From assembly GCA_963751455.1 (NCBI GenBank), contig CAVVUN010000001.1, positions 1-64,000 of the forward strand: 64,000 bases of DNA, written 5' to 3'. Of this stretch, positions 1 to 64,000 are shown one piece after another (positions within the stretch are counted from its first letter, which is position 1; the number at the start of each line of letters is the position of its first letter). The position numbers were made by a program, and so were the translations under genes. The notes beneath the pieces are model-generated. The model did not search any database. It worked only from the letters and a program-made list of their open reading frames with translations, and had not been told where the DNA came from. The DNA is from Nitrospirota bacterium (GTDB lineage: Bacteria; Nitrospirota; UBA9217).

Positions 1-1180
1 TGAAGAGCTGAACTCCTTTATCGATTATGTCGACTCGGTCTATTGCTCCTTCGGTGCAGGAGGAAGAGTTCACGGCGAGGACAGCGCAGCGCTTGCCCGC
101 CTCAAGAAGAAAGCCGCCGGATATAACCTCGAGCTTATCCCTGCCCGCATCAGGCATATCGGTACGGACCTTTGCAAGGAAGTTCTCAGAAAAATACGAG
201 AGCATCTGGCCGCAAGATCATATCGGATTCGAAGTTCCGGTTGCGCAGATCAACTGTACGGATGGAGCGGTCTGCGAGGTCGCGACCGAAGATGGAACAG
301 ATATATCAGGCCTCTGCGGTGATCGTCGCAGTCGGAAGGGAGGGATCATCCTGGCTTTCAACGGAAGCGAAACGCCTCGGGCTGTCTCTCCAGAAGAACC
401 CTGTAGACATCGGCGTCCGCGTCGAGCTGCCGGCGCGTATCATGAAAGAGATTACCGATATCGCCTATGAGGGCAAGTTCATGTACTCCTCCCGCAGGTT
501 CAGGGACAGGGTCAGGACGTTCTGCATGAATCCGTACGGCGAAGTGGTGAAGGAGAGCGCGGATGGCGATATCCAGTGTAAACGGCCATAGCTACAGGAA
601 CAGGAGAACAACAAACACGAACTTTGCGCTCCTGGTAAGCACGGATTTTACAAAACCCTTTAACGATCCTATCTCCTACGGCAAATACATCGCCGGCCTC
701 GCCAATCTTCTCGGAGGAGGAGTAATCATTCAGCGGCTCGGCGATCTCAAGATGGGAAGACGGTCGACTCCCGAGCGCATCACGGAGGGATCGGTTCAGC
801 CTACCCTGGAAGATGCCACACCCGGCGATCTCAGTTTTGTTCTCCCCTACCGGCATCTCCATAACATAATGGAAATGCTCGAAGCGCTCGACAACATCGC
901 TCCCGGCGTAAACTCCGGCGATACACTTCTCTACGGAGTGGAAGTAAAATTCTATTCCATGAAGTTGAAGCTGACCCGCGCATTGGAAACCGGCGTCAGG
1001 AACCTCTTCGCAATAGGTGACGGGGCCGGTGTGACCCGGGGACTGATCCAGGCCTCGATATCAGGGGTTATTGCAGCCAGGGAAGTGATGCTAAGGGTTA
1101 ACGAGGCAAGGCCTCAGACCGATGAAAAAAATACCTTGGAACCGCGAAGGCGCGAAGGACGCGAGGAAAGCAGGAATTGA
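1..1180 (+). CDS. NAD(P)/FAD-dependent oxidoreductase (COG2509-like), 5'-truncated by the window and frameshifted
   Basis: ORF pieces 172-591 and 563-1180 carry VAVGREG, DIGVRVE, VRTFCMNPYG, LLYGVEVKFYS and AIGDGAGVTRGL. Confidence 0.8.
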
Positions 1181-1247
1181 AACGGGTTTAAACCAGAAAT
1201 AATATTTTGTCGTATGGTTTCCTTCGCGCTCCTCGCGCCTTCGCGGT
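1141..1247. repeat. REP-like palindrome
   Basis: ACCGCGAAGGCGCGAAGGACGCGAGG ... CCTTCGCGCTCCTCGCGCCTTCGCGGT inverted arms overlapping the gene end. Confidence 0.65.
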
Positions 1248-1485
1248 AAATGCTTTTTAGCTTCTCAAAAACTTGACTCAAATTTAAAGATAATGCGAAG
1301 TAAAGGTTTTTAACGTCTCTCCAGGAAGAAGGTATATAACGGGTCTATTCACCTACCGCCTAACTTTCTCTCTTCGCCCGGACATTCAAGCTTGACAATA
1401 CACGGATTTTCCATTAAATTACCAGTCTGAGCCTGTGGAGCAGTCAAGGTTTCGGGCTCGATGTGCCGGTATTTCATTAATTTAC

Positions 1486-1561
1486 GGCGGCGTAGCCAAG
1501 TGGCTAAGGCAGAGGTCTGCAAAACCTTCATTCATCGGTTCAAATCCGATCGCCGCCTCCA
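1486..1561 (+). tRNA. tRNA-Cys (GCA)
   Basis: GGCGGCG/CGCCGCC acceptor stem, anticodon arm GAGGT-CTGCAAA-ACCTT, GGTTCAAATCC T-loop, encoded CCA. Confidence 0.97.
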
Positions 1562-1673
1562 TTTCTCTCCTTCGGAGAGAAATTCTAAATCCGAAACACT
1601 AAATTCTAATAACTGCCTTACTCCCCTTTCTGACCAGGATTTAGATATTGGGATTTGGAGCTTGCCTTACCCT

Positions 1674-4600
1674 ATGCATCATTCTGAGTTTGTCCACCTG
1701 CACCTCCATACCGAATACAGCCTGCTCGACGGCGCCAATTCTCTCGATGCGCTCATAAAGAAAGCCTCGGACCTCCACATGCCCGCCATTGCCGTAACCG
1801 ACCACGGCAATCTCTTCGGCGCACTCGATTTCTATCTGAAAGCCAAAAAAGGGCGGAATAAAACCGATTATCGGCTGCGAATTGTACGTGGCGCCCGGAT
1901 CGCGGTTCGATAAAAACCAGCCTGCGGGCAGACATGAGGAAGCATCCTACCACCTGCTGCTGCTCGCCAGAAACAAGGCGGGCTACAAGAACCTCGTAAA
2001 ACTGGTAACCGCGGGGTATCTCGAAGGGTTCTATTATCGTCCCCGGATAGACAAGGGTCTTCTCGCCTCGCACAGCGACGGGCTGATCGGCCTGTCGGCC
2101 TGCCTTTCGGGCGAAATCCCGGCGCTGCTCCTCCAGGGAAGATACGATGCCGCAAAAACCGTGGCCGAAGAATATCGCAAAATCCTGGGGGCGGAGAACT
2201 TTTATCTGGAACTGCAGGATAACGGCATTCCTGAGCAGGACCGCGCCAACAAGGACCTCATTCGTCTTTCCCGGGAGACGGGAATACCTCTCGTCGCAAC
2301 GAACGACTGTCACTATCTGAACAAGGACGACCACAAGGCCCACGACGCGCTCCTCTGCATACAGACCGGCAAAATCGTGAAGGATGAAAATCGCATGAGA
2401 TTCTCGTCCGACACCTTTTATGTCAAAACGCCTGAAGAAATGAAAAAAGCCTTCAGCCATGTGCCCGAAGCGATTACAAACACGATCGCAATCGCCGAGC
2501 GCTGTAACCTGGATATGGAACTCGGCACGTATCATCTTCCGCATTTTCCGGTTCCGGAAGGTTCAACGCGTGAATCCTATATGGCCGAGCTTGCGCGAAA
2601 AGGTCTTGAAGAGCGGTTTACTGAGATCGAAGCGGTGCGCGGCAAAGGAAGCTTCGATCGCCGGTGTGTACCGTCAGCGGCTCGAGTTCGAGATAGAAAT
2701 GCTGGCCAAAATGGGCTTTGCGGGTTATTTTCTGATCGTCTGGGACTTCATCAGATATGCCAAGGAGCGCGGTATCCCGGTAGGCCCGGGCCGCGGGTCC
2801 GCTGCCGGGAGTCTCGTTGCGTATTCACTCAGGATTACGGACCTCGATCCCCTTCCCTATAATCTGCTGTTCGAGCGCTTCCTCAATCCTGAACGTATCA
2901 GCATGCCTGATATCGACGTTGACTTCTGCATGGACCGCCGGGACGAGGTCTTCAAATATGTTATTGAAAAATACGGCCAGGACCATGTAACGCAGATCAT
3001 CACGTACGGCACAATGATGGCAAAGGGCGTAATCAGGGACGTGGGACGCGTCCTGGACATCCCCTACTCGGAAGTCGACAAGGTCGCGAAACTCGTGCCG
3101 AATACGCTGAATATCACCCTGGAAGAGGCGATGAAGCAGGAGCCGAAGCTCAAGGAGCTCACCAAGGACCCGCGCATGGCGGAACTGATCGATATCGCGC
3201 TCCACCTCGAAGGCCAGGTCAGACACGCATCCAAGCACGCGGCCGGAGTCGTCATCTCGCAGGAGCCCTTGACCGAGTATCTGCCCCTGTATAAAGGGCC
3301 GAAAAACGAAATTACGACCCAATTCGACATGAAAGGCGTTGAAAAGATCGGGCTCGTCAAGTTCGATTTCCTGGGTCTCCGAACGCTCACGGTCATCAAC
3401 AAGGCCGTCGAAACGATCAACCGGCGTCTGCAGAAAGCGCCCCTGGCCGCTGTCGACGCTTTTTCAATCAACACCATCCCCATGGACAATGCTAAAACCT
3501 ACGAACTTTTGTCGAGGGGCGAAACCGCCGGGGTGTTCCAGCTTGAATCGTCAGGCATGCGGGACATCGTGGTCAAGATGAAACCACAGTGCTTCGAGGA
3601 CCTTATCGCGCTCGTCGCCCTTTACCGGCCCGGCCCGCTCGGAAGCGGAATGGTGGACGATTTTATCAAGCGTAAGAAAGGCGCCACAAAGATCACCTAT
3701 GAGCTGCCGCAGCTCGAGCCCATACTCAAGGACACGTATGGTGTGATCGTATACCAGGAGCAGGTTATGCAGATAGCGCGCACCCTTGCCGGATATTCCC
3801 TCGGCGGGGCCGATCTGCTCAGGCGGGCCATGGGCAAGAAGGACCCGGAGGTCATGGCAAAGGAGAAGATACCGTTCCTGGAAGGCGCCAAAAATCTCGG
3901 AATAGACGTAAAAAAAGCCGAATCGATTTTCGACCTGATGGCGAAATTCGCTGAATACGGGTTTAACAAGTCTCACAGCGCTGCATACGCGCTCATTTCC
4001 TATCAAACCGCTTATCTGAAAGCACACTACCCTGTCGAATATATGGCCGCGCTGCTCACGAGCGAAGTCCAGGACACGGACAAGGTCGTGAAATACATCC
4101 ATGAGGCGCGCCAGATGGGCATCGACATCCTGGCGCCGGACGCGAACAAGAGCATGTGGGACTTCACCGTGGTCGAGGCGCATGACCGCGAAAATATTGA
4201 GCCCGGCAGCATGATCGGCTCCATCCGGTTCGGCCTCGCCGCGGTAAAAAATGTCGGCATTTCCGCTATCGAAGCCATAATCGAAGGCCGGGAAGCGAAA
4301 GGTGATTACACCTCGCTCGCCGATTTCTGCAAAAAGGTGGATCAGCGCCGCGTGAACCGCAGGGTGATCGAAGCGCTCATCAAATGCGGCGCGTTCGACT
4401 TCAGCGCCGCGCGCCGGGCACAGATGATGGACGGCCTCGACATGATCATCGACCAGGGAGGCAAACACCAGGAGCAGGAGTCGATCGGCCAGGTGGGCAT
4501 TTTCGATTCGCTGGACACCTTTAAGGACCCCGGCCTGCCCGATGTGCCGGAATGGAAAGAGAGCCAGCTCCTTGCCTTTGAAAAAGAAAGCATCGGCTTT

Positions 4601-5194
4601 TACCTCTCGGGGCATCCCCTTGCCGCGTTCCAGGCCGATATCTCCCGGTATGCCACGGTCACAACCGAAACTCTTGACGCTGTCCAGGACGGCAAGGAAG
4701 TGACTATTTGCGGCATCATTGCCGGAATGAAGATCAAGATCACCAAGAAGAACCAGGAAAAGATGGCAATACTGACCCTCGAAGACCTTTCCGGGAACAT
4801 CGAAGTGGTCGTGTTTCCTGACCTCTATAAATCGGCGCACCACATGCTCCTGACCGATACGCCGCTTATCGTTGCCGGCCAATTGGACAAGAGCGAACAG
4901 GGAAACAAGATCAAGGCCGTGAGGGTGCATTTGCTCGCAGAGGTCAAGAAGAGGGGCACGTCCCGGGTGGATATCAGGTTCGACGCCACCGGGCTCACTC
5001 AGGACGACCTGCTAAAAATTAAGAACATCCTCCTCCGCTACCAGGGAACTATCCCCGTCTATCTCCGTCTCCAGAACCCTTCGCGCAAGGAGTCGCTCAT
5101 CTCGGTAGGCAGGGAAATCAGGGTTAACCCGAGCGAGCAGCTTATCAGCGAGATTGAGTCCGTGCTCGGCTCGGGCGCTGTATCGCTGGGGTAG
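1674..5194 (+). CDS. dnaE: DNA polymerase III alpha subunit; two apparent frameshifts (~1850, ~2665), probably sequencing errors
   Basis: PHP motif FVHLHLHTEYSLLDG, GPGRGSAAGS, ERISMPDIDVDF, YGFNKSH, C-terminal OB fold. Confidence 0.97.
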
Positions 5195-5516
5195 AAAAAG
5201 CAGGATTGGGACGCAGATGATCGCGGATATTCGCAGATAAATAAAAGTCTCCCGCCTCCTCAGCCCGCCTCTCCTATCCTCACCCATCCTCGAAAACAAC
5301 CCTGTTTTTGCAACGATACCCTATTGCCCAAAAGTGCATTTTCCAGTATAGTCGTATCCGAAAGCGGCTCTTGTTTGTCGAGTATGGGAATATTGCCGAT
5401 ACTCCCCTGGAAAAACATATATAGGTAGATGGTTCATGACATCATGTAAAAACTGAAAAGCATATACCTGTATATATAAGGCAGCCATATACAGGCAAAT
5501 GGTTCTATATACCTGT

Positions 5517-5649
5517 GATGCATTCGTAAGAAGTCAGAAAACACCCGATTTCGTCATACCGGCGAACGCCGGTATCCAGTCTTTTCAATAAGTTCGATAA
5601 CCACTGGACCCCGGTTTTCACCGGGGAGACGACTTTTTACGAGATCATC
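5517..5649. mobile_element. MITE with TIRs and palindromic cargo
   Basis: GATGCATTCGTAAGAAGTC ... GACTTTTTACGAGATCATC, flanked by ACCTGT direct repeats; related copy at 32554-32687. Confidence 0.65.
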
Positions 5650-5703
5650 ACCTGTGGATGGCTCCATATACATATAGATGGAAGATTCCGAATAGTCAAT
5701 AAC

Positions 5704-6669
5704 TTGTTAGCAAGAGATATCAAAATGATGATACGGAAAGTTTTCATTGCTCTATTTTTAATTTCATTTGCATCGGCAGCCTGCTCACAAAACGAGCAGA
5801 GCGGAATTAGCACTGCTCTTTCCTCGGACAAGGCCATCACTGCCTTTTCGTTTTTAAATCCGGCTGCGACAGGAAACATTAACGAAAGCGCGAAAACTAT
5901 AGATGTGATAATGCCGCCCGGAACAAATTTGAACAAATTGATCGCTACATTTACCACCACAGGATCACGTGTCAAAGTCGGCTCAACTGTCCAGGTAAGC
6001 GGCTCAACACAAAATGACTTTACAAATTCCGTAGAGTATGTTGTAGAAGCAGCTGATGGTTCTATTGCGACCTATACAGTTACCGTAAAATCTCTCACAG
6101 GTTATAAGTTTACAGCCCAAATCGATTATATCAACGGATCGCCTACAATCCCCGCCCTTGTGGGCGATATTGTAACGGGAACCTTTAGCTTTGACTCTAC
6201 TATTCCTAATCACTACATTTCTGTCAATCAAGGTGGCTATTTTCAGCGTCCTCCTGCCGGAGTGCAAGTACAAATTGAATCTATTATTCTTAATGCGGAC
6301 CTTAGCAGTTTCACTGGATACCATATTGACATATACAATGACGAGTCAGATGTAGATCCCATCCGAGATAGTGTGTCATGGTATGTAAACGATACTCAGG
6401 TTGCGTCTGTTTACGGACTTGATTACTTCCAAATGATTTTCAAGTTGGAAGATCTAACTGCCACCGCACTGAATGATACTGCTATACCGACCAACTTGGT
6501 TCTTAGTGATTTTGATAACCCCTATTTCTCTATATCAGGGACCAAAACCATAAATGGCATGGGTACTGGTCTGTGGTTGCTCACGCGAAAATTACTTCAT
6601 TGCGTCGAATCGATAATTCAGTTGGTAGGTTGGGCATTCCTTCGATGCCCAACATATAAATATCGATGA
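5704..6669 (+). CDS. Putative lipoprotein with Ig/DUF5018-like beta-sandwich domain; 3' end uncertain
   Basis: Signal peptide and lipobox (ASAAC), KAITAFSF...DFTNSVEYVVEAADGS pattern, low GC. Confidence 0.6.
   Translation: MLARDIKMMIRKVFIALFLISFASAACSQNEQSGISTALSSDKAITAFSFLNPAATGNINESAKTIDVIMPPGTNLNKLIATFTTTGSRVKVGSTVQVSGSTQNDFTNSVEYVVEAADGSIATYTVTVKSLTGYKFTAQIDYINGSPTIPALVGDIVTGTFSFDSTIPNHYISVNQGGYFQRPPAGVQVQIESIILNADLSSFTGYHIDIYNDESDVDPIRDSVSWYVNDTQVASVYGLDYFQMIFKLEDLTATALNDTAIPTNLVLSDFDNPYFSISGTKTINGMGTGLWLLTRKLLHCVESIIQLVGWAFLRCPTYKYR
6625..6655 (+). repeat. GTAG-type REP left of the RAYT gene
   Basis: GTAG-GTTGGGCAT-TCCTTCG-ATGCCCAAC. Confidence 0.8.
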
Positions 6670-6678
6670 AGACAGAGT

Positions 6679-7266
6679 ATGCGATATCGTCGTTCAAACA
6701 TCCCAGGCGCAACACTCTTTTTTACAGTCGTGACCTTTGATCGAAAAAATATTTTATGCTCCGATGATAATCCTCGCCATTTAAGGGAAGCAATGGAATC
6801 AGTCAGAGCTGATCATCCGTTTACTATTGACGCAATCGTTCTTCTACCGGATCACCTGCACTGCATCTGGACATTGCCTCCGGATGATAATGCTTTCTCA
6901 AAGAGATGGATGCTGATCAAAAGCAGGTTTACGCGAAAATGCATTGACCCATTTAAAGGAACCCCGAGCCCGAGCAGAATTAAGAAACGAGAGCAGAATA
7001 TCTGGCAGCGACGGTTTTGGGAGCATCAAATCCGCGATGAGTTGGATTATAAACGGCATATCGATTATATCCACTTCAACCCCGTGAAACACAGGTTGGC
7101 AACAGCCCCGAGGGAATGGAAATATTCAAGCTTTCATCGGTATGTGAAAAACGGTATTTACCATTTGGACTGGGGTGCAAGAGAGCGGCCTGTCTTTTAT
7201 GGATCAATCGGTAGAGAAAGGATGTTGGGCTTCGATATCCTCAGCCCAACCTACATACTGGGGTGA
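6679..7266 (+). mobile_element. REP-associated tyrosine transposase (RAYT/TnpA-REP, Y1 HUH)
   Basis: FFTVVT, PDHLHCIW (HUH), WQRRFWEHQIR, YIHFNPVKH, WKYSSF. Confidence 0.92.
7222..7254 (-). repeat. GTAG-type REP right of the RAYT gene, inverted
   Basis: Minus strand GTAG-GTTGGGCT-GAGGATATCGA-AGCCCAAC. Confidence 0.8.
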
Positions 7267-7325
7267 AGTGTCGTGACGCAGGATGCAGGATTGAATCGTG
7301 GTGGACATGGATCTTGTTCTTATTC

Positions 7326-7840
7326 TTACCTCATCCATACCACCAATTCTTCTTTGGGAATTCTTGAAGTCTGAGCAGGTATTTTTTCGGCATAGCCCAC
7401 GGGTATTATCGCGACCGGACGGAGATGGTCCGGCAGATCAAGGACTTTGCTCAGCTCGGATTCATTAAACGCCCTACCCATACGCTTCCAAGCCCCAGTT
7501 CATGGGCAACGAGCATCATGCTCATGACACTCGCTGCCGCGTCCTGAATGCTGTACAGCGATATTCCCCTTTCCCCGTATCTGTCTGCAATCCTCAGGTC
7601 TGCGCAGGCGACAACAACCAGCGGCGCAGCAGCGATAAAGTTCTGGTTCAATGCAGCGCTCGCAATTTTCTTTTTTGTGCCGGAAGTAAGGACAAAGTAG
7701 AATTTTCTGCTCTGGAGGTTCCCCGCACTCGGAGCCCATCGCAGGGCTTCAATAAGCGAATCAACAACTGCTTCCGGGATATCCAGTTTCTTGAAATCGC
7801 GAACACTGTGCCGGTTTCTGATAATATCGAGTACGGTCAT
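7326..7840 (-). CDS. Nitroreductase family protein (frameshift near 7470)
   Basis: RHSVRDF, APSAGNLQ, LGLGSVWVG; alternative frame continues to LRPVAIIPVGY and TAA at 7326. Confidence 0.88.
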
Positions 7841-7894
7841 GCCCCCCTCACCTCCTTTAAGATTTCTGTCCCGCGTGAAAAATGTCTTTTAGAA

Positions 7895-7990
7895 TGAACC
7901 TCCCCGCAGCAAGCTGCGGGGTATCTGTTTGTTATTTAGCCCCTCCCTTTGATGGGAGGGGATCAAGGCGACCAAGCTACGGGGAATTGA
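7895..7990. mobile_element. Miniature element with IS200/IS605-like end hairpins (PATE-like)
   Basis: CCCCGCAGCAAGCTGCGGGGTATC left end, partial CAAGCTACGGGGAATT right end, internal CCCTCCC/GGGAGGG hairpin. Confidence 0.45.
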
Positions 7991-8087
7991 AAGTAAAAAA
8001 AGGGTTAAAGTCGTATTGAAACTACCCCTGAATATGCTAAGTTTTAGATAGTAATGGTCCATACCCGATCAAGGAGGTCCTAGACCC

Positions 8088-9110
8088 ATGAGCACCAGCC
8101 AAATTGAATTGACCGCCCAAGCGCTCGTTGCGGACGGCAAGGGAATCCTGGCCGCCGACGAGAGCCATTCTACCATGCAGAAACGATTTGCCGCATTGAA
8201 CATCGAGTCCACGGAAGAAACGCGCCGTGCCTACCGTGAAATGCTGTTTACAACCCGGGGAATCGAGGAATATATCAGCGGAATCATTCTCTTCGATGAA
8301 ACGATCCGTCAGAAAACGGGCGACGGGACCCCCTTTGTCGAACTGCTGTCGAAAAAAGGGATCGTCCCCGGCATCAAGGTCGACAGGGGAACAATACCGA
8401 TGCCCGGATTTCCCGCTGAAAAAATAACCACGGGTCTGGACGGCTTGCGCGAGCGGCTGAACGAATATCGCGACCTTGGCGCAAAATTCACGAAATGGCG
8501 GGCTGTAATTACGATCGGCGCAGGCATCCCGACGCCTGCGTGCCTGCACGCGAATGCCCAGCAGCTTGCCTTTTACGCGTCCCTGTCGCAGGAAGCCGAT
8601 TTGACGCCGGTGGTTGAACCGGAGGTCCTGATGGATGGAGACCATAATCTGGCCCGCTGCGAGGAAGCAACAACGGCCACGCTCGACGCAGTATTCCTGA
8701 GACTTCGTGAATACGGTGTTTTGCTCGAAGGCATGCTGCTCAAGCCCAATATGGTGGTCTCCGGCAGGAAAGCGATCAGACAGGCAGCCGTTGAAGAAGT
8801 TGTGGAATCGACCCTGAGGGCGCTCAAACAGGTTGTTCCTCCCGCAGTGCCGGGTATCGTCTTTCTTTCCGGAGGGCAGAGCCCCGAGCATGCCACCGCG
8901 CATTTGAATGCGATGAATGCAAGAGGGCCCCATCCATGGCAAATCAGCTTTTCCTTCGCTCGTGCGCTCCAGGAGCCCGCGATGAACGCATGGAGAGGCT
9001 CGCCCGCGCATATCCAGGAGGCGCAGCGACAATTCTATCATCGCGCCCGCTGCAACAGTGCGGCAAGGTATGGCACCTATTCCAGAGAGATGGAGAAGGT
9101 CGCGGCCTGA
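8088..9110 (+). CDS. Class I fructose-bisphosphate aldolase
   Basis: GKGILAADES, PGIKVD, KWRAV, PVVEPEV, LLKPNMV, FLSGGQS, FSFARALQ; AGGAGG RBS. Confidence 0.95.
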   Translation: MSTSQIELTAQALVADGKGILAADESHSTMQKRFAALNIESTEETRRAYREMLFTTRGIEEYISGIILFDETIRQKTGDGTPFVELLSKKGIVPGIKVDRGTIPMPGFPAEKITTGLDGLRERLNEYRDLGAKFTKWRAVITIGAGIPTPACLHANAQQLAFYASLSQEADLTPVVEPEVLMDGDHNLARCEEATTATLDAVFLRLREYGVLLEGMLLKPNMVVSGRKAIRQAAVEEVVESTLRALKQVVPPAVPGIVFLSGGQSPEHATAHLNAMNARGPHPWQISFSFARALQEPAMNAWRGSPAHIQEAQRQFYHRARCNSAARYGTYSREMEKVAA

Positions 9111-9171
9111 AAAAACCTGGTCATCGGTTGCCGGTGGAGGAAGCAGGTTAAGGTATATCCGGGAGTTTCCA

Positions 9172-10023
9172 TCAGAAAAAGTAAACAAACCGGAGGGCAT
9201 TCTCGGTGATTCGATTCTGGCCCACTGTGTATACGGCATTGGCCAGGGTTTTGTATCTAATTTCCCTTTCAAATATAAGATGCGTGTTTTTGCCGGTAAT
9301 ATATTTCATCGCGAAGGACATATCTCCCGGCTTTCTGATATTAACACCCCACAATGACGTAATTTTGCCGTAGCTTGCGGTAGTTTCTGCGAAGAAGCCC
9401 ATGCTTCCCTCAGCGGTTCTGATACGCATGCGGGACTGCAGCGATAATTCTTTGGCATCGACATCCCGATGCACAAACTCGGTATCGGGATACATGTCTC
9501 TGAATACGGGCGTCGGTTCATCCTTGGGGGGTCTTTCCGTAACTTCCACTCGCAGAGAGGTTATCAGCACATCGAGCTGCGGAATTTTCTTTCTCATGAA
9601 TTTAAATGTTTCCTTCGATATGGTCCTTGTCACGATTTTCTGATCGTTGGGCGGGCCGTTATACGCTCCGTCGCAGTCCGAACCGATGCAGTAATCGGAA
9701 CGGTTTTCCAGGGGAACATCATAGACGTTCACCAGCTTGGAGTATACGAAATCTCGCCATTCCTCCAGAACATCCGTTTTTTCATCATCACCCTTTTGCG
9801 GCCGCTTGTACAGAGTCGGGTCCGACTTGAAACGCCTGGTTGCAGTTAACAGCAATGAATAGCCGCCGGTATCGGGATAAGTTTCAAAGGGTGTCGCGAG
9901 AGCAATTATAAGGGGTAATGTGTCGGTGCTGCAGAGTTCCTCGGCCTGTGCATGCGCAGATGCAGCGATCGCCAGAAAGAAGAGAACGTATAACCGGGAC
10001 TTGTACTTTGAGAACCATGCCAT
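9172..10023 (-). CDS. Exported hypothetical protein
   Basis: 283-aa ORF, signal peptide ending ASAHA, C-terminal aromatic FVYFF. Confidence 0.6.
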   Translation of the reverse strand: MAWFSKYKSRLYVLFFLAIAASAHAQAEELCSTDTLPLIIALATPFETYPDTGGYSLLLTATRRFKSDPTLYKRPQKGDDEKTDVLEEWRDFVYSKLVNVYDVPLENRSDYCIGSDCDGAYNGPPNDQKIVTRTISKETFKFMRKKIPQLDVLITSLRVEVTERPPKDEPTPVFRDMYPDTEFVHRDVDAKELSLQSRMRIRTAEGSMGFFAETTASYGKITSLWGVNIRKPGDMSFAMKYITGKNTHLIFEREIRYKTLANAVYTVGQNRITENALRFVYFF

Positions 10024-10554
10024 AGCGTTCCCCCGCCCCTTGTAGCGTGTTAATCAATAGCCGGCCTCAATATAACTTTATGCTCATTTCAGGCAATTCA
10101 ATTTTCCGGCAGCGAAAACAGAAGCGGGCTGATCTGACAATCACCATGAGCGTTTTCCGCATCCTGCTGCAGAAAGCATGTTAAATAATAAATAGCACCT
10201 GCCGCCTGGAACTTCAATATGCGATAAGTATCATGGGGAAGCGTCCCCTTCGGTCATTGACACTTTAGGAGTGTTCGCGTATTATCTGGAACCAGTCCGG
10301 AGGATGCATACGTATCCTGGCTTGGACAAACCAATTCTTAACCATGAAGACTCGTAGAGAGTGAAGCTTCAAAACGATTAGCCGCAAAGCTGCGCAAAAA
10401 CCGAAGGTAAATTCTTTTTGCGTATCTTGCCTGCACCCAGCGCTTACGAGTGCGCTCGCGCGAATGCAGGGTGTGCATCTTCGCGGCAAATTATTTTTCC
10501 ATCTTTAAGTAGGTTTTGAATCTTCAGTTTAACCATCAGCCAGCGGGGGAAAGC

Positions 10555-11220
10555 ATGAACAGTCTTACTTATTATCTTGAACAATACGGTTTGATCTCAC
10601 TGGAAAAGCAGGAAAAGCTTATTCGTGTCGTCGGTGAACACGAAAAAGAGCTTGATTACGACGAAGGACTAATTCGCTTCAACGGGATTGAATGCACCTT
10701 TCAGGTGCTGGGCACGGAATCGGATAATACCATAACGTGGCTCTGGGCGTGGGCCGAGGAGCAGACGGAAACACCGGACCATCTGCTCAGGGCTTCCCTG
10801 CAAATGAGAGAGTGGGGCAGAAAGACGGGACTTTCGGAGTTCACCATGCCGTCCGTGGACCTTGTCAAGGCGGACGGGCATGTCCTTTCAGTGATCTCTT
10901 CCGCGGTCTGTGATGCCAGCTGCTATTATCATGATCCGTATGAAGGCGGCGGTTTGTTCATCCTGGTCTTCGGCAAGCAGATAGATCAAGGGCCTTCTTT
11001 CGATATCAAAAGCCTTTCGCGGCAGTTTGCATACCTGATTTCGCTCCATGACCTCAATCACCGGAACGCCCTTCTCTCCTATATTCACGGCAAAGGTCTT
11101 CCGTTAAACGAGGAGGCCACCATGGTTACAGCAGAACTGGAATCAGGAGAAACACTGAAGGCGGAATTTGATAAAGAAGGACGGTTAAAGACGATAAACG
11201 GGTCGGAGCTTGCGGCTTAG
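10555..11220 (+). CDS. DUF6882-like protein
   Basis: FQVLGTES..TWLWAWA motif; ATG after GGGGGA. Confidence 0.7.
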   Translation: MNSLTYYLEQYGLISLEKQEKLIRVVGEHEKELDYDEGLIRFNGIECTFQVLGTESDNTITWLWAWAEEQTETPDHLLRASLQMREWGRKTGLSEFTMPSVDLVKADGHVLSVISSAVCDASCYYHDPYEGGGLFILVFGKQIDQGPSFDIKSLSRQFAYLISLHDLNHRNALLSYIHGKGLPLNEEATMVTAELESGETLKAEFDKEGRLKTINGSELAA

Positions 11221-11657
11221 GCGCTTACGCCTGTAACATCGACAAAAGATTGTCGATCTTTAAAAAGAATTTAATGCAAAAACAGGATTATATTGCGCTC
11301 GCAAAGGAAGGCCAAACCGCCGGGTTTAAAACCAGACTTAAAGCTGCTTTACGAACCAACATCTTGAGTTTTTAGTCGAGTCAAAACCAAAACCCAATTT
11401 TCACACAAAGCCACGAAGCCACAAAGAAGAAAACTGAATTTTTTGTCTTTCGATTTTTTTGTCTTTCTCCGTGTCTTAGTGGCTTCGTGTAAGATCGTTT
11501 TAAGGTTTTACTTTTGCTTTATTGGTCTGAGGCGTAACCTCATAAAAGTTTACTTTGCGTTCTTTGCGGCTTTGCGAGAGACGCCTTTGACTTTTTGTTG
11601 TTATTTCTGTCCCGAAGGGACCATGCCTGCCGGGCGAAGTCCCGGCAGACACGTAGA
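11218..11657 (+). repeat. ~440-bp non-coding structured repeat, copy 1
   Basis: Near-identical to 14031-14453; nested inverted repeats. Confidence 0.9.
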
Positions 11658-11835
11658 CAGTTACATCTTAAATTCTTTCCAAAATGGAAAGAAAATCAAA
11701 AAGCATATTAGCCGCGGATTGACACGGATAATAAATATAAATTTCTTGTTTTTCGTTTTCAATCCGTGTCGATCAGTGGCCATCCGTGGCAAACGAATTT
11801 GTCTTTGGTTCCGACTTGCCCGGGTTAGTGCTGCG

Positions 11836-13974
11836 TTATCGCACATTGAGCGCTTTATGAATACAGGTAATGAGCGAACCGCCGTCAAACGGTTTTTTCA
11901 GAAAATAATCAATATGCCCGGCGTCCTCCAGAATATGCCCGCCGTCGTAGCCTGACATCGCTATAACTTTGACCCTCGGTTTAATTCTCTTCATAATGAG
12001 CGATAATTCCGCGCCGTTCATGACCGGCATGACGATATCTGTTATAACAAGATCGATCTCATCCGAGACCGTTTCAAAGAGATCGAGGGCCAGGACGGGG
12101 CTCACCGCGGTAAATACCTTATACCCCTTCTGCTCCAGGTTGTCCTTGATCGAGGACAGCACGTCTTTTTCATCATCAACCACGAAGATCCTCTCGCCTT
12201 TGGAGACGGAAAACGGCGCATCGGCAGAAGAACCGGAGGTTATCAGAACGGGATGCTCCGGTGCGGGAATATATACCGAGAACGTAGTGCCTTTTCCTGC
12301 GCGGCTGCTGACACGGACCTCGCCTTTATGGCTTTTGACGATGCCGTAGACCATGGCAAGCCCGAGCCCTGTCCCTTTGCCCGGCGGCTTTGTAGTAAAG
12401 AAGGGTTCGAAGATCCTGTCCACGATTTCGCGCGGTATCCCTGTTCCCGTGTCATTGACCTCTAGCACAACATATTTCCCGGGCACTATAAACGGATAGG
12501 CATGGGAGTCGGTCGTCAAGTCTTCGCTGAACGTCGATATCGTTATCACGCCGCCGGCGGGCATGGCGTCCATGGAGTTCATAACGAGATTCGCGATTAT
12601 CTGCTCCAGATGAACATAATCTCCCTTGACGGCGGGAAGATTGGGATCCAGTTTCATGCGGATAGTGATATTCCGATCGATCAGCGTCCTGCCCAGCAGC
12701 TCCGCCGTGTCCGAAACCACCCTGTTCAACTCGGTCGGCGCCAGTTCAAGCCTTTCCTTGCGCGCGAAACTCAGGAGCTTCGAAACGAGTTGACCGGCGC
12801 GCCGTGCGGCGTCTTCGACCGTCTTGATCGTGCGGTTCCCGAACTCATCGGCCTTCACGTGCCGTCTCAGCACTTCGGTGTGGCCCAGGATCGCGGTGAC
12901 GATATTGCTGAAATCGTGAGCAATGCCGCCCGCGAGAACGCCCATCGACTCCATTTTCTGGGATTGGAGCACCTGCTCCTGGAGTTTCATCTTTTCGGTA
13001 ATGTCGCGATGGAATGATTGAATATGAGGAAGTCCGCCGATGTCTATCGAGCGGGAGCTGATTTCCAGGAATATCCTGCTCCCGTTCTTCCGGTAATGTT
13101 CGGCCACATATACAGTCGATTCCCCATCCAGAATTTTCTTCAACCGTTCGTCGATCTCGCCTTTTGTGGTTTCAATTTCAAGAAGCCGGAAACTGGTGCC
13201 GATCACTGTTTCCCGTTCGAAGCCGTGAAGTTCGCAAAAACGATGATTCACATCGGTAATCGTCCCGTTTCGATCGAGCACGGCAATACCGTCGTTCGCG
13301 TAATCGAAGAGAGCACGGTATTTCTGTTCGGTGATTGCCAGTTCGCCTGTCTTTTCATCAACCTGTTCTTTGAGAAGGCTGGAATACAACTCCAGTTTGC
13401 GTTTGTCCTCGGCCAGTTCGGCCCGCAGCTCAAGTTCAGAAAACAGCAGTTTCTGGTTGTGATACCGCATGAGCAGTCCGATCACGATCGTGGCGATCAA
13501 AAAGGCGTTGTTGCTGACGAATACGCCGCCCGCAATCGGTTCTGTCAGCACGATCGGCACTACGTAAATGGCATATACGGCGACGACGAGCAGGAACGAC
13601 AGGGACATGTTGATGGGCGCGAACCCGAGGCAGCAGATCACCAGAATATTCATTGCAGCATAGTAAATTGAGCTCTGGCCGCCGCTCATCAGAATGGCGA
13701 GCTCGACCGTGACTGCGCAGGAAACGGCGCCGATAGCCGCAAGCGTATATTGATACGGTTTGCTCTGCTTCAGCTTGTTCAGGAAGTACAGAAAAACAAG
13801 AATTCCGCCGATCACGAACCGGTACATCATGAACCGTATAAAGTTTTCCTGGGAGGCGAAAAAGTCCATGAATCCGAGGACTACGAAGAGAAGAGCACCG
13901 ATTATGAGGACGGAGCCGACCCATGTCTGGGTCAGCGCGGCAAGGCGATCTTCCGATGATAAGCGAGGTTCCAT
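11836..13974 (-). CDS. Membrane PAS hybrid sensor histidine kinase/receiver
   Basis: N-terminal TM helices, PAS, H-box [25 protein letters not shown], receiver [10 protein letters not shown]. Confidence 0.93.
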
Positions 13975-14030
13975 ATGGCGATTATAGCAATAAAGTATTA
14001 ACGAGGCAAGCTTAGACCGTTAAAGTAAAA

Positions 14031-14453
14031 TAGGCGCTTACGCCTATAACATCGACAAAAGATTGTCGATCTATAAAAAGAATTTAATGCAAAAACAGGA
14101 TTATATTGCGCTCGCAAAGGAAGGCCAAATCGCCGGTTTAAAACCAGACTTAAAACTGCTTTACGAACCAACATCTTGAGTTTTTAGTCGAGTCAAAACC
14201 AAAACCCAATTTTCACACAAAGCCACGAAGCCACAAAGAAGAAAACTGAATTTTTTGTCTTTCTCCGTGTCTTAGTGGCTTCGTGTGAGATCGTTTTAAG
14301 GTTTTACTTTTGCTTTATTGGTCTGAGGCGTAACCTCATAAAAGTTTTCTTTGCGTTCTTTGCGGCTTTGCGAGAGACGCCTTTGACTTTTTGTTGTTAT
14401 TTCTGTCCCGAAGGGGCCATGTCTGCCGGGCGAAGTCCCGGCCGACACGTAGA
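14031..14453 (+). repeat. ~423-bp non-coding structured repeat, copy 2
   Basis: Direct repeat of 11218-11657, lacking the 16-bp internal duplication. Confidence 0.9.
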
Positions 14454-14459
14454 TACTTT

Positions 14460-14545
14460 ATCCGCAGATTTCGCAGATTACACAGATTTAATAAGAAGAA
14501 ATCAAGGGCCTGCTTTATCAGCGAAATCTGCGTAATCTGCGGCTA
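14460..14545. repeat. CGCAGATT-type palindromic repeat (relatives at ~5212, ~16865, 34605-34688, 40120-40203)
   Basis: CCGCAGATTTCGCAGATT ... AATCTGCGTAATCTGCGG. Confidence 0.7.
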
Positions 14546-14696
14546 GTATCTGAAAATCCTGAGTTTCCCTTTATGCTTTATATGCATTTTGTGTCAAATT
14601 ATTCTATTGAAACCTGCTTCGCGCATATTCTTGACAAAACGAGACGATTCACGGTATTCTGTGCTGCAGAAACCAGCTGCAGAGAGGAACTGACGG

Positions 14697-15488
14697 ATGG
14701 GCATGATCGACAAACTTGAAAGAAAACTGCGGCGATACGCAATTCCGAACCTGACGCTCTACCTAATTCTCGGACAGGTGCTCTTTTTCATCTTCAACCT
14801 GGCAGGGCGATTCATCCTCGAGCGCGTGGTACTCATTCCCGACCGCGTCCTGGCCGGAGAATGGTGGCGCCTCATTACGTTCCTGTTCATTCCTCCGCTT
14901 ACCAACCCGATTTTCGCGATCTTCGCGTGGTACCTCTTCTATCTGATGGGAAACGCGCTTGAAAACCGCTGGGGCGCCTTCCGCTACAATTTTTTTCTGC
15001 TCGTCGGATATGTCCTGACCGTTGCCGTCTCATTTCTTACCCCTTACTATTCCGCGACGAACCTGTTCATCGGCGGATCGGTGTTCCTTGCCTTTGCGTT
15101 CCTGTATCCGGATTTTCAGCTCTATATATTTTTTATTCTTCCGGTGAAGATTAAGTGGCTGGCAATTCTGACCTGGCTCGGGTATGGATATCAGGTCATA
15201 ACCGGGTCGTGGAGTACGAGGCTGCTCGTGCTTGCTTCCATCGGGAATTTTTTGCTGTTTTTCGGACAGGACATTTTCTACCGACTCAAGACCGGCAGAC
15301 GGCACATGACCTCTCAGGCGAGGCAATTCGGCGGAAAGCCTTCGGCATTTCATACATGCTCCGTCTGCGGCATCACGGATGTCTCGCACCCGAATATGGA
15401 ATTCCGTTACTGTCCGGACTGCGGCGGGTTGGGGTACTGCAAGGACCACATTTTCGATCACAAGCATGTGGCAAATAAAGTAAAATAA
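14697..15488 (+). CDS. Rhomboid-like membrane protein with C-terminal Cys/His zinc-binding motif
   Basis: GEWWRLITFLF, several TM helices, CSVC...CPDC...YCKDH; upstream TTGACA-18-TATTCT. Confidence 0.75.
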   Translation: MGMIDKLERKLRRYAIPNLTLYLILGQVLFFIFNLAGRFILERVVLIPDRVLAGEWWRLITFLFIPPLTNPIFAIFAWYLFYLMGNALENRWGAFRYNFFLLVGYVLTVAVSFLTPYYSATNLFIGGSVFLAFAFLYPDFQLYIFFILPVKIKWLAILTWLGYGYQVITGSWSTRLLVLASIGNFLLFFGQDIFYRLKTGRRHMTSQARQFGGKPSAFHTCSVCGITDVSHPNMEFRYCPDCGGLGYCKDHIFDHKHVANKVK

Positions 15489-15516
15489 CGTGATAGTAAA
15501 AACTAAAAAACCATTT

Positions 15517-16797
15517 TTATGTGAACTCCACGCCCAGTTTATTCGCAACTTCAATCGCCGAAGTGACCGCATCCTCATGCAGCCCGAACCCGAAGTGGCT
15601 GCCGCAATAATACGTGTTGTTTACTCCATTCAAGGACCGCAAATCCGGTATCGTCCTGCAGGAATTGAAATCGAAGATCGGCGTCCTGAACACCTTTTCG
15701 AATACGATCCGGTCCTTGTCAATCGGGAAATTCGGATGCTGCGTGCTGATAAGTCCGCATTTTTTGGAAACGCCGGGCAGTGCCCATATCGAACCGCTCA
15801 CCGAAGTTTCAATATATCTCCCCTTCCTTTGATAGAGAAAGGTAAATCCCTCCATAAGTTCTTGCCTCGGAAAAAGTGAATGGTCGTTGTGCACTATTAC
15901 CTTGCCCTCGGTGTACTTCCATGCACCGAGGAGTGCCTTTTCGCGCCCGGTCGGTTCCTCCAGCAAATGGAGTGCCTGATCCGCATTACAGGCGAATACC
16001 ACCCTTTCAAAATGCATGTCCCTTCCGTCTTCCAGAGAGACGGTCACACCGCGCATATCTCTAGAGACGGTCCTGATTTTTGAATTCAACATTATCCTGT
16101 TCCGGTAAGCGGCTGACAATGCGTCTACGTAACTCTTTGTCCGGTTACTGCAGAAATACACGGAGAACAGCGCCTTGGGAGGCAGCAGATCGTTATGAAT
16201 CTTCATTTTTCTAACAAAAAACTCTGCCGGAGCATCAAGCACATCGTCACAGTGCATGGAAGAAATAAGGCACAAGCAGGACAGAAAAATCAGTTTTGCA
16301 TCTCCGCTGAGCCGCGGAATTTTCATCAGAGCTTCTTCAAGACTTAAGTTGTGAAGCTCTCCCTTTTTTAACAACGTTTGCGCCCTTTGCAGGCCCATCA
16401 TGAGCTGCACAATGCTTTTGACGCGGTCCGGCCCTAATATTCTGAAATATTGCGCGAGCAGTCCTTTTAAACCGGGTGTCAGGAAAATCGCTTTTTTTGA
16501 TTCCAGGTCCTGGAAGCCCAGGGATAGTCCGAATATACCGAAAGGGTTCATTAAAATCGGCGCCACTGTTTTGATATTCAATTCCTTGAAGAGTTTGAAG
16601 ACGTTCTTATAGGAAAACCTGCCGAACGCGGCTGCTGCAATATCGACTTCCTCGCCGTCCGGTGTCTTCAGCGTATAGGCATTTCCGCCTATCCTTTCCG
16701 ATTTCTCGAACACGGTTATATCGTATTTTTCGTTCAGCAGATAGGCTGCAGTCAGGCCCGCCACGCCTCCGCCGATGATTGCGATTTTATTTTTCAT
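15517..16797 (-). CDS. FAD-dependent oxidoreductase (amine oxidase-like)
   Basis: IAIIGGGVAGLTAAY, EKSERIGG, YCGSHFGFGLHEDAV. Confidence 0.88.
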   Translation of the reverse strand: MKNKIAIIGGGVAGLTAAYLLNEKYDITVFEKSERIGGNAYTLKTPDGEEVDIAAAAFGRFSYKNVFKLFKELNIKTVAPILMNPFGIFGLSLGFQDLESKKAIFLTPGLKGLLAQYFRILGPDRVKSIVQLMMGLQRAQTLLKKGELHNLSLEEALMKIPRLSGDAKLIFLSCLCLISSMHCDDVLDAPAEFFVRKMKIHNDLLPPKALFSVYFCSNRTKSYVDALSAAYRNRIMLNSKIRTVSRDMRGVTVSLEDGRDMHFERVVFACNADQALHLLEEPTGREKALLGAWKYTEGKVIVHNDHSLFPRQELMEGFTFLYQRKGRYIETSVSGSIWALPGVSKKCGLISTQHPNFPIDKDRIVFEKVFRTPIFDFNSCRTIPDLRSLNGVNNTYYCGSHFGFGLHEDAVTSAIEVANKLGVEFT

Positions 16798-17055
16798 GTC
16801 AGCTTGACGCCACTCTCACCAGCACAGTATAGTGAATTTCAGTATTGTACGCAATTGATAATAATCCGCGCGCACGTCTGCGGAATCTGCGGATTAAGAT
16901 TCTGGTTTTTCTTCCCTGGCCGGCCTCGTCTATCGTATATTTCGTGATTCTGATCACATTCATTTAAGTCGCGCTTTCATACAATAGTACAATAAATCGA
17001 TATCATTATTGACTATATAATTCCGGCGAACCCGGGTTGAAAGGAGCGAAGATTC

Positions 17056-17655
17056 ATGTCTATCGTGAAGGAAGAAACAAAGACGATGTTTAAAGCGGAA
17101 GAGGTAATCAGCGAGATAAAGGTTGCGGAAAAAAGCACCCTGGAGACCAGGCTCAAGCCCGGACCTCAGGGCATGAACGCAATCAACAAGGGAAGCAAGG
17201 TCACGGGCAACATAGTTGTCAGCCAGGACCTGTATGTCACCGGCGATATCGAGGGCAATATAACCGGTGAGAACAACTCCAACATCTTCATCAAAGGCAG
17301 CTGCAAAGGCAACATCAAGACCGCCGGCAGCATTGAGATCGACGGTGAAATAAGCGGTGGAGATATCGCAGCCGGGGGATACGTAAAGATAACGGGTAAA
17401 TTCAACGGGGGCAAGATCCAGGCCAAAGAGAGAATTCACATAAACGGCGAATTCACGGGAAGTCTCGAAAGCAGCGAGATAGAGGTCGGGGCATCTGCCA
17501 AGGGCAAGGGAGAGATTTTCTACAAGGAATCGCTCAGCATCGAAAAGGGGGCGAAAGTCGAAGGCCGGATCACCCGGATTGAAGGGGATCGGAAACCCGA
17601 GCCGGTAAAAAAAGAAGAACCGAAGCAGATAAAAAAAGGTTTTTTTGCAACCTAG
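17056..17655 (+). CDS. Bactofilin (polymer-forming cytoskeletal protein), extended/tandem domain
   Basis: INKGSKVTGNI...LYVTGDIEGNI and repeated I.G...G.I beta-helix units ending LSIEKGAKVEG. Confidence 0.85.
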   Translation: MSIVKEETKTMFKAEEVISEIKVAEKSTLETRLKPGPQGMNAINKGSKVTGNIVVSQDLYVTGDIEGNITGENNSNIFIKGSCKGNIKTAGSIEIDGEISGGDIAAGGYVKITGKFNGGKIQAKERIHINGEFTGSLESSEIEVGASAKGKGEIFYKESLSIEKGAKVEGRITRIEGDRKPEPVKKEEPKQIKKGFFAT

Positions 17656-18161
17656 TAGTACTTTCAAATCTCGTTTTCAACAAGCGATAAGCTTTATGAG
17701 TTCGCAGCTGGGCGGGGGTAAATGAGGCGGGTCTCAGTTCCGATTAACGGGCCTGAGACCCGTTATTAATGTAACCACAGATGAACACGGGTTCTGCTTC
17801 GCCGAACAGCACGGATAAAGCAGGAAGCTTTTCAGGTTTAAAACCAAAAAAAGATATTGTCTTCATCTGTGTTTATCTGTGTGTTGCCGAAGGGCAACCC
17901 GTGGTTACAAAAATTTTTTCAGTAATAAATATGGCCTCGATCTATAATCCTGAAAAAAGCAGTTGGACACGGATAAAATCTGATCAACACGGATTTATAG
18001 GAAGTTACGAACAGTAATGGATTCACCCAAAAGGCGAGATGGCTTTTTGCTCTATCACATTGTTTTGATCCGCTGTTTCCGTGTTCATCCGTGTTCAAAT
18101 GCCGTTTTTAGGATAATGGCAACCATGCGGCTGAAGCCTGAATTGTCTTTTCCTTGATATA

Positions 18162-18821
18162 TTATAAATCTCTAGCGAGACTCAACATCCCGGGTGAGCC
18201 TATATTCTCCTCAAAATATTTATCCCGTTTTTCTTCTATTATTTCAAAGCCGAACTTACGATAAAGATTTAATGCCGGATCGTTTCCGATATACACATTG
18301 ACCTGTGCCCGGGCATGGCCCAGGCTCTTTCCCATTTCCAATATCTTTTTCAGTAATTTCTCTGCCACCCCTTTTTTTCTCTGTTGCTCGAGGGTTGCTA
18401 CACTATCGATGACCCATGCCTCATCAATTGCCTTGGGTAAACAAGCAAGTATTTTTGATGAACGTTCCCGCGTTTCGTTAAAGGCCTTCTCAGGGAAATT
18501 CAGTTTTTTGACCACTTCCGGAATTGCCTGCTGAAGAGCCTGGTAACCCGCAATTTTCGGGTTATACCCGCCTAAACTGCCAACAGGACCACATCCATCT
18601 TCCTGAGCAATGAGGTAATAGGAATAATGGAACAGATGGGGAATTTCCGTGATTAATATGTAAGAGAGAAAACGCAAGACTTCTTCTTCAGTACCCCCGA
18701 GAATGACTTCCCATATTCCCTTCTTAACATGGGCACGACCCGCGATAAGCATGGCTTTCGCTAAAAAAGAAGCATCAACTCTGCCGGCATGCCGAATTTG
18801 AATTTTCGATTTATTCAACAT
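18162..18821 (-). CDS. GNAT N-acetyltransferase
   Basis: IDSVATLEQQRKKGVAEKLL, NDPALNLYRKFGF. Confidence 0.85.
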   Translation of the reverse strand: MLNKSKIQIRHAGRVDASFLAKAMLIAGRAHVKKGIWEVILGGTEEEVLRFLSYILITEIPHLFHYSYYLIAQEDGCGPVGSLGGYNPKIAGYQALQQAIPEVVKKLNFPEKAFNETRERSSKILACLPKAIDEAWVIDSVATLEQQRKKGVAEKLLKKILEMGKSLGHARAQVNVYIGNDPALNLYRKFGFEIIEEKRDKYFEENIGSPGMLSLARDL

Positions 18822-18916
18822 AGGCTCTGAAAGCAATCTCTCTCTTTTGTAAATAACCACGAGAGTGGCTTAAGCAAAGATCCTCATCTTTTATCAGCTG
18901 TTTACTAAAGAGGGTC

Positions 18917-20125
18917 TTATTCTATTTCGATATTATCAATGATGACTGTCCCGTCTGTTATTGTTACGGTTCCTTTCAATCTTGTCCGCCGCTCGTTAAT
19001 TGAATAGGTGCAGTCATACCCGCCTTTAAGGTTTACTGAAATAGCCCTGTTGAATTCCACATTGCCCGTAAAGTCGATTGCCAGGGCCTTGATGGTGTCG
19101 CCGTCAAGGGCTGCAGAATATGCCGATGAGGGGGTACTGTACGAAGTGCCCGGAGTCCTGGTGATTGCCGCAGCCGAGCACGAACGAGGTGAGACCGTAA
19201 TGGCATATTGAGCCGCTCCGGTCAATGTCCCTGAATCTGCAGCGCCGACGGAGAACGTGAATCGACCGGTAGTCGTCGGAACGCCGGATAGCTCTCCGGT
19301 GGCGGAGTTAAAGCTGAGTCCCGGAGGCAGGGTCCCTGAGGTGACGGCCCAGGTGTATGGTGGCACTCCGCCGGTTGCTGAAAGAGTCTGGCTGTAAGAG
19401 CTGCCGGCCGAAGCGGAAGGAAAAAAAGAGGGTGTGAAAGTGATGTAAGGCGACACGGACTGGTTGATGGTAAAGGTACTGTCGGCAATGGATATGCTGC
19501 CGCTTCTTTCAGTGCCGCCGTTTGCGGATACGGAAAAATCCACAATGCCGTTCCCTGGTCTGTCGCCGCCGGATGTGATGGCGACCCAGTCCAGATTATT
19601 TACAGTCTGCCAGTCGCAGCCTTGAAAAGATGCATTCACGCTCACGCTTCCTGTGCCGCCCGTAACCCCGAATGACAGACTTTCCGGGGAGATCGAGTAG
19701 GTGCATGGAGTGGTGCGAACACACCGAACACCGTAAGCTAAAGTTTTATATGTGTTCCAGGGACCGCCACGAACATACCATGCCTGGTCCGTGAACTCGA
19801 GATAGGTCGTGGAAGACCAATAAGAACTGCCTGCATTCGTGAAATAAGCGGTGTCCAAGGCAGGATTAAATTTTGTATCATCAGTGATGGACTCCAGCTC
19901 CTTCACATTCGGCAGACGCCAGGTCCCCGCAGGAGACAACTCGTTACAATAGGTGAGAGCCGATTCCCATGCATGCGCGCCTCCCTCAGACTTCTGCCAT
20001 GTGAGGCCGGTCCTGTAGTCGCTCACCGTGTCGTCATCATTGACAATAAGCGGTGCGGATTCTGCAGCCGGTACGATAAATGCCGCAAGAGCCGCAGCAA
20101 TAAATAAGAGCATTCTATTCTTCAT
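18917..20125 (-). CDS. Secreted DUF1566 (Lcl C-terminal) protein with BACON and putative Ig domains
   Basis: TVSDYRTGLTWQ, WRLPNVKELESI, YWSSTT, GVRCVR; SATGGVPPYTW...LPPGLS. Confidence 0.85.
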   Translation of the reverse strand: MKNRMLLFIAAALAAFIVPAAESAPLIVNDDDTVSDYRTGLTWQKSEGGAHAWESALTYCNELSPAGTWRLPNVKELESITDDTKFNPALDTAYFTNAGSSYWSSTTYLEFTDQAWYVRGGPWNTYKTLAYGVRCVRTTPCTYSISPESLSFGVTGGTGSVSVNASFQGCDWQTVNNLDWVAITSGGDRPGNGIVDFSVSANGGTERSGSISIADSTFTINQSVSPYITFTPSFFPSASAGSSYSQTLSATGGVPPYTWAVTSGTLPPGLSFNSATGELSGVPTTTGRFTFSVGAADSGTLTGAAQYAITVSPRSCSAAAITRTPGTSYSTPSSAYSAALDGDTIKALAIDFTGNVEFNRAISVNLKGGYDCTYSINERRTRLKGTVTITDGTVIIDNIEIE

Positions 20126-20204
20126 AACTCCTCCAGGAGCTACATCTTTTCCATTTCACTTCCTGTATCTCTCTGCGATAATATCAAAACTGTCATGAGA
20201 TCGC

Positions 20205-20822
20205 TTACTCACCACCCCGCACACACCGGACATAAGGGAACTTACCATCCATTACCGGTAAATACATAAACTTGCTGCCTGCACCGCCATTATGGAAGAC
20301 CACGTCCCAGGCATGATCAGGCTCGTCTGCGCCGACTGTTGATGACCAATATGCAAACTGACGGCATTCAGGGAAATAGGTCCAATCAATAGTCGGACCG
20401 GGCTTCGGATGCGAATAGTCTACAATGCTTATCAGCTCCTTCTTGGCGGGAAGCCTCCAGTCGGAATATCCTGCAAGGTTGAGCGACCCGCAGACATTCA
20501 CAGAAGTCGGGTTATACGTTTGGTTATACGTCCCCGATGCCTTGTACCAGTTGTATTCGATGCCGTCATCAGTCTGCTGCCACATGAGGCCTGTATTGTT
20601 GTCCGTCACTGTACCGTCCCCATTATCAGTGAAGCTCATCGGGTTGATCAGGTATGCGCCGTCCTGGCCAAGGCCCGTGCCGGAAGCGCAGGAGATCAGG
20701 GTTCCGGCGCCGTCAAAGCAGGTAGTCTGACCAGTGTCTGATAACTTAAAGACGCTCGCATGACCCGTTAACGATAAAAGCGCCACAACTAGTATTGCTC
20801 CAATGAAAATCTTTATGTTCAT
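20205..20822 (-). CDS. Secreted DUF1566 protein
   Basis: DTGQTTCF, DNGDGTVTDNNTGLMWQ, DWRLPAKKEL, YWSST, YVRCVR. Confidence 0.88.
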   Translation of the reverse strand: MNIKIFIGAILVVALLSLTGHASVFKLSDTGQTTCFDGAGTLISCASGTGLGQDGAYLINPMSFTDNGDGTVTDNNTGLMWQQTDDGIEYNWYKASGTYNQTYNPTSVNVCGSLNLAGYSDWRLPAKKELISIVDYSHPKPGPTIDWTYFPECRQFAYWSSTVGADEPDHAWDVVFHNGGAGSKFMYLPVMDGKFPYVRCVRGGE

Positions 20823-21019
20823 ACAATTTTCTCCTCCGATCGATAGATAGCCTCTGTGGTTCAATCATTGGGCGGTCCTTTTTTCAGGACCAGGAGAGCT
20901 GACAGGACGATTGCTGTTAACACCAACCAGGCCCATTTGTAGAGTACTTCGTACTGTGACGTGATCAAGTACTGGATCACGATAACGTTTGCAACTGCTA
21001 TCAGCTTGAGTGCCGTGTA

Positions 21020-21102
21020 TTTCTCCTTTGAAGCAACCTATCGAAACCGAAAGTTCTCAGTTCCATATTTTAAGCGTCATCCGCTTGGCTGCTGGTTGAG
21101 GC
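21020..21102 (-). pseudogene. Relic of an rsgA-cassette 5' end
   Basis: Encodes MELRTFGFDRLLQ (rsgA: MELRTLGFDQWFQ); upstream CCAAGCGGATGACGCTTAA matches the rsgA upstream CCAAGCGGATATGACCGCTTAA. Confidence 0.6.
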
Positions 21103-21244
21103 CTAAGTTATCTATTATGTCGGTTTCGCGAAGCTCGGCCTGATCTTTGCTCGGTTGCCGTTCTCATTTGGTTGATTATTGCAATGCTTACAAACAATCT
21201 CGATCAAGCGGTATCCTCACGTGCTGAATAAGTGACTATTAGAC

Positions 21245-21682
21245 TTATTTTTCAATTTCTACTACAGTGCCAACCAAAGCAACACCTGCATTTAAAGCAC
21301 CTATTCCACATTGAAATGAATCATAACTTGATACTAAGTTGTTTTTATAGTTTGACTTGATGTCTATAACTGCATTGCCACCTTCACGAATAGCCCTATC
21401 TTTTAGAGCTTTCATCGTAGATAAAAATACCCACTGGCAAGCTTCTTTAGCCGTCTTGTTGTACGCGTTAGTCCTTCTATTTGTTCTGAATGTACCGTAA
21501 TTTTTTATTACCTTCCCATGCTGTTGATTGCCGAAATAGAAGCTAATATCGGTGCCCAACTTCGCTTTAATTTTCTCGACGGAAAAAGCATCACCAACAG
21601 AGTAGTTTTCAACAGTATCTTCCGCCAAAGCCAAGGAAGAAAACAGCAAGTTTATGATCAAAACTAATAATATTTTTTTCAT
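21245..21682 (-). CDS. Exported protein of the YbjQ/RcsF-like family often mislabelled 'excinuclease ATPase subunit'; cassette gene
   Basis: Signal peptide, TNRRTNAYNK..EACQWVFLS, GGNAVIDIKSNY, FQCGIG; AT-rich; AGGAGG RBS. Confidence 0.75.
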   Translation of the reverse strand: MKKILLVLIINLLFSSLALAEDTVENYSVGDAFSVEKIKAKLGTDISFYFGNQQHGKVIKNYGTFRTNRRTNAYNKTAKEACQWVFLSTMKALKDRAIREGGNAVIDIKSNYKNNLVSSYDSFQCGIGALNAGVALVGTVVEIEK

Positions 21683-21705
21683 AATATCCTCCTATCAATT
21701 GTATC

Positions 21706-21768
21706 GGCTATAACGCCGCCGTGAAGATCGAGTTTCTCAGCGACTCTCTCCCGGCGAGGTTTGGATCA
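21706..21768 (-). other. Degenerate attC site
   Basis: Minus strand TCCAAAC-CTCGCCGGGAGAGAGTCGCTGAGAAAC...CACGGCG-GCGTTATAGC. Confidence 0.55.
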
Positions 21769-21905
21769 TGGCGTCAGGTTTTGCGTTCTCTACCCGATCT
21801 ACGGCTTGACCCGCGCCCTCGCTACCCGAACCCTGGACTCAGGTCCCCTAGTCCCGGCTGCGTGCTCATGGTCCTGATCGTCTTCTCGTTGCCGCGGGCA
21901 CTGCC

Positions 21906-22496
21906 TTACCAACCTTCGGCATGCATTACGGGATAATCGCCCGTGCACGTTGCGCCGCTGGCAAGCACCGCGTAGGTGAGATCTCGTGAGTTGCAGATGG
22001 TATACTGGTCCTGCGTTGCATAGCTGAAGGCCAGACCATCGATTCCTGTTTTGTATTTCCCCTGGATCGCATGTACGCTTTCGCCGGTCGTTGTAAATCC
22101 GATGCTTTCGTAAAGCTTCGCTGCACGATGATTATTTTTTCTCACGATCAAATATATTCTATCCAGATTAAGCTGCTGGAATCCTGTTTTCAGTGTTGCA
22201 AGAGTGACTTCCCTTCCCAACCCTTTGCCTGTCCAACGCGGATGCATGGCAATACGAAATTCTGCTTTTCCCTCCGCAGTAATGCTGAGTAGGCTAAACC
22301 CTATGACCTGCTTGTTTAAATCAGCGATATAGATCCAAGTTTTGGGCCTGTTTCTGAATTCGTCAAGCCAGCCATGTTCTCTCAGGGCATAATCCATTTG
22401 AGCAAATCCATCAATATAATCTGGCCATTTATTTATTTCAGCAAAATCTTCGGTTCTGGTCAGCCGTAGTTCTACCATGTATTGTCCTCTTGACAT
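21906..22496 (-). CDS. GNAT acetyltransferase (RimL-like) with an apparently unrelated C-terminal tail
   Basis: WTGKGLGRE, IYLIVRKNNHRAAKLYESIGF. Confidence 0.75.
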   Translation of the reverse strand: MSRGQYMVELRLTRTEDFAEINKWPDYIDGFAQMDYALREHGWLDEFRNRPKTWIYIADLNKQVIGFSLLSITAEGKAEFRIAMHPRWTGKGLGREVTLATLKTGFQQLNLDRIYLIVRKNNHRAAKLYESIGFTTTGESVHAIQGKYKTGIDGLAFSYATQDQYTICNSRDLTYAVLASGATCTGDYPVMHAEGW

Positions 22497-22567
22497 ACGA
22501 CTCGCGAATCTAAATCAGATTTGTTCTGCTTCAGCATCGAATGGCCGGGCGGTACCCGCTGGTTGAA

Positions 22568-23638
22568 CTACTGATCCCCTTTTTTGAGATGTTTCATTGT
22601 AGTCTTGATGAATTGTCCGAATTTTTTATCCTTTCTGCGCTTTTCAATGTAGGATAGCTCATTATATTCAGATTCTTTCATCAGCTTCAAATAGCTCTGA
22701 TATCGATCCGCTTGCAATGTGCCATTTTCAATTGCGTTTAGCAGTGCACAACCGACTTCCTGAGTATGAGTGCAATTGGAAAAACGGCAGGTTTTTGAAA
22801 GGCTCCAAATATCAGCAAAGCTTTCCTCAAGCCCGGAGTTGACGCCGATATTCCCCAGTTCTCTCATTCCAGGGGTGTCGATCAGCATTGCCCCTTGATC
22901 AAGGACGATCAGTTGGCGCTGCGCCGTCGTGTGCTTGCCCTTCCCGTCGCTTGCACGGACTGTGTTTGTCTCAAATAAATCGCGGCCTATGATATGGTTC
23001 AGGAGCGTCGTTTTGCCTACTCCGGAAGACCCAACCAGGCAGTAAGTTTTGCCCGGCTCCAATAATTGTCTCACTTGATCCACTCCGAACCCGGTTACGT
23101 TGCTGAGCGGAAGGACTTTGCATCTGATGTTGGCTTGACGCACCTCTGATATTCGTTCCTCCAGCTTCTCCGGGCTGACCAGATCGCTTTTTGTCAAGAG
23201 GAGTATTGGTTCAATATGCCCTTCGTTTACCATCACGAGATAGCGCTCGAGCCTGCGCAGATTGAAATCGAAATCACAAGCTTGCACGATCAAGGCGGAA
23301 TTTATGTTGACCGCGATCATCTGGTAGTCGATTTTTTTACCAGGAGTTTTTCTTCGTAAAAAAGATTTCCGCGGGAGAAGGCCGTGAATAATGGCAAATG
23401 CATCAGCGTTGTGGTACTGGACAAGTGCCCAATCACCAACTGAAGGAAGGTCTATGCTTGATTCAACTGAGTAAACGAAACTACCTGCCAGTTCAGCGAG
23501 CACCTCGCTGTTTTCATTTCTTACGAGGTAGCTGTCCCTGTGGACAGCGGACACGCGAGCCACATTACAGTCGGGTCTCCGCGCGTCGCTCTTTTTTTCT
23601 TGAAACCACTGATCAAATCCAAGAGTTCTAAGTTCCAT
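22568..23638 (-). CDS. rsgA: Ribosome small subunit-dependent GTPase A family protein, within the cassette array
   Basis: TKSD, GSSGVGKTT, GKHTT, DTPGMRE, CRFSNCTHTQEVGC zinc motif. Confidence 0.93.
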   Translation of the reverse strand: MELRTLGFDQWFQEKKSDARRPDCNVARVSAVHRDSYLVRNENSEVLAELAGSFVYSVESSIDLPSVGDWALVQYHNADAFAIIHGLLPRKSFLRRKTPGKKIDYQMIAVNINSALIVQACDFDFNLRRLERYLVMVNEGHIEPILLLTKSDLVSPEKLEERISEVRQANIRCKVLPLSNVTGFGVDQVRQLLEPGKTYCLVGSSGVGKTTLLNHIIGRDLFETNTVRASDGKGKHTTAQRQLIVLDQGAMLIDTPGMRELGNIGVNSGLEESFADIWSLSKTCRFSNCTHTQEVGCALLNAIENGTLQADRYQSYLKLMKESEYNELSYIEKRRKDKKFGQFIKTTMKHLKKGDQ

Positions 23639-23702
23639 AATAAGTTAAGCGGTCATATCCGCTTGGACAGTTGGTTGGCGTAGAACGGTATTTTGTCCGG
23701 AG

Positions 23703-23843
23703 CCAATCCCGGGGCTGAGCCGCCACCCGAAGGGGGTGTCGGTCTCTAGCCCCTGGTTCTCCCGGCGCGACTTTCGATTGCGCCGGGGTTAGGGACTCCG
23801 GCTCAGCCCCGGGATTCTTACGGCGCGAAGCGCCGGGAGAAAC
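23703..23843 (-). other. ORF-less gene cassette with its own attC and an internal anti-attC, copy A
   Basis: Near-identical to 31155-31294; attC arms GGGGCT.GAG/CTCAGCCCC. Confidence 0.75.
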
Positions 23844-23878
23844 GTGCGCGTGAGGGGCGCGGTTCTCAGCGACCCTCT

Positions 23879-26007
23879 TCCGGGTAGGAGCAGCGGTTGC
23901 CCGCCGCTCCCCCCACAGACCCGGACGTGCCCAATTAAGGCATCCGGTTCGTCAGTCGCTACGGGCCTTAGCCCGTGTCGAACCAAACAGGCGTCCCCGT
24001 TTGGCGCATAACTTTTGCTGTCCTTGGCTCGGTCAGATGTTGTGGATGATCCTGGGTTTCGGAAGCGGATACACTTTCCGAAAGACTTTGTCAAACTTCT
24101 CGACGTTCACATAGCCTATTGCTGCGCCTGCTAAGCCACTATCGCCAGGCACGCTCCGTATGCTCGAAAACGACTTCGAGCATTTTGTAGTTGCCCCGGA
24201 TGCCGTAGTACTGGTAGTAGCCGCGCAGCTTGGAGCGGAGCGTATCGTGTTGCTCCTTTACGGGGTCGTGCAGGTTTTCCCGGCACCACTCCCATATGGC
24301 TTTCATGAATCTTCGGAGTCGTTTGCCGATCGTTTTCCGCTTAATGATCCAGTATCCATTAAGTGATTTGGCCCAGAAATGGGTGAATCCGAGAAAGTCG
24401 AATGTCCCATTTTCCTTTTCCGTCTTCTCTTTCGGGGATGGCTGGATAAACCGAACCAGCTTCGTCTTTTCGGGATGAATGGTCAGGTTGTAACGGCTGA
24501 ACCGTTTCGGCAGGACTTCCAGCACCCGGCGGGCGTCGGCTTCTTGCTCGAAACCGATGATAAAATCATCGGCAAACCGAATCAGGAAGCTCTTTCCCTT
24601 GAGGCGTGGCTGTACGTCCTGTACGAACCATTCATCCAGCACGTAGTGCAGGAATATATTGGCAAGCATCGGCGATGCTACTCCGCCTTGCGGCGTGCCT
24701 TTGTCGGGGTAGATCATGTTCCCGCCGTCGAGCACTCCGGCATTGAGCCATTTGCCGATGAGCCTTAATATTCCTCCATCTTTCACTTTCTTCTCGATGA
24801 AGCTTCTGAGAAGACCGTGATTGATGGTATCGAAAAATCCGCTTACATCCGCATCCACTATCCAGTTGATGTTCAGCTTGATGCACTGCTCTCGTAGTTC
24901 CCGTATCGCCTGATGCTGACTGTGACCTTTTCTGAAGCCGTGGGAGAACGGATGGAATATCGGCTCGAAGATGTCCCCAGGATCATGACCACCGCTCGTT
25001 GGACGATCTTGTCCTCGTAGCAGGGTTTGCCGATGGGTCTCTGCTTTCCGCCTTCCTTCTCGATCCATACCCGTTCGACGGGTGGAGCCACGTAACGGTT
25101 TGATTTCAGCCGTTCGTGCAGGTCGTGGAGGTTTTCGTACAAGGCTTCGGCGTAGTGCTTTGCCGTTACCTTGTCTACTCCCGGAGCGCTGTCTTTGCTC
25201 GTCCGTTGGTAGGCTTCCAATAGAAGGTCATCGTCAATCAGATGATACAGGTTGTTGAACACCATCTCCGGATAGTTCCGTGCCTGTTCCGCAATCTTCT
25301 GGAGTTTCGGTGATATGATTGGCGATCCCGGAGTATCTCTCATAGTTCCTTCCAGAAGACGTTATGCCCGGCCTCTCCTTCCCTTGAGCGGGTCCCTTGG
25401 ACCTCGGTTCCCCGCCTTCCCGGTCCCGGATATTTTCGGGGCCATCGGTACTATGATCGGCTAAGATTGCCTGACGCCCGTCTCGCAGCACTTCGCTTGT
25501 CGCTGGCGCTGCGATACCATGCTTGCTCTCTGGTTTCGCTCGTCGGCAATAGAGAGCGCATTGCCGACGCCGTGGACTTTGTTCCGCCGGTGTCCTTCCG
25601 GCTATTCAGCATGGAAACATCCGGCTCTCTCAAGTTCCCGAGTTATCCCCTTGTGTGCGTGCCCCGATCTAAGACCCCGGTGGTGTCCTTTCGGCTCGCC
25701 ATAGCGCCTTCAAGGACTGTTGCCTTCCGCTGCGTCGAGTACGTCGGCTTTGGCTCCGATGTTTTGGAGGTTATCCTACTGACCACAACTATACATATTT
25801 CGGGATTCAATAACACGGCCTGCATACTTGCTCCGCCCGGCTTCATACCTTCCCTTACGGGAACGCACGCGGGCTTCGCTACCGACCTGCCGGCTAAGCT
25901 TTAGTCGGATGGGACTTGAGTCGCTTCGACTCGCACCCACTGGATAACAATGACAGATTTCGTAGGATCGCTCCTATTCCCGCTGCCTCGGGTTTATCTT
26001 GGCGCTA
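23879..26007 (-). mobile_element. Group II intron inserted in an attC site
   Basis: Domain V GAACCGGATGCCTTAATTGGGCACGTCCGGGTC and domain VI ending CCTACCCGGA; 5' end TAGCG; removal rebuilds a complete attC. Confidence 0.88.
24033..25343 (-). CDS. Group II intron reverse transcriptase/maturase without endonuclease domain; frameshifts (~24975, ~24115) and in-frame TAG at 24139
   Basis: APGVD, RPIGKP..EDKIVQRA, GTPQGG.ASP, RFADD, FDFLGFTH, C-terminal PLPKPRIIHNI. Confidence 0.9.
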
Positions 26008-26330
26008 CGACGCGAATGTTGGGATCTCTTTCTGGTCTTTCGGTTACTTGCAAGATCAAGCAAGGCATTAGGATGTTTCTCCGCGACTTGCAGTAATACA
26101 CGTGCAGGCCCTTCGGGCTTACGGCGTCCTTGTTCCCAGTTACGTAGCGTTGCGGTGCTGATTCCCATAAGGATAGCAAACTTGTCCTGTGAAAGACCGT
26201 ATTGCTCGCGTATCTTCCGCACTTCGGATTCGGGAAAGGTAAAAGTGCGGGAAGGTTTGAGGGTGCCCTTCATGATCGCACCGCCTTGCTTCACACTTTC
26301 GACTAATTCATCAAAAAGTTCTTTTTTCAT
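25974..26330 (-). CDS. higA: HigA-type HTH antitoxin (NadS-like)
   Basis: LSQDKFAILMGISTATLRNWEQGRRKPEGPARVLL; overlaps the toxin stop. Confidence 0.88.
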   Translation of the reverse strand: MKKELFDELVESVKQGGAIMKGTLKPSRTFTFPESEVRKIREQYGLSQDKFAILMGISTATLRNWEQGRRKPEGPARVLLQVAEKHPNALLDLASNRKTRKRSQHSRRSAKINPRQRE

Positions 26331-26639
26331 CGTAATTCTCCTTCAACAATCTTCTTTAATTGCTTTAATTGATCCGGTGTTAAGTCAGCCTGTTCATTCT
26401 TTGGAAATGCGAACAACATCATGATAACTTCATTGGATACGAACCAATAATAGATTACCCTGGCCCCGCCCCGTTTCCCGCGCCCACTGGCTGACCATCG
26501 CAGTTTACGAAGACCGCCGCTTCCGGGAATAATTTTTCCAGAATCTGGTCTCTGCACCAATTGGGATGAACCGATACTCCTCATCGGAAAGAATATCTTG
26601 TATGCGACGGGTGAATATGGGAGTCTCTATTATGACCAT
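26327..26639 (-). CDS. higB: HigB/RelE-family toxin (frameshift ~26570)
   Basis: MVIIETPIFTRRIQDILSDEEYR then IPGSGGLRKLRW..GKRGGARVIYY..PKNEQADLT. Confidence 0.85.
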
Positions 26640-26646
26640 GCCTGAT

Positions 26647-26665
26647 TATACGTCAATGGCGTATA
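26647..26665. promoter_or_regulatory. Palindromic TA operator overlapping a -10 box
   Basis: TATACGTCAATGGCGTATA inverted repeat; TATAAT on the minus strand just upstream of higB. Confidence 0.65.
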
Positions 26666-26696
26666 GAAGGCAAGAGGATTGTTGGAGAATTTACGA

Positions 26697-26754
26697 CTCG
26701 AAACAGAGCGAGGGCGCGGCTCTTTACTGCCGCGCCCCTCATGACAGATTATTT
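26697..26754 (-). other. Degenerate attC-like hairpin
   Basis: Minus strand AAATAAT..GAGGGGCGCGGC-AGTAAAGA-GCCGCGCCCTC..GTTTCGA. Confidence 0.45.
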
Positions 26755-26950
26755 ATTGTGCAACTCTTTCTGCTTTTTGACCGTTGCAGGCCTTTACGTC
26801 AAGGTTTTCATAAACACGGAAGAATAAAAAGTTGTCTTTACAGGTTGCCGTTCCTTTTACTGTCACTGTCACGGGTTCTTTTTGCGGCGCAACGCGTGCA
26901 AAAACGTCCCTCTATCGCCCCCTTCCGGGGCAGGTCTTCAATAAAACAGG

Positions 26951-28162
26951 TCACACAATCGTCATCCCGTCCGATCCGGTAGTCAGGTTCTCTCCTCCTT
27001 CATCGGTGACAAGAAAGGTGTTTTCCACACCCACCAACCCGATGCCTTCCAATCCCTTCTTAGGCTCCACTGCAATAACCATGTTGGCCTCAAGGGGGGT
27101 ATGTACCTTGCCTGCAATGGCCGGGAATTCGTCAATAGCTAATCCGATACCGTGGCCAAGGAAGGGCACCTGGTTGCCGCCGAAACCCATGAAGTGCTTT
27201 CCAAAACCACGGGGATAAACGAATTCGTTGTAGACCTCCTCGTATATCTGAGACGGGATGGCGCCAGGCTTGAGGCGGCGCCGGACGGCCTCCTGTATGT
27301 CCAGGCATACCTTGTGAGCATCGAGCGCTCGAGCGGGCGGAGCGCCAAGGGAGAAGACCCTCGTTTTATCGGTGAAATATCCCTCATACCCGAACCCGGT
27401 ATCCACGAATATCGGTTCGCCCCTTCCAAGTTTCTTCTTTCCCCCAACCAGGGGGAAGGCTGGAGAAAGCCCTACCAGGCCTCCCGGCCCTACCGAAGCG
27501 GTGGGATAGTTTCCTGATTCGCCAAAACTGACGATCCCCATAAACAACTCCCCGCCAAACGCTGCAAGCCGTGTAATCCCGGTGTATCCCAGCGCCATCA
27601 TCCCCTTGTGAATATCAGCCCCGAGCTCCCATTCCGTCATCCCTTCGCGAATCATGGAAGGGATGGCGTCATAGACCATCTCGTGCCGTGCCCCGGCTCT
27701 TCGGATGAGCCCCACTTCGTAGTCGGACTTCTTCGCCCGAATCATGCCCAATAGGGCGCTGATATCCGTGAACGTCCCTCCTGGAAACGCCTTGGCCAAC
27801 GTTTTAAAAACGGAAACGGACAGGGTTGTTTCAGCCACCCCCAGGATGTTGGTTTGCAGGCCCAGATCTGCAAGGGTTGCCTGAAGCTGGCTGAATCCTG
27901 TTAAGGGGAAAACTCTTTTCAATGGTGTTTCCCGCTGTGCCCGCTCGTAACTTCGCCGGACCAGGAAGACCGGTTCTCCCTCCGTTGGGACAAAGAAAAC
28001 CCCCTGTTGCATCGTCCCCGTGTAGTAATACATGTTCAATGGATCGAGAATCAGTGCACCATCCATCGGCCCTTCTTGTAACCGGTACTGAAGCCTTGAA
28101 ACACGTTGGGCAATCTCCCGGGCAGGAACAAGATTGTATTGAAATCGGTCATCTGAACTCAT
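26951..28162 (-). CDS. Xaa-Pro peptidase (M24) family protein
   Basis: DTGFGYEGYFTDKTR, GHGIGLAIDEFP, VIAVEPK, GVENTF. Confidence 0.9.
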   Translation of the reverse strand: MSSDDRFQYNLVPAREIAQRVSRLQYRLQEGPMDGALILDPLNMYYYTGTMQQGVFFVPTEGEPVFLVRRSYERAQRETPLKRVFPLTGFSQLQATLADLGLQTNILGVAETTLSVSVFKTLAKAFPGGTFTDISALLGMIRAKKSDYEVGLIRRAGARHEMVYDAIPSMIREGMTEWELGADIHKGMMALGYTGITRLAAFGGELFMGIVSFGESGNYPTASVGPGGLVGLSPAFPLVGGKKKLGRGEPIFVDTGFGYEGYFTDKTRVFSLGAPPARALDAHKVCLDIQEAVRRRLKPGAIPSQIYEEVYNEFVYPRGFGKHFMGFGGNQVPFLGHGIGLAIDEFPAIAGKVHTPLEANMVIAVEPKKGLEGIGLVGVENTFLVTDEGGENLTTGSDGMTIV

Positions 28163-28335
28163 GGTGAACACTCCTGAGGGGATAATTGTGATACCGGGAA
28201 GCGCCTGCCCGGTTCTTCGCTGCAAGGTTTCGAGTGCCCGTTGCAACAAGAGTAATATTTCCAATGATCATCGACGGTAACGCATTGACTCCCAAAAAAA
28301 TAACTCGTTGAGTTTCGATTTAGCTCGATGCTGTT

Positions 28336-28469
28336 CCAATGGGGCGGATGAGCCGCAGCCCCTCAGGGGCGACGGTTTCGATCCGCTTTGATATGCCGCG
28401 CTTGTTTCGCGGCATATCAGGATCACGGCGCATCCGCCCCAATATGACGCCGCGAAGCGGCGGCATATC
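28336..28469 (-). other. ORF-less cassette with anti-attC architecture, divergent copy C
   Basis: Same order of hairpins as copies A and B with a different sequence. Confidence 0.7.
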
Positions 28470-28515
28470 GACCAAAATGAGCCGCGATTCGTCGGCTCGA
28501 TTTTGATGGTTGGAA
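28463..28515 (-). other. attC site with non-canonical R' (GATATGC)
   Basis: TTCCAAC-CATC-AAAATCGAGCCG..CGGCTCATTTT-GGTC-GATATGC with the extrahelical C. Confidence 0.75.
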
Positions 28516-28542
28516 CATTTTATACTTTGCGGTTTTATGACA

Positions 28543-29049
28543 CTATGAAAGTAAATTATGTTCAATCAAATAACCACGACCATCATGGTCTAACTCCCAG
28601 ACACGGATACTACCGATATCTGCGGATACGATCATGCAGTTATCTTCTAATTCCTCCAGATGATATTGTGCTTGCTGTTCAGACAGACCACAGGCAGACA
28701 TAATTGATTCTAATGGGTACATTTGAGTGCCTTTAAGCGTGGCGAGAGTTTGAAGAATTTTAATTTGTGGATCAGGGAGGATAGATAATTGAGACGTTTT
28801 TTGGTTGGATTGTATTTTCTGTTTCAGTTCTGCATTCTCTTTTGTAAGTTGAGCAATCGTCGTTTGAGAATCTTTAAGTTGGTCCTTGAGGGTCGTTATC
28901 TCAGATTCAAGCTTCGTAATGCTCTTATCCGCAAGCGCAAGTTGATCGCGGAACAGCGCAATATGCTTCTCTTGTACAACAGCAGAGCCATGCTCGATAA
29001 CTAAACGCTCTAATTCTGCTGAAATTAGTTTTATTGGATTGAGTTCCAT
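28543..29049 (-). CDS. Cassette hypothetical protein (coiled coil plus possible winged helix)
   Basis: 168 aa, AAGGAG RBS, lies between two attC sites. Confidence 0.7.
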   Translation of the reverse strand: MELNPIKLISAELERLVIEHGSAVVQEKHIALFRDQLALADKSITKLESEITTLKDQLKDSQTTIAQLTKENAELKQKIQSNQKTSQLSILPDPQIKILQTLATLKGTQMYPLESIMSACGLSEQQAQYHLEELEDNCMIVSADIGSIRVWELDHDGRGYLIEHNLLS

Positions 29050-29128
29050 TGATTCTCCTTTGTTTTTGCCTTTACGGGCATTGAGCCTCTTTGTAGGCTC
29101 GAACTGCTGGTGGCATCGAATTTATCAT

Positions 29129-29189
29129 AGCCAACCGCGCGGGTGAGACGCGCGTCTCCTGCGCGGCGGACTCGACCCGCAAGTTATTT
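29129..29189 (-). other. attC site
   Basis: AAATAAC-TT-GCGGGTCGAG...CTCACCCGC-GCG-GTTGGCT. Confidence 0.88.
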
Positions 29190-29198
29190 CATCTTTGT

Positions 29199-30023
29199 TT
29201 ATCCCGCAATCAGCACAGAATAGAATTTGTCCTTTGCGGCCCTTGAAAGCCCGACGCCCTCTTTTGAAAGATAAATGTCATACATGGTGAATTTGGAAAG
29301 CAAATCGTTAAACTGGGTCGTTTCGTTATTGGCTTTATATTCCTTTAATTCCTTTAATATAGAATCAATATTTTCCTCAATGTAATTTCGTGCTTGAATA
29401 AGCTCTTGTGTTAATGTCTTTGTAGAGAAGTGTTTTAGGAATAAATCAAAAAGGTCAGTGCGCAGCTTTAGTATCTTCTCATGATGGTCCTTTTTAATGG
29501 CTGCAAATTGATTGCCTCCAGCATGCGCTTTAATATTGCCAGAATTGTCAATCTCAATACTGCCCCACATCATAATATGGCTCGCTGTATATGGCGCTAG
29601 AGAGGGATGTTCGTATTCGTTTCTGATTTCATTATCAAATTCTGAGAAAAGATTCTCTGTTCTTTTTTTCCACAGCTTAAAGTCTACTGAAAATGCCTTT
29701 GGGACACCTGAAGCCTCCCGGTAGAGACGATTAATTAGCTCTAAAATTCGTTCGTATATTTTTTGGAGCTTATCCCATGTCAAAATATAGTAATAAATAT
29801 CCAATCCTGCATTCCGGATATCGCTAGCTGACGACTCTTCAACGTTTTTCGATGCTGAAACTCTTAAATCGGATTTAATGCGGTTATACTGCAGAAAGAC
29901 CCCATAGACATGGCTTTCGAATACACTCAGGTAATGCCATAGCTCAATATTGAGCAATTGATCTTTTGTTACTTCAATCAAGTGGAGCCTGGTGGAGAAG
30001 AAGTCAAATCTTTTTTCTGTCAC
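29199..30023 (-). CDS. Cassette hypothetical protein
   Basis: 274-aa AT-rich ORF; cassette begins GTTATTT and ends with the complementary AAATAAC. Confidence 0.75.
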   Translation of the reverse strand: MTEKRFDFFSTRLHLIEVTKDQLLNIELWHYLSVFESHVYGVFLQYNRIKSDLRVSASKNVEESSASDIRNAGLDIYYYILTWDKLQKIYERILELINRLYREASGVPKAFSVDFKLWKKRTENLFSEFDNEIRNEYEHPSLAPYTASHIMMWGSIEIDNSGNIKAHAGGNQFAAIKKDHHEKILKLRTDLFDLFLKHFSTKTLTQELIQARNYIEENIDSILKELKEYKANNETTQFNDLLSKFTMYDIYLSKEGVGLSRAAKDKFYSVLIAG

Positions 30024-30036
30024 AGTGATTTATCCT

Positions 30037-30096
30037 AAATAACACGCGCGTAACGCGCCGCACTTTGGCGCGTCGCTGTTGACGCGCTGGTTGGAT
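30037..30096 (-). other. attC site
   Basis: ATCCAAC-CAG-CGCGTCAAC...GTTACGCG-CGT-GTTATTT. Confidence 0.9.
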
Positions 30097-30153
30097 CATC
30101 TTGTTGGTGCCATACCTGCGCCTAAGCTCCGAGAAATGATTCTTTCGAGAATT

Positions 30154-30450
30154 CTAAGGTTCTCTTATTGCAGCTCGAATTGTTTCTACAGATGGCACAT
30201 TGGTGAGCCTGCCAGACTCATCGCTGAACATTCTTCAGGAAAACCCCACCTTACCCTGTGGCTGAAGTTCCTTCCCGTTAATGAATACTGAGGGCGATCC
30301 TGTCAGCTCCAGAGACGTAGCCTTGTCGTCATCAATCCGATGAAAATTTACATCCGCTTGGGCCTTTTCAATTACCAATGCACGAGTAATGTTTTTTCGC
30401 AAATCTGCTTCCGAACCGCAGCCGGGCGACAAATAACAGTCAATTTTCAT
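30154..30450 (-). CDS. Thioredoxin-fold selenoprotein (DUF2703/alkylmercury lyase-like), Sec at UGA 30235-30237, 98 aa
   Basis: YLSPGC, GSPSVFING, then GFS-U-RMF..G.LTNVPSVETIRAAI in frame; SECIS-like hairpin 30204-30220. Confidence 0.8.
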
Positions 30451-30515
30451 GACTTACTCTCCTATAATGGGCCGGTTGATTGGCTTCTGTGAAAAGCGTC
30501 AGGTAGTTCGCCTTG

Positions 30516-31136
30516 TTAGGCGCGGTTATTTTCATGGAATTTTGGTATCTCATACGCTTCGAGCTGCCACCTGTCATCGTAACGCATATGATCCGGAATC
30601 TTCGGGATAGCAGTATCAGCAATCTTTGATACTTGCACGAGGCATCTATGTAGATGGGCGCGCAGCATCTCCAACGCTGCAAAGTATTTCTCTCGCGCTG
30701 GCCGTGGCCGCCTGAAATCTTTTTGAACATCAACCAATGCGGGCTCTGAAGGTGCAAATTCATTTAGTCTTTGTTCAAAAGTGAGGAATTGGCGGATGGC
30801 CTCTACCTGCAACTCGATCAGTATATATAAGGGGCTATCTGAGACGCCGGAAAGCTCGACCTGCTTGTCAACGAGGATGCGACGTATCTCTTGGAGCGAG
30901 GAAAGAGCCTGATCGATGCAATTGTCGCAGCATTCAAAAGAGTTCAGTACGCGTCTGTCTGACATTCGGATTACGATTTCTCTGGCGACCCGTTTCTCAA
31001 GATCGTCTGGATTCAATGAAAAAGACAAGAACGGCAGATTGACAGAAACCGAACCCACCCGTGAATTTAATTTACGACGGGCGTTCTTAAGCTGCTCTCT
31101 AAAGTCGAACTTAAATGGCGGTTTCAGATCTCGCAT
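30516..31136 (-). CDS. Cassette hypothetical protein (DUF6650-like)
   Basis: 206 aa, DRRVL..C..SLQEIR pattern; stop codon lies inside the GCCTAAC R'' box. Confidence 0.65.
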   Translation of the reverse strand: MRDLKPPFKFDFREQLKNARRKLNSRVGSVSVNLPFLSFSLNPDDLEKRVAREIVIRMSDRRVLNSFECCDNCIDQALSSLQEIRRILVDKQVELSGVSDSPLYILIELQVEAIRQFLTFEQRLNEFAPSEPALVDVQKDFRRPRPAREKYFAALEMLRAHLHRCLVQVSKIADTAIPKIPDHMRYDDRWQLEAYEIPKFHENNRA

Positions 31137-31154
31137 CCTTAGCTCTATTCAAGA

Positions 31155-31294
31155 CCAATCCCGGGGCTGAGCCGCCACCCGAAGGGGGTGTCGGTCTCGA
31201 GCCCCTGGTTCTCCCGGCGCGACTTTCGATTGCGCCGGGGTTAGGGGCTCCGGCTCAGCCCCGGGATTCTTACGGCGCGAAGCGCCGGGAGAAC
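31155..31294 (-). other. ORF-less cassette with its own attC (31153-31214) and an internal anti-attC, copy B
   Basis: GTTCTCCCGGCGC/GCGCCGGGAGAAC ends; AATCCCGGGGCTGAGCCG complementary to CGGCTCAGCCCCGGGATT. Confidence 0.8.
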
Positions 31295-31339
31295 GCGAAG
31301 ATGAGCCCCGTTACGTGGGGCTCGATCTTCTGGTTGGAT
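31288..31339 (-). other. attC site of the first gene cassette
   Basis: ATCCAAC-CA-GAAGATCGAGCCCC..GGGGCTCATCTTC-GC-GTTCTCC. Confidence 0.9.
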
Positions 31340-31731
31340 CATTTGTTTTTCTTTGATGGAGTAGTCGATGATAAAATATTTGAAGAAGATGGAAAACTCA
31401 CCGTATTTTTGGTGGTCTGTTGGCTATTTTGCATTGGCTGTTGGACTTGCGGTGCATCATGTCCTTCTGATGGTTTACCTTGATAAATGGAAAGAAGAAT
31501 CTGCACGATCATTAGAACTATCCCGACAACTGCGCCAATGCCAGCAAGTCTACTCCAAAATAAATTTCTTGAAAACTGAGCATTAGTTTTGGCTTCTTCA
31601 AGTTTTTCGCGTTTATCTATTTCTGAAATGATGATCTGATATTCTACTGCATTAACAGTATAGCGAGTAAGGTAATGTTTTAGCGTAGACTTAGACATTT
31701 TACGAAATTCATCTTCGGTAGGCATATCCAT
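31339..31731 (-). CDS. Cassette hypothetical membrane protein
   Basis: 130 aa, one TM helix, stop abuts the attC R'' box. Confidence 0.7.
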   Translation of the reverse strand: MDMPTEDEFRKMSKSTLKHYLTRYTVNAVEYQIIISEIDKREKLEEAKTNAQFSRNLFWSRLAGIGAVVGIVLMIVQILLSIYQGKPSEGHDAPQVQQPMQNSQQTTKNTVSFPSSSNILSSTTPSKKNK

Positions 31732-31795
31732 TTGTCCTTTTTGGCTTTGTGGCCCGCTCAGTCGCTTGTCGATCTGGTGCGTGTGGTTGGAAAAA

Positions 31796-31853
31796 GTCCA
31801 ACAATATATTATAGGGACGGACTACAGTATCATAGAAAATACGAATCAGTCAA
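31796..31853 (-). promoter_or_regulatory. Candidate attI core and cassette promoter Pc
   Basis: GTTGGAC core at 31796-31802 nearly matches the complement of the first-cassette R''; TTGACT-18-TACTGT points into the array; divergent from intI. Confidence 0.45.
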
Positions 31854-31988
31854 CATGAATTGATAAAAAACTTGACTCAACCTGCGGAAATCATTACAAT
31901 TGCAGAAAATTAGAATATTACATTTCGGACAATTTTTATTTTATCGAAATAATATTCAAATCAGACAATTCACGGCAAGGCGGTCCCC

Positions 31989-32236
31989 ATGCTTCCCATC
32001 CCGGACGATCGACATAGTGAAGCCCTTCAACGCGCTCATGGAGGAAAAGTCGGTCCCGCCGCTCTTCGTCGCACACCTTCCGCCACAGCTTCGCGACTCA
32101 TTTGCTCCAGGCGAATTACGACATCCGAACGATCCAGACTCTTTTAGGTCACTCTGATATTCGAACGACCATGATCTACACCCACTGCATTCCGAGCAAG
32201 GCGGCGAAAGAAGTGAAAAGTCCGCTGGATTTTTAA
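31989..32236 (+). pseudogene. intI: Integron integrase remnant with a large internal deletion
   Basis: [38 protein letters not shown]...VKSPLDF* joined to ~30 putative N-terminal codons (MLPIPD..). Confidence 0.88.
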
Positions 32237-32240
32237 ATTA

Positions 32241-32510
32241 ATGAATAGCCCTGTTGAACAACCTATTGACGGCGTTCTTGATCTGCATACGTTCCAACCT
32301 GGGGACGTAAAAGACCTCGTGCCTGATTATCTGACTGCCTGCCGTGAACGTGGAATCCTTCAGGTACGTATCATTCACGGAAAAGGCACAGGCGCTCTTC
32401 GGCGGACAGTAGAGTCGGTCCTTAAGAAACTGCCGTATGTGGAATCGTATCGGATTGCCGGGGAAGGCGCAGGTGAATGGGGAGCGATGATTGTTCAGTT
32501 GAAAGGGTAG
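32241..32510 (+). CDS. Smr/MutS2 C-terminal domain protein
   Basis: [27 protein letters not shown]. Confidence 0.9.
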
Positions 32511-32553
32511 ATTGCCATTTACCTTCATCTAATTTTTTCTTTTCTCAATGCTT

Positions 32554-32687
32554 TGATTAACTCGTAAAAAGTCGTCATTCCCGCTTGTCGGGAATCGTAT
32601 CGCCACGCAACACACTGAAAAAGAAGGATTCCGGACAAGCCGGAATGACGGTCTTTCGGTGATTTTCGACTTTTTACGAGACCATCA
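32554..32687. mobile_element. MITE of the same end family as 5517-5649
   Basis: TGATTAACTCGTAAAAAGTC ... GACTTTTTACGAGACCATCA, flanked by ATGCTT repeats. Confidence 0.65.
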
Positions 32688-32922
32688 ATGCTTGACAGCC
32701 CACGAAAAATCCGGTCATCAGCGGACTTATCCGCTTTACTCTTTTAATTTTTATCCCGGCCTCAGACCATCCGATCCTTACGCCTCTTTTTCTGTTATTT
32801 AATGTAATTTATTGAAGTTTAAGTACTTATATTATTGTTATAAACATATAATACTTGACTTTCTCTTTTTTTTATAATACATTTGTACTACATTAGTATA
32901 AAAATACTGACTGGAGGTCCAA

Positions 32923-33546
32923 ATGTCTATTAATCCTAATAAGGTCGCGATCGATCCGTACCTGAAAGCCTACCTCAATAAATATATCGACGAGAGGATA
33001 GTCAACGCATCCCGCCAGATCTATGATGCCTTGAATAAAAAGATCACGAACCTGGACGCCAAGGTCCGTGACGTCGAAGTCAAGGTCCAAAAAAACAGGG
33101 TCGCCATTATCGCATCCAAAGGTACGCTTGATATGGCTTATCCTCCGCTCCTGCTTGCCACCGGCGCGCGCAGCATGGGGATCGATGCATCGGTCTTCTT
33201 TACGCTTTACGGGGTCAATATTTTAAAGAAAAACGCGAGACTGAAGGTTGCTCCGATAGCAAATCCCGCAATGCCTGTTCCGATGCCGAACATCATCGGT
33301 GCGCTTCCGGGAATGACCGAACTAGCCTCGCTGATGATGAAGGGCATGTTCAAGAAGCGGTCCGTGCCGACAATCAAGGAGCTGCTCGACATGGCCCGCG
33401 AGACAAAAGTGCAGATGGTGGCCTGCCAGATGACGCTGGATGTCATGGGTATCAAAAAGAAAGATCTTATAGACGGGATAGAATTCGGAGGTCTTGCGAC
33501 CTTCCTCGAATACGGTATGGGTTCGACGGTTACGCTGTTCGTCTAG
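32923..33546 (+). CDS. DsrE/DsrF/DrsH-like (DsrE2) sulfur-relay family protein
   Basis: IIASKGTLDMAYPPLLLA, FFTLYG, VACQMTLDVMG. Confidence 0.88.
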   Translation: MSINPNKVAIDPYLKAYLNKYIDERIVNASRQIYDALNKKITNLDAKVRDVEVKVQKNRVAIIASKGTLDMAYPPLLLATGARSMGIDASVFFTLYGVNILKKNARLKVAPIANPAMPVPMPNIIGALPGMTELASLMMKGMFKKRSVPTIKELLDMARETKVQMVACQMTLDVMGIKKKDLIDGIEFGGLATFLEYGMGSTVTLFV

Positions 33547-33548
33547 CG

Positions 33549-33748
33549 TAGTGTCTCACAAACGACTGGTGTTATCATAGCGCAGCAGTAGGCCGTAGCC
33601 AAACTTGTAGGGCAAGGCTTTAGCCTTGCTGAAAGCGCCGGAACAGCAGCAACCCTAAAGGGTCGCCCTACAAATTCATCAGCAAATATTTATGCGAAGA
33701 TAAGTTTTCGATGAAATCATCATAACACCGTCCATTTAAGAGACACTA
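33549..33748. mobile_element. MITE enclosing a GTAG REP pair (33607-33671)
   Basis: TAGTGTCTC..GGTGTTAT / ATAACACC..GAGACACTA ends; GTAGGGCAAGGCTTTAGCCTTGC ... GCAACCCTAAAGGGTCGCCCTAC. Confidence 0.65.
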
Positions 33749-33782
33749 CACTAGCATTATTGCCGAATCAGGAGGAAAGACA

Positions 33783-34211
33783 ATGGAACAAGGTATTCCT
33801 GTAAGGACGACAAAGGGACGTGATGCTCTTAAAAATAATCCAGCGGACCTGCCGCTCCTGTGCCGGAACATTCTGATACAGATCGACGGAAAAAATTCAT
33901 TGGATGACATTAAAGCAACGTTCCGGGGACTCAAAGGCCTCGATGAAGCCATCGAAAAACTCTTTGCCGGACGTTATATACACGCAGGCACCGATTGCCA
34001 TGAACTGGTTAAAGCGCTTGCCCGCAAGCTGTTAGGCACCAACTCACCGACGTTGATAAAGAAGATCGATGAGCTTCATGCCAAATACGGAGAACAGTGC
34101 TGGTCTCATCTTGACGAGATTGATAAGCATGCTAGGCTGTTCTACGGACAAGTCATCGCTGACCAGTTGAAAGCGGAAATCTCCAAGATTCTGGAGAAAA
34201 CCAGGAAATAG
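33783..34211 (+). CDS. Hypothetical protein
   Basis: 142 aa, AGGAGG RBS, RNILIQIDGK winged-helix-like start. Confidence 0.65.
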   Translation: MEQGIPVRTTKGRDALKNNPADLPLLCRNILIQIDGKNSLDDIKATFRGLKGLDEAIEKLFAGRYIHAGTDCHELVKALARKLLGTNSPTLIKKIDELHAKYGEQCWSHLDEIDKHARLFYGQVIADQLKAEISKILEKTRK

Positions 34212-34581
34212 ATAAAGGAATTTCGCATAGCGCATGGCGCGGAGCGCATAGCGTAAAACCACCCCTCTCCTCACCTTCCCTGCAGCCTTTTGTGTTTCAT
34301 GTTTCTTGCTTTGTCATCTCTGCATTACACCATCTTACTTATGCCGTCTTACCCGCTTTTCCAAAACACCCGCTGCATCCCGTGACCACTCCCTACTCTC
34401 GCGCTTGCGCACACCCCATACTCGCGGTTCCACTCATAATCACCGGGTGCAGGCTCGAAGTCGTTGGGTGCAGATCGTCCGCGCATTACCATGACCGGCA
34501 GTAGTGTCGGTAAACCACAAATCGTGCATGCGCGTGCGAAGCTCAGCGCAATAGAGGGCCATTCTGATTGGAAAAAACAAA

Positions 34582-34747
34582 GTAACTATTCAGGTCATTT
34601 TTTTATCCGCAGATTACGCAGATTACGCAGATAAAAACAAAACCAGAATTCCGGTTAAAATCTGCGTAAATCTGCGAAATCTGCGGATAGAAGGGTTTTC
34701 TCTCAGATTTGTCTTAATGCCGTTCTGAAAAGAAGCTGAATGGTTAC
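34582..34747. mobile_element. MITE with IS1595-like ends and an 8-bp target duplication
   Basis: GTAACTATTCAG/CTGAATGGTTAC TIRs, AAAACAAA on both sides, CGCAGATT palindrome inside. Confidence 0.75.
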
Positions 34748-34936
34748 AAAACAAAAATCAAACTGTCATGTCTGCGTGGCGCTGGGAACGGCGGTGCAGA
34801 AAAAAGAAAAGGATCTTGAACTTCCCGGCATGACGTTCAGGATCTTTTTTTTTGAGAAATATAAAAGTGTATTTTTTTTCGAACATGACAGGATTCGCAG
34901 GTCCATGCAAGCATGAGTGTGTGTTCATCCGCGAAT

Positions 34937-34968
34937 AAAAAAGGCAGGGAGTTTATCCCCTGCCTTTT
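34937..34968. terminator. Intrinsic terminator, probably bidirectional, downstream of the lytic transglycosylase gene
   Basis: AAAAAAGGCAGGG-loop-CCCTGCCTTTT. Confidence 0.75.
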
Positions 34969-35018
34969 GAAATGAATTATCGCTGACCAAACACTCCCCA
35001 GCGGGGAGGAGACGTCAG

Positions 35019-36518
35019 TTATGTCGTGCTTCTCGACGGTATCCTGAGCCGCTGACCGATTCTCAGCAGGTTACCTTTACGCATATGGTTCGCTTCGAGA
35101 ATGCGTTGAATGCTCGTGCGGTAACGGAGCGCTATAAGGTTCAGGGTCTCCCCGCGCCGTACGCGATGGACCACATATTCCACTTTCGGGGCCGACCACT
35201 TCGGCATCTTATCCAGCTGTGCGGTCAGTATCTCCCCTTTTCCTTTCGGGACCCTCAACAGATAGGGCTTGTCCGGCGTTGCGTCGCGCCGAAGCTCGGG
35301 ATTCAGTTTTGTCAGCTCTGCCAGCGTGACGTCGATTTTTTCCGCTACAGAGTTGAGATGGACCGGCCTGTCCACGTTGACGGTCTCATACGACAACGGC
35401 TGCTCCAGCTGGTCCAGCGTAAATCCGTATTTTGCCGGATCCTTTATGATCGCCAGCGTCGCGAGGAACCTGGGGTAGTAGCGGGCCGTTTCCCGCGGCA
35501 GGTGTCCGTAGAAGTCCCAAAAGTTGTCAAGATAGCTGATTTTCTGTTCCCTGATCACCCGCCCCACCGCGCCCTCGCCGCAGTTATAGGCTGCAAGCAC
35601 TGTCGCCCAGTCACCGAACATATTGTGCAATTCTGTCATGTACGCAATGGCAGCGGCTGTTGCCTTGGCCGGGTCGAGCCGTTCATCAATCCAGTCGTTT
35701 CTTTTAAGTCCGAACTTGTACCCGGTGGAAGGAATAAACTGCCAGAGGCCAAACGCGCGGGCACGCGAAAGCGCTCTCGCCTTGAACCCGCTTTCGATAA
35801 GGGGCAGCCATGAAAGTTCAGAGGGAAGGCCGGCCTGCTTCAATGCCTTCACCATTTCCTCCCGGTACAGGCCGGAGCGTCTGTACGATTCCAGGAAGAA
35901 GTCGCGCTCTATCGTCTGGAACGACTGGATCTCGCGCAGTACGTGATCGTTGATGACCATGGGAATCTCATTGTGGCTTCCCTTTACCGCAACATGCCGT
36001 GACGCGTACATCTCCGCAATCCTCTTTGAAATCAGGAACCGGAGATCGTCCTTTTGCTGCGAGAGCCCGGGAGCAGCCGGCACCTTCAACACAAGCGCAT
36101 ACGCCTGGTCCAGCGATTCGATCGCATGGTCGATGTCGTTCTCCATCCAGTATTCCTGTGCGGTTTCCGTAAGTTCGAGGGCGGTATCCAGCAGGGCTTC
36201 GTCATCGTCACTGATGTCTCTGGTCTCTTTTTTCGCTCCCAAACCGCTTTTGTCGCTTGAAGACGGCAATGCATCCGGCACTTCGCGTATAGCGTTCATA
36301 TAAGACGAAACAGCTGGCTCCTCAACCGATGCAGCTACAACCGGGGACACGCTCTCTTGCGGGTCCAAAGCATCATCTTTACTTTCTACAACCGGAACCG
36401 ACGCGCAACTGAATAATCCGAGAACGAATGAGAACAGCATGATGTTTTTAAAAGTAGTGGATAGTCTGGTCATTATCATTATTCCTATGAAAAAAGTGAG
36501 AGAGATAGAGGCGAGCAA
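35019..36518 (-). CDS. MltD-like lytic murein transglycosylase lipoprotein with LysM domain (start uncertain)
   Basis: LPLIESGF, GLWQFIPSTG, LAAYNCGEG, LPRETARY, HRVRRGETL. Confidence 0.9.
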   Translation of the reverse strand: MLASISLTFFIGIMIMTRLSTTFKNIMLFSFVLGLFSCASVPVVESKDDALDPQESVSPVVAASVEEPAVSSYMNAIREVPDALPSSSDKSGLGAKKETRDISDDDEALLDTALELTETAQEYWMENDIDHAIESLDQAYALVLKVPAAPGLSQQKDDLRFLISKRIAEMYASRHVAVKGSHNEIPMVINDHVLREIQSFQTIERDFFLESYRRSGLYREEMVKALKQAGLPSELSWLPLIESGFKARALSRARAFGLWQFIPSTGYKFGLKRNDWIDERLDPAKATAAAIAYMTELHNMFGDWATVLAAYNCGEGAVGRVIREQKISYLDNFWDFYGHLPRETARYYPRFLATLAIIKDPAKYGFTLDQLEQPLSYETVNVDRPVHLNSVAEKIDVTLAELTKLNPELRRDATPDKPYLLRVPKGKGEILTAQLDKMPKWSAPKVEYVVHRVRRGETLNLIALRYRTSIQRILEANHMRKGNLLRIGQRLRIPSRSTT

Positions 36519-36672
36519 ATATTAAACGATACAAAACGAAATTGCAATTAAATTCAACCATAGTATTCCGTTATCTTTAATATACCGCAGAAGACGCAAT
36601 TGACAAGACTTAAAGGCAAGAGGTAGTATGCTTGTGACTTAGGTCACAGCTTTTTTATCGGGAAAGGAATGC

Positions 36673-37296
36673 ATGATGATGATGTTGATTGCGATTCATA
36701 AAAAAATGTTTACTCGGCATCGCGTCATGCCGCTTTTGCTGTTCGTATTATATGTGAGTTCCTGTGCGGCGCCTTCTTTGCCGGGGCCGGACCGCCTTGC
36801 TCAACCAAAAAAAAACATGCCTCGTTTCAGCACTGTCGACATGGAACAGCAAATCCATGTCCTTGTGAACAAAGAGCGTCAAAAATCGGGTTTGAGTCCT
36901 GTTAAGTGGGATGATGCTCTCGCGCGGATTGCAAGGAAGCATAGCGCAGACATGGCGCGGCGAAATTATTTCAGCCACAATTCGCCCGAAGGACATGACT
37001 TCTCGTACCGTTATAATGCAGAAGGCTATGCCTGCGGGATCCGTGTGGAGCAGCGCATTTACCAGGGCGCGGAGAATTTATTTCAGAATAATCTGTACGA
37101 CCGGGCGGTTCATTCCGGAAATACAACCCGGTATGACTGGAATTCCATGAAGAAGATTGCTGAATCGACGGTCCGCGGCTGGATGAACAGTCCCGGCCAC
37201 AAAAAGAACATCCTGACGCCCGCCTGGAGAAACGAGGGAGTCGGTGTCATAATCGCGCCGGACGACAAGGTTTATATCACGGAGAACTTTTGCTGA
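36673..37296 (+). CDS. CAP/SCP domain lipoprotein
   Basis: ARKHSADMARRNYFSH, AENL, GWMNSPGHKKNIL. Confidence 0.9.
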   Translation: MMMMLIAIHKKMFTRHRVMPLLLFVLYVSSCAAPSLPGPDRLAQPKKNMPRFSTVDMEQQIHVLVNKERQKSGLSPVKWDDALARIARKHSADMARRNYFSHNSPEGHDFSYRYNAEGYACGIRVEQRIYQGAENLFQNNLYDRAVHSGNTTRYDWNSMKKIAESTVRGWMNSPGHKKNILTPAWRNEGVGVIIAPDDKVYITENFC

Positions 37297-37429
37297 ACCT
37301 CAGAAGAATTGCATATTGCAGAATGCAAAGTGCAAAATGCAGAGTTATTGAATATCTGACGGATTCGCTACACAACAATTTGCAATTTTCAATTTGAAAT
37401 ATCCAATTTGCAATGCAAGCCTGCGTTCC

Positions 37430-37813
37430 CTATCCCTTCCACGCTATAAAATCCATTTCAAGGGCCGCATCTTTCGGCAAACGAGATACCTCCACGGTAG
37501 CCCTGGCAGGCGGGTCGGACAGGAAATAGGTCCCATAAACTTCGTTCACAATTGTGAAGTCCGCCATGTTCCTGAGATAGATCGTTGTTTTCACCACCGA
37601 TGACAGCGGGCATCCGGCTCCTGAAAGTATTGCTTTAGCATTTTCGATTACTCTTATGGTCTGGGCTTTTATGTCGCCCTGAATGATAGCGCCTGCCTGG
37701 GGGTCGAGCGGGATCTGGCCTGAGACAAAAACAAAGCCTCCTGCCTCTACGGCCTGGGAATACGGCCCGATTGCCTGGGGCGCATTGGAAGTTTTTATGA
37801 TTTTCTTCTCCAC
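37430..37813 (-). CDS. ridA: RidA family enamine/imine deaminase
   Basis: APQAIGPYSQA, SGQIP, PARATVEVSRLP. Confidence 0.93.
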   Translation of the reverse strand: MEKKIIKTSNAPQAIGPYSQAVEAGGFVFVSGQIPLDPQAGAIIQGDIKAQTIRVIENAKAILSGAGCPLSSVVKTTIYLRNMADFTIVNEVYGTYFLSDPPARATVEVSRLPKDAALEMDFIAWKG

Positions 37814-37954
37814 AGATGCCCTCCAATTTACATTAAATTATTACTAATAACATATTAATTTAAAAAGATAATTCAATGCTAAAGTAAACCATTAAGTAAG
37901 TATTTTAACGATACCCTTACACTTTGCAATATGCAATTTCTTACCCGCCCTGCC

Positions 37955-40102
37955 CTACCCTGCCTTTACCCTTCTCACGTCCAGCACGCCGTTTACAGTC
38001 TCTATGTTCTTGATCACCCTGTTCAGATGTTCCACGTCCTTTATGTCCACCGTAAACGAAAGGGTCGCCTCATGGTTCTCATTGACGACTACCTCGGCGT
38101 GAGTGATATTCGCTTCAGTCGCACTGATCGATGAGGACACGTTTGCAAGCAGACCGGGCTTGTCCTCCGTCTTTACCACAATCTTGACAGCATGGGCTCC
38201 GGGCTGAAAATCGCCCCACGAAACCTCCACCAGGCGCTCCTTGTCAAAGGAGAGTTCTCCGACATTGGGACAGTCCGCAGTATGAATCGAGACCCCCCTG
38301 CCCCTCGTGATGAAACCGACCACCTTGTCGCCGGGCACAGGATTGCAGCACTTGGACAGATGGATCAGCATATTGTCCAAGCCGCTGATGTTCATGGCGT
38401 TGTTAGCCGGTTTCGGCTGCTTATGGAAGAGTTTCTTCGGAACGGCTTCGACATGGGTTTTATCGGGGGCTAACTTATTCGCAACCATGTGCGCCGAGAC
38501 CTTGCCGTACCCGACAGCGGCAAGCAGGTCGTCCAGCGTGTTGTGCGACATGTCTCGAGCGATTTTTATCAGGTCGTCGGACTTGAACACCTTAGAGGAG
38601 TTAAGGTCATGCTTCCTCAGCTCCTTATCGAGCAGTTCCTTGCCCAGCAGGATGCTCCTCCTGCGTTCTTCGATCTTGAGCCATGCCCTGATCCTCGTGC
38701 GCGCCTTTGACGTCTTCACGAATTTGAGCCAGTCCCTGCTCGGCGTATGGCCGGTCTGGGTGACGACTTCGATCTTGTCTCCGTTGTGCAGTATATGCTT
38801 GAGCGGCACGATCTTGCCGTTGACCTTTGCGCCCACGCACTGGTGGCCGATGTCCGTATGCACCGTGTAGGCGAAATCCACCGGGGTTGAGCCCTGCGGC
38901 AGCTCGCGTACGTCTCCCTTCGGCGTAAACACGTAAACCACGTCCGGGAAGAGGTCCCCCTTGACCGTCTCCATGAACTCCTTGGCATCCGGAAGGTCCC
39001 TCTGCCACTCCAGCAGCTGCCTCAGCCACGCAAACTGCTGTTCTTCACGCTGGCTGACGGCTGATTTTTCCTTGTACCGCCAGTGCGCTGCAATCCCTTC
39101 CTCGGCAATACGGTGCATTTCGTCGGTCCGGATCTGAAATTCGACACGCTCGCCTTTGGGGCCGATAATAGTGGTATGAAGCGATTGATAGAGGTTGGAC
39201 TTCGGGACGCCGATAAAATCCTTGAACCGGCCGGGCACCGGCGTCCAGAGCGAATGAATGAGGCCGAGGATCGCATAGCAGTTTACCTTGGTGTCCGTGA
39301 TGATCCTGATCGCGCTCAGGTCGTAGACGTCATCGAAGGATATCCCCTGCTTCAGCATCTTCTGGTAGATGCTGTAGAAATGCTTGGGCCGGCCCTTCAC
39401 CTCGCCCTTGAAACCGTGCTCCGCAAGCTGGCTGCGCATGATTTCGATCAGCTCGTTGATATAGGACTCCCGTTCGATGCGGCGCCGGTTTACTTTTTGA
39501 ACGAGGTCCTGGTATGCCTCCGGATTCAGGTACATGAACGAGAGGTCTTCGAGCTCCGTCTTGATTTTGGAAATACCGAGGCGGTTTGCGAGCGGCGCGT
39601 AAATGTCGAGGGTTTCCCGGGCGATTCGCTTCTGTTTTTCCGGCGGGAGCGATTTGAGGGTGCGCATGTTGTGAAGGCGGTCGGCAAGCTTGATGAGGAT
39701 CACCCTGATGTCCTTCGCCATGGCGACGATCATCTTGCGGAAATTGTCCGCCTCGCGCTGTTCGCTGCTCTGAAGCTCCATGCGGCTGATCTTCGTCATG
39801 CCGTCGACGAGCATGGCCACTTCCTCGCCGAATATGGCCGTGAGCTCTCCGGGTTCAGCGGGAGTGTCTTCGATAGTGTCGTGCAGGAGGCCTGCCGCCA
39901 CGGTCGCCGCATCCAGCTGGAGGCCGGCCAGAATGGCCGCGACCTCGATGGGGTGGATGAGATAGGCCTCTCCCGAGAGACGTGTCTGCCCCTGGTGCGC
40001 CTTTGCGGAAAAGATATAGGCGCGCCTCAACAGATTGACGTCGGCGTCCGGATGATACTGCTGTATCCGTTCAACTATGTCTTCAAGCCGAATGGGAGGC
40101 AT
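37955..40102 (-). CDS. rel: Bifunctional (p)ppGpp synthetase/hydrolase (RelA/SpoT)
   Basis: LLHDTIED, KLADRLHNMRT, YQSLHTT, EFQIRT, TGS and ACT domains. Confidence 0.96.
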   Translation of the reverse strand: MPPIRLEDIVERIQQYHPDADVNLLRRAYIFSAKAHQGQTRLSGEAYLIHPIEVAAILAGLQLDAATVAAGLLHDTIEDTPAEPGELTAIFGEEVAMLVDGMTKISRMELQSSEQREADNFRKMIVAMAKDIRVILIKLADRLHNMRTLKSLPPEKQKRIARETLDIYAPLANRLGISKIKTELEDLSFMYLNPEAYQDLVQKVNRRRIERESYINELIEIMRSQLAEHGFKGEVKGRPKHFYSIYQKMLKQGISFDDVYDLSAIRIITDTKVNCYAILGLIHSLWTPVPGRFKDFIGVPKSNLYQSLHTTIIGPKGERVEFQIRTDEMHRIAEEGIAAHWRYKEKSAVSQREEQQFAWLRQLLEWQRDLPDAKEFMETVKGDLFPDVVYVFTPKGDVRELPQGSTPVDFAYTVHTDIGHQCVGAKVNGKIVPLKHILHNGDKIEVVTQTGHTPSRDWLKFVKTSKARTRIRAWLKIEERRRSILLGKELLDKELRKHDLNSSKVFKSDDLIKIARDMSHNTLDDLLAAVGYGKVSAHMVANKLAPDKTHVEAVPKKLFHKQPKPANNAMNISGLDNMLIHLSKCCNPVPGDKVVGFITRGRGVSIHTADCPNVGELSFDKERLVEVSWGDFQPGAHAVKIVVKTEDKPGLLANVSSSISATEANITHAEVVVNENHEATLSFTVDIKDVEHLNRVIKNIETVNGVLDVRRVKAG

Positions 40103-40217
40103 AAATAGTTTATGATCTTATCCGCGGATTACACAGATTTCACGGATTAAAAAATAAATTTTCCAGGATTCTGAATCTGCGACCATCTGCGAAATCTGCG
40201 GATTTCTCTTGGGAAAC

Positions 40218-41999
40218 TTATCTTTCGATTTTAAGGTCCTTAATCTCGAGTTCCACCGCGATGTTTCCGTTCCAGGAATTTACACGCGGCGTGAAAACTG
40301 CCGCGACGCGCATGCCGTCGCGAAGGCGCCTGCCCAGCTGTTGGGCCCGATTAAACGCTATAGCATCGATCGTAAGCCCGGTCGGGGATTTCAGCCGCAG
40401 CTTAAGATGTTTTGCCCCGACAATCCGGGTCGATACGAGCTTGAGCCCGCGCACACCCAGCCTGGGCTCGGGATTTCCGGGTCCGAACGGCGCCAGTTTC
40501 TCGATCTCCCTCAGAAGCTCTATCGTAAGATCCTCAAGCAATACGGCGCCGTCAACCATCAGTGTTCGCGTAAACCCCTGTGCGCCCATGGCATCCATAA
40601 CGACTGTACAGAGCCGTTCGCGGAAGTCGGATATGCGGTCCTCCGAGATGGTGAAACCTGCTGCATATTTGTGCCCTCCGAACCCGAGGAGCAGATCGCT
40701 GCAGTGCGTGAACCCCCGGTACAGGTCGAAGCCCGGGATGCTTCTTGCCGACCCCTTGCCGACGCCGTCCTTGACGCAGATAAGCGCCGTCGGCCGATAA
40801 AACTCTTCAACAATCCTTGATGCCACGATCCCGATTACACCCGGGTGCCAGGCGTCGGATACAAGAACAAAAGCGCCCGGGGCGGCCGTATGTTCTTTTA
40901 TACAGAGTTCTTTTGCCTGCTCGCAGATGATCTCTTCGATTGACTGGCGTTCGCGGTTCACCCGGTCAAGCGCTGCGGCGAGGCTGCGCGACTCTTCCCG
41001 GGAATTGGTCGTGAGCAGCCGGAATGCGGTATCCGCCCTCTCCAGCCTTCCGCTCGCGTTTATTCGCGGAGCAAGAGTAAAGCCGACGGTACCCACGGTA
41101 ATTTTTTTGCCATCCAGGCCGGTGACCTCCCTGAGGGCCGAGATGCCGGGCCTCTGGTCCCCGTTGTTCGACAAACGCTCCAGTCCGTGTTTTACGAGTA
41201 CCCGGTTTTCTCCGGTTATCCTGCCCACGTCCGCTACGGTCCCGAGGGTCACGAGGTCGAGATACGACAGAACCGTCCCGGCATCCGCGGCGCTTCCTGC
41301 CAAAAGCGCCTGGGCCAGTTTGAACGCGATTCCCACGCCTGTAAGGCCGGCCACGTCATCCCGGACGCGGGAAGAAACTCCGGGGACAAATAGTGACGGG
41401 TGCAGAACCGCGTATGCAGCGGGTAAGGAGTTATCTGAATCGAAATTCCCGGGTACTGATGCATCGCTGCTGCTTCGGGATTCGAGTTTCGAATTTGGAA
41501 ATTCGTGGTGGTCGGTGATGATAAGGTCGAGGCCCAGAGAGCTTGCAAGCCCGGCCTCGGGCAGGGACGTGATGCCGCAGTCAACGGTAACGACCAGACC
41601 GGCTCCTGAAGCTTTGATTTTTTTCAAGGCCCCGGAATTGAGTCCATATCCTTCGGACAGTCTTTCCGGTATGTAGCATTCTACGAGGGCGCCGCAGGCC
41701 GTCAAGGCCAGATACAGGAGCGAAGCCCCTGTCACGCCGTCTACATCGTAGTCCCCGTAGATGACGATCTTTTCCCTGTCCATGACCGCTTTTTTAATGC
41801 GGTCGACTGCCCTGTCCATCCCGAGAAAAATTCCGGGATCGGACAGCGATGACAGGTCGCAGGAAAGAAATTCGCGCACTGCCGGGGGATCACAGATCCC
41901 GCGGCCGGCCATCAGCCTTGCGATAAGAGGATGCAGCCCCAGATCCCTGACAAGGGACGCCGCTGCAGCCTCGTCGCATTCAGACAGGACCCACTTCAT
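40218..41999 (-). CDS. recJ: Single-stranded DNA exonuclease RecJ
   Basis: YGDYDVDG, TVDCG, TDHH, GTVADV, PRINASGR, GSARS, GGHKYAAG. Confidence 0.96.
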   Translation of the reverse strand: MKWVLSECDEAAAASLVRDLGLHPLIARLMAGRGICDPPAVREFLSCDLSSLSDPGIFLGMDRAVDRIKKAVMDREKIVIYGDYDVDGVTGASLLYLALTACGALVECYIPERLSEGYGLNSGALKKIKASGAGLVVTVDCGITSLPEAGLASSLGLDLIITDHHEFPNSKLESRSSSDASVPGNFDSDNSLPAAYAVLHPSLFVPGVSSRVRDDVAGLTGVGIAFKLAQALLAGSAADAGTVLSYLDLVTLGTVADVGRITGENRVLVKHGLERLSNNGDQRPGISALREVTGLDGKKITVGTVGFTLAPRINASGRLERADTAFRLLTTNSREESRSLAAALDRVNRERQSIEEIICEQAKELCIKEHTAAPGAFVLVSDAWHPGVIGIVASRIVEEFYRPTALICVKDGVGKGSARSIPGFDLYRGFTHCSDLLLGFGGHKYAAGFTISEDRISDFRERLCTVVMDAMGAQGFTRTLMVDGAVLLEDLTIELLREIEKLAPFGPGNPEPRLGVRGLKLVSTRIVGAKHLKLRLKSPTGLTIDAIAFNRAQQLGRRLRDGMRVAAVFTPRVNSWNGNIAVELEIKDLKIER

Positions 42000-42016
42000 T
42001 GGAGCGGGCCTGCCGG

Positions 42017-42193
42017 TTAACCCTTGTTCTCTTTTTTACCGGCCTCGTCCTGACCATCGCCGGAAATTCCTTTTTTGAATCCCTTAATGGCTTTTCCAAG
42101 ACCTTCGCCGAGCTGCGGCAGACGGTTTGCGCCGAAAATAACCAGCACAATTACCAGGATAACGATCAGTTCCGGCATTCCAAGTCCGAACAT
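42017..42193 (-). CDS. tatA: Twin-arginine translocase TatA (58 aa, below the ORF-track cutoff)
   Basis: [42 protein letters not shown]; GAGGAGG RBS. Confidence 0.93.
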
Positions 42194-42756
42194 GTTGCCT
42201 CCTCGTACTCCTCGGGTGTATTAAGATTGATAAACGACCGCCTCTTTGGATCAAAACGGTCTACTTCATTTTCCGTCACGTACCGCAGCCGGAGCCCTTC
42301 AAGCGCCCGCTGGATCTGCCGTTGTTCGCTCCTGATCTGGCTGTCGATGACCGTCATTACCGCCCTGCGGTACACGGCGTGGAGCGGCTCCACAAACTCG
42401 CCGATCCTGGGAAGGACAACATCGTATTCTCCGGTCAGACCGGCCATATAGGAAATAAGCCCGGGATTCAGAAAAGGCATGTCGCAGGCAGCCACGAAGT
42501 TGTACTCGTCGTCTGACTGCAGAAGGCCGGAATAGATGCCGGTAAGCGGACCCCTTTTGTCATACACATCAGCGACAACGGTAACGCCATACCGGGCATA
42601 GGCTTCCGGAGAGTTGGTAACGATGATGATACGGTTGACTGCCCTCCTGAGAGCCTGCAATACATGGTCGATCATGTACGTTCCGGCGATCTTCAGAAAC
42701 GCCTTATCTGTGCCCATGCGCCTGTTTTCGCCGCCTGCAAGCACAATTCCGTTCAT
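42166..42756 (-). CDS. mobA: Molybdenum cofactor guanylyltransferase
   Basis: [41 protein letters not shown]. Confidence 0.92.
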
Positions 42757-42856
42757 AGTTAAAATTACAGTATTTGGAGATGGGTGTCAACCAGGAACTT
42801 GATAATCAGACAAGAAAGGAGCAACTTGGGGTGCAGGCGGTTGATAAAATTCATTG

Positions 42857-43552
42857 TCAGGATCGCATGATCCGGCCGTCTCTCATTTCGAAGACGCGGT
42901 CCGCCGTGCGGGCCAATTCGAGGTTGTGCGTGACCATGATAACGGTCAAAGCGGACTTCCGGGAAAGATCTTTCAAAATCTGAACGATCTCGGTTGACCG
43001 CTTCGTGTCGAGATTTCCCGTAGGTTCGTCAGCCAGAAGTATTTCCGGTGAATTTACCAGCGCTCTCGCTATCGCAACCCTCTGCATCTCGCCGCCGGAG
43101 ATCTGGCCCGGCAGATGGTCCCTGCGGTGGTCGATCCCGAGAAGATCCAGGAGTCCCTGCGCTTTTTCTTTTACTGCCGGCCTGCAATAGAAGGTGAGCG
43201 GCAGCATGATATTCTCGATCACCGTCAGAGTGGGAAGCAGATAAAAATTCTGAAAGATATAGCCGAATATTTCTCTTCTGATTTTGGTCAGTTTGCCTTC
43301 GGTCAGCGCGTGGTTTTCGGCTCCGAAAATCGTCTTTCCGCCCAATACCAGCCCTCCGGATGTCGGGTTATCGAGGCAGCCGAGCAGATTGATTAGAGTG
43401 GTCTTTCCGGAGCCCGAAGGGCCGATAAAGGAAACAAAATCGCCTTTATTGATGCAGAGCGACGCGTCATCGACCGCTCTGATCTCCTCGTTTCCGCGGC
43501 GATAGACTTTGGTCAGGTTTGTTGCTTCGAGGGAAAGGTCGTTCCGGTTCAT
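42857..43552 (-). CDS. ABC transporter ATP-binding protein (LolD/MacB type)
   Basis: [34 protein letters not shown]. Confidence 0.92.
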
Positions 43553-44742
43553 CCGTTCACCTCGCTCCGGATCGCCTCGAGCGGTCTGATTCTGCCCGCT
43601 TTCCAGGCCGGATAGAGCCCGCTGAGAAGTCCCGTGCCGATAACGGCAAAGAGAGTAATCAGTACAAGTTTTGCATCGATCACGACAAGGCCGCCCGTGG
43701 GCGAGTACGGCAGGATATTCCGTATCATCAATTCCGTCAGCCCCGACAAAATCATCGCAAGGATTACGCCGAGAATTCCTCCGCTTACGCAGAGAAGCAG
43801 CGTTTCGATCCAAACCAACTGGAAAATATCCCATGGCATGGCGCCGATAGTCTTCAAAATGCCGATTTCCTGAAACCGTTCATGCACGGACATCAGAATG
43901 GTGTTGATCACTCCTACCATGGCAATCAGGATTGCAATGAGCGCGATCGAAAGGACGAGTACTTTCGCAGTGGAAACCAGCGACAGGATCGTCTGTTTTA
44001 CCTGCGCGAGGCTGACCACCTGGATATCGGGGAGTGAGTAGAACTTTTCTTCGATCCGGCCGGCGTCCGCATCCTTTTTAACTTTGACCCCGATCGTCGT
44101 CAGTTGCTCGTTTTTGGAGAACAGGGCCTGCAGGGTCACAAGAGGCACAAAAATTGTTCCGTCGTCCTGGGTGCCTGTTCTGTTCAGGATTCCGACAACC
44201 TTGAATTGCGCGTTTTTTTCGGGAATCAGGATCAGGTCCCCGACCTCCCGCTGTTCAAGCTCCGCAGCCTCGTATCCCATTACGGCCTCGTATGAGTCGG
44301 TTTTCGTGAACCAGCCGCCCTGCCTGAACTTGAAAAAAGTCTTCAGCTCGCTGAAACTTTGCGGTTCTACGCCGAGATAGGCGGCAATGCCTCCGTTTTC
44401 GCCCTTGTTCGGGTCGAACACAGCCTGCATTAGCATCGGGGTTATTTTCTCCACACCCGGTTCTTTCCTGATTGTCGCGCATATCGACTGATTTACGTAT
44501 TTCAGCCCGGTGCCGCCCTTCAGCATCATCGTCGCAGCCTCATACGGACATCCCTTGGCCATCAGCATCATCTGGAAGCCCATGTTGTCGATGTCCTTGT
44601 TCAGAGCGGTTTCAAAGCCGTGACTGAACCCGAGAAGGCTAGCCAATATCCATGCGGAAAGCGCGATGCCGATGAGAGTGAGTACGCTGCGGATTTTTTT
44701 CCGGAGCAGGTTCTTATAGGCGAATTCAAATTTGGTCATCAT
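43549..44742 (-). CDS. ABC transporter permease (MacB/FtsX type)
   Basis: RSVLTLIGI, SVHERFQEIGILKTIGA, YPAWKA..I.PLEAIR. Confidence 0.9.
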   Translation of the reverse strand: MMTKFEFAYKNLLRKKIRSVLTLIGIALSAWILASLLGFSHGFETALNKDIDNMGFQMMLMAKGCPYEAATMMLKGGTGLKYVNQSICATIRKEPGVEKITPMLMQAVFDPNKGENGGIAAYLGVEPQSFSELKTFFKFRQGGWFTKTDSYEAVMGYEAAELEQREVGDLILIPEKNAQFKVVGILNRTGTQDDGTIFVPLVTLQALFSKNEQLTTIGVKVKKDADAGRIEEKFYSLPDIQVVSLAQVKQTILSLVSTAKVLVLSIALIAILIAMVGVINTILMSVHERFQEIGILKTIGAMPWDIFQLVWIETLLLCVSGGILGVILAMILSGLTELMIRNILPYSPTGGLVVIDAKLVLITLFAVIGTGLLSGLYPAWKAGRIRPLEAIRSEVNG

Positions 44743-44914
44743 TGCGGAGAGACCTTGTCCTTAGGCGTTCACCCAAAATGGAAAGAAAATATTTGCCACA
44801 GAGAGCACAGAGGACACAAAGGAAAGTCTAAAAAGATTAATAAATTCTGTCACTACTCAGGTCAAAACCTGTTAGCCTCGGCCAAGCTGAGCAGTTACTA
44901 AATTCATCTATTTT

Positions 44915-45637
44915 TTATTTTTTGTTTCCCTCTGTGTTCTCGGTGTCGTCTGTGGCTACCAGCTTTTCCGGCTTGACCGGGTTAGGTAATGCGGGAATAT
45001 AGCCGAATGCAGTCATCAAAACCAGGTTCTTCTTGGTTGCCCGCAGGGCAGCCTTGAAGTCGGCCTCTGCTGCAGGCGCCGGATTCGTTATTTCCGCGAC
45101 CTTGCCCGAGGCTTTTCCCGAGGGCACATCATACTGCTCAAAATCGCGCAGGGTAAGGCCGATGAACTGTTTCCCGAATTTCGCGTCGCGTATCTTCCCG
45201 GCATACTGACTCGTCATCTTCTGGACATAGAACGCCGTGATGGTTCCTTCCGGGTCGAGTGCGAGAAAAACCTGAATGCCGCCGAATTGCCCTTTCTGGT
45301 TCACCCCGTGAATGCATCCGACCTTCTTTTTATTCGTGTAAATTTCATAGACCGTATAGGGAATCTCGATCGTTTCATAAAGGCCATGGAACGTGTCCCC
45401 AAGGCCCGCTTCTATTGCTGCAAGAAGTTTCTCGCCCCCCTTCTGCAGGACCGAAACATAGAGCGTCTTGTAGCCGGTTGACCCGGGGAAAAGCCTTGCA
45501 ACATCACGATCAGGGTCGTTCAGGTCGCATCCGACAGCGCCCCATGCCGCCTGACAGCAGACCAGCATTACAATAAGGGCCGTTCCGGCGAAGGCATAAG
45601 AATGAAATCCCGGATAACTTTTTTTGTCGGAAGTCAT
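44915..45637 (-). CDS. Exported protein, FMN-bind-like fold
   Basis: Signal peptide, mature start AVGCDLNDP, KGQFGGIQVFLALD..GTI..F.KQFIG. Confidence 0.6.
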   Translation of the reverse strand: MTSDKKSYPGFHSYAFAGTALIVMLVCCQAAWGAVGCDLNDPDRDVARLFPGSTGYKTLYVSVLQKGGEKLLAAIEAGLGDTFHGLYETIEIPYTVYEIYTNKKKVGCIHGVNQKGQFGGIQVFLALDPEGTITAFYVQKMTSQYAGKIRDAKFGKQFIGLTLRDFEQYDVPSGKASGKVAEITNPAPAAEADFKAALRATKKNLVLMTAFGYIPALPNPVKPEKLVATDDTENTEGNKK

Positions 45638-45664
45638 ATCCCTCTATCGCCCTTTCATGGCTAT

Positions 45665-46810
45665 TTATATCGGATGGTAGAGATAGAGCTGCAGCAGGAA
45701 CCTGTTTTCATTCAAGAGGCTGTCGTACAGATACTCCGTTCTGACGGTCAGATTCGAAGTTGCCCGGACCGAAAAACAGAGCGAGCCCTGGCTATCCTTT
45801 TCTCCCGCGAATTTCGAGTACACGGGCTGGGCTTCTATTTTATATCGCCCTTCGTCGTCAAGATTTATTCCCAACCGGTACGAGACAGCATTGAGGCTGT
45901 TTCCAAGCCACTCACCATGGTAGAGCTCAATACGGTGTTCAAGGTTGTCCCTGAGAAGGGTAACGTCGGTACCGGCTAACTGCATTCGCCGCGGTTCCCG
46001 GTCCACGAGCGTGTATCCCACTGTATTCAGTGTCCTACCGCTTGCCAAAGAAAATCCGGTCGAAAAATTATCACGGCTTAATACACCATAAGATATCCTT
46101 GAAGCCGCCATAGAGTGACTATTGAACGGAATTCCCCTCCTGCCCGTATAAAACGGCATCCCCGACCCGGTCGTAATGCTCGCGGAAATGTCACCCCACT
46201 CCAGATCTTTGCTTGTCCCGATACCCCAGTCTCGGTCATAACCAAAACGCATTCCGAGCGTCGAAAGAAGATGGCCGTGGCTGTCGAGATACGACGACAG
46301 ACCGAAGGCCGGCCCGTTGTGACCCAGCCATACAGAGCTCCACGGCGTCTTAACTTTTAAATAGGCATTGTACACCTGATGCTCAGTTTTATAGCCGTCG
46401 TGTTCAAACTCGGGCGCATCCGATCCGGATTTGTATGCCGGTGCCTGATCTTCGGTTTTATGGCAGATGACTATTGGCTCCTGCGGCCCCTGTACCGATG
46501 CCGATGCGGAGGCACCGCTGCTGGTCCGTGCGATCTGAGTGAGCGCAAGCCGGTACTGAAGAGCGAAGACAGCAAAATCGCCGGAATCGCCGGAAAACCG
46601 CTGAAGGTAGTCAAAGCCCAGGCTCGGTTTCTGCATCACGGAGTTACGGCTTGACGAGTACGGAATTGTTTTATCGAGCGCCGATGAATACCCGAAAATT
46701 TCCTGTGCTTCAAAATATAGCAGATGATCGTCTGCCTGAGATGTCCGGCTCCATAAGAAAATACAAAGGCAGAAAAAAAGCCTGCCATGCCTGTTCATGT
46801 TAAACATCAA
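45665..46810 (-). CDS. Putative outer-membrane beta-barrel protein
   Basis: Signal peptide, alternating beta-strand pattern, C-terminal FLLQLYLYHPI. Confidence 0.6.
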   Translation of the reverse strand: MMFNMNRHGRLFFCLCIFLWSRTSQADDHLLYFEAQEIFGYSSALDKTIPYSSSRNSVMQKPSLGFDYLQRFSGDSGDFAVFALQYRLALTQIARTSSGASASASVQGPQEPIVICHKTEDQAPAYKSGSDAPEFEHDGYKTEHQVYNAYLKVKTPWSSVWLGHNGPAFGLSSYLDSHGHLLSTLGMRFGYDRDWGIGTSKDLEWGDISASITTGSGMPFYTGRRGIPFNSHSMAASRISYGVLSRDNFSTGFSLASGRTLNTVGYTLVDREPRRMQLAGTDVTLLRDNLEHRIELYHGEWLGNSLNAVSYRLGINLDDEGRYKIEAQPVYSKFAGEKDSQGSLCFSVRATSNLTVRTEYLYDSLLNENRFLLQLYLYHPI

Positions 46811-47259
46811 ACCGGTGGCTGCCTCTGAAGATGACCTTTCCCGCTTTGGTCACGGTAACTCGTATTTCCCACTCTCCAGGCATCACGATACTGATCGGGA
46901 GAAGATAATCTTTATTTTTCGAGATCTGGAACGGGCGATCGCCCGTATCATGAGCCCCGCGCATCGAAGGCATTCCTGAATCGCCCATAATCTGCAGGGA
47001 AGTTTCTTTTTCGCCTGCCTTGTTAAAGACCTGCACTTTTAAAATTACCGTTCCCATTTTGGGTTTCTCGGCAAAGCTATAAAGCAGGTATGCGTCATTC
47101 CCTATCGATATTTTTTTGCCCGGCCCGGGCATTGAAACGAATTGGGACTGTATGTTTCGTTCCGGAATCGTCGCGGCCGGCTGCAGGGAGAGACACATTG
47201 AGAAGAGTAAACGAGGCAAAAATCGCAGCAATGGTGACACTTTTTTTACCAATAGTCAT
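46800..47259 (-). CDS. YtkA/FixH-like exported protein (N-terminal frameshift)
   Basis: GMPSMRGAH, MPGEWEIRV; AGGAGG RBS before an ATG at 47259 that starts a signal peptide in another frame. Confidence 0.7.
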
Positions 47260-47427
47260 GATCTCCTCCTTACGTCTTCAGGCTATTAAGGTCGATCTTC
47301 GCGGAATGATTGTTACATGGAGCAGTGATGTTTGTCAAGTTCGGCAGGGGAAAGTCATGGTTTATATAACATCTATAATTTTAATTTTACATTGACACCC
47401 TCGATTCGTTTATTGTATGGTCATCGT

Positions 47428-47709
47428 GTGCGACTTATTTCTCTTCTCATTATTATGGTCATCGGTCTTTCCATAATCACGACCGGAGGATCATTCACGA
47501 CTTATACAGCGGGAGAAGTCTCCCTCAACGCGCTCGACGTCTGCCACTCTTCTCCGGTTGCAACAACCTCTGACTTGCCATATATTTCCTCTGAATTCGG
47601 TCTCGTCATTCCCCTTGAAAAAGCATTTACTGCCGCAGCATTCGACCTTGACGATAAAACGTCCATCCTCTGCTTTGACGTTGAACGTCCCCCTGCATCT
47701 CTTTCTTAA
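47428..47709 (+). CDS. Small leader protein ending ..ERPP (DUF2946/arrest-peptide-like)
   Basis: N-terminal hydrophobic helix, LDVCH, C-terminal DVERPPASLS; TTGACA-18-TATGGT directly upstream. Confidence 0.6.
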   Translation: MRLISLLIIMVIGLSIITTGGSFTTYTAGEVSLNALDVCHSSPVATTSDLPYISSEFGLVIPLEKAFTAAAFDLDDKTSILCFDVERPPASLS

Positions 47710-47907
47710 TCTCCTCGAACAATAACCTTTTTACTGAGAAGTGCGGCAGAGCTGCGTTTTCTGCCCGTGTGTGACGTGCGGATGCTTTGCCGCAGACTTC
47801 CCCTCCGTTCACCCTGAGCCTGTCGAAGGTGAAGTGAACGGCGGCACTTCGGGAACTCTCTGCAACTGTTTTATGCTCCTGGCAATAAGAATATTGGAGA
47901 TTAGAAA

Positions 47908-48945
47908 ATGAGATTTATTACAAGTGTCTCGTTGCTTACATTCTGTTTCTGTTCTTCCATCAGCACTGCCCACGCGTCCGGGCTTTGTTGTCAGTTATCA
48001 AGCGGGGTCCAGGAGAGTCTGTCAGGAGTAGCCGCTCCCGGGACTGAAGAGCTTTCGGTGCAGTTTAATTACAGCTTCAGCCGGATGGACCGTTTTATGG
48101 AAGGCGCGTCAAGCCGGTCGGTTGATGAAGCAGCGACGTACCGGAAGCAGGATGGAACAACGTACACTTCTTTACCGCTCTCGATGGACATGATCAGGTA
48201 TACGTTGACAGCCGGGTATGGTTTTACCTCAAGGCTTAAGGCCTTTGTCTCCGTCCCCTACATCAGGAATACCATGGACATGACATCGAGCAACGGTATG
48301 ATGCTTGGCTGGACGGACATGACCATGCCATCGACATCCGGTCCGGGTGATGCAACCGTTATGGGGTTATATCGTCTCTACACAGACCGGGAAATCCGGC
48401 CGAGCGACGCGATAACCATCGGGCTGGGAATAAAAACACCGACAGGTTCTTCAACGGAACGAACTGCCGGAGGGAAGTTGATTCATGCGCATATGCAGCC
48501 AGGCACCGGCTCCTGGGATCCGTTGGTATCACTCATCTACACGAAAATGTGGAACTCCCTGCTCTTCCAGGCTGATGGAACATATCAACTCGCTACCAGA
48601 AACAGTGAGGGCTACAAGTTCGGTAATTCGCTTGCTTTGAACGCTGCGGGCACCTACTCAGTGTCCAGGGAGTTTAATCTGACTCTCGGCCTCACCGGTC
48701 TCACGACGGGCAAGGCGAGCGACAGGAACGGGCGTTATTACGACCCGGTTTTGAACAGCAGTCTCATGGATGACCCTGCGAATACAGGGGGAAACAGCCT
48801 CTGGTTCTCTTCAGGCGTTCAGGTTCTTCCGTTCACAGGGACATCGTTCGACATGAAGATACAAGTGCCGGTATGGGAAAAGGTGAACGGCATCCAGCTT
48901 GTATCGACCTGGCTGGCTATTGCCGGAGTCTCATATCGTTTCTAA
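47908..48945 (+). CDS. Outer-membrane 'transporter' beta-barrel (MetA-pathway/COG4313-like), Met/His/Cys-rich
   Basis: Signal peptide, mature SGLCC, GPGDATV, LGIKTPTG, HAHMQPGTGSWD, C-terminal GVSYRF. Confidence 0.8.
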   Translation: MRFITSVSLLTFCFCSSISTAHASGLCCQLSSGVQESLSGVAAPGTEELSVQFNYSFSRMDRFMEGASSRSVDEAATYRKQDGTTYTSLPLSMDMIRYTLTAGYGFTSRLKAFVSVPYIRNTMDMTSSNGMMLGWTDMTMPSTSGPGDATVMGLYRLYTDREIRPSDAITIGLGIKTPTGSSTERTAGGKLIHAHMQPGTGSWDPLVSLIYTKMWNSLLFQADGTYQLATRNSEGYKFGNSLALNAAGTYSVSREFNLTLGLTGLTTGKASDRNGRYYDPVLNSSLMDDPANTGGNSLWFSSGVQVLPFTGTSFDMKIQVPVWEKVNGIQLVSTWLAIAGVSYRF

Positions 48946-48960
48946 AAAAAGGAGAAATGT

Positions 48961-50353
48961 ATGACGAGAATAATTGCGTTATTTATAGCGCTGTCCATAG
49001 TGGGCCTCGGCATATCGGGCTGCAGCAAATCAAACTCAGGCGCCGGTCAGGCGAGCCTGAATCTGGCGGGCAGCAAGCAGGGCCAGGCCGTCGGATTCGC
49101 GGACGTGGACGGAGACGGCATTACAGACAAGCTAGTGGGCGCTCCCTATGCATCTGCAATATCAGGCCAGAGACAGGAGCGCTCCTGGTTTACAAGGGCA
49201 ACACATCTGGCTACAGCACAATTCCGTACCTGGTTTTGACGGGCGGCGATAATTTCGGCTATTCCGTTGCCAACCTTGGCGATGTTGACGGAGACGAAAA
49301 AGCAGATTTCGCAGTCGGCGCTATTCACGGGGACGGGACGGAGGTATCGCTCAGCGGAAGTGTCCCATTTTCAAGGGTGGAAGCAACGGCCAGATAATAA
49401 AAACCGTGTCGGGCGAAGGGCCGATGGATAAATTCGGCGTTTCCGTTGCAGCGGGCGACCTGAACGCTGACGGGATCACGGATCTGGTTGTGGGAGCGCC
49501 GTTCAACACGAATGATCCCGCGCTTTATCAAAGCGGAGCAGTATACGTCTTCCTGAGCGCAACGGCGCCAGGATTTCACGAATCCGGTAAAGCTTTATGC
49601 CTCTTCAACAAATAAATCGATTGGCTCGGTTGTAGCGTCAGGAGACGTGAATGGTGACGGCGCGGCAGACCTGCTGTTTTCGGCAAGCGGCAAAGTCCTC
49701 GTCTACTTCGGTGGTTCCTCATTCACCCCGTCCATCGATCTGCCCGAACATCACGATTAAAAGCAGCGCATCCGGCTTCGGCAAAGCGATCGCCGTGATC
49801 GGGGACATCGATGCGGACGGAGAGCAGGAAATCGCAATCGGTGCGCCGAATGCGGTCATCAACACATATCGAGACACGGGGAGCGTCTATATCGTTAAAG
49901 GTTCCGCAACAGGGACGGTGACTGTCGACTCGGCGCCTGCAGCGCTCATGGTCCGGATCGACGGCGGAGGATTTTCAACCGGTTCGGAGCTTCAATCGCG
50001 GCGCTGGGCGATATCGACGCTGACGGAAAACGCGATTTTGCCGTTGGCGCACCGATGGCGGATGTTACATCGGGTCCGGTCAGAACATCCTGAGCGGGAA
50101 GGTGTATGTTTTCAAGGGGAAGGATGTCACCTCATCGGCCACCCTTGCAGCGGCAACAGCATTCAACGGCAAGGTTAAGGACCAGGCGTACGGCGCGTCT
50201 CTCGCAGCTACCAGCGGCGGAATACTCGCAATAGGCGCACCCCGCTCAAACGCCGACACAGGCGGTGTGGACATGGTGGATGCGGCGACAGGTGAGGCTG
50301 TTTCCGGAGGAAGCAGCGGCGGTTCAACAGGCGGCAGCGGTGATTGCCATTAA
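48961..50353 (+). CDS. FG-GAP (integrin-alpha beta-propeller) lipoprotein, several frameshifts
   Basis: ISGC lipobox; repeated GDxxxDGxxDxxVGAP across ORF pieces; ends GGSTGGSGDCH. Confidence 0.8.
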
Positions 50354-50507
50354 CCTGAAACTGATGGCAATTAAAAATCCAGTTCTGTCATTTCGAGCGC
50401 GGCGAGAAATGCACGTTCCAATCGTTAGTTTGAGAAAGATTGAACCACAGATGCTCCGCTCCTTCGGAATGACAAGAGGGATAAATAAATATCAGGAGGC
50501 ATGTATC

Positions 50508-51611
50508 ATGACAAACAAATTAATAGCTTTTTTAATAATCACGTTCATCGGGCTGGCATCAGTCAGCTTTCTCTATGGAGAAGCCGTTACCTACAATCCA
50601 TCGTTTAATGCGGAGGGAATGAAATATCTGGCTGCCCCGACCAGCCATGTCCCTGGCAAGGACAACGGGGCCGGGATAGGTCTGCACAATGCGGGCGAGG
50701 ACTGCGGCATGTGCCATACGCCGAACGGCAAGGCCGGAAATTACGCGTTCACAATCGGCGGCACGATTTACGAGGACCGTGCGGCCAGGAGAACGCTGAA
50801 GGGCGCCGAAGTCATTCTCCAGGATATAAGCGGCAAGGTCATCAGCATGACCACCAACGAAGCGGGTAACTTCTGGACCTATACCCCGATCGCAGGCAAC
50901 CCCTACTCCGTCTCGAGTCACAGCGGTATAACCGACATACTATAACGGTTAATGCAGACGGGTCCGTGACGCCTGCGAACACGACCTTGCCCATGACATG
51001 GGAATACAAGGCCTGGGTAAAAAATCCGGACGGAACAGTTCGCCACATGGTCACGATCGCGCCGATCGGCGGAATGAGCGCTCCAGAATGGGCTGCAACA
51101 TGCACCATTCCGCGTTCGGGACCACCGGAGCGGCGTGGGCTTCGCGAAAGAGTACTTCGCAAGTTATCCTGCATCTGGCTTGAGCTTCCGGAAGCATATT
51201 CTCCCCATATTCAAGACCAAGTGCGCGCCGTGCCATGTCCCCGGCTCTACTACTACTCGACTCGCAACCATAAGCGACGTGCTGACGGCCTCAACGAATA
51301 CCAGCAGTCTCGCGCTTACGAACAGCTCAACAACATCGATCGATTACAGCCAGGGAATGGATTTCCAGTCCTATGACGGTTCGACTGTAGCAGCGCTTGT
51401 AAGCGGGGTCACAACCACGATTACGAAGACAGGGATAAAAGCACTCACCCTCCCTTATCAGTCGAATCCTGATGCCAGTCCGGTCCTTACCAAGGCGTTA
51501 ATACAACCGGCCGGTGTTTGCATACATCCCGGCGGCACCTTCTGGACGGCGGATGATACGGATTACAAGGCCATCCGTGCATGGATATCCGAAGGAGCTC
51601 AGAATAACTGA
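50508..51611 (+). CDS. Exported c-type cytochrome (frameshifted)
   Basis: HNAGEDCGMCH, GCNMHH, CAPCH, HPGG..WI.EGA; AGGAGG RBS. Confidence 0.75.
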
Positions 51612-51663
51612 AGGCCGGCTTTTTCTTCTTGTCGAACGTGAAAATCCGGGATAATATTGCGGA

Positions 51664-52113
51664 ATGAACAACCAGCGGATAAATGTCTCATCAACCATTT
51701 TGCTTCTTTTCTGTCTGCTTATAACACTCGTTTCCTGCTCACGTCAGGCCGTTTACCCGGGGCCTGACGTGAGCGAAACGAATATTGTTATCGATCTTTC
51801 CGTGCTGCAGCCCGAACTTCCGAAGTTCTATACATGCACATTTCAGGGCAAGAAAATCAATTTTTTCACGATTCTTTTGAACAGCAAAGCCGTTTCCTTT
51901 CTCGACGCATGCACGAGCTGCTATCCTCAAAAACGCGGTTATAAATACCAGAACGGCACGGTAGTCTGCAAAGACTGCGACATGACATTTTCCGTTTACA
52001 AACTTGAAAAAGGCCTGGGCGGCTGCTATCCGATCAAGATAGAAGGCAGGACTGATAAAGGAAAGTATTTTATTCCCCTGACCGCACTTCAAAGTGCAGC
52101 ACATCAATTCTGA
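51664..52113 (+). CDS. DUF2318 Fe-S/metal-binding lipoprotein
   Basis: FLDACTSCY..GY....VVCKDC..F....GGCYPI. Confidence 0.85.
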   Translation: MNNQRINVSSTILLLFCLLITLVSCSRQAVYPGPDVSETNIVIDLSVLQPELPKFYTCTFQGKKINFFTILLNSKAVSFLDACTSCYPQKRGYKYQNGTVVCKDCDMTFSVYKLEKGLGGCYPIKIEGRTDKGKYFIPLTALQSAAHQF

Positions 52114-52364
52114 CAGCCACAGCGCCTCTTCTCCCTTCTCCATTACTATTCTCATATCCCATTATCTCAACGGCTGGCTGACGGAGCTTCAATAATCCGT
52201 TATACTGAAAGTATGCTTTGCTTGTAACTATTCAACATTTTCCATCCCAGCAGTGAAGAAGGGAGGTGACTTGAGGCTGAACCGCATTTAATTCAACATT
52301 CTGAAACATCAATAAATATACTGGTCGATTAATAAGAGAATCATCAATTAACGAGGAGGTCGCA

Positions 52365-53603
52365 ATGAAGGTTCTCAGTACATGTCTATTTCTATTTATC
52401 GCTGCATTGCCCTTGACGGCTGTCGGAGCGGAAAAGGCCAAGACCATCGATCAACTGGCAGCGATGTACGATTCTTCCGGCTGCAAGAAGTGCCATGCCG
52501 GGATTTACTCGCAATGGGAAAAGTCGCACCATGCAAGACCGCTGATGGGCGTAAAGGGAGGATTGATGCTGACCCCGCTCGCTAAAAAAGGGGCGACGGC
52601 TTTCTCTCCGGACGATCCCAAAAAAGCAACTATCGCGAATTATCCGTGTTTCAAGTGTCATCTTCCGCATGCCGTCATCTCTGCTGAGGATTCGGTGGCA
52701 GTCGAGCTGACCGAAGCTCTGCTGATAGCTGCTGATGAAAAGGCTTCCGACAAGGCAAAAAATGACGCAAAAGCAAAAGTTGCGAAGCTTCAGATCACCT
52801 GCGTCGTCTGCCACAACACCAAGGCCATCATACATAAACGGGAGCTCGGCGAACCCGAGAAAGGCGTTCTCTACAGCAAAAAGGATGTTGCCTCTCATCC
52901 GGACAAGACTTTCACATCCGTGAAAAAGAGCGCAATCATGACGGACTCGGTCTTCTGCGGCCAGTGCCACGGGCTCGGTCCGAACCTTGAATTCGACCAG
53001 GCATTCCAGTGCGCTAATCTCTACGGAAGCTATCTCCACTCCTACATTCCTTCCGGGGCCTCCCAGAGATGCCAGGACTGCCACATGGCCAAGGGAGACC
53101 ACCTTATCGCGCCCAATTTCAATGACGATAAGCAGACGTCGGAACTTCTGGCAAAGGCAATCAACCTCGATGTTCAGACACTGGGATATGAGTGGCTGCG
53201 AAAAGCAGGAGACCTGCATCCGAAAGTCGTGGTGAATACCACGATAACTACAAGCGCTGGTCACCGAATCCCGGACGGCTGACCGTCCCATAACAGAGTG
53301 GTCATGGTCGTGACCGCAAAATCACCGGACGGAAAAGAAATCGGCAAAATCGAGAAGCATTATCATCCCCAGGCGACAAACTGCCGCGATACCAAGATGA
53401 AGTACGGCGCCCAGTGGAAGACCGCTAATATCCGGGATACAAGCCTTCAGCCTGCACAAGCCAGAAAAGAGACCATCGAGTTCGACCTTCCGAAAAACGT
53501 AAGAACGATTGACGTCACCGTCGAACTGTCGTATGAGGCAGTCAAACCCGAGAATAAGTACCCGATTCACTCCGTTACAAAGACGGTATCGCTCGACCGA
53601 TAG
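52365..53603 (+). CDS. extKL: Pentaheme cytochrome c selenoprotein (ExtKL-like), Sec at UGA 53280-53282, 412 aa
   Basis: Five CxxCH motifs; AGHRIPDG-U-PSHNRVV continues in frame into ORF 53298-53603; SECIS-like hairpin 53298-53317. Confidence 0.88.
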
Positions 53604-53607
53604 AACC

Positions 53608-53639
53608 AAGCAACGGGGGCTGAAGGGCCCCCGTTGCTT
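53608..53639 (+). terminator. Hairpin terminator after the cytochrome gene
   Basis: AAGCAACGGGG-loop-CCCCGTTGCTT. Confidence 0.6.
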
Positions 53640-53755
53640 ATCTCGTTCAGAATCCCCGTGCAGGCCCTCTTCTGTCATTTCGAGCGAAGCGAGAAATCTT
53701 GTAGTCCAATAAGCTTAAATAAACACGTTATAACCAGATGAAAGAGCAAATGGGT

Positions 53756-54964
53756 CTATTCGTACCTGAGCGCCTGAATAGGGTCCTGAAGTGCGGCTTT
53801 GCGCGCGGGATAAACACCGAAAAACACTCCCACTGCCGCTGAAAAGGAAAAGGCCATCGCAATTGACCAGACTGAAACACTGGTTGGCAGAACATCGATG
53901 AAGAGAGGGATCATAAGCGCGATACCGACGCCTATTATGATCCCTATGATTCCGCCGGCGCCTGAAAGCGTCATCGCTTCTATCATGAACTGTGCCATAA
54001 TGTCGCGGTTGCGTGCGCCCAGAGCTTTGCGGATCCCGATCTCGCGGGTGCGCTCACGCACCGAAACGAGCATGATATTCATGATGCCGATGCCTCCTAC
54101 CAGAAGCGATATGCCGGCGATGCCCCCCAATACCGCGGTAAGCACGCCCAAGATCGTATTCATGGTCGAAAGAATCGCTCCCTGTGTCTGGATCGTAAAA
54201 TCCTCCTTGTGCGCATGGCGCTTCATGAGAACGTCCTTGATCTGCGCTACGGCACGGTCTGTATCTTCGGAACGCGGCGTGGATGCGATGATCTCGAAGA
54301 GCGCGTCCGTATCAAAGAGTTCCTGGCCGCTGGTGACTGGTATGTATACAATATCGTCAAGGTCCATGCCGAGGCTCATTCCCTTCTTCCGCATCACGCC
54401 GACGACCCGGTATCGGGCGTCAGAGAGCATCACCACCCTGCCGAGAGCGTTCTGGTCGCCGAAGAGTTCCGCTTTGGCCTTTGCTCCGAGCACCACGATC
54501 TTTGCCTTGGAATCCACATCCGACTGAGAGATAAAATTTCCGGTATCCACGAAAAGGTTCCTGACCCGCTGGAATTCCAGTGTAGCGCCGATAATCATTA
54601 CATCCCGACCGAGGTTCTGATATTTTATCTTGCCCGTCCCGAACACAAGCGGGACCGCGTCGGTCAGGAGCCAGGCGCGCCTTTTCAGCGCCAGCGCGTC
54701 ATCGTACGTAAGTTTGCGGACCGTGCCCGCTGACGGAGGATGAAAGCCGCCGCTGGTGCTCGTCTTTCCCGGGGTAATGATGAGAAGATTCGTGCCGAGT
54801 CCCGTAAGCTCTTTGGTGATATAGAGCCGCGCTCCTTCGCCGATCGATACCAGCAGGATCACGGCCATTACACCGATGATGACACCGAGCATGGTAAGCC
54901 CTGACCGGACCTTGTTTGAAAGGATCGCCTCGAAGGCCACCCTGATTGTTTCGATAAAATTCAT
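53756..54964 (-). CDS. MacB-type ABC permease
   Basis: RSGLTMLGVIIG, GGIGIMNIMLVSVRERTREIGIRKALGA, DPIQALRYE. Confidence 0.93.
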   Translation of the reverse strand: MNFIETIRVAFEAILSNKVRSGLTMLGVIIGVMAVILLVSIGEGARLYITKELTGLGTNLLIITPGKTSTSGGFHPPSAGTVRKLTYDDALALKRRAWLLTDAVPLVFGTGKIKYQNLGRDVMIIGATLEFQRVRNLFVDTGNFISQSDVDSKAKIVVLGAKAKAELFGDQNALGRVVMLSDARYRVVGVMRKKGMSLGMDLDDIVYIPVTSGQELFDTDALFEIIASTPRSEDTDRAVAQIKDVLMKRHAHKEDFTIQTQGAILSTMNTILGVLTAVLGGIAGISLLVGGIGIMNIMLVSVRERTREIGIRKALGARNRDIMAQFMIEAMTLSGAGGIIGIIIGVGIALMIPLFIDVLPTSVSVWSIAMAFSFSAAVGVFFGVYPARKAALQDPIQALRYE

Positions 54965-55133
54965 AGTCAAGTTACCCTGACCCGGACAAGCCCGAGCCAA
55001 AACAGACCATTTTAGCCGCGGGCGCACTGATGAACACGGATAAAATCAAAAGAGTTCTTCTTCTTTAATCCGTGTAAATCCGTGTTAATCCGTGGCAAAT
55101 AAGCCTCGATTTTCATGTCATTTCTAGACAGCT

Positions 55134-55811
55134 TCAGCCTCGCGCTTCGTCGCTTACAATCTGTCCGTCCCTCAGCGTAATAATCCGCTTGCACTGTGCT
55201 GCCACACTCTGATCATGGGTAACGATGATTATCGTCACACCCTGCTTGTTCAAGTCCGAAAGAATGGTAAGGATATCGGCGCCTGAGCGGCTGTCAAGGT
55301 TTCCAGTGGGCTCATCGGCAAGCAGAAGCGGCGGATTATTTACGAGCGCCCGGGCTATGGCTACGCGCTGCTGTTGACCGCCGGAAAGCTCCGTGGGCTT
55401 ATGGTCCAGTCGTTCGGCGAGTCCTACTTTCTGCAGGAGCGGCACGGCGCGGGCCTTCCGTTCACGCGAAGGGATACCGCTGTAGATGAGCGGGACTTCG
55501 ACATTTTTGAGCGCGGAAAATCGGGGAAGAAGGTTGAACGTCTGAAATACGAATCCCATTTTTCTGTTCCGAACCGCAGCAAGTTCATCATCGTTCATGG
55601 CATCTATTGCACGGTTTTCGAAACGATAGCTTCCGGAGGTAGGACGGTCCAGGCAGCCGATGATGTTCATCAGTGTCGATTTCCCCGAGCCAGAAGGCCC
55701 CATGATGGCGATCAATTCCCGCTCCTGAACGGTCAGCGAAATGCCGGAGAGAACAGGAAGGAGCACCTCCCCCATGCGGTAGGTCTTGGTTATATTGGAA
55801 AGTTCTATCAC
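55134..55811 (-). CDS. MacB-type ABC ATP-binding protein
   Basis: [32 protein letters not shown]. Confidence 0.93.
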   Translation of the reverse strand: MIELSNITKTYRMGEVLLPVLSGISLTVQERELIAIMGPSGSGKSTLMNIIGCLDRPTSGSYRFENRAIDAMNDDELAAVRNRKMGFVFQTFNLLPRFSALKNVEVPLIYSGIPSRERKARAVPLLQKVGLAERLDHKPTELSGGQQQRVAIARALVNNPPLLLADEPTGNLDSRSGADILTILSDLNKQGVTIIIVTHDQSVAAQCKRIITLRDGQIVSDEARG

Positions 55812-55984
55812 TCTCTTGTCATTTCGACCAGAGGGAGAAATCTGTTTTAGTTCCAGAGTCGCATTTGTTTCGAAAAAACGGATCCTATCCTCATCCAAAA
55901 TTGCTTAAATCATTCGGATTATCGAAACCAAGCCATCTTCATCTTTCTCTTTACTTCGAAATGACAAATGAGCTTGAATTTGCA

Positions 55985-57079
55985 TCATTTACTCTCTTCT
56001 ATCTTCACCTTCACCCCGTCCTTGAGCCCTTCCGCCTCGGGAGTGGTAATGACATATTGACCGACTGTAAGGCCTTTCGTGATTTCCGTGAAGGTCCAGT
56101 TCGTTTCTCCGGTCTCAACCGGCGCCAAACTTGCGGTGGCTGTCGAGCCCGGCCGGACCGATTTTCCTTCAGCTACAAAAACCTGTTTTTTGCCGTCGCG
56201 TTCTACAACGCATTGTGACGGAACTGATAGAACGTTTTCCGCCGTCGTAATGAGAATTTCGATATCAGCTGACATCCCGGGCTTTAACCGCGGATCCTTT
56301 TTCGAAAAGTATACCCATACGTCCGCAGTCCGCGTCTCGAGCTTTCCCCCGCTCACGATCGGCGATATTCGTCCGACCTTTCCATTAAACTTATCTCCGG
56401 AGAAGGCATCCACAGCGATTGTTACAGGCTGCCCCAGCTTAAGCCTTCCTACATCGACTTCATCGATAGTGGCAAGCACGTAAATACGCTCGGGATTGAC
56501 GATGGTGACGATCTGTTTCCCCGGTAGCAGCAGCTCTCCGACTTCACAATATTTCTTGGCGATAACGCCGCTGAAGGGCGCCCGAATGACCGAATAATCC
56601 CGTTTCACACCGGCATCGCTCTGCGCAGCCTGGTACTGGGATTTGGCAACTTCATAGGCCCTGCGGGCGACATCAAGGTCCTGCTGAGCAAGCATGCCTT
56701 TTTCAAAAAGGCCCTCGATCCGTTTAAGGTTCTTTTCCGATTCTTCATACGTCGCCCGGCTCTGAGAAAGTACGTTTTCGCTTTGTACGGATTCTTCAGT
56801 CAGGTCGAGCCGCGAAATGAGCGCGCCCGCTTTGACGATATCGCCTTCCTTCACCGGGAGCACGGTTATCCTGCCGGTCCGCTGCGCTGAGAGGGTGACT
56901 TCGGTCTCTGACTTCACAGTAGAGGTAGTCGTAGCGTTCACGACCACTCGCAGTTCTCCCAGCTTCAATTCAGTGACATTTACGGAAACCGGTTGTTTGC
57001 GGGAGAGGAGTGTGACTGCAGCGGCAATGACAATGATTGGAATGATCCAGAAAAGCTTCCTTTTTGTAATAAATGCCAT
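55985..57079 (-). CDS. Periplasmic adaptor (MacA/HlyD-type membrane fusion protein)
   Basis: VKEGDIVKAG, IRAPFSGVI, LKPGMSA, N-terminal TM helix. Confidence 0.92.
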   Translation of the reverse strand: MAFITKRKLFWIIPIIVIAAAVTLLSRKQPVSVNVTELKLGELRVVVNATTTSTVKSETEVTLSAQRTGRITVLPVKEGDIVKAGALISRLDLTEESVQSENVLSQSRATYEESEKNLKRIEGLFEKGMLAQQDLDVARRAYEVAKSQYQAAQSDAGVKRDYSVIRAPFSGVIAKKYCEVGELLLPGKQIVTIVNPERIYVLATIDEVDVGRLKLGQPVTIAVDAFSGDKFNGKVGRISPIVSGGKLETRTADVWVYFSKKDPRLKPGMSADIEILITTAENVLSVPSQCVVERDGKKQVFVAEGKSVRPGSTATASLAPVETGETNWTFTEITKGLTVGQYVITTPEAEGLKDGVKVKIEESK

Positions 57080-57094
57080 TTCGTTTTTCTATCC

Positions 57095-57544
57095 CTATCG
57101 ATCTTTTTCCACGTTTGTTTCCAGCCGTTCTCTGATATTTTTCACAAAACCCCGTGCCACCTCTCCCAATTTTTCGGCGACAACAATGTCCTGGAGCATG
57201 CTGAACCGGCCGGTCACATGCCCTTCAATCCGGTAGAATATTTCCGTTTCCTCGTCGGAGATTTTTCTCAGGGCTACCGTTCCTGAGGCTTTCATGTTTT
57301 CGCCGAACGCGACCCATGACAGCTTTTCCATCTCGATCATTTCCGTTGTATGCGTTTTCATTTCGAGAGTACGGCTGAACGGGCCGAGTGAGAACCGCAC
57401 CGTCCAGACGGAATCAAGATCGTTGATGATCTTGACGCGGACGCACCCCGGGAAGAGACAGCCTACCTCGCGCCGATCTATCATGAAAGACCACACATAT
57501 TGAATCGGCATTTTTATAGCAAAGAGAATTTCTTTAGACGGCAC
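57095..57544 (-). CDS. SRPBCC/CoxG (START-like) family protein
   Basis: PIQYVWSFMID...GCLFPGC, helix-grip pattern ending in an amphipathic helix. Confidence 0.75.
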   Translation of the reverse strand: MPSKEILFAIKMPIQYVWSFMIDRREVGCLFPGCVRVKIINDLDSVWTVRFSLGPFSRTLEMKTHTTEMIEMEKLSWVAFGENMKASGTVALRKISDEETEIFYRIEGHVTGRFSMLQDIVVAEKLGEVARGFVKNIRERLETNVEKDR

Positions 57545-57578
57545 GTTAGCCTCCGGCCCAGGAACAGGATAGGGCGTG

Positions 57579-58893
57579 TTACCTCATACCCATTGCTTTT
57601 TGAAGGCGCGCTGCGCTCAACTGATAGTCATACTGTGCCTGGACATAATCCGTTTCTGCCTGTACCTCGGACAATTGCGCATCCGTGACCTCGATATACG
57701 GACCTATCCCCGCCTGGTATCTGCCGAGAGAAAGTTCCAGGCTTTCACGCGCTTTCTGGAGGGAGCTCTCCATCACTCCGATCCGGACGCGAGCGCTTTC
57801 CATGTCAGCATAAGACTGGTTCACCTCGAGGAGTATCGATTGCTTTGTCGATGCTCGCTGTGCTTGGACCACTATCAGGTTTGCCCTGGCCTCACTCACC
57901 CGCCCCCGGGTAAAATTTCCCTGAAACAAGGGAAGAGAGAGCGTAACTCCGGCATTCCAGCTGTTTGAAAGGTCTCCCTGGAATGTTCCTTGGAAGCCCG
58001 GTATCTGTCCCATGTCGGATGTGCCGTTGACCCAGTTATACGCTCCGTTTGCTGAAAGCGTCGGAAGATAATTTGCCTCTTCGGCGCGTATCAGGGATTT
58101 TGCCGCTTCGATGTCAGCATCGGCTTTCAAGAGTTCCGGACGATTTGTGAGCGCATCGGCAAGGGCCTTATCAATGGGCGGCAGTTCGGGCAGCGGAGGA
58201 ATCGCATCCTCGATCTTAGTCGGTCTGCCAGGATCGATTCCTATCGCGTTATTGAGCGCTATGGTCCGGATACGAACGGCGTTCTCGGCATTGATCTTTC
58301 CCAGGCGGGCCTGGTTCACCTCAACCTCCGCCCGTGTGACGTCGAACCGGGGCTTTGAACCGGCATTAAAGAATGCCTGCGCCTGCCTGAGATGGCTTTC
58401 ACTCTGTTCGATGGTTTTATCCGCAACAAGAACGAGTTTTTTCGCCTGAAGCAAAGCAAAAAAGGCCTGTTTCACGCTCAGGGTTACGTCGTGAACCGTC
58501 CTCTCCAGTTCACGCTCGGATGACCGGGTTCCCCATAAAGCTGCATCAACAGCATTGCCCGTCCTGCCGAAATCGTACAGAACCTGGCTTATCGTCAGGC
58601 TGGTTGTATAACTTTTGGTGATCGTCTCACCAAATGCGCTTGTGCCCCCTCCGGAATGATTGTGTGCATAGCCGGTGCTCGCGTCAAGACGGGGGAAAAA
58701 TGAAGACTTTGCCTGTGTCTCACGACCTCGTCCCGCTTCGACACCCCCCCTGCCCGGCCTTTATCGCCGGCTGTTTCTGAAGAGCGCTCTCAATGCATTC
58801 TCCGAGAGTAAGCTTCGTTTCGGCGGAGGCCTGTCGAAGCCCGAAAACGCACAGAACGACGACGATTATTGCCATCCTCAAAAACACATTCAC
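57579..58893 (-). CDS. TolC-family outer-membrane efflux protein (frameshift ~58745)
   Basis: LTLGECIESALQ, RPELLKA, RYQAGIG..IEVTDAQ, ARLQKAMG. Confidence 0.9.
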
Positions 58894-58959
58894 CCCGCGA
58901 TTATACCACACTCCCATGTAATGCTTGCTTTTTGGCCGGTCCTATTGTATAAATTTTTT

Positions 58960-59858
58960 ATGCGATTCAAATTCAGCCCCGACGAACTTCTCTCGCTCTC
59001 TTTCCTCGCGATCCTCATCGCCATTGTCTGTTTTTCCCCTTCGAACCCCGCCGCGGTCAGGCTCCTGCTCATCTACTTTGCACTCGGGGGCGCCATCCTG
59101 GGCCTGACCCTCTACCGCGCCCGGAACGAAAAGGCCACGCTGGTTTTCGTCATACATATCGGGTTTACTATTCTTCTGATCTTGATTATCTTTAACAGCC
59201 TGGGAGACCTCATCCCGGGCATTACATCACGCAGATTCGATGATGTCCTCATTCGGATCGATTATACTCTATGGGGAGATCACCCCACTGTCTGGATGGA
59301 ACGGTTCATCAACCCGTTTCTGACGGCAATCCTTCAGTTTGCCTATATCTCGTATTACTTTATACCCGTATCGCTCGGAAGCGTTCTCGTTGCAAAAAAA
59401 AGATATGACGAATTCGACATGTCACTCTTCGGAATTATTCTCTGCTTCTATCTCTCCTATATCGGGTACCTGCTAGTTCCCGCAGTCGGGCCCCGGTTCA
59501 CGCTCGATCATCTCCAGACGGTCAGCTTGCAGGCCGGTCCCTTCATAAAAGCAATCCAGGAAGGTCTGGACAGGCTGGAACACAATAAGACCGATGCGTT
59601 TCCCAGCGGTCATACGGCTGTAGCACTCATGTCGCTCTTTTATTCATGGAAGTTAAAGAAAAGATCCTTTTCAGAATCCTGCTTCCCGTGGCTGCGGCGC
59701 TTATGGTCTCAACGGTGTACCTGCGGTATCATTATGTGATCGACGTCATCGCCGGCATTGGCCTGACCGCTGTTGCCGTCTTTCTCGCTCCGTTTCTAGA
59801 GGCATGGCTGTTACGCGCAGCCGGGCATCCTCGCAAGCAGCGTCATGGCGGCGCCTGA
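58960..59858 (+). CDS. PAP2-superfamily membrane enzyme, Aur1/IPC-synthase-like (frameshift ~59655)
   Basis: AYISYY, YLLVPAVGPR, DAFPSGHTA, STVYLRYHYVIDVIAG. Confidence 0.85.
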
Positions 59859-60400
59859 TACGAGTGGAATCGCCAGGTTGTCGTTCATCCGGAACGAAAC
59901 AAGCTCTACAGCAGCAGCGACAACGGCTCCGCCCAGTATTATCGGCTTGATTACCTCTATACCCGCTGCCGGAAGGGCAACCCCGCGGTAACAGCCGCCA
60001 GAACAAACGCAAAGGTTCCTTCCAGGCTTTTGTCCCCGATCCTTGTTTTTCCGTAGCGCTCCCCTATTGTCGTAGCTGCAACGTCGCCAAAGGCCAGAAA
60101 GCAGATGGCAGCTGTTGCTATATCCGTTCTATAGAGATACAGGGACAGGCCGATGCCGAGGATATATGCAGGTGTTCCGGTAAGCTTATGTTCCTCGTTA
60201 CTGCGGACAAAGCTCCTGAATCTGTTGAATACAAAGCGGTTGACTGCCGGGATGCGAAGGCGGAGAAGATCGAGCCCCAGCACAATGACGAACACCACGG
60301 CATAGAAAATCAGTGCCTTTTCTCTTCCAAGAACAAAATAGAGGGAGAGAAGACCAACGCCGCCGAAGAGATGGTAAAATTTACGACCGAGATGCTTCAT
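59811..60400 (-). CDS. CTP-dependent diacylglycerol/polyprenol kinase family membrane protein (frameshift ~59975)
   Basis: RKFYH, LAFGDVAA..GERYG...KSLEG, NDNLAIP. Confidence 0.85.
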
Positions 60401-60534
60401 AAAGTCAAATCCGAAATTCTAATTTCGAAATCCTAACCAAATCGAAATGAGAATAACAGAGTCCTCCTGCACATTGCTTGTTTTTAGATTTAGATATTAT
60501 TCAGGATTTCGTGCTTAGGATTTCCAGTTTGTCG

Positions 60535-61655
60535 TCAAATCTTCTTCTCATATATCCTGTACTTCTTATACAACTTCCCGCCCATCAGCTCGCAGCCTTT
60601 TTTCATCAAATCGTTGTCCTCGAGCACCCAGGACATCTCGGCCCGTTCATACCCTTTGCGCATGGCGGCTTTGAAGGACTCCAGGTAAAGCAGCCCCTCG
60701 ATTCCCTTTCTTCGGAACTCTTCTTTTACGCCCATGGTGAGCACCCGTATATCGGAGATCTTCCTCGAATACCATAAGAATTTCAAAATCTGAGCCGGTC
60801 CGAGCCTGCCGTTGACCCTGGCCAGTACCTGGTTGTAGTCGGGAATCGCCATGAAAAATCCGACGGGATTGCCCTTAATCTCAGCCATGATCAAAAGCTC
60901 CGGCACGATGAGTGGTTTCAACCGCTTCGCCATGGATTCTATTTCCTGGTCGGTCATCGGCACAAAACCCCAATTATGGCTCCACGCCGAATTATAGATG
61001 TCCTTTACAGCTTCAAGTTCTTTCCTGAAGTTTTTCATGTCCGCCGGACGGATCTTCAGTCCAGGTGTGCGAGCTTTGAGGGCCGAAGCCAGTTTCTCAA
61101 GCCGTTCTGCCGCGGATACATCTTTAATGACGGATATATAGGCGTATAGATCCTTGGCCTTCGTCAGTCCGCACTGTTCCATATGATCCAGATAATACTG
61201 CGGCGTGTACGTCATCATGATCATAGGCGGCGAATCAAATCCCTCAAGAAGGAATCATATTTCATCGTTCGTCGACGGATTCATGGGACCGCGCATGACC
61301 TCTATGTTTCGTTCCTTGAGCCATTCTGCAGCAGTATTACCCCAGACCGCCCGCGATAGTGGCATCGGTCAAGACATTCGAAAAAACCGAAAAAACCGGC
61401 TTGTTCTCTGTGTATGTTGATGTGATTACGGTCTATGATCGCCGCGATCCTGCCCAGAGAGATCGCCGTTACGGACTGCGAGGAAGCAGGCTGCTTCTGC
61501 ATGACGAAAGAATGGGTTCTTTTCACGCGAGGATGAACTTCATGTCGCTGATAAAATGGGGCACCTGGTATCGGGATTCCCGTGATAGACTTTCCACGGG
61601 AAGCGGATGAATTGGTCCAATATGTTTCTTGGTTATTAACCTTCTCGATTTGCAT
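60535..61655 (-). CDS. GNAT-fold acyltransferase, bacterial ceramide synthase (bCerS/YghO)-like; multiple indels
   Basis: GRIAAI, GFFGFFEC, GPMNPSTND, GFDSPPMIMMTYTPQYY, AWSHNWGFVP, EMSWVLEDN. Confidence 0.78.
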
Positions 61656-61680
61656 TTGCGATAATGAAACAAAAACTGCT

Positions 61681-62916
61681 TTAAATGACTCCCAGTTTTT
61701 TCCCGGCTTTTTCGAAAACGGTGGAGAACCCGGTCAAGCATCTCATCAGTATGCGTAGCCATATAGCTTGTACGGATCATGCTTCGGCCGGCCTGTGTTG
61801 CAGGCGGCACCACCGGGTTTACAAATACTCCTTCGTCGTCCAGTATTTTGCCTCATCATGAATGCCCGCTCCATCTCTCCCATTAACAAGCGGGATGATC
61901 GGGGTCTCTGCTGCGCCGGTATCATAGCCCATCTGCCTGAAAGCCTTCATCATTTTGTTGGTATTGTGCCAGAGCCTTTCCCTGCGTTCCGGCTCCCCCT
62001 CGATGATCTCAAGTGCCGCGTAACGGCTGCAACGGAGGCGGGCGGCGGCGGCGGAAAATATAAGCGGGCGCGACCTTGTGTTTCATATAATGTATTATGT
62101 GGCGTCGGCGGCGACAAATCCCCCCACGGAAGCCATGGACTTGCAGAAGGTGCCCATGATCATGTCGACTTCCTCCTCAACGCCGAAATGTTCGCATGTC
62201 CCCCGGCCGGTCTGGCCCAGAACGCCGATGCCGTGGGCGTCGTCGACCATTACCCGGGCGCCGTATTTTGTGCCGCGCCTTAGGATCTCCGGAATGGGCG
62301 CGATGTCCCCCTCCATCGAGAAGACTCCGTCCACCACGATGAACAGCGCCCCTGCCGCCGTCCTGCCGCATATCTCAAAGAACGTACTCAGGTCCGATAA
62401 GGGGTCGTTGTGGCGGAACTTGCGGACTTCGCCGAAGGAGAGGCGCGCCCTCCATCGATGATGCAGGCGTGATCCTGCTTGTCGAGGTAGGACCGTGTCC
62501 CCCTTGCCGACCAGGCAAGAGATCGCCCCGAGATTGACCTGGGTCCCGGTGGCGAACGTCACGGCGGCGTCCTGCCGCGTGAACTCCGCGAGGCGCTCCT
62601 CCAGGAGCACGTGAAGGTCGAGCGTGCCGTTCAGGAAGCGGGACCCCGCGCAGCCGGAGCCGTATTTCTTCATGGCCTCGATGGCGGCTTCCTTCACCTT
62701 CGGGTGGCTTGTAAGACCGAGGTAATTGTTCGAGCCGAGCATGACCATCTTCCTTCCGCACACGGTGACTTCGGGGTCCTGCTCCGACTCGACAACACGG
62801 AAATAGGGATAAAAGCCGGCAGCCATAACCTCTTTTGCCGCTGTATACTTTTTACATTTATCAAAGCAATCCAATGCGTGTTCCTCCGCGATTCCTGAAG
62901 TATTTGCTTCACTCAA
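61681..62916 (-). CDS. spt: Alpha-oxoamine synthase, serine palmitoyltransferase-like; multiple indels
   Basis: [57 protein letters not shown]. Confidence 0.75.
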
Positions 62917-63899
62917 TGTAACCAGTTCTGTTCACGGTACCATTGCCAGGTCGTCTCCAACCCTTTCCGGAGCGGATAGGCCGGTGCAAAACCGATTTGT
63001 TTTTCGGTCGTGCTGACGTCGCAAACCCAGTATCTTTGCGCGGCCTCCCGCACTTTCTGCCGGTTCGTAATTGGCGCTCTCGATCTGAGAATGCCGCTGC
63101 ATTCGTATGCGAGCGCCATAAGGTAAGCGACGGGATACGGTATTCTGACGGTAAAAGCTTTCACTCCTCCTGTCTCGATTAATATTTTTCTGAAGTCAGA
63201 CCAGGAGTATGTCCTGTTCTCAGCCACAAAATATATTCCGCCGTTCGGCGTTTGACGTTCAGCAGCCAGGACCATGGCCGAAGAAAGATCACCGACATAG
63301 CAAGGATTGATATAGTGTTCGCCGCTCCCTATCTCGAGCGTAATCCCGCGGCTGGCCCAGCAGAAAAGCTCATATACATCGCGGTCGCGAGGGCCGTATA
63401 CTGCCGAAGGCCGCACGATAACCACAGGAAAAATGTCCTTGTAACTGAGTGTCGCCTGCTCGGCAAGCATCTTGCTCCGGCCGTAATCGGATACCGGGCG
63501 CAGCGGATCACCTGCGCAAACCGGTTTGCCGTCCGTGCTGGGACCTGCTGCTGCCAAACTCGATACCAGGATGAACTTTTTGATGCCGGGGTTATGACGG
63601 GCACATGCTGCCAACAGATTGCTGGTACCGACATGGTTTACCGTGTAGTAATCACGTGCGCGAATCGCCTTCGTCAGACCTGCGGCATGAAACACAATCG
63701 ACACGTCTTTTACAGCGGAAACGAGCGATTCCGGATGACGGCAATCTCCCCGCACAATCTCGACGGGCAAGCCGGCAAGCCACTGCGGACGACGCGGGTC
63801 CCGTACGAGGCAGGCGACATCGTAACCTCGCTGGAGGAGCAATTCCACGAGGTGGCTCCCCACGAAACCCGTACCCCCGGTCACGAGCACTCTGGTCAA
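62913..63899 (-). CDS. NAD-dependent epimerase/dehydratase (extended SDR), candidate ceramide-pathway reductase
   Basis: [31 protein letters not shown]; overlaps the spt start. Confidence 0.88.
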
Positions 63900-64000
63900 A
63901 TGCGTTCTCTTCCCGCCCTTCCTTCAGTGATTATTGAATAGCGCCGCACGGCTGGAAGTGCCGGCGGCAGCAAGAATTACCGCGAAGTATGAATATTGAT

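Follow-up and report, generated by a model that had tools for sequence, protein, structure and literature searches.

The cassette array described here raises the question of what kind of group II intron can occupy an attC site's top strand, and of how it would come to be there. Introns of the IIC-attC type insert in the bottom strand (PMC3001079; PMC4424553; all papers cited here are represented by extracts), and reviews that recognise three target habits among bacterial group II introns tie insertion in attC to class C (PMC4424553, in the portion covered). A first-pass annotation of a 64,000-nt stretch of a Nitrospirota genome, the whole of which is called the window below, placed a group II intron in the L'' box on an attC's top strand, with unusual ends and with the orientation of the cassette genes, and proposed that it represents a different class with its own mode of attC targeting. 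The explanation we regard as probable is that the window holds a broken-enzyme copy of a class E lineage, which would home by RNA-DNA pairing to L'' on the attC top strand. The features on which this explanation draws are collected in Table 1.

Table 1. Features of the interrupted attC site, the intron and the integron surroundings, in window coordinates
Feature	Position	Strand	Remarks
Integron integrase C-terminal remnant	32057..32230	+	TIGR02249 positions 257-313, E 3e-24, below cut-off; Pfam Phage_integrase
Toxin gene (RelE/HigB type) in the interrupted TA cassette	26327..26584	-	Pfam RelE, E 6e-8, above cut-off
HTH (HigA/NadS-like) antitoxin gene	25974..26330	-	Pfam HTH_3; NCBIfam NadS below cut-off; ORF list
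attC left part	26008..26024	-	Inverse core of R'', TCCCAAC (26024-26018), then spacer and beginning of L''; extrahelical C at 26009; putative IBS2 ~26021-26017; putative IBS1 26013-26008
Class E group II intron	23879..26007	-	2,129 nt, 5' UAGCG ... ACCCGGA 3'; Rfam, second copy, homolog ends, tree
Candidate EBS2 (UGUAUA)	25790..25795	-	Unpaired part of domain Id; covariation and consensus fold
Extra Id3 stem-loop	25754..25769	-	Consensus fold columns 254-273
Candidate EBS1 (CGACGC)	25732..25737	-	Covariation
J2/3 linker UUA	25462..25464	-	Canonical class E has GGA; compared with L105
RT/maturase gene without endonuclease, pseudogene	24033..25343	-
Domain V	23918..23950	-	Triad AAC (23949-23947) in place of AGC; G opposite middle A
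Domain VI	23879..23916	-	Bulged A at 23885, 7 bases before the 3' end
attC right part	23838..23878	-	Rest of L'' (AG; its +1 A likely IBS3), terminal stem-loop, L', spacer, R' GTT (23843-23841)

The place and orientation of the intron are as first described. Rfam gives a group-II-D1D4-6 match at 25918-25665 (112 bits) and a DV-DVI match at 23952-23878 (28.8 bits, under the gathering score), both on the minus strand, and these matches together with the joining of the flanks confirm an intron at 26007..23879, co-oriented with the toxin and antitoxin genes, which are likewise on the minus strand. The matches and the consensus fold describe a six-domain RNA with a domain V and a domain VI bearing a bulged A, and within domain I double changes are seen at 52 of the 88 pairs of the consensus fold. 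What the RNA departs from is the canonical group II intron with GUGYG...AY ends and an AGC or CGC triad, as it has UAGCG...GGA, the odd ends read originally, and AAC; the whole lineage deviates in this way, with compensating changes, so that we treat the intron as a variant and keep it within group II. The extra stem-loop on Id3 stands where classes E and F carry alpha-prime (PMC3753933, as extracted), and from this place we infer it to be alpha-prime. When sequencing runs were searched with the locus the word share was at most 0.13, and four runs show fragments of relatives, with no exon-joining contig listed.

It had also been claimed that removal of 23879-26007 rebuilds an attC, and joining the flanks does indeed give TCCCAAC-ATT-CGCG-TCG followed by AG-AGGG...CCC-CTC-A-CGCG-CAC-GTT, an imperfect R''-L''-L'-R' palindrome with an extrahelical base, in which 9 of 10 L-arm pairs form and R'' (TCCCAAC) has one mismatch to RYYYAAC. 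The rebuilt site closely matches, with few differences, two attC sites that stand empty elsewhere in the genome, at C12:73336 and C15:1068008, where the junction TCG/AGAGGGTCGCTGA (the slash marking the point of insertion) is identical to that of the rebuilt site; the predicted fold of the rebuilt bottom strand has -17.2 kcal/mol, compared with -20.4 for these empty sister sites. TCG/A is the commonest junction among the attC-like matches of the host, at 24 of 49. Upstream of the insertion the reading frame of the antitoxin crosses the left arm of the attC and reaches nt 34 of the intron. More attC-like sites occur in the window at 31323, 30080 and 29173, the integrase remnant points away from the cassettes (it is divergent), and full intI genes are present elsewhere in the genome, the window holding the remnant only; from its sequence the array reads as a degraded integron array.

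The enzyme gene of the window copy carries three lesions that the first-pass annotation does not mention: one nucleotide is missing near 24973 and two near 24116, and a TAG interrupts the frame at 24141-24139. Its C-terminus, given at first as PRIIH without an endonuclease, reads PRIIHNI, and an endonuclease domain was looked for there and not found. BLAST reveals a 94% full-length copy in the same genome at C1:504177-502048, which has an intact gene at C1:503510-502197 and a domain VI short by two bases, as well as two 5' fragments of the intron on C15. The intact enzyme, a group II RT/maturase encoded in domain IV, is 437 aa long, shows RVT_1 and a weak GIIM only (Pfam), and passes TIGR04416 with 337.7 bits (cut-off 300). 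Judged by its sequence the window copy is a non-autonomous relic that cannot encode its own enzyme, and it could move only with enzyme supplied in trans, for example from the copy at C1:504177. Each of the four copies and fragments in the genome starts behind a left arm that resembles that of an attC and ends in TCG, with AAC at -13 in three and at -14 in one, a pattern that goes beyond chance, and three of the four lie on the G-rich strand, compared with 18 of 35 attC sites of the host, a comparison with only four copies on one side.

The proposal that the intron belongs to a class other than IIC is borne out by RT phylogeny. In an IQ-TREE tree of 38 rows picked by hand (LG+G4; a quick companion tree had 93 rows) the RT falls in a clade, with 100/100 support, together with three references labelled E in PMC8919778 (in the part available), labels that derive from a best-hit pipeline; the clade excludes the F/g3, g1 and IIC rows, and the 20 rows of the lineage themselves form a clade with support of 91/96. 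The class E references match the same Rfam model, D1D4-6, and the F/g3 reference matches D1D4-4. An enzyme grouping with the E references, the absence of an endonuclease and a domain I of the class type with its Id3 stem-loop are thus all found in this intron. Location in an attC and the missing endonuclease are what would be seen if it were a member of IIC-attC, yet the chance of this is practically nil and the reading is already refuted by the tree and pairing results: the enzyme is in the class E clade (100/100) and outside class C in the trees, the Rfam model is D1D4-6, the insertion is in the L'' box of the top strand rather than at the bottom-strand R'' (TTGT/T) opposite to the cassettes, and in place of a short EBS1 with no EBS2 there is a 6-nt EBS1 accompanied by a covarying EBS2.

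Relatives were gathered in two scans that gave 95 loci, the second scan keeping 80 of 87, and with four sequences from the same genome added the 5' end could be defined in 68 and the 3' end in 65. The 68 starts are TCGTG (32), TCGCG (20), TTGCG (12), TAGCG (2) and TTGTG (2), whilst 56 of the 65 3' ends read ACCCGGA. Those hosts that have names include Nitrospirota, Bacteroidota, Myxococcota and Desulfosarcina sp. BuS5, the last of which has a plasmid-borne member, L102. The flanks of these homologues are mostly attC left arms in a fixed register: among 61 distinct 5' flanks the AAC of R'' occupies -13 to -11 in 38 and -14 in another five, against an upstream background of 1.6% per position, and +1 is A at 48 of 54 sites, whilst -1 varies freely next to an invariant U1.

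The rebuilding test was extended to 42 distinct sites for which both flanks were available, an added plasmid locus among them, and an attC was counted as rebuilt where at least 7 of 10 L-arm pairs formed and GTT was correctly placed. This was the case at 17 of 28 sites with AAC at -13 and at 0 of 11 non-AAC sites, whereas for the AAC sites the mean fell to 5.7 (maximum 11) once right exons had been permuted and to 0.64 once they had been shuffled; 11 of the 28 AAC sites do not give a full attC. A stricter, symmetric ladder test rebuilt 9 of 30 sites and was replaced because attC spacers are asymmetric, which leads it to under-call. Near AAC-type loci (145 kb) 18 extra attC-like sites share the strand of the locus and 1 lies on the other strand, as against 1 and 2 respectively near other loci (43 kb). 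The flanks of the homologous loci, many of which are on short contigs, yielded no integrase. The attC-target label changes four times on the tree, so targeting of attC is widespread in the lineage yet not universal, and 13 of 40 clusters are without an AAC site. As a separate observation, L029 and L030 share a 3' exon and L045 and L047 a 5' exon; these may be assembly artefacts and are not counted as evidence of recombination.

In group II introns the first base of J2/3 pairs with the last base of the intron, and the second base of J2/3 takes part in a triple with the middle base of the triad. The canonical class E intron L105 has a GUGCG start, GGA in J2/3, an AGC triad and a GAC end. In the lineage of the window intron U1, a UUA linker and a GA end occur together in 48 of 51 full introns, the triad is AAC in 64 of 66 and J2/3 is UUA in 61 of 69, with mostly G or A as the base opposite the middle position of the triad. 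Sisters within class E have parts of the same core: rhizobial ones combine GUA in J2/3 with an AAC triad and a GGC end, the Alteromonas sister has UUA, AAC and GGA, and L108 and L110, the two sisters whose 5' ends have been read, start UUGCG and by eye lie in IS66 transposase genes. Gamma and the terminal base covary across the class E relatives, with gamma-G sisters ending in C, and the first U of J2/3 is likely to be the gamma partner of the terminal A. Both J2/3 relations covary as expected, which supports the intron boundaries. In a compensated core U1 would go with the G at n-1, the gamma U with the terminal A and the J2/3 U with the A of the triad, and the non-canonical ends are likely to be the real splice sites of such a core; the pattern points to an alternative core that is functional and that arose before, or alongside, the targeting of attC. 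The unusual ends remarked upon at the outset are lineage-wide and likely to be real, but they are not specific to attC, because the core is partly common to class E sisters that dwell in IS elements.

It could be argued that the boundaries have been misplaced and that the true ends are nearer to the canonical ones, for example with the near-constant +1 A being intronic or with a 5' start at an upstream G. This seems very improbable, as the +1 A is retained in empty attC sites and the best-scoring rebuilding model has a bulge at -2 and keeps the A in the exon, without which sites with at least 8 rebuilding pairs fall from 12 to 5; moreover the freedom of -1 beside the invariant U1, and the covariation of gamma with the terminal base, would not be accounted for.

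How the lineage might find its target can be seen from covariation between intron columns and exons, which links intron nt 271-276 to exon -1 to -6 and nt 213-218 to exon -10 to -14. Both stretches are unpaired in the consensus fold and are at the usual places of EBS1 and EBS2, and it is from this that we infer their pairing functions. In the window CGACGC is fully complementary to the GCGTCG at exon -1 to -6, the pairing that had been put forward for checking, and the UGU core of EBS2 matches ACA, which is R'' plus the following base. Over 40 clusters EBS1 and IBS1 form a mean of 5.06 of 6 pairs, compared with 2.64 +/- 0.18 after permutation (the better of two registers being allowed in observed and permuted data alike), and the EBS2 core 2.58 of 3, compared with 2.08 +/- 0.07 (0 of 5000 permutations in each case, with kinship above the clustering level ignored). 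The UGU core occurs in 24 of the 40 clusters, 22 of which have an AAC site, whilst only 5 of the 16 clusters with another core do so; non-attC sub-lineages show compensatory EBS2 changes, such as UCU with AGA, and EBS1 differs between sub-lineages in a way that tracks local attC families. A search for EBS3 by covariation found none, as would be missed where +1 is nearly invariant. Targeting is thus likely to be by pairing of the IIB type with the top strand of attC, the insertion point lying a single base beyond the extrahelical one. What stands of the suggested attC-targeting mode of its own is a targeting tuned to attC; no new chemistry is called for, as it looks like ordinary IIB EBS1/EBS2 pairing.

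If there were no specialisation at all, the intron would insert at any loose match to its EBS sequences and purifying selection would leave the harmless, intergenic copies in attC. Many sequence-matched sites do lie outside attC, one third of the clusters are found elsewhere and class E sisters inhabit IS elements. Such a scheme is nonetheless quite improbable, given that the UGU core keeps company with AAC sites as counted above while EBS1 varies among attC families, and given that selection against harm would not maintain an EBS2 match to the inverse core.

Pairing alone may not be the full cause of the bias towards attC, since the genome has 18 unoccupied GCGTCG/A sites with AAC at -13 and only 2 of these are attC-like; selection or hairpin recognition may be adding to it. 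A hybrid mode, in which EBS pairing is combined with an RNP that recognises the folded top-strand hairpin, or with a protein that reads the distal R'' bases, much as IIC-attC introns recognise the folded bottom strand, would fit with the 16 matched sites that are not attC-like and with both full genome copies being in attC, with certain attC insertions that get by with 4 of 6 EBS1 pairs, and with a site fixed one base from the extrahelical base. It is however rather unlikely: mean EBS1 pairing is equal at attC-like and other sites (5.2 and 5.1), a folded attC would bury IBS1 in the L-box stem, and sub-lineages with an altered EBS2 sit in non-palindromic sites.

Under the preferred reading, that of homing by RNA-DNA pairing, EBS1 would pair with exon -1 to -6 and would have been adjusted, sub-lineage by sub-lineage, to whichever attC family is local, the CGACGC of the window suiting the GTCG/AG sites of its host, whilst the UGU core of EBS2 would pair with the conserved AAC(A) of R'' and so fix the distance to the inverse core. 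Reverse splicing would use the top strand where replication forks leave it single-stranded, in the manner of RmInt1 (PMC5894124, in extract). Promoters of the cassettes or of the TA system would transcribe the sense-oriented intron, whose splicing would make the attC whole again in the RNA. At the level of DNA the integrase would likely be unable to recombine the interrupted attC, with 2.1 kb inserted in its L box, as integrase recombination needs a folded attC bottom strand and extrahelical bases (PMC8946536, in the section covered); the TA cassette would then be immobilised by the insertion, with only a remnant as the neighbouring integrase. A bolder version would make this a widespread and hitherto undescribed lineage that specialises in parasitising attC, has an active site rewired in its AAC triad, J2/3 U and U...GA ends, and serves as a sense-strand engine of cassette formation. 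Since the intron faces the same way as the cassettes and parts the conserved halves of attC, its splicing would leave a gene followed by an entire attC in the RNA, and recombination between intron copies would swap attC arms onto new genes; we hold this to be distinctly unlikely.

The lineage, a class E group from many environmental bacteria whose insertions share a single, constant position on the top strand of attC and which apparently reads the integrase core by RNA-DNA pairing, would represent a second and independent route of integron parasitism, and bears on how cassettes arise and how they freeze. It would also provide a natural test of the catalytic triple helix common to group II introns and the spliceosome, as a joint change has affected the middle G of the AGC triad and the J2/3 base that partners it. 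Having a named host, Desulfosarcina sp. BuS5, with the plasmid member L102 makes the questions of targeting and of the core testable. In the literature extracts covered there was neither a class E lineage at L'' nor an AAC triad with a U in J2/3, and the sense-strand attC introns reported there are single cases only, at other positions. Sequence searches turned up no window resembling the present one.

In common with IIC-attC introns (the S.ma.I2 lineage), the introns described here have no endonuclease, are concentrated in attC and part a cassette gene from a working attC (PMC3001079; PMC7923331, both in part). IIC-attC introns, however, run counter to the genes: they insert at R'' (TTGT/T) of the bottom strand and have an EBS1 of 3-4 bp and a DNA hairpin in place of IBS2 (PMC3001079, as far as extracted), whereas the lineage of the window is of class E, lies within L'' on the top strand and combines an EBS1 of 6 nt with an EBS2 that matches R''. 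A closer likeness in some respects is to UHB.I2, described by Sonbol and Siam in 2021, which is a non-IIC intron co-oriented with its cassettes, has odd ends (UUGCG...GU) and lies in an array with TA systems; according to the extract of that study it is of type CL1/IIB1, sits directly downstream of an attC, has poorly conserved exons and is a single case without lineage-wide targeting (PMC7923331). From the same extract, H.ha.F1 and H.ha.F2, from a CALIN of Halorhodospira halochloris, are also of class E and in an attC cluster, inside TA cassettes, but are 5'-truncated so that their insertion site is not definable (PMC7923331). By eye, their proteins are nearer to the other class E type of the present genome (L004) than to the lineage of the window. 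The top-strand intron of Enterobacter cloacae reportedly targets the core site of attC and not L''. It is likewise co-oriented with the cassettes but belongs to class C (via PMC7923331, in part). The nearest kin remain the bacterial class E (IIE) introns, with which the lineage has in common the enzyme clade, the lack of an endonuclease, the D1D4-6 type of domain I, the extra Id3 stem-loop and the use of both EBS1 and EBS2 (PMC3753933; PMC3552965; PMC8919778, each in extract). Whilst canonical IIE introns run from GUGCG to GAC with GGA in J2/3 and an AGC triad, those of the window lineage run from UNGYG to GGA with UUA and AAC, and mostly target attC.

After the G/TT of the attC R' box there lies, in the copies that were inspected, an ORF-less element of 139 nt, found twice in the window and at further places in the host genome G000 (see table). 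The element has a core, GTTCTCC, and a matching inverse core, GGAGAAC, together with two inverted repeats that cross each other and an attC-like tail of which the last bases are GATT. No match to it was found in a search of Rfam. Possible identities are a cassette without a gene and a MITE that targets attC.

Within the interrupted TA cassette the antitoxin frame has no stop ahead of the attC and terminates inside the intron; with the intron removed the frame would stop in the attC loop, and splicing would therefore alter only the last residues of the antitoxin. On the 5' side of the TA genes a hairpin, followed by GTT, resembles a decayed attC of the same family reduced to its right half, and would provide the core site of the cassette. 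The window also contains a direct repeat of ~430-440 nt (96-99% identity), with its copies spaced 2.8 kb apart.

Coordinates of features in the window and in contigs (C) of the host genome G000
Feature	Location	Strand
139-nt element	window 23703-23841	minus
139-nt element	window 31155-31293	minus
139-nt element, further places	C1:395140, C1:394528, C15:274408, C12:76715, C9:290530	
HTH antitoxin frame	window 25974-26330	
Hairpin, then GTT	window 26690-26745	minus
Direct repeat	window 11218-11662 and 14031-14458	
Group II intron, locus L004	C3:361348-359984	
Group II introns, locus L005	C2:435981 and C2:443251	
Group II intron, locus L006	C9:74689	

Besides the window lineage, G000 has at least four further group II introns, one of a canonical class E type ~2.5 kb from a broken intI, the others being IIC-like. 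Two of the IIC-like introns lie close to an intI gene (C2:447629), and one copy of this kind begins immediately past the 3' end of another. A distinct group II intron type, with an AGC triad, is found inside or adjoining introns of the lineage at L088:5499-6967, L080:5474 and L065:2603, and three tree rows of this type form one clade. That of L088 sits at the DV/DVI junction of the lineage's intron, making a twintron, and at L053:2235-2237 two AAC-triad introns stand in tandem with one base between them.

Sister class E introns (L104, L108, L109, L110 and L111) are carried on plasmids of Methylocystis, rhizobia and Alteromonas. L108 and L110 start with UUGCG, preceded by a shared exon motif, and their insertion sites are apparently IS66 transposase genes. 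The sisters have the AAC triad and the J2/3 U in common with the window lineage, and their 3' ends are GGC or GGA.

What the first reader, a model, noticed from the sequence alone, without database searches (positions are those of the whole stretch)
23703..31294. Family of ORF-less integron cassettes whose body is an inverted copy of their own attC
Seen: three ~130-135 bp geneless units (23703-23843, 28336-28469, 31155-31294), each directly after another cassette's attC. A and B are near-identical; C differs in sequence but keeps the same layout on the minus strand. Layout: core site, then a CTTCG-loop hairpin, then 18 nt complementary to the unit's own attC right arm (AATCCCGGGGCTGAGCCG in B, ATTGGGGCGGATGCGCCG in C). 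Next comes a segment complementary to the left arm (GAGCCCCT; GATCC..TGATAT), a GC hairpin, and an attC ending ATTGG. The 5' end can alternatively pair with the R'' region (GTTCTCCCGGCGC/GCGCCGGGAGAAC), so mutually exclusive folds exist. Known: IntI recombines attC only as a folded single strand. Inference: conserved pairing despite sequence change suggests a selected structural device, such as an attC lock or switch controlling excision, an inverted recombination site, or a structured ncRNA/attenuator for downstream cassettes.
Basis: partly seen in the sequence, partly recalled or inferred. Interest (0 to 1): 0.85.

Follow-up and report, generated by a model that had tools for sequence, protein, structure and literature searches.

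The report
Geneless integron cassettes hiding own attC
These 130-base DNA units carry no gene, consist of an integron recombination site plus a reversed copy of that same site, and occur in up to about twenty copies per genome among integron cassettes; they are likely selfish passengers of the integron enzyme, and the reversed copy is predicted to fold over the site so that the unit would be hard to cut out again.

Summary
Confirmed, and larger than reported: the genome holds 11 copies, and 104 distinct units were found in Nitrospirota and a second phylum, up to 21 per genome. Each is a 119-139 nt geneless integron cassette bounded by the two crossover points. Its whole body is the reverse complement of its own attC core (median 94% identity) minus the apex, as expected if an empty cassette once inserted backwards into itself. 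Both folds covary. The Y fold (body paired to the attC arms) is predicted to be about 17 kcal/mol more stable, and attC folding probability falls from 4e-3 to 2e-12. Mismatch patterns favour bottom-strand DNA, not RNA. Near-identical copies have different neighbours, some directly behind attI, so this is no permanent lock. Best reading (0.5): a selfish cassette that enters by its attC fold and then collapses into the Y fold, a ratchet against re-excision. Boldest open reading: the Y fold plus the upstream attC form a ready-made Holliday junction. Nothing was tested experimentally. The scan noted this family before on other DNA (e1-363862, e1-9935100); I found no paper describing it in ten searches.

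The parts
31159..31293 (-). Geneless cassette, 31.2-kb copy, 135 nt, from the base after the upstream G to its own A of A|TT
31267..31293 (-). 5' hairpin P0: start arm S (holds the upstream R' core), TTC loop, complement S'1
31251..31266 (-). X': reverse complement of the attC right arm, including the base opposite the unit's own R base
31243..31250 (-). W': reverse complement of the attC left arm, starting opposite the extrahelical C
31208..31239 (-). Second hairpin: second copy of the start arm, loop, and S'2 ending in R''
31157..31214 (-). Own attC of the 31.2-kb copy: R'' 31208-31214, extrahelical C at 31199, short apical hairpin, L', R' = A|TT
31292..31339 (-). Ordinary attC of the upstream gene cassette; crossover G|TT at 31294/31293
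28340..28468 (-). Geneless cassette, 28.4-kb copy, 129 nt; G|AT start, ATC in R'', own end A|TT; attC 28338-28396
28467..28515 (-). Ordinary attC upstream of the 28.4-kb copy
23707..23842 (-). Geneless cassette, 23.7-kb copy; two substitutions against the 31.2-kb copy (one changes the extrahelical C to A) and one extra T at the start; attC 23705-23762
23841..23878 (-). 3' half of the attC upstream of the 23.7-kb copy (5' half at about 26009-26024, beyond the intron)
23879..26008 (-). Group II intron inside that attC, same orientation as the cassettes, RT in two frames; boundaries approximate
31802..31820 (-). attI-like AT-rich site at the head of the array (inferred from likeness to sequences in front of first-position units elsewhere)
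32048..32185 (+). C-terminal remnant of an integron integrase

Best explanation
The units are geneless integron cassettes whose body is a reversed copy of their own attC core; they likely spread as selfish passengers of the integrase, likely entering arrays through the ordinary attC fold and then collapsing into a more stable predicted Y fold that would hide the attC and make re-excision rare. Shown from sequence: boundaries at both crossovers, changing neighbours, first position behind attI, covariation of both folds. Inferred origin: an attC-only cassette took in its own bottom strand at the top-strand R'' AW|C, and the copy then lost its apex. Inferred cycle: the short attC can still form locally (cruciform from duplex DNA, or first on an emerging bottom strand) and be captured by IntI. 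Once the strand is single over its whole length, as in the junction left after insertion, body and arms pair. The A at the unit's own crossover base (31 of 49) is matched by the body but not by G|TT partners, so the Y-fold junction would lack the first-base match that IntI1 needs to religate; a GAT start (16 of 47) leaves the integrated R box mismatched. Both would favour insertion over loss.
For: Body equals the reverse complement of the own core at median 94% identity, at least 80% in 47 of 47, with one gap of about 24 nt. Anti-arm to right arm: 0.95 self against 0.60 non-self; at 34 of 37 mismatches in the attC stem both anti-arms still match their own partner. Y-fold pairs: 29 of 40 changed on both sides, 0 of 500 shuffles as high; attC-fold pairs 15 of 24, 0 of 500. 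The first base of X' tracks the own R base (T:A 29, C:G 17, T:G 1) while R'' ends in C in 47 of 47, which fits attC-fold use against G|TT targets; upstream sites have G in 45 of 49. Folding probability of the attC: median 4e-3 alone, 1.7e-12 with the body; Y fold lower in 47 of 47 bottom-strand circles, median 17.5 kcal/mol; direct-path barrier out of the attC fold median 11 kcal/mol. IntI1 data: ATT against GTT 3e-3 of wild type, GAT tolerated, a non-complementary triplet 6e-6 against 2.2e-3 (PMC2811028); low folding probability cuts excision (PMC5371416); attC can extrude from duplex DNA and IntI captures it (PMC8946536). Multiplication: 7 copies with 0-1 differences over 100 nt and different flanks in G049, while 4 of 76 ordinary attC flanks in G000 had a second copy and only one pair is a plain duplicated cassette; 21 copies in G273.
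Against: No experiment, no circle and no RNA was seen. Copies cannot multiply without being excised, and equilibrium folding says the canonical two-hairpin substrate is almost absent (median 1e-15); the escape through cruciform or kinetic folding is assumed. In 20 of 47 units the tested L-box pair was already out of the lowest-energy fold 5 nt beyond R'', so the kinetic window may be short. Seven of 47 units have neither the A nor the GAT change. The upstream attC is hardly affected in GTT-type units (1.8e-2 to 1.3e-2). No enrichment at any array position was found. Template switching in hairpins could keep the arms matched without selection. The IntI1 rules may not hold for these integrases. 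The covariation shuffles ignore relatedness.
Confidence: 0.5

Rival explanations
1. The Y fold is the working form. With the upstream attC it makes a four-way junction whose branch point lies at the two scissile bonds, so IntI would only have to resolve it; the released circle offers a perfect duplex R-L site without extrahelical bases. The unit would be hypermobile rather than sticky.
For: Predicted probability of this junction: median 2.5e-3 in 28 contexts (0.27 and 0.64 for two window copies), against 1e-15 for two attC hairpins and 1e-11 for the junction with the attC arm. Sites without extrahelical bases recombine efficiently, and reversal is said to be favoured on perfect hairpins (PMC5027507). 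High copy numbers. GAT-start, G-end units have full first-base match in this junction (11 of 47).
Against: 29 of 47 units have A at the crossover base, which gives a C.A mismatch with G|TT partners in this fold, a roughly 300-fold penalty for IntI1. The attC fold is itself conserved (L-box covariation, C on top at the extrahelical position in 41 of 49, invariant R'' C), which this model does not need. A paired central spacer hampers attI insertion. No first-position enrichment.
Confidence: 0.22
2. The reversed copy is only a spacer left by an inverted self-insertion. It makes the cassette long enough to be excised, and hairpin template switching keeps it matched to the arms without any function of the Y fold.
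For: Origin by self-insertion fits well. Changes are nearly all two-sided, as copying gives (helix 3). Both hairpin tips are flipped in L107 against L133, and L111 shows a fold-back extension.
Against: The pairing is costly: 25 of 132 contexts are truncated, internally deleted or cut by a contig end, many by deletion between the internal repeats. Escape mutants would be more stable and more recombinogenic, yet I saw no pattern-anchored hit with an intact attC and an unmatched body (judged by eye). Some subfamilies show the attC pair changing first and X' following later (read).
Confidence: 0.15
3. The unit is a host-serving clamp: its hidden attC welds it to the next cassette and slows loss from small arrays, or it shields downstream expression.
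For: Very low predicted attC folding; wide presence in one family, 33 of 64 genomes.
Against: Copy number runs from 0 to 21; neighbours change freely; many copies are decaying; little effect on the upstream attC in GTT types; no link to a particular downstream gene was noticed (not tested systematically).
Confidence: 0.08
4. The unit works as a structured RNA (regulator, terminator or processing signal) made from the array transcript.
For: The top strand also folds strongly as RNA; a small RNA on a Xanthomonas cassette is known (bioRxiv 10.1101/2025.06.18.660453).
Against: X':X has 542 of 564 Watson-Crick pairs with 6 G.U-type against 4 A.C-type mismatches; the attC stem has 25 A.C against 2 G.T and P0 6 against 0, the bottom-strand DNA pattern. 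No Rfam family; no promoter- or terminator-like site within the units.
Confidence: 0.05

Closest known systems
Integron gene cassettes with attC sites (PMC5027507, PMC5371416), including arrays without an intact integrase
   Same: R'', L'', L', R' boxes, an extrahelical base, bottom-strand G.T bias, boundaries at the crossover points, first position behind attI and intI in some genomes.
   Different: No gene; the whole body is a reversed copy of the site; the attC fold is predicted to be 7-32 kcal/mol above another fold of the same strand; A rather than G at the own crossover base in most copies.
ORF-less or gene-less cassettes of Vibrio, Treponema and Xanthomonas (bioRxiv 10.1101/2023.11.21.568050; PMC8876359; PMC1382264)
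   Same: No ORF, classical attC, often many paralogues; Boucher et al. already raised 'selfish elements' as one of two options.
   Different: The Vibrio ones tested are 491-666 bp and often carry promoters; these are 119-139 nt, have no promoter-like site, and are self-complementary to their attC, which the passages I read do not mention.
Top-strand (wrong-orientation) attC recombination products (PMC5027507)
   Same: The body begins and ends at the points expected if a bottom strand was joined at a top-strand R'' AAC.
   Different: [quoted passage not shown]
Low-folding attC sites such as some Vibrio VCRs (PMC5371416)
   Same: A non-recombinogenic fold outcompetes the attC and lowers excision.
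   Different: There the misfold lies inside a long site (down to 1e-7); here a dedicated, covarying segment outside the site does it (about 1e-12).

Membership tests
Integron cassette | attC with pairing L'' and L' boxes and an extrahelical base | tested here: met
   L-box covariation; C on top at the extrahelical position in 41 of 49, G in 6, A in 2
Integron cassette | R'' complementary to the cassette's own start (R box of the circular form) | tested here: met
   First two bases match in 44 of 47; 6-nt match 0.94 self against 0.76 non-self
Integron cassette | Moves as a unit between crossover points, in one orientation with the array | tested here: met
   Near-identical copies with different flanks that break at G|WT and R|TT
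Integron cassette | Found at attI next to an intI gene | tested here: met
   L047/L138 and L063 lie 150-190 nt from a divergent intI start; G273:C19 unit beside an over-cut-off intI
Integron cassette | Canonical GTT crossover triplet | tested here: inconclusive
   Own end is ATT in 31 of 49 and the start is GAT in 16 of 47; GAT is tolerated by IntI1, ATT poorly
Integron cassette | IntI-dependent excision and insertion shown directly | not testable with these tools
   Needs a recombination assay; no circular joint of a unit in the contigs of 4 runs, which cannot show absence
Promoter-bearing ORF-less cassette | Several hundred bases with a sigma-70-type promoter | tested here: not met
   119-139 nt; none of 12 promoter-like sites in 23500-32300 lies in a unit
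Known structured ncRNA | Match to an Rfam family | tested here: not met
   Window 20000-34000 gave only intron models and one weak chance match
Known structured ncRNA | Discrete transcript | not testable with these tools
   No RNA holder listed
MITE or insertion sequence | Terminal inverted repeats and target duplication | tested here: not met
   Ends are the two crossover triplets; no duplication seen in the flanks printed (by eye)

The most novel reading that the evidence does not exclude
These units are self-synapsing DNA parasites: one strand folds, with the neighbouring attC, into a ready-made Holliday junction whose branch point sits on the integrase's two cleavage sites, so the enzyme cuts them out without bringing two hairpins together, releasing a fully base-paired 130-nt circle that can switch between two rod folds. 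They would also be natural fossils of wrong-strand integron recombination.
Probability: 0.22. Interest if true: 0.88.

Novelty: new variant of a known kind. Interest (0 to 1): 0.72.

Why it matters
Integron cassettes are seen as gene cargo. A family made only of the recombination site and its mirror image, making up roughly one cassette in eight in this genome (11 units beside 76 ordinary attC-like hits), points to selfish dynamics inside arrays and gives a natural test of the 2006 suggestion that non-coding cassettes may be selfish. It offers natural substrates for open questions on how attC folding sets the balance of insertion and excision and on whether top-strand recombination leaves products in nature. 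If the reversed copy tunes excision, it is also a simple switch for synthetic integrons.

Tried and rejected
Position test: 27 of 129 classifiable contexts had AT-rich, hairpin-free upstream DNA (3 more were too short; the rule mislabels a few attI-like sites as attC-like, seen by eye). The rough baseline in G000 is 28 clusters for 76 ordinary attC-like hits. No enrichment at first position. Cassette-precursor idea (a gene inserted into the body): in 19 truncated cases examined no unit-type attC was found behind the gene, but that scanner was insensitive (one search placed only 6 sites in clusters), so this is weakly tested; L004 read directly shows none. Lock on the upstream attC: small for GTT types, larger for GAT types. 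The circle part failed numerically and was redone by minimum-energy folding. The structure string had two misplaced pairs; one search replaces it. Sequencing runs: no RNA holder listed; contigs of 4 of 24 listed runs, all small shares, showed no unit-circle joint; neither is evidence. No match in plasmids, viral contigs or 121 genomes of the class of G105. More than half of the 99 metagenome pattern hits, and the coding-gene hits among relatives, were unrelated hairpins and were set aside. The GCGAAGC tips first looked special, but the attC of aadA7 has the same tip (oligonucleotides), so they only say 'attC-like'. The repeated sequence after the 23.7-kb copy first looked like an attI remnant; it is more likely another short cassette.
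Full report
Observation. The three units lie where stated, on the minus strand of a cassette array that runs from an attI-like site near 31802 and an integrase remnant at 32048-32185 towards lower coordinates. The copies at 23.7 and 31.2 kb are 99% identical; the 28.4-kb copy differs. Each starts right after the G of an upstream attC crossover and ends at its own purine before TT; what follows belongs to the next cassette. All 5 strands folded gave z-scores of -6.4 to -9.5.

The family. In G000, BLAST and a profile found further copies; a covariance model gives 11 matches, and there are about four partial ones. A pattern on the 5' hairpin alone gave 9 loci in genome contigs (titles: Nitrospirota or Nitrospiraceae, Desulfuromonadales, Ignavibacteriales, Accumulibacter), matches in 26 of 101 related genomes (many in an unrelated coding gene) and 99 metagenome loci. 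Parsing gave 57 full-length hits in 51 contexts. I dropped one false parse and two internally deleted units and added back the 28.4-kb copy, leaving 49 contexts and 47 distinct cassettes of 119-139 nt. A model built from 31 of them matched 33 of 64 genomes in the host family, 22 of 151 in a phylum sample, 3 of 4 in the order and 11 of 151 in the phylum of G104, and 0 of 121 in the class of G105. Of 66 model hits printed, 7 lacked the 5' end; the rest added 57 distinct units, 104 in all. Hits are not in that count. The host is probably a Nitrospirota bacterium (inferred from relatives).

They are cassettes, and they move. The 3' half is an attC: L-box pairs covary, the extrahelical base is C on top in 41 of 49, and stem mismatches are A.C on top 25 times against G.T twice, the bottom-strand pattern. 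R'' matches the unit's own start. Units are the first cassette beside intI in L047/L138, L063 and G273:C19. G049 has 7 copies with 0-1 differences over their last 100 nt and different flanks; G273 has 21 (one more hit is the opposite strand of a listed unit), four of them spaced about 1.5 kb apart in one array; G164 shows attI, unit, about 1 kb, unit, twice. In G000 4 of 76 ordinary attC flanks had a second copy: one cassette pair, one intron and one internal repeat. First position is not enriched.

Anatomy and origin. On the top strand: start arm S, loop, S'1, X', W', second start arm, loop, S'2 ending in R'', W, apex, X, R. Removing everything between the two S' copies leaves an attC-only core. 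The removed body is the reverse complement of that core: median 94% identity over 48 of 50 nt, at least 80% in 47 of 47, one gap of median 24 nt; matched share 0.87 for the own core and 0.73 for another unit's. It begins after an AW|Y and ends at R'' AW|C, the point where top-strand recombination cuts (PMC5027507, passages). In 10 of 47 the second hairpin tip is the exact complement of the first. I infer one inverted self-insertion followed by loss of the apex. Natural attC-only forms exist (L117, L090, L010); L117 matches a full unit's core at 81 of 82 nt, so at least some are later deletions.

Two folds, both kept. The Y fold pairs S with S'1, X' with X, and W' with W. On alignment A3, which is not structure-fitted and is out of register in some rows, 29 of 40 pairs change on both sides, and 15 of 24 for the attC fold; no shuffle of 500 reached either count (shuffles ignore kinship). 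Without an alignment, X' matches its own X at 0.95 and others at 0.60, W' at 0.88 and 0.64, and at 34 of 37 stem mismatches each anti-arm follows its own partner. The base opposite the crossover purine covaries with it in 46 of 47, whereas R'' keeps C in 47 of 47. With DNA parameters the Y fold is lowest in 47 of 47 bottom-strand circles, by a median 17.5 kcal/mol. With constraints modelled on those of PMC5371416 (passages), attC folding falls from a median 4e-3 without the body to 1.7e-12 with it. That paper saw no excision when both flanking sites had values of 3e-3 and 8e-6.

Mechanism. The data pose a paradox: a site predicted to be hidden, on an element that multiplies. The conserved attC fold and invariant R'' C say that IntI still uses the ordinary fold with G|TT partners, for which first-base match is required (PMC2811028, parts 2 and 3 of 5 read). 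In duplex DNA the body is held by its own complement, so a short attC can extrude as a cruciform, and IntI captures attC sites as they form (PMC8946536, passages); the direct-path barrier out of the attC fold is a median 11 kcal/mol, range 1-28. After strand exchange the whole unit is single-stranded and would fall into the Y fold, removing the substrate for reversal. The A at the own crossover base (31 of 49, against non-G in 4 of 49 upstream sites) and the GAT start (16 of 47) each add a mismatch that hampers exit by IntI1 rules; 40 of 47 units have at least one. I therefore favour a selfish cassette with a ratchet (0.5). These steps are inferred, not shown.

The main rival turns this round. 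With the upstream attC, the Y fold forms a four-way junction branching at the two scissile bonds; its predicted probability is a median 2.5e-3 in the 28 contexts with a clear upstream attC, twelve orders above two attC hairpins. If IntI resolves it, the unit is hypermobile (0.22). The A-type mismatch in 29 of 47 units argues against. A functionless spacer kept matched by template switching (recalled mechanism, no call) remains possible (0.15). Host clamp (0.08) and RNA function (0.05) have little support.

What is known. Ten searches of the paper library listed no paper on such units; 'anti-attC' occurred in neither paper listed. I read passages of bioRxiv 10.1101/2023.11.21.568050, PMC8876359, PMC1382264, bioRxiv 10.1101/2025.06.18.660453 and PMC7923331: known geneless cassettes are larger, often carry promoters or a small RNA, and were once suggested to be selfish. 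Subscription papers and all supplements were not seen; cassette lists in supplements of integron surveys could contain these units unremarked. Earlier notes of this scan report what appears to be the same family (e1-363862, sharing 4 of 38 words; e1-9935100, same layout and a similar reading); they are not independent support. Verdict: a real, apparently undescribed variant of integron cassettes; interest 0.72.

Noticed in passing
window 23879-26008 (-): [quoted passage not shown] RT lies in two frames. A 95% copy of its 3' part is near C1:502344, and an intron-end-like piece sits in an attC half at about 21720-21800.
   Followed up: partly
window about 31735-31801 (-); also G000:C15:273850, behind C1:395004, L035, L183: A second short geneless element: a TTGGA...TCCAAC hairpin followed at once by an attC-like stem whose R' is lost, in first position behind attI-like sites and fused to the next gene.
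   Followed up: partly
window about 23640-23706 (-); also C1:551936, C15:1068773, C12:98977: A third short repeated element right behind an attC: about 30 nt ending in an R''-like GCCAAC, then a degenerate attC-like stem; seen behind attC sites of several arrays.
   Followed up: partly
L107 against L133: Two nearly identical units in which both hairpin loops are flipped to their complements, as in flip-flop ends of hairpin replicons (comparison recalled).
   Followed up: partly
L079:701, L139:328, L147:328: The same 48-nt remnant (5' hairpin, part of X', then GTT) with three different flanks; either a deletion hot spot or a still-mobile fragment without an L box.
   Followed up: no
G000:C1:550113-550371 (-): Two different units in direct tandem.
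   Followed up: no
G000:C1:553948-555288, C2:446933-448360, C3:356527-357542, C12:96275-96514: The integron-type integrase frames examined in this genome all appear truncated, split or interrupted, though about 28 attC clusters remain.
   Followed up: partly
G000:C3:328683, C15:273790, C15:1070451: A conserved 60-nt platform sequence with an internal hairpin precedes the first cassette in three arrays; likely attI.
   Followed up: partly
window 25974-26584 (-): RelE-like toxin and helix-turn-helix antitoxin pair inside the array, behind an M24 peptidase gene with no attC found between them.
   Followed up: no
window 11218-11662 and 14031-14458: A roughly 440-nt direct repeat (96-99%) flanking about 2.4 kb.
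   Followed up: no
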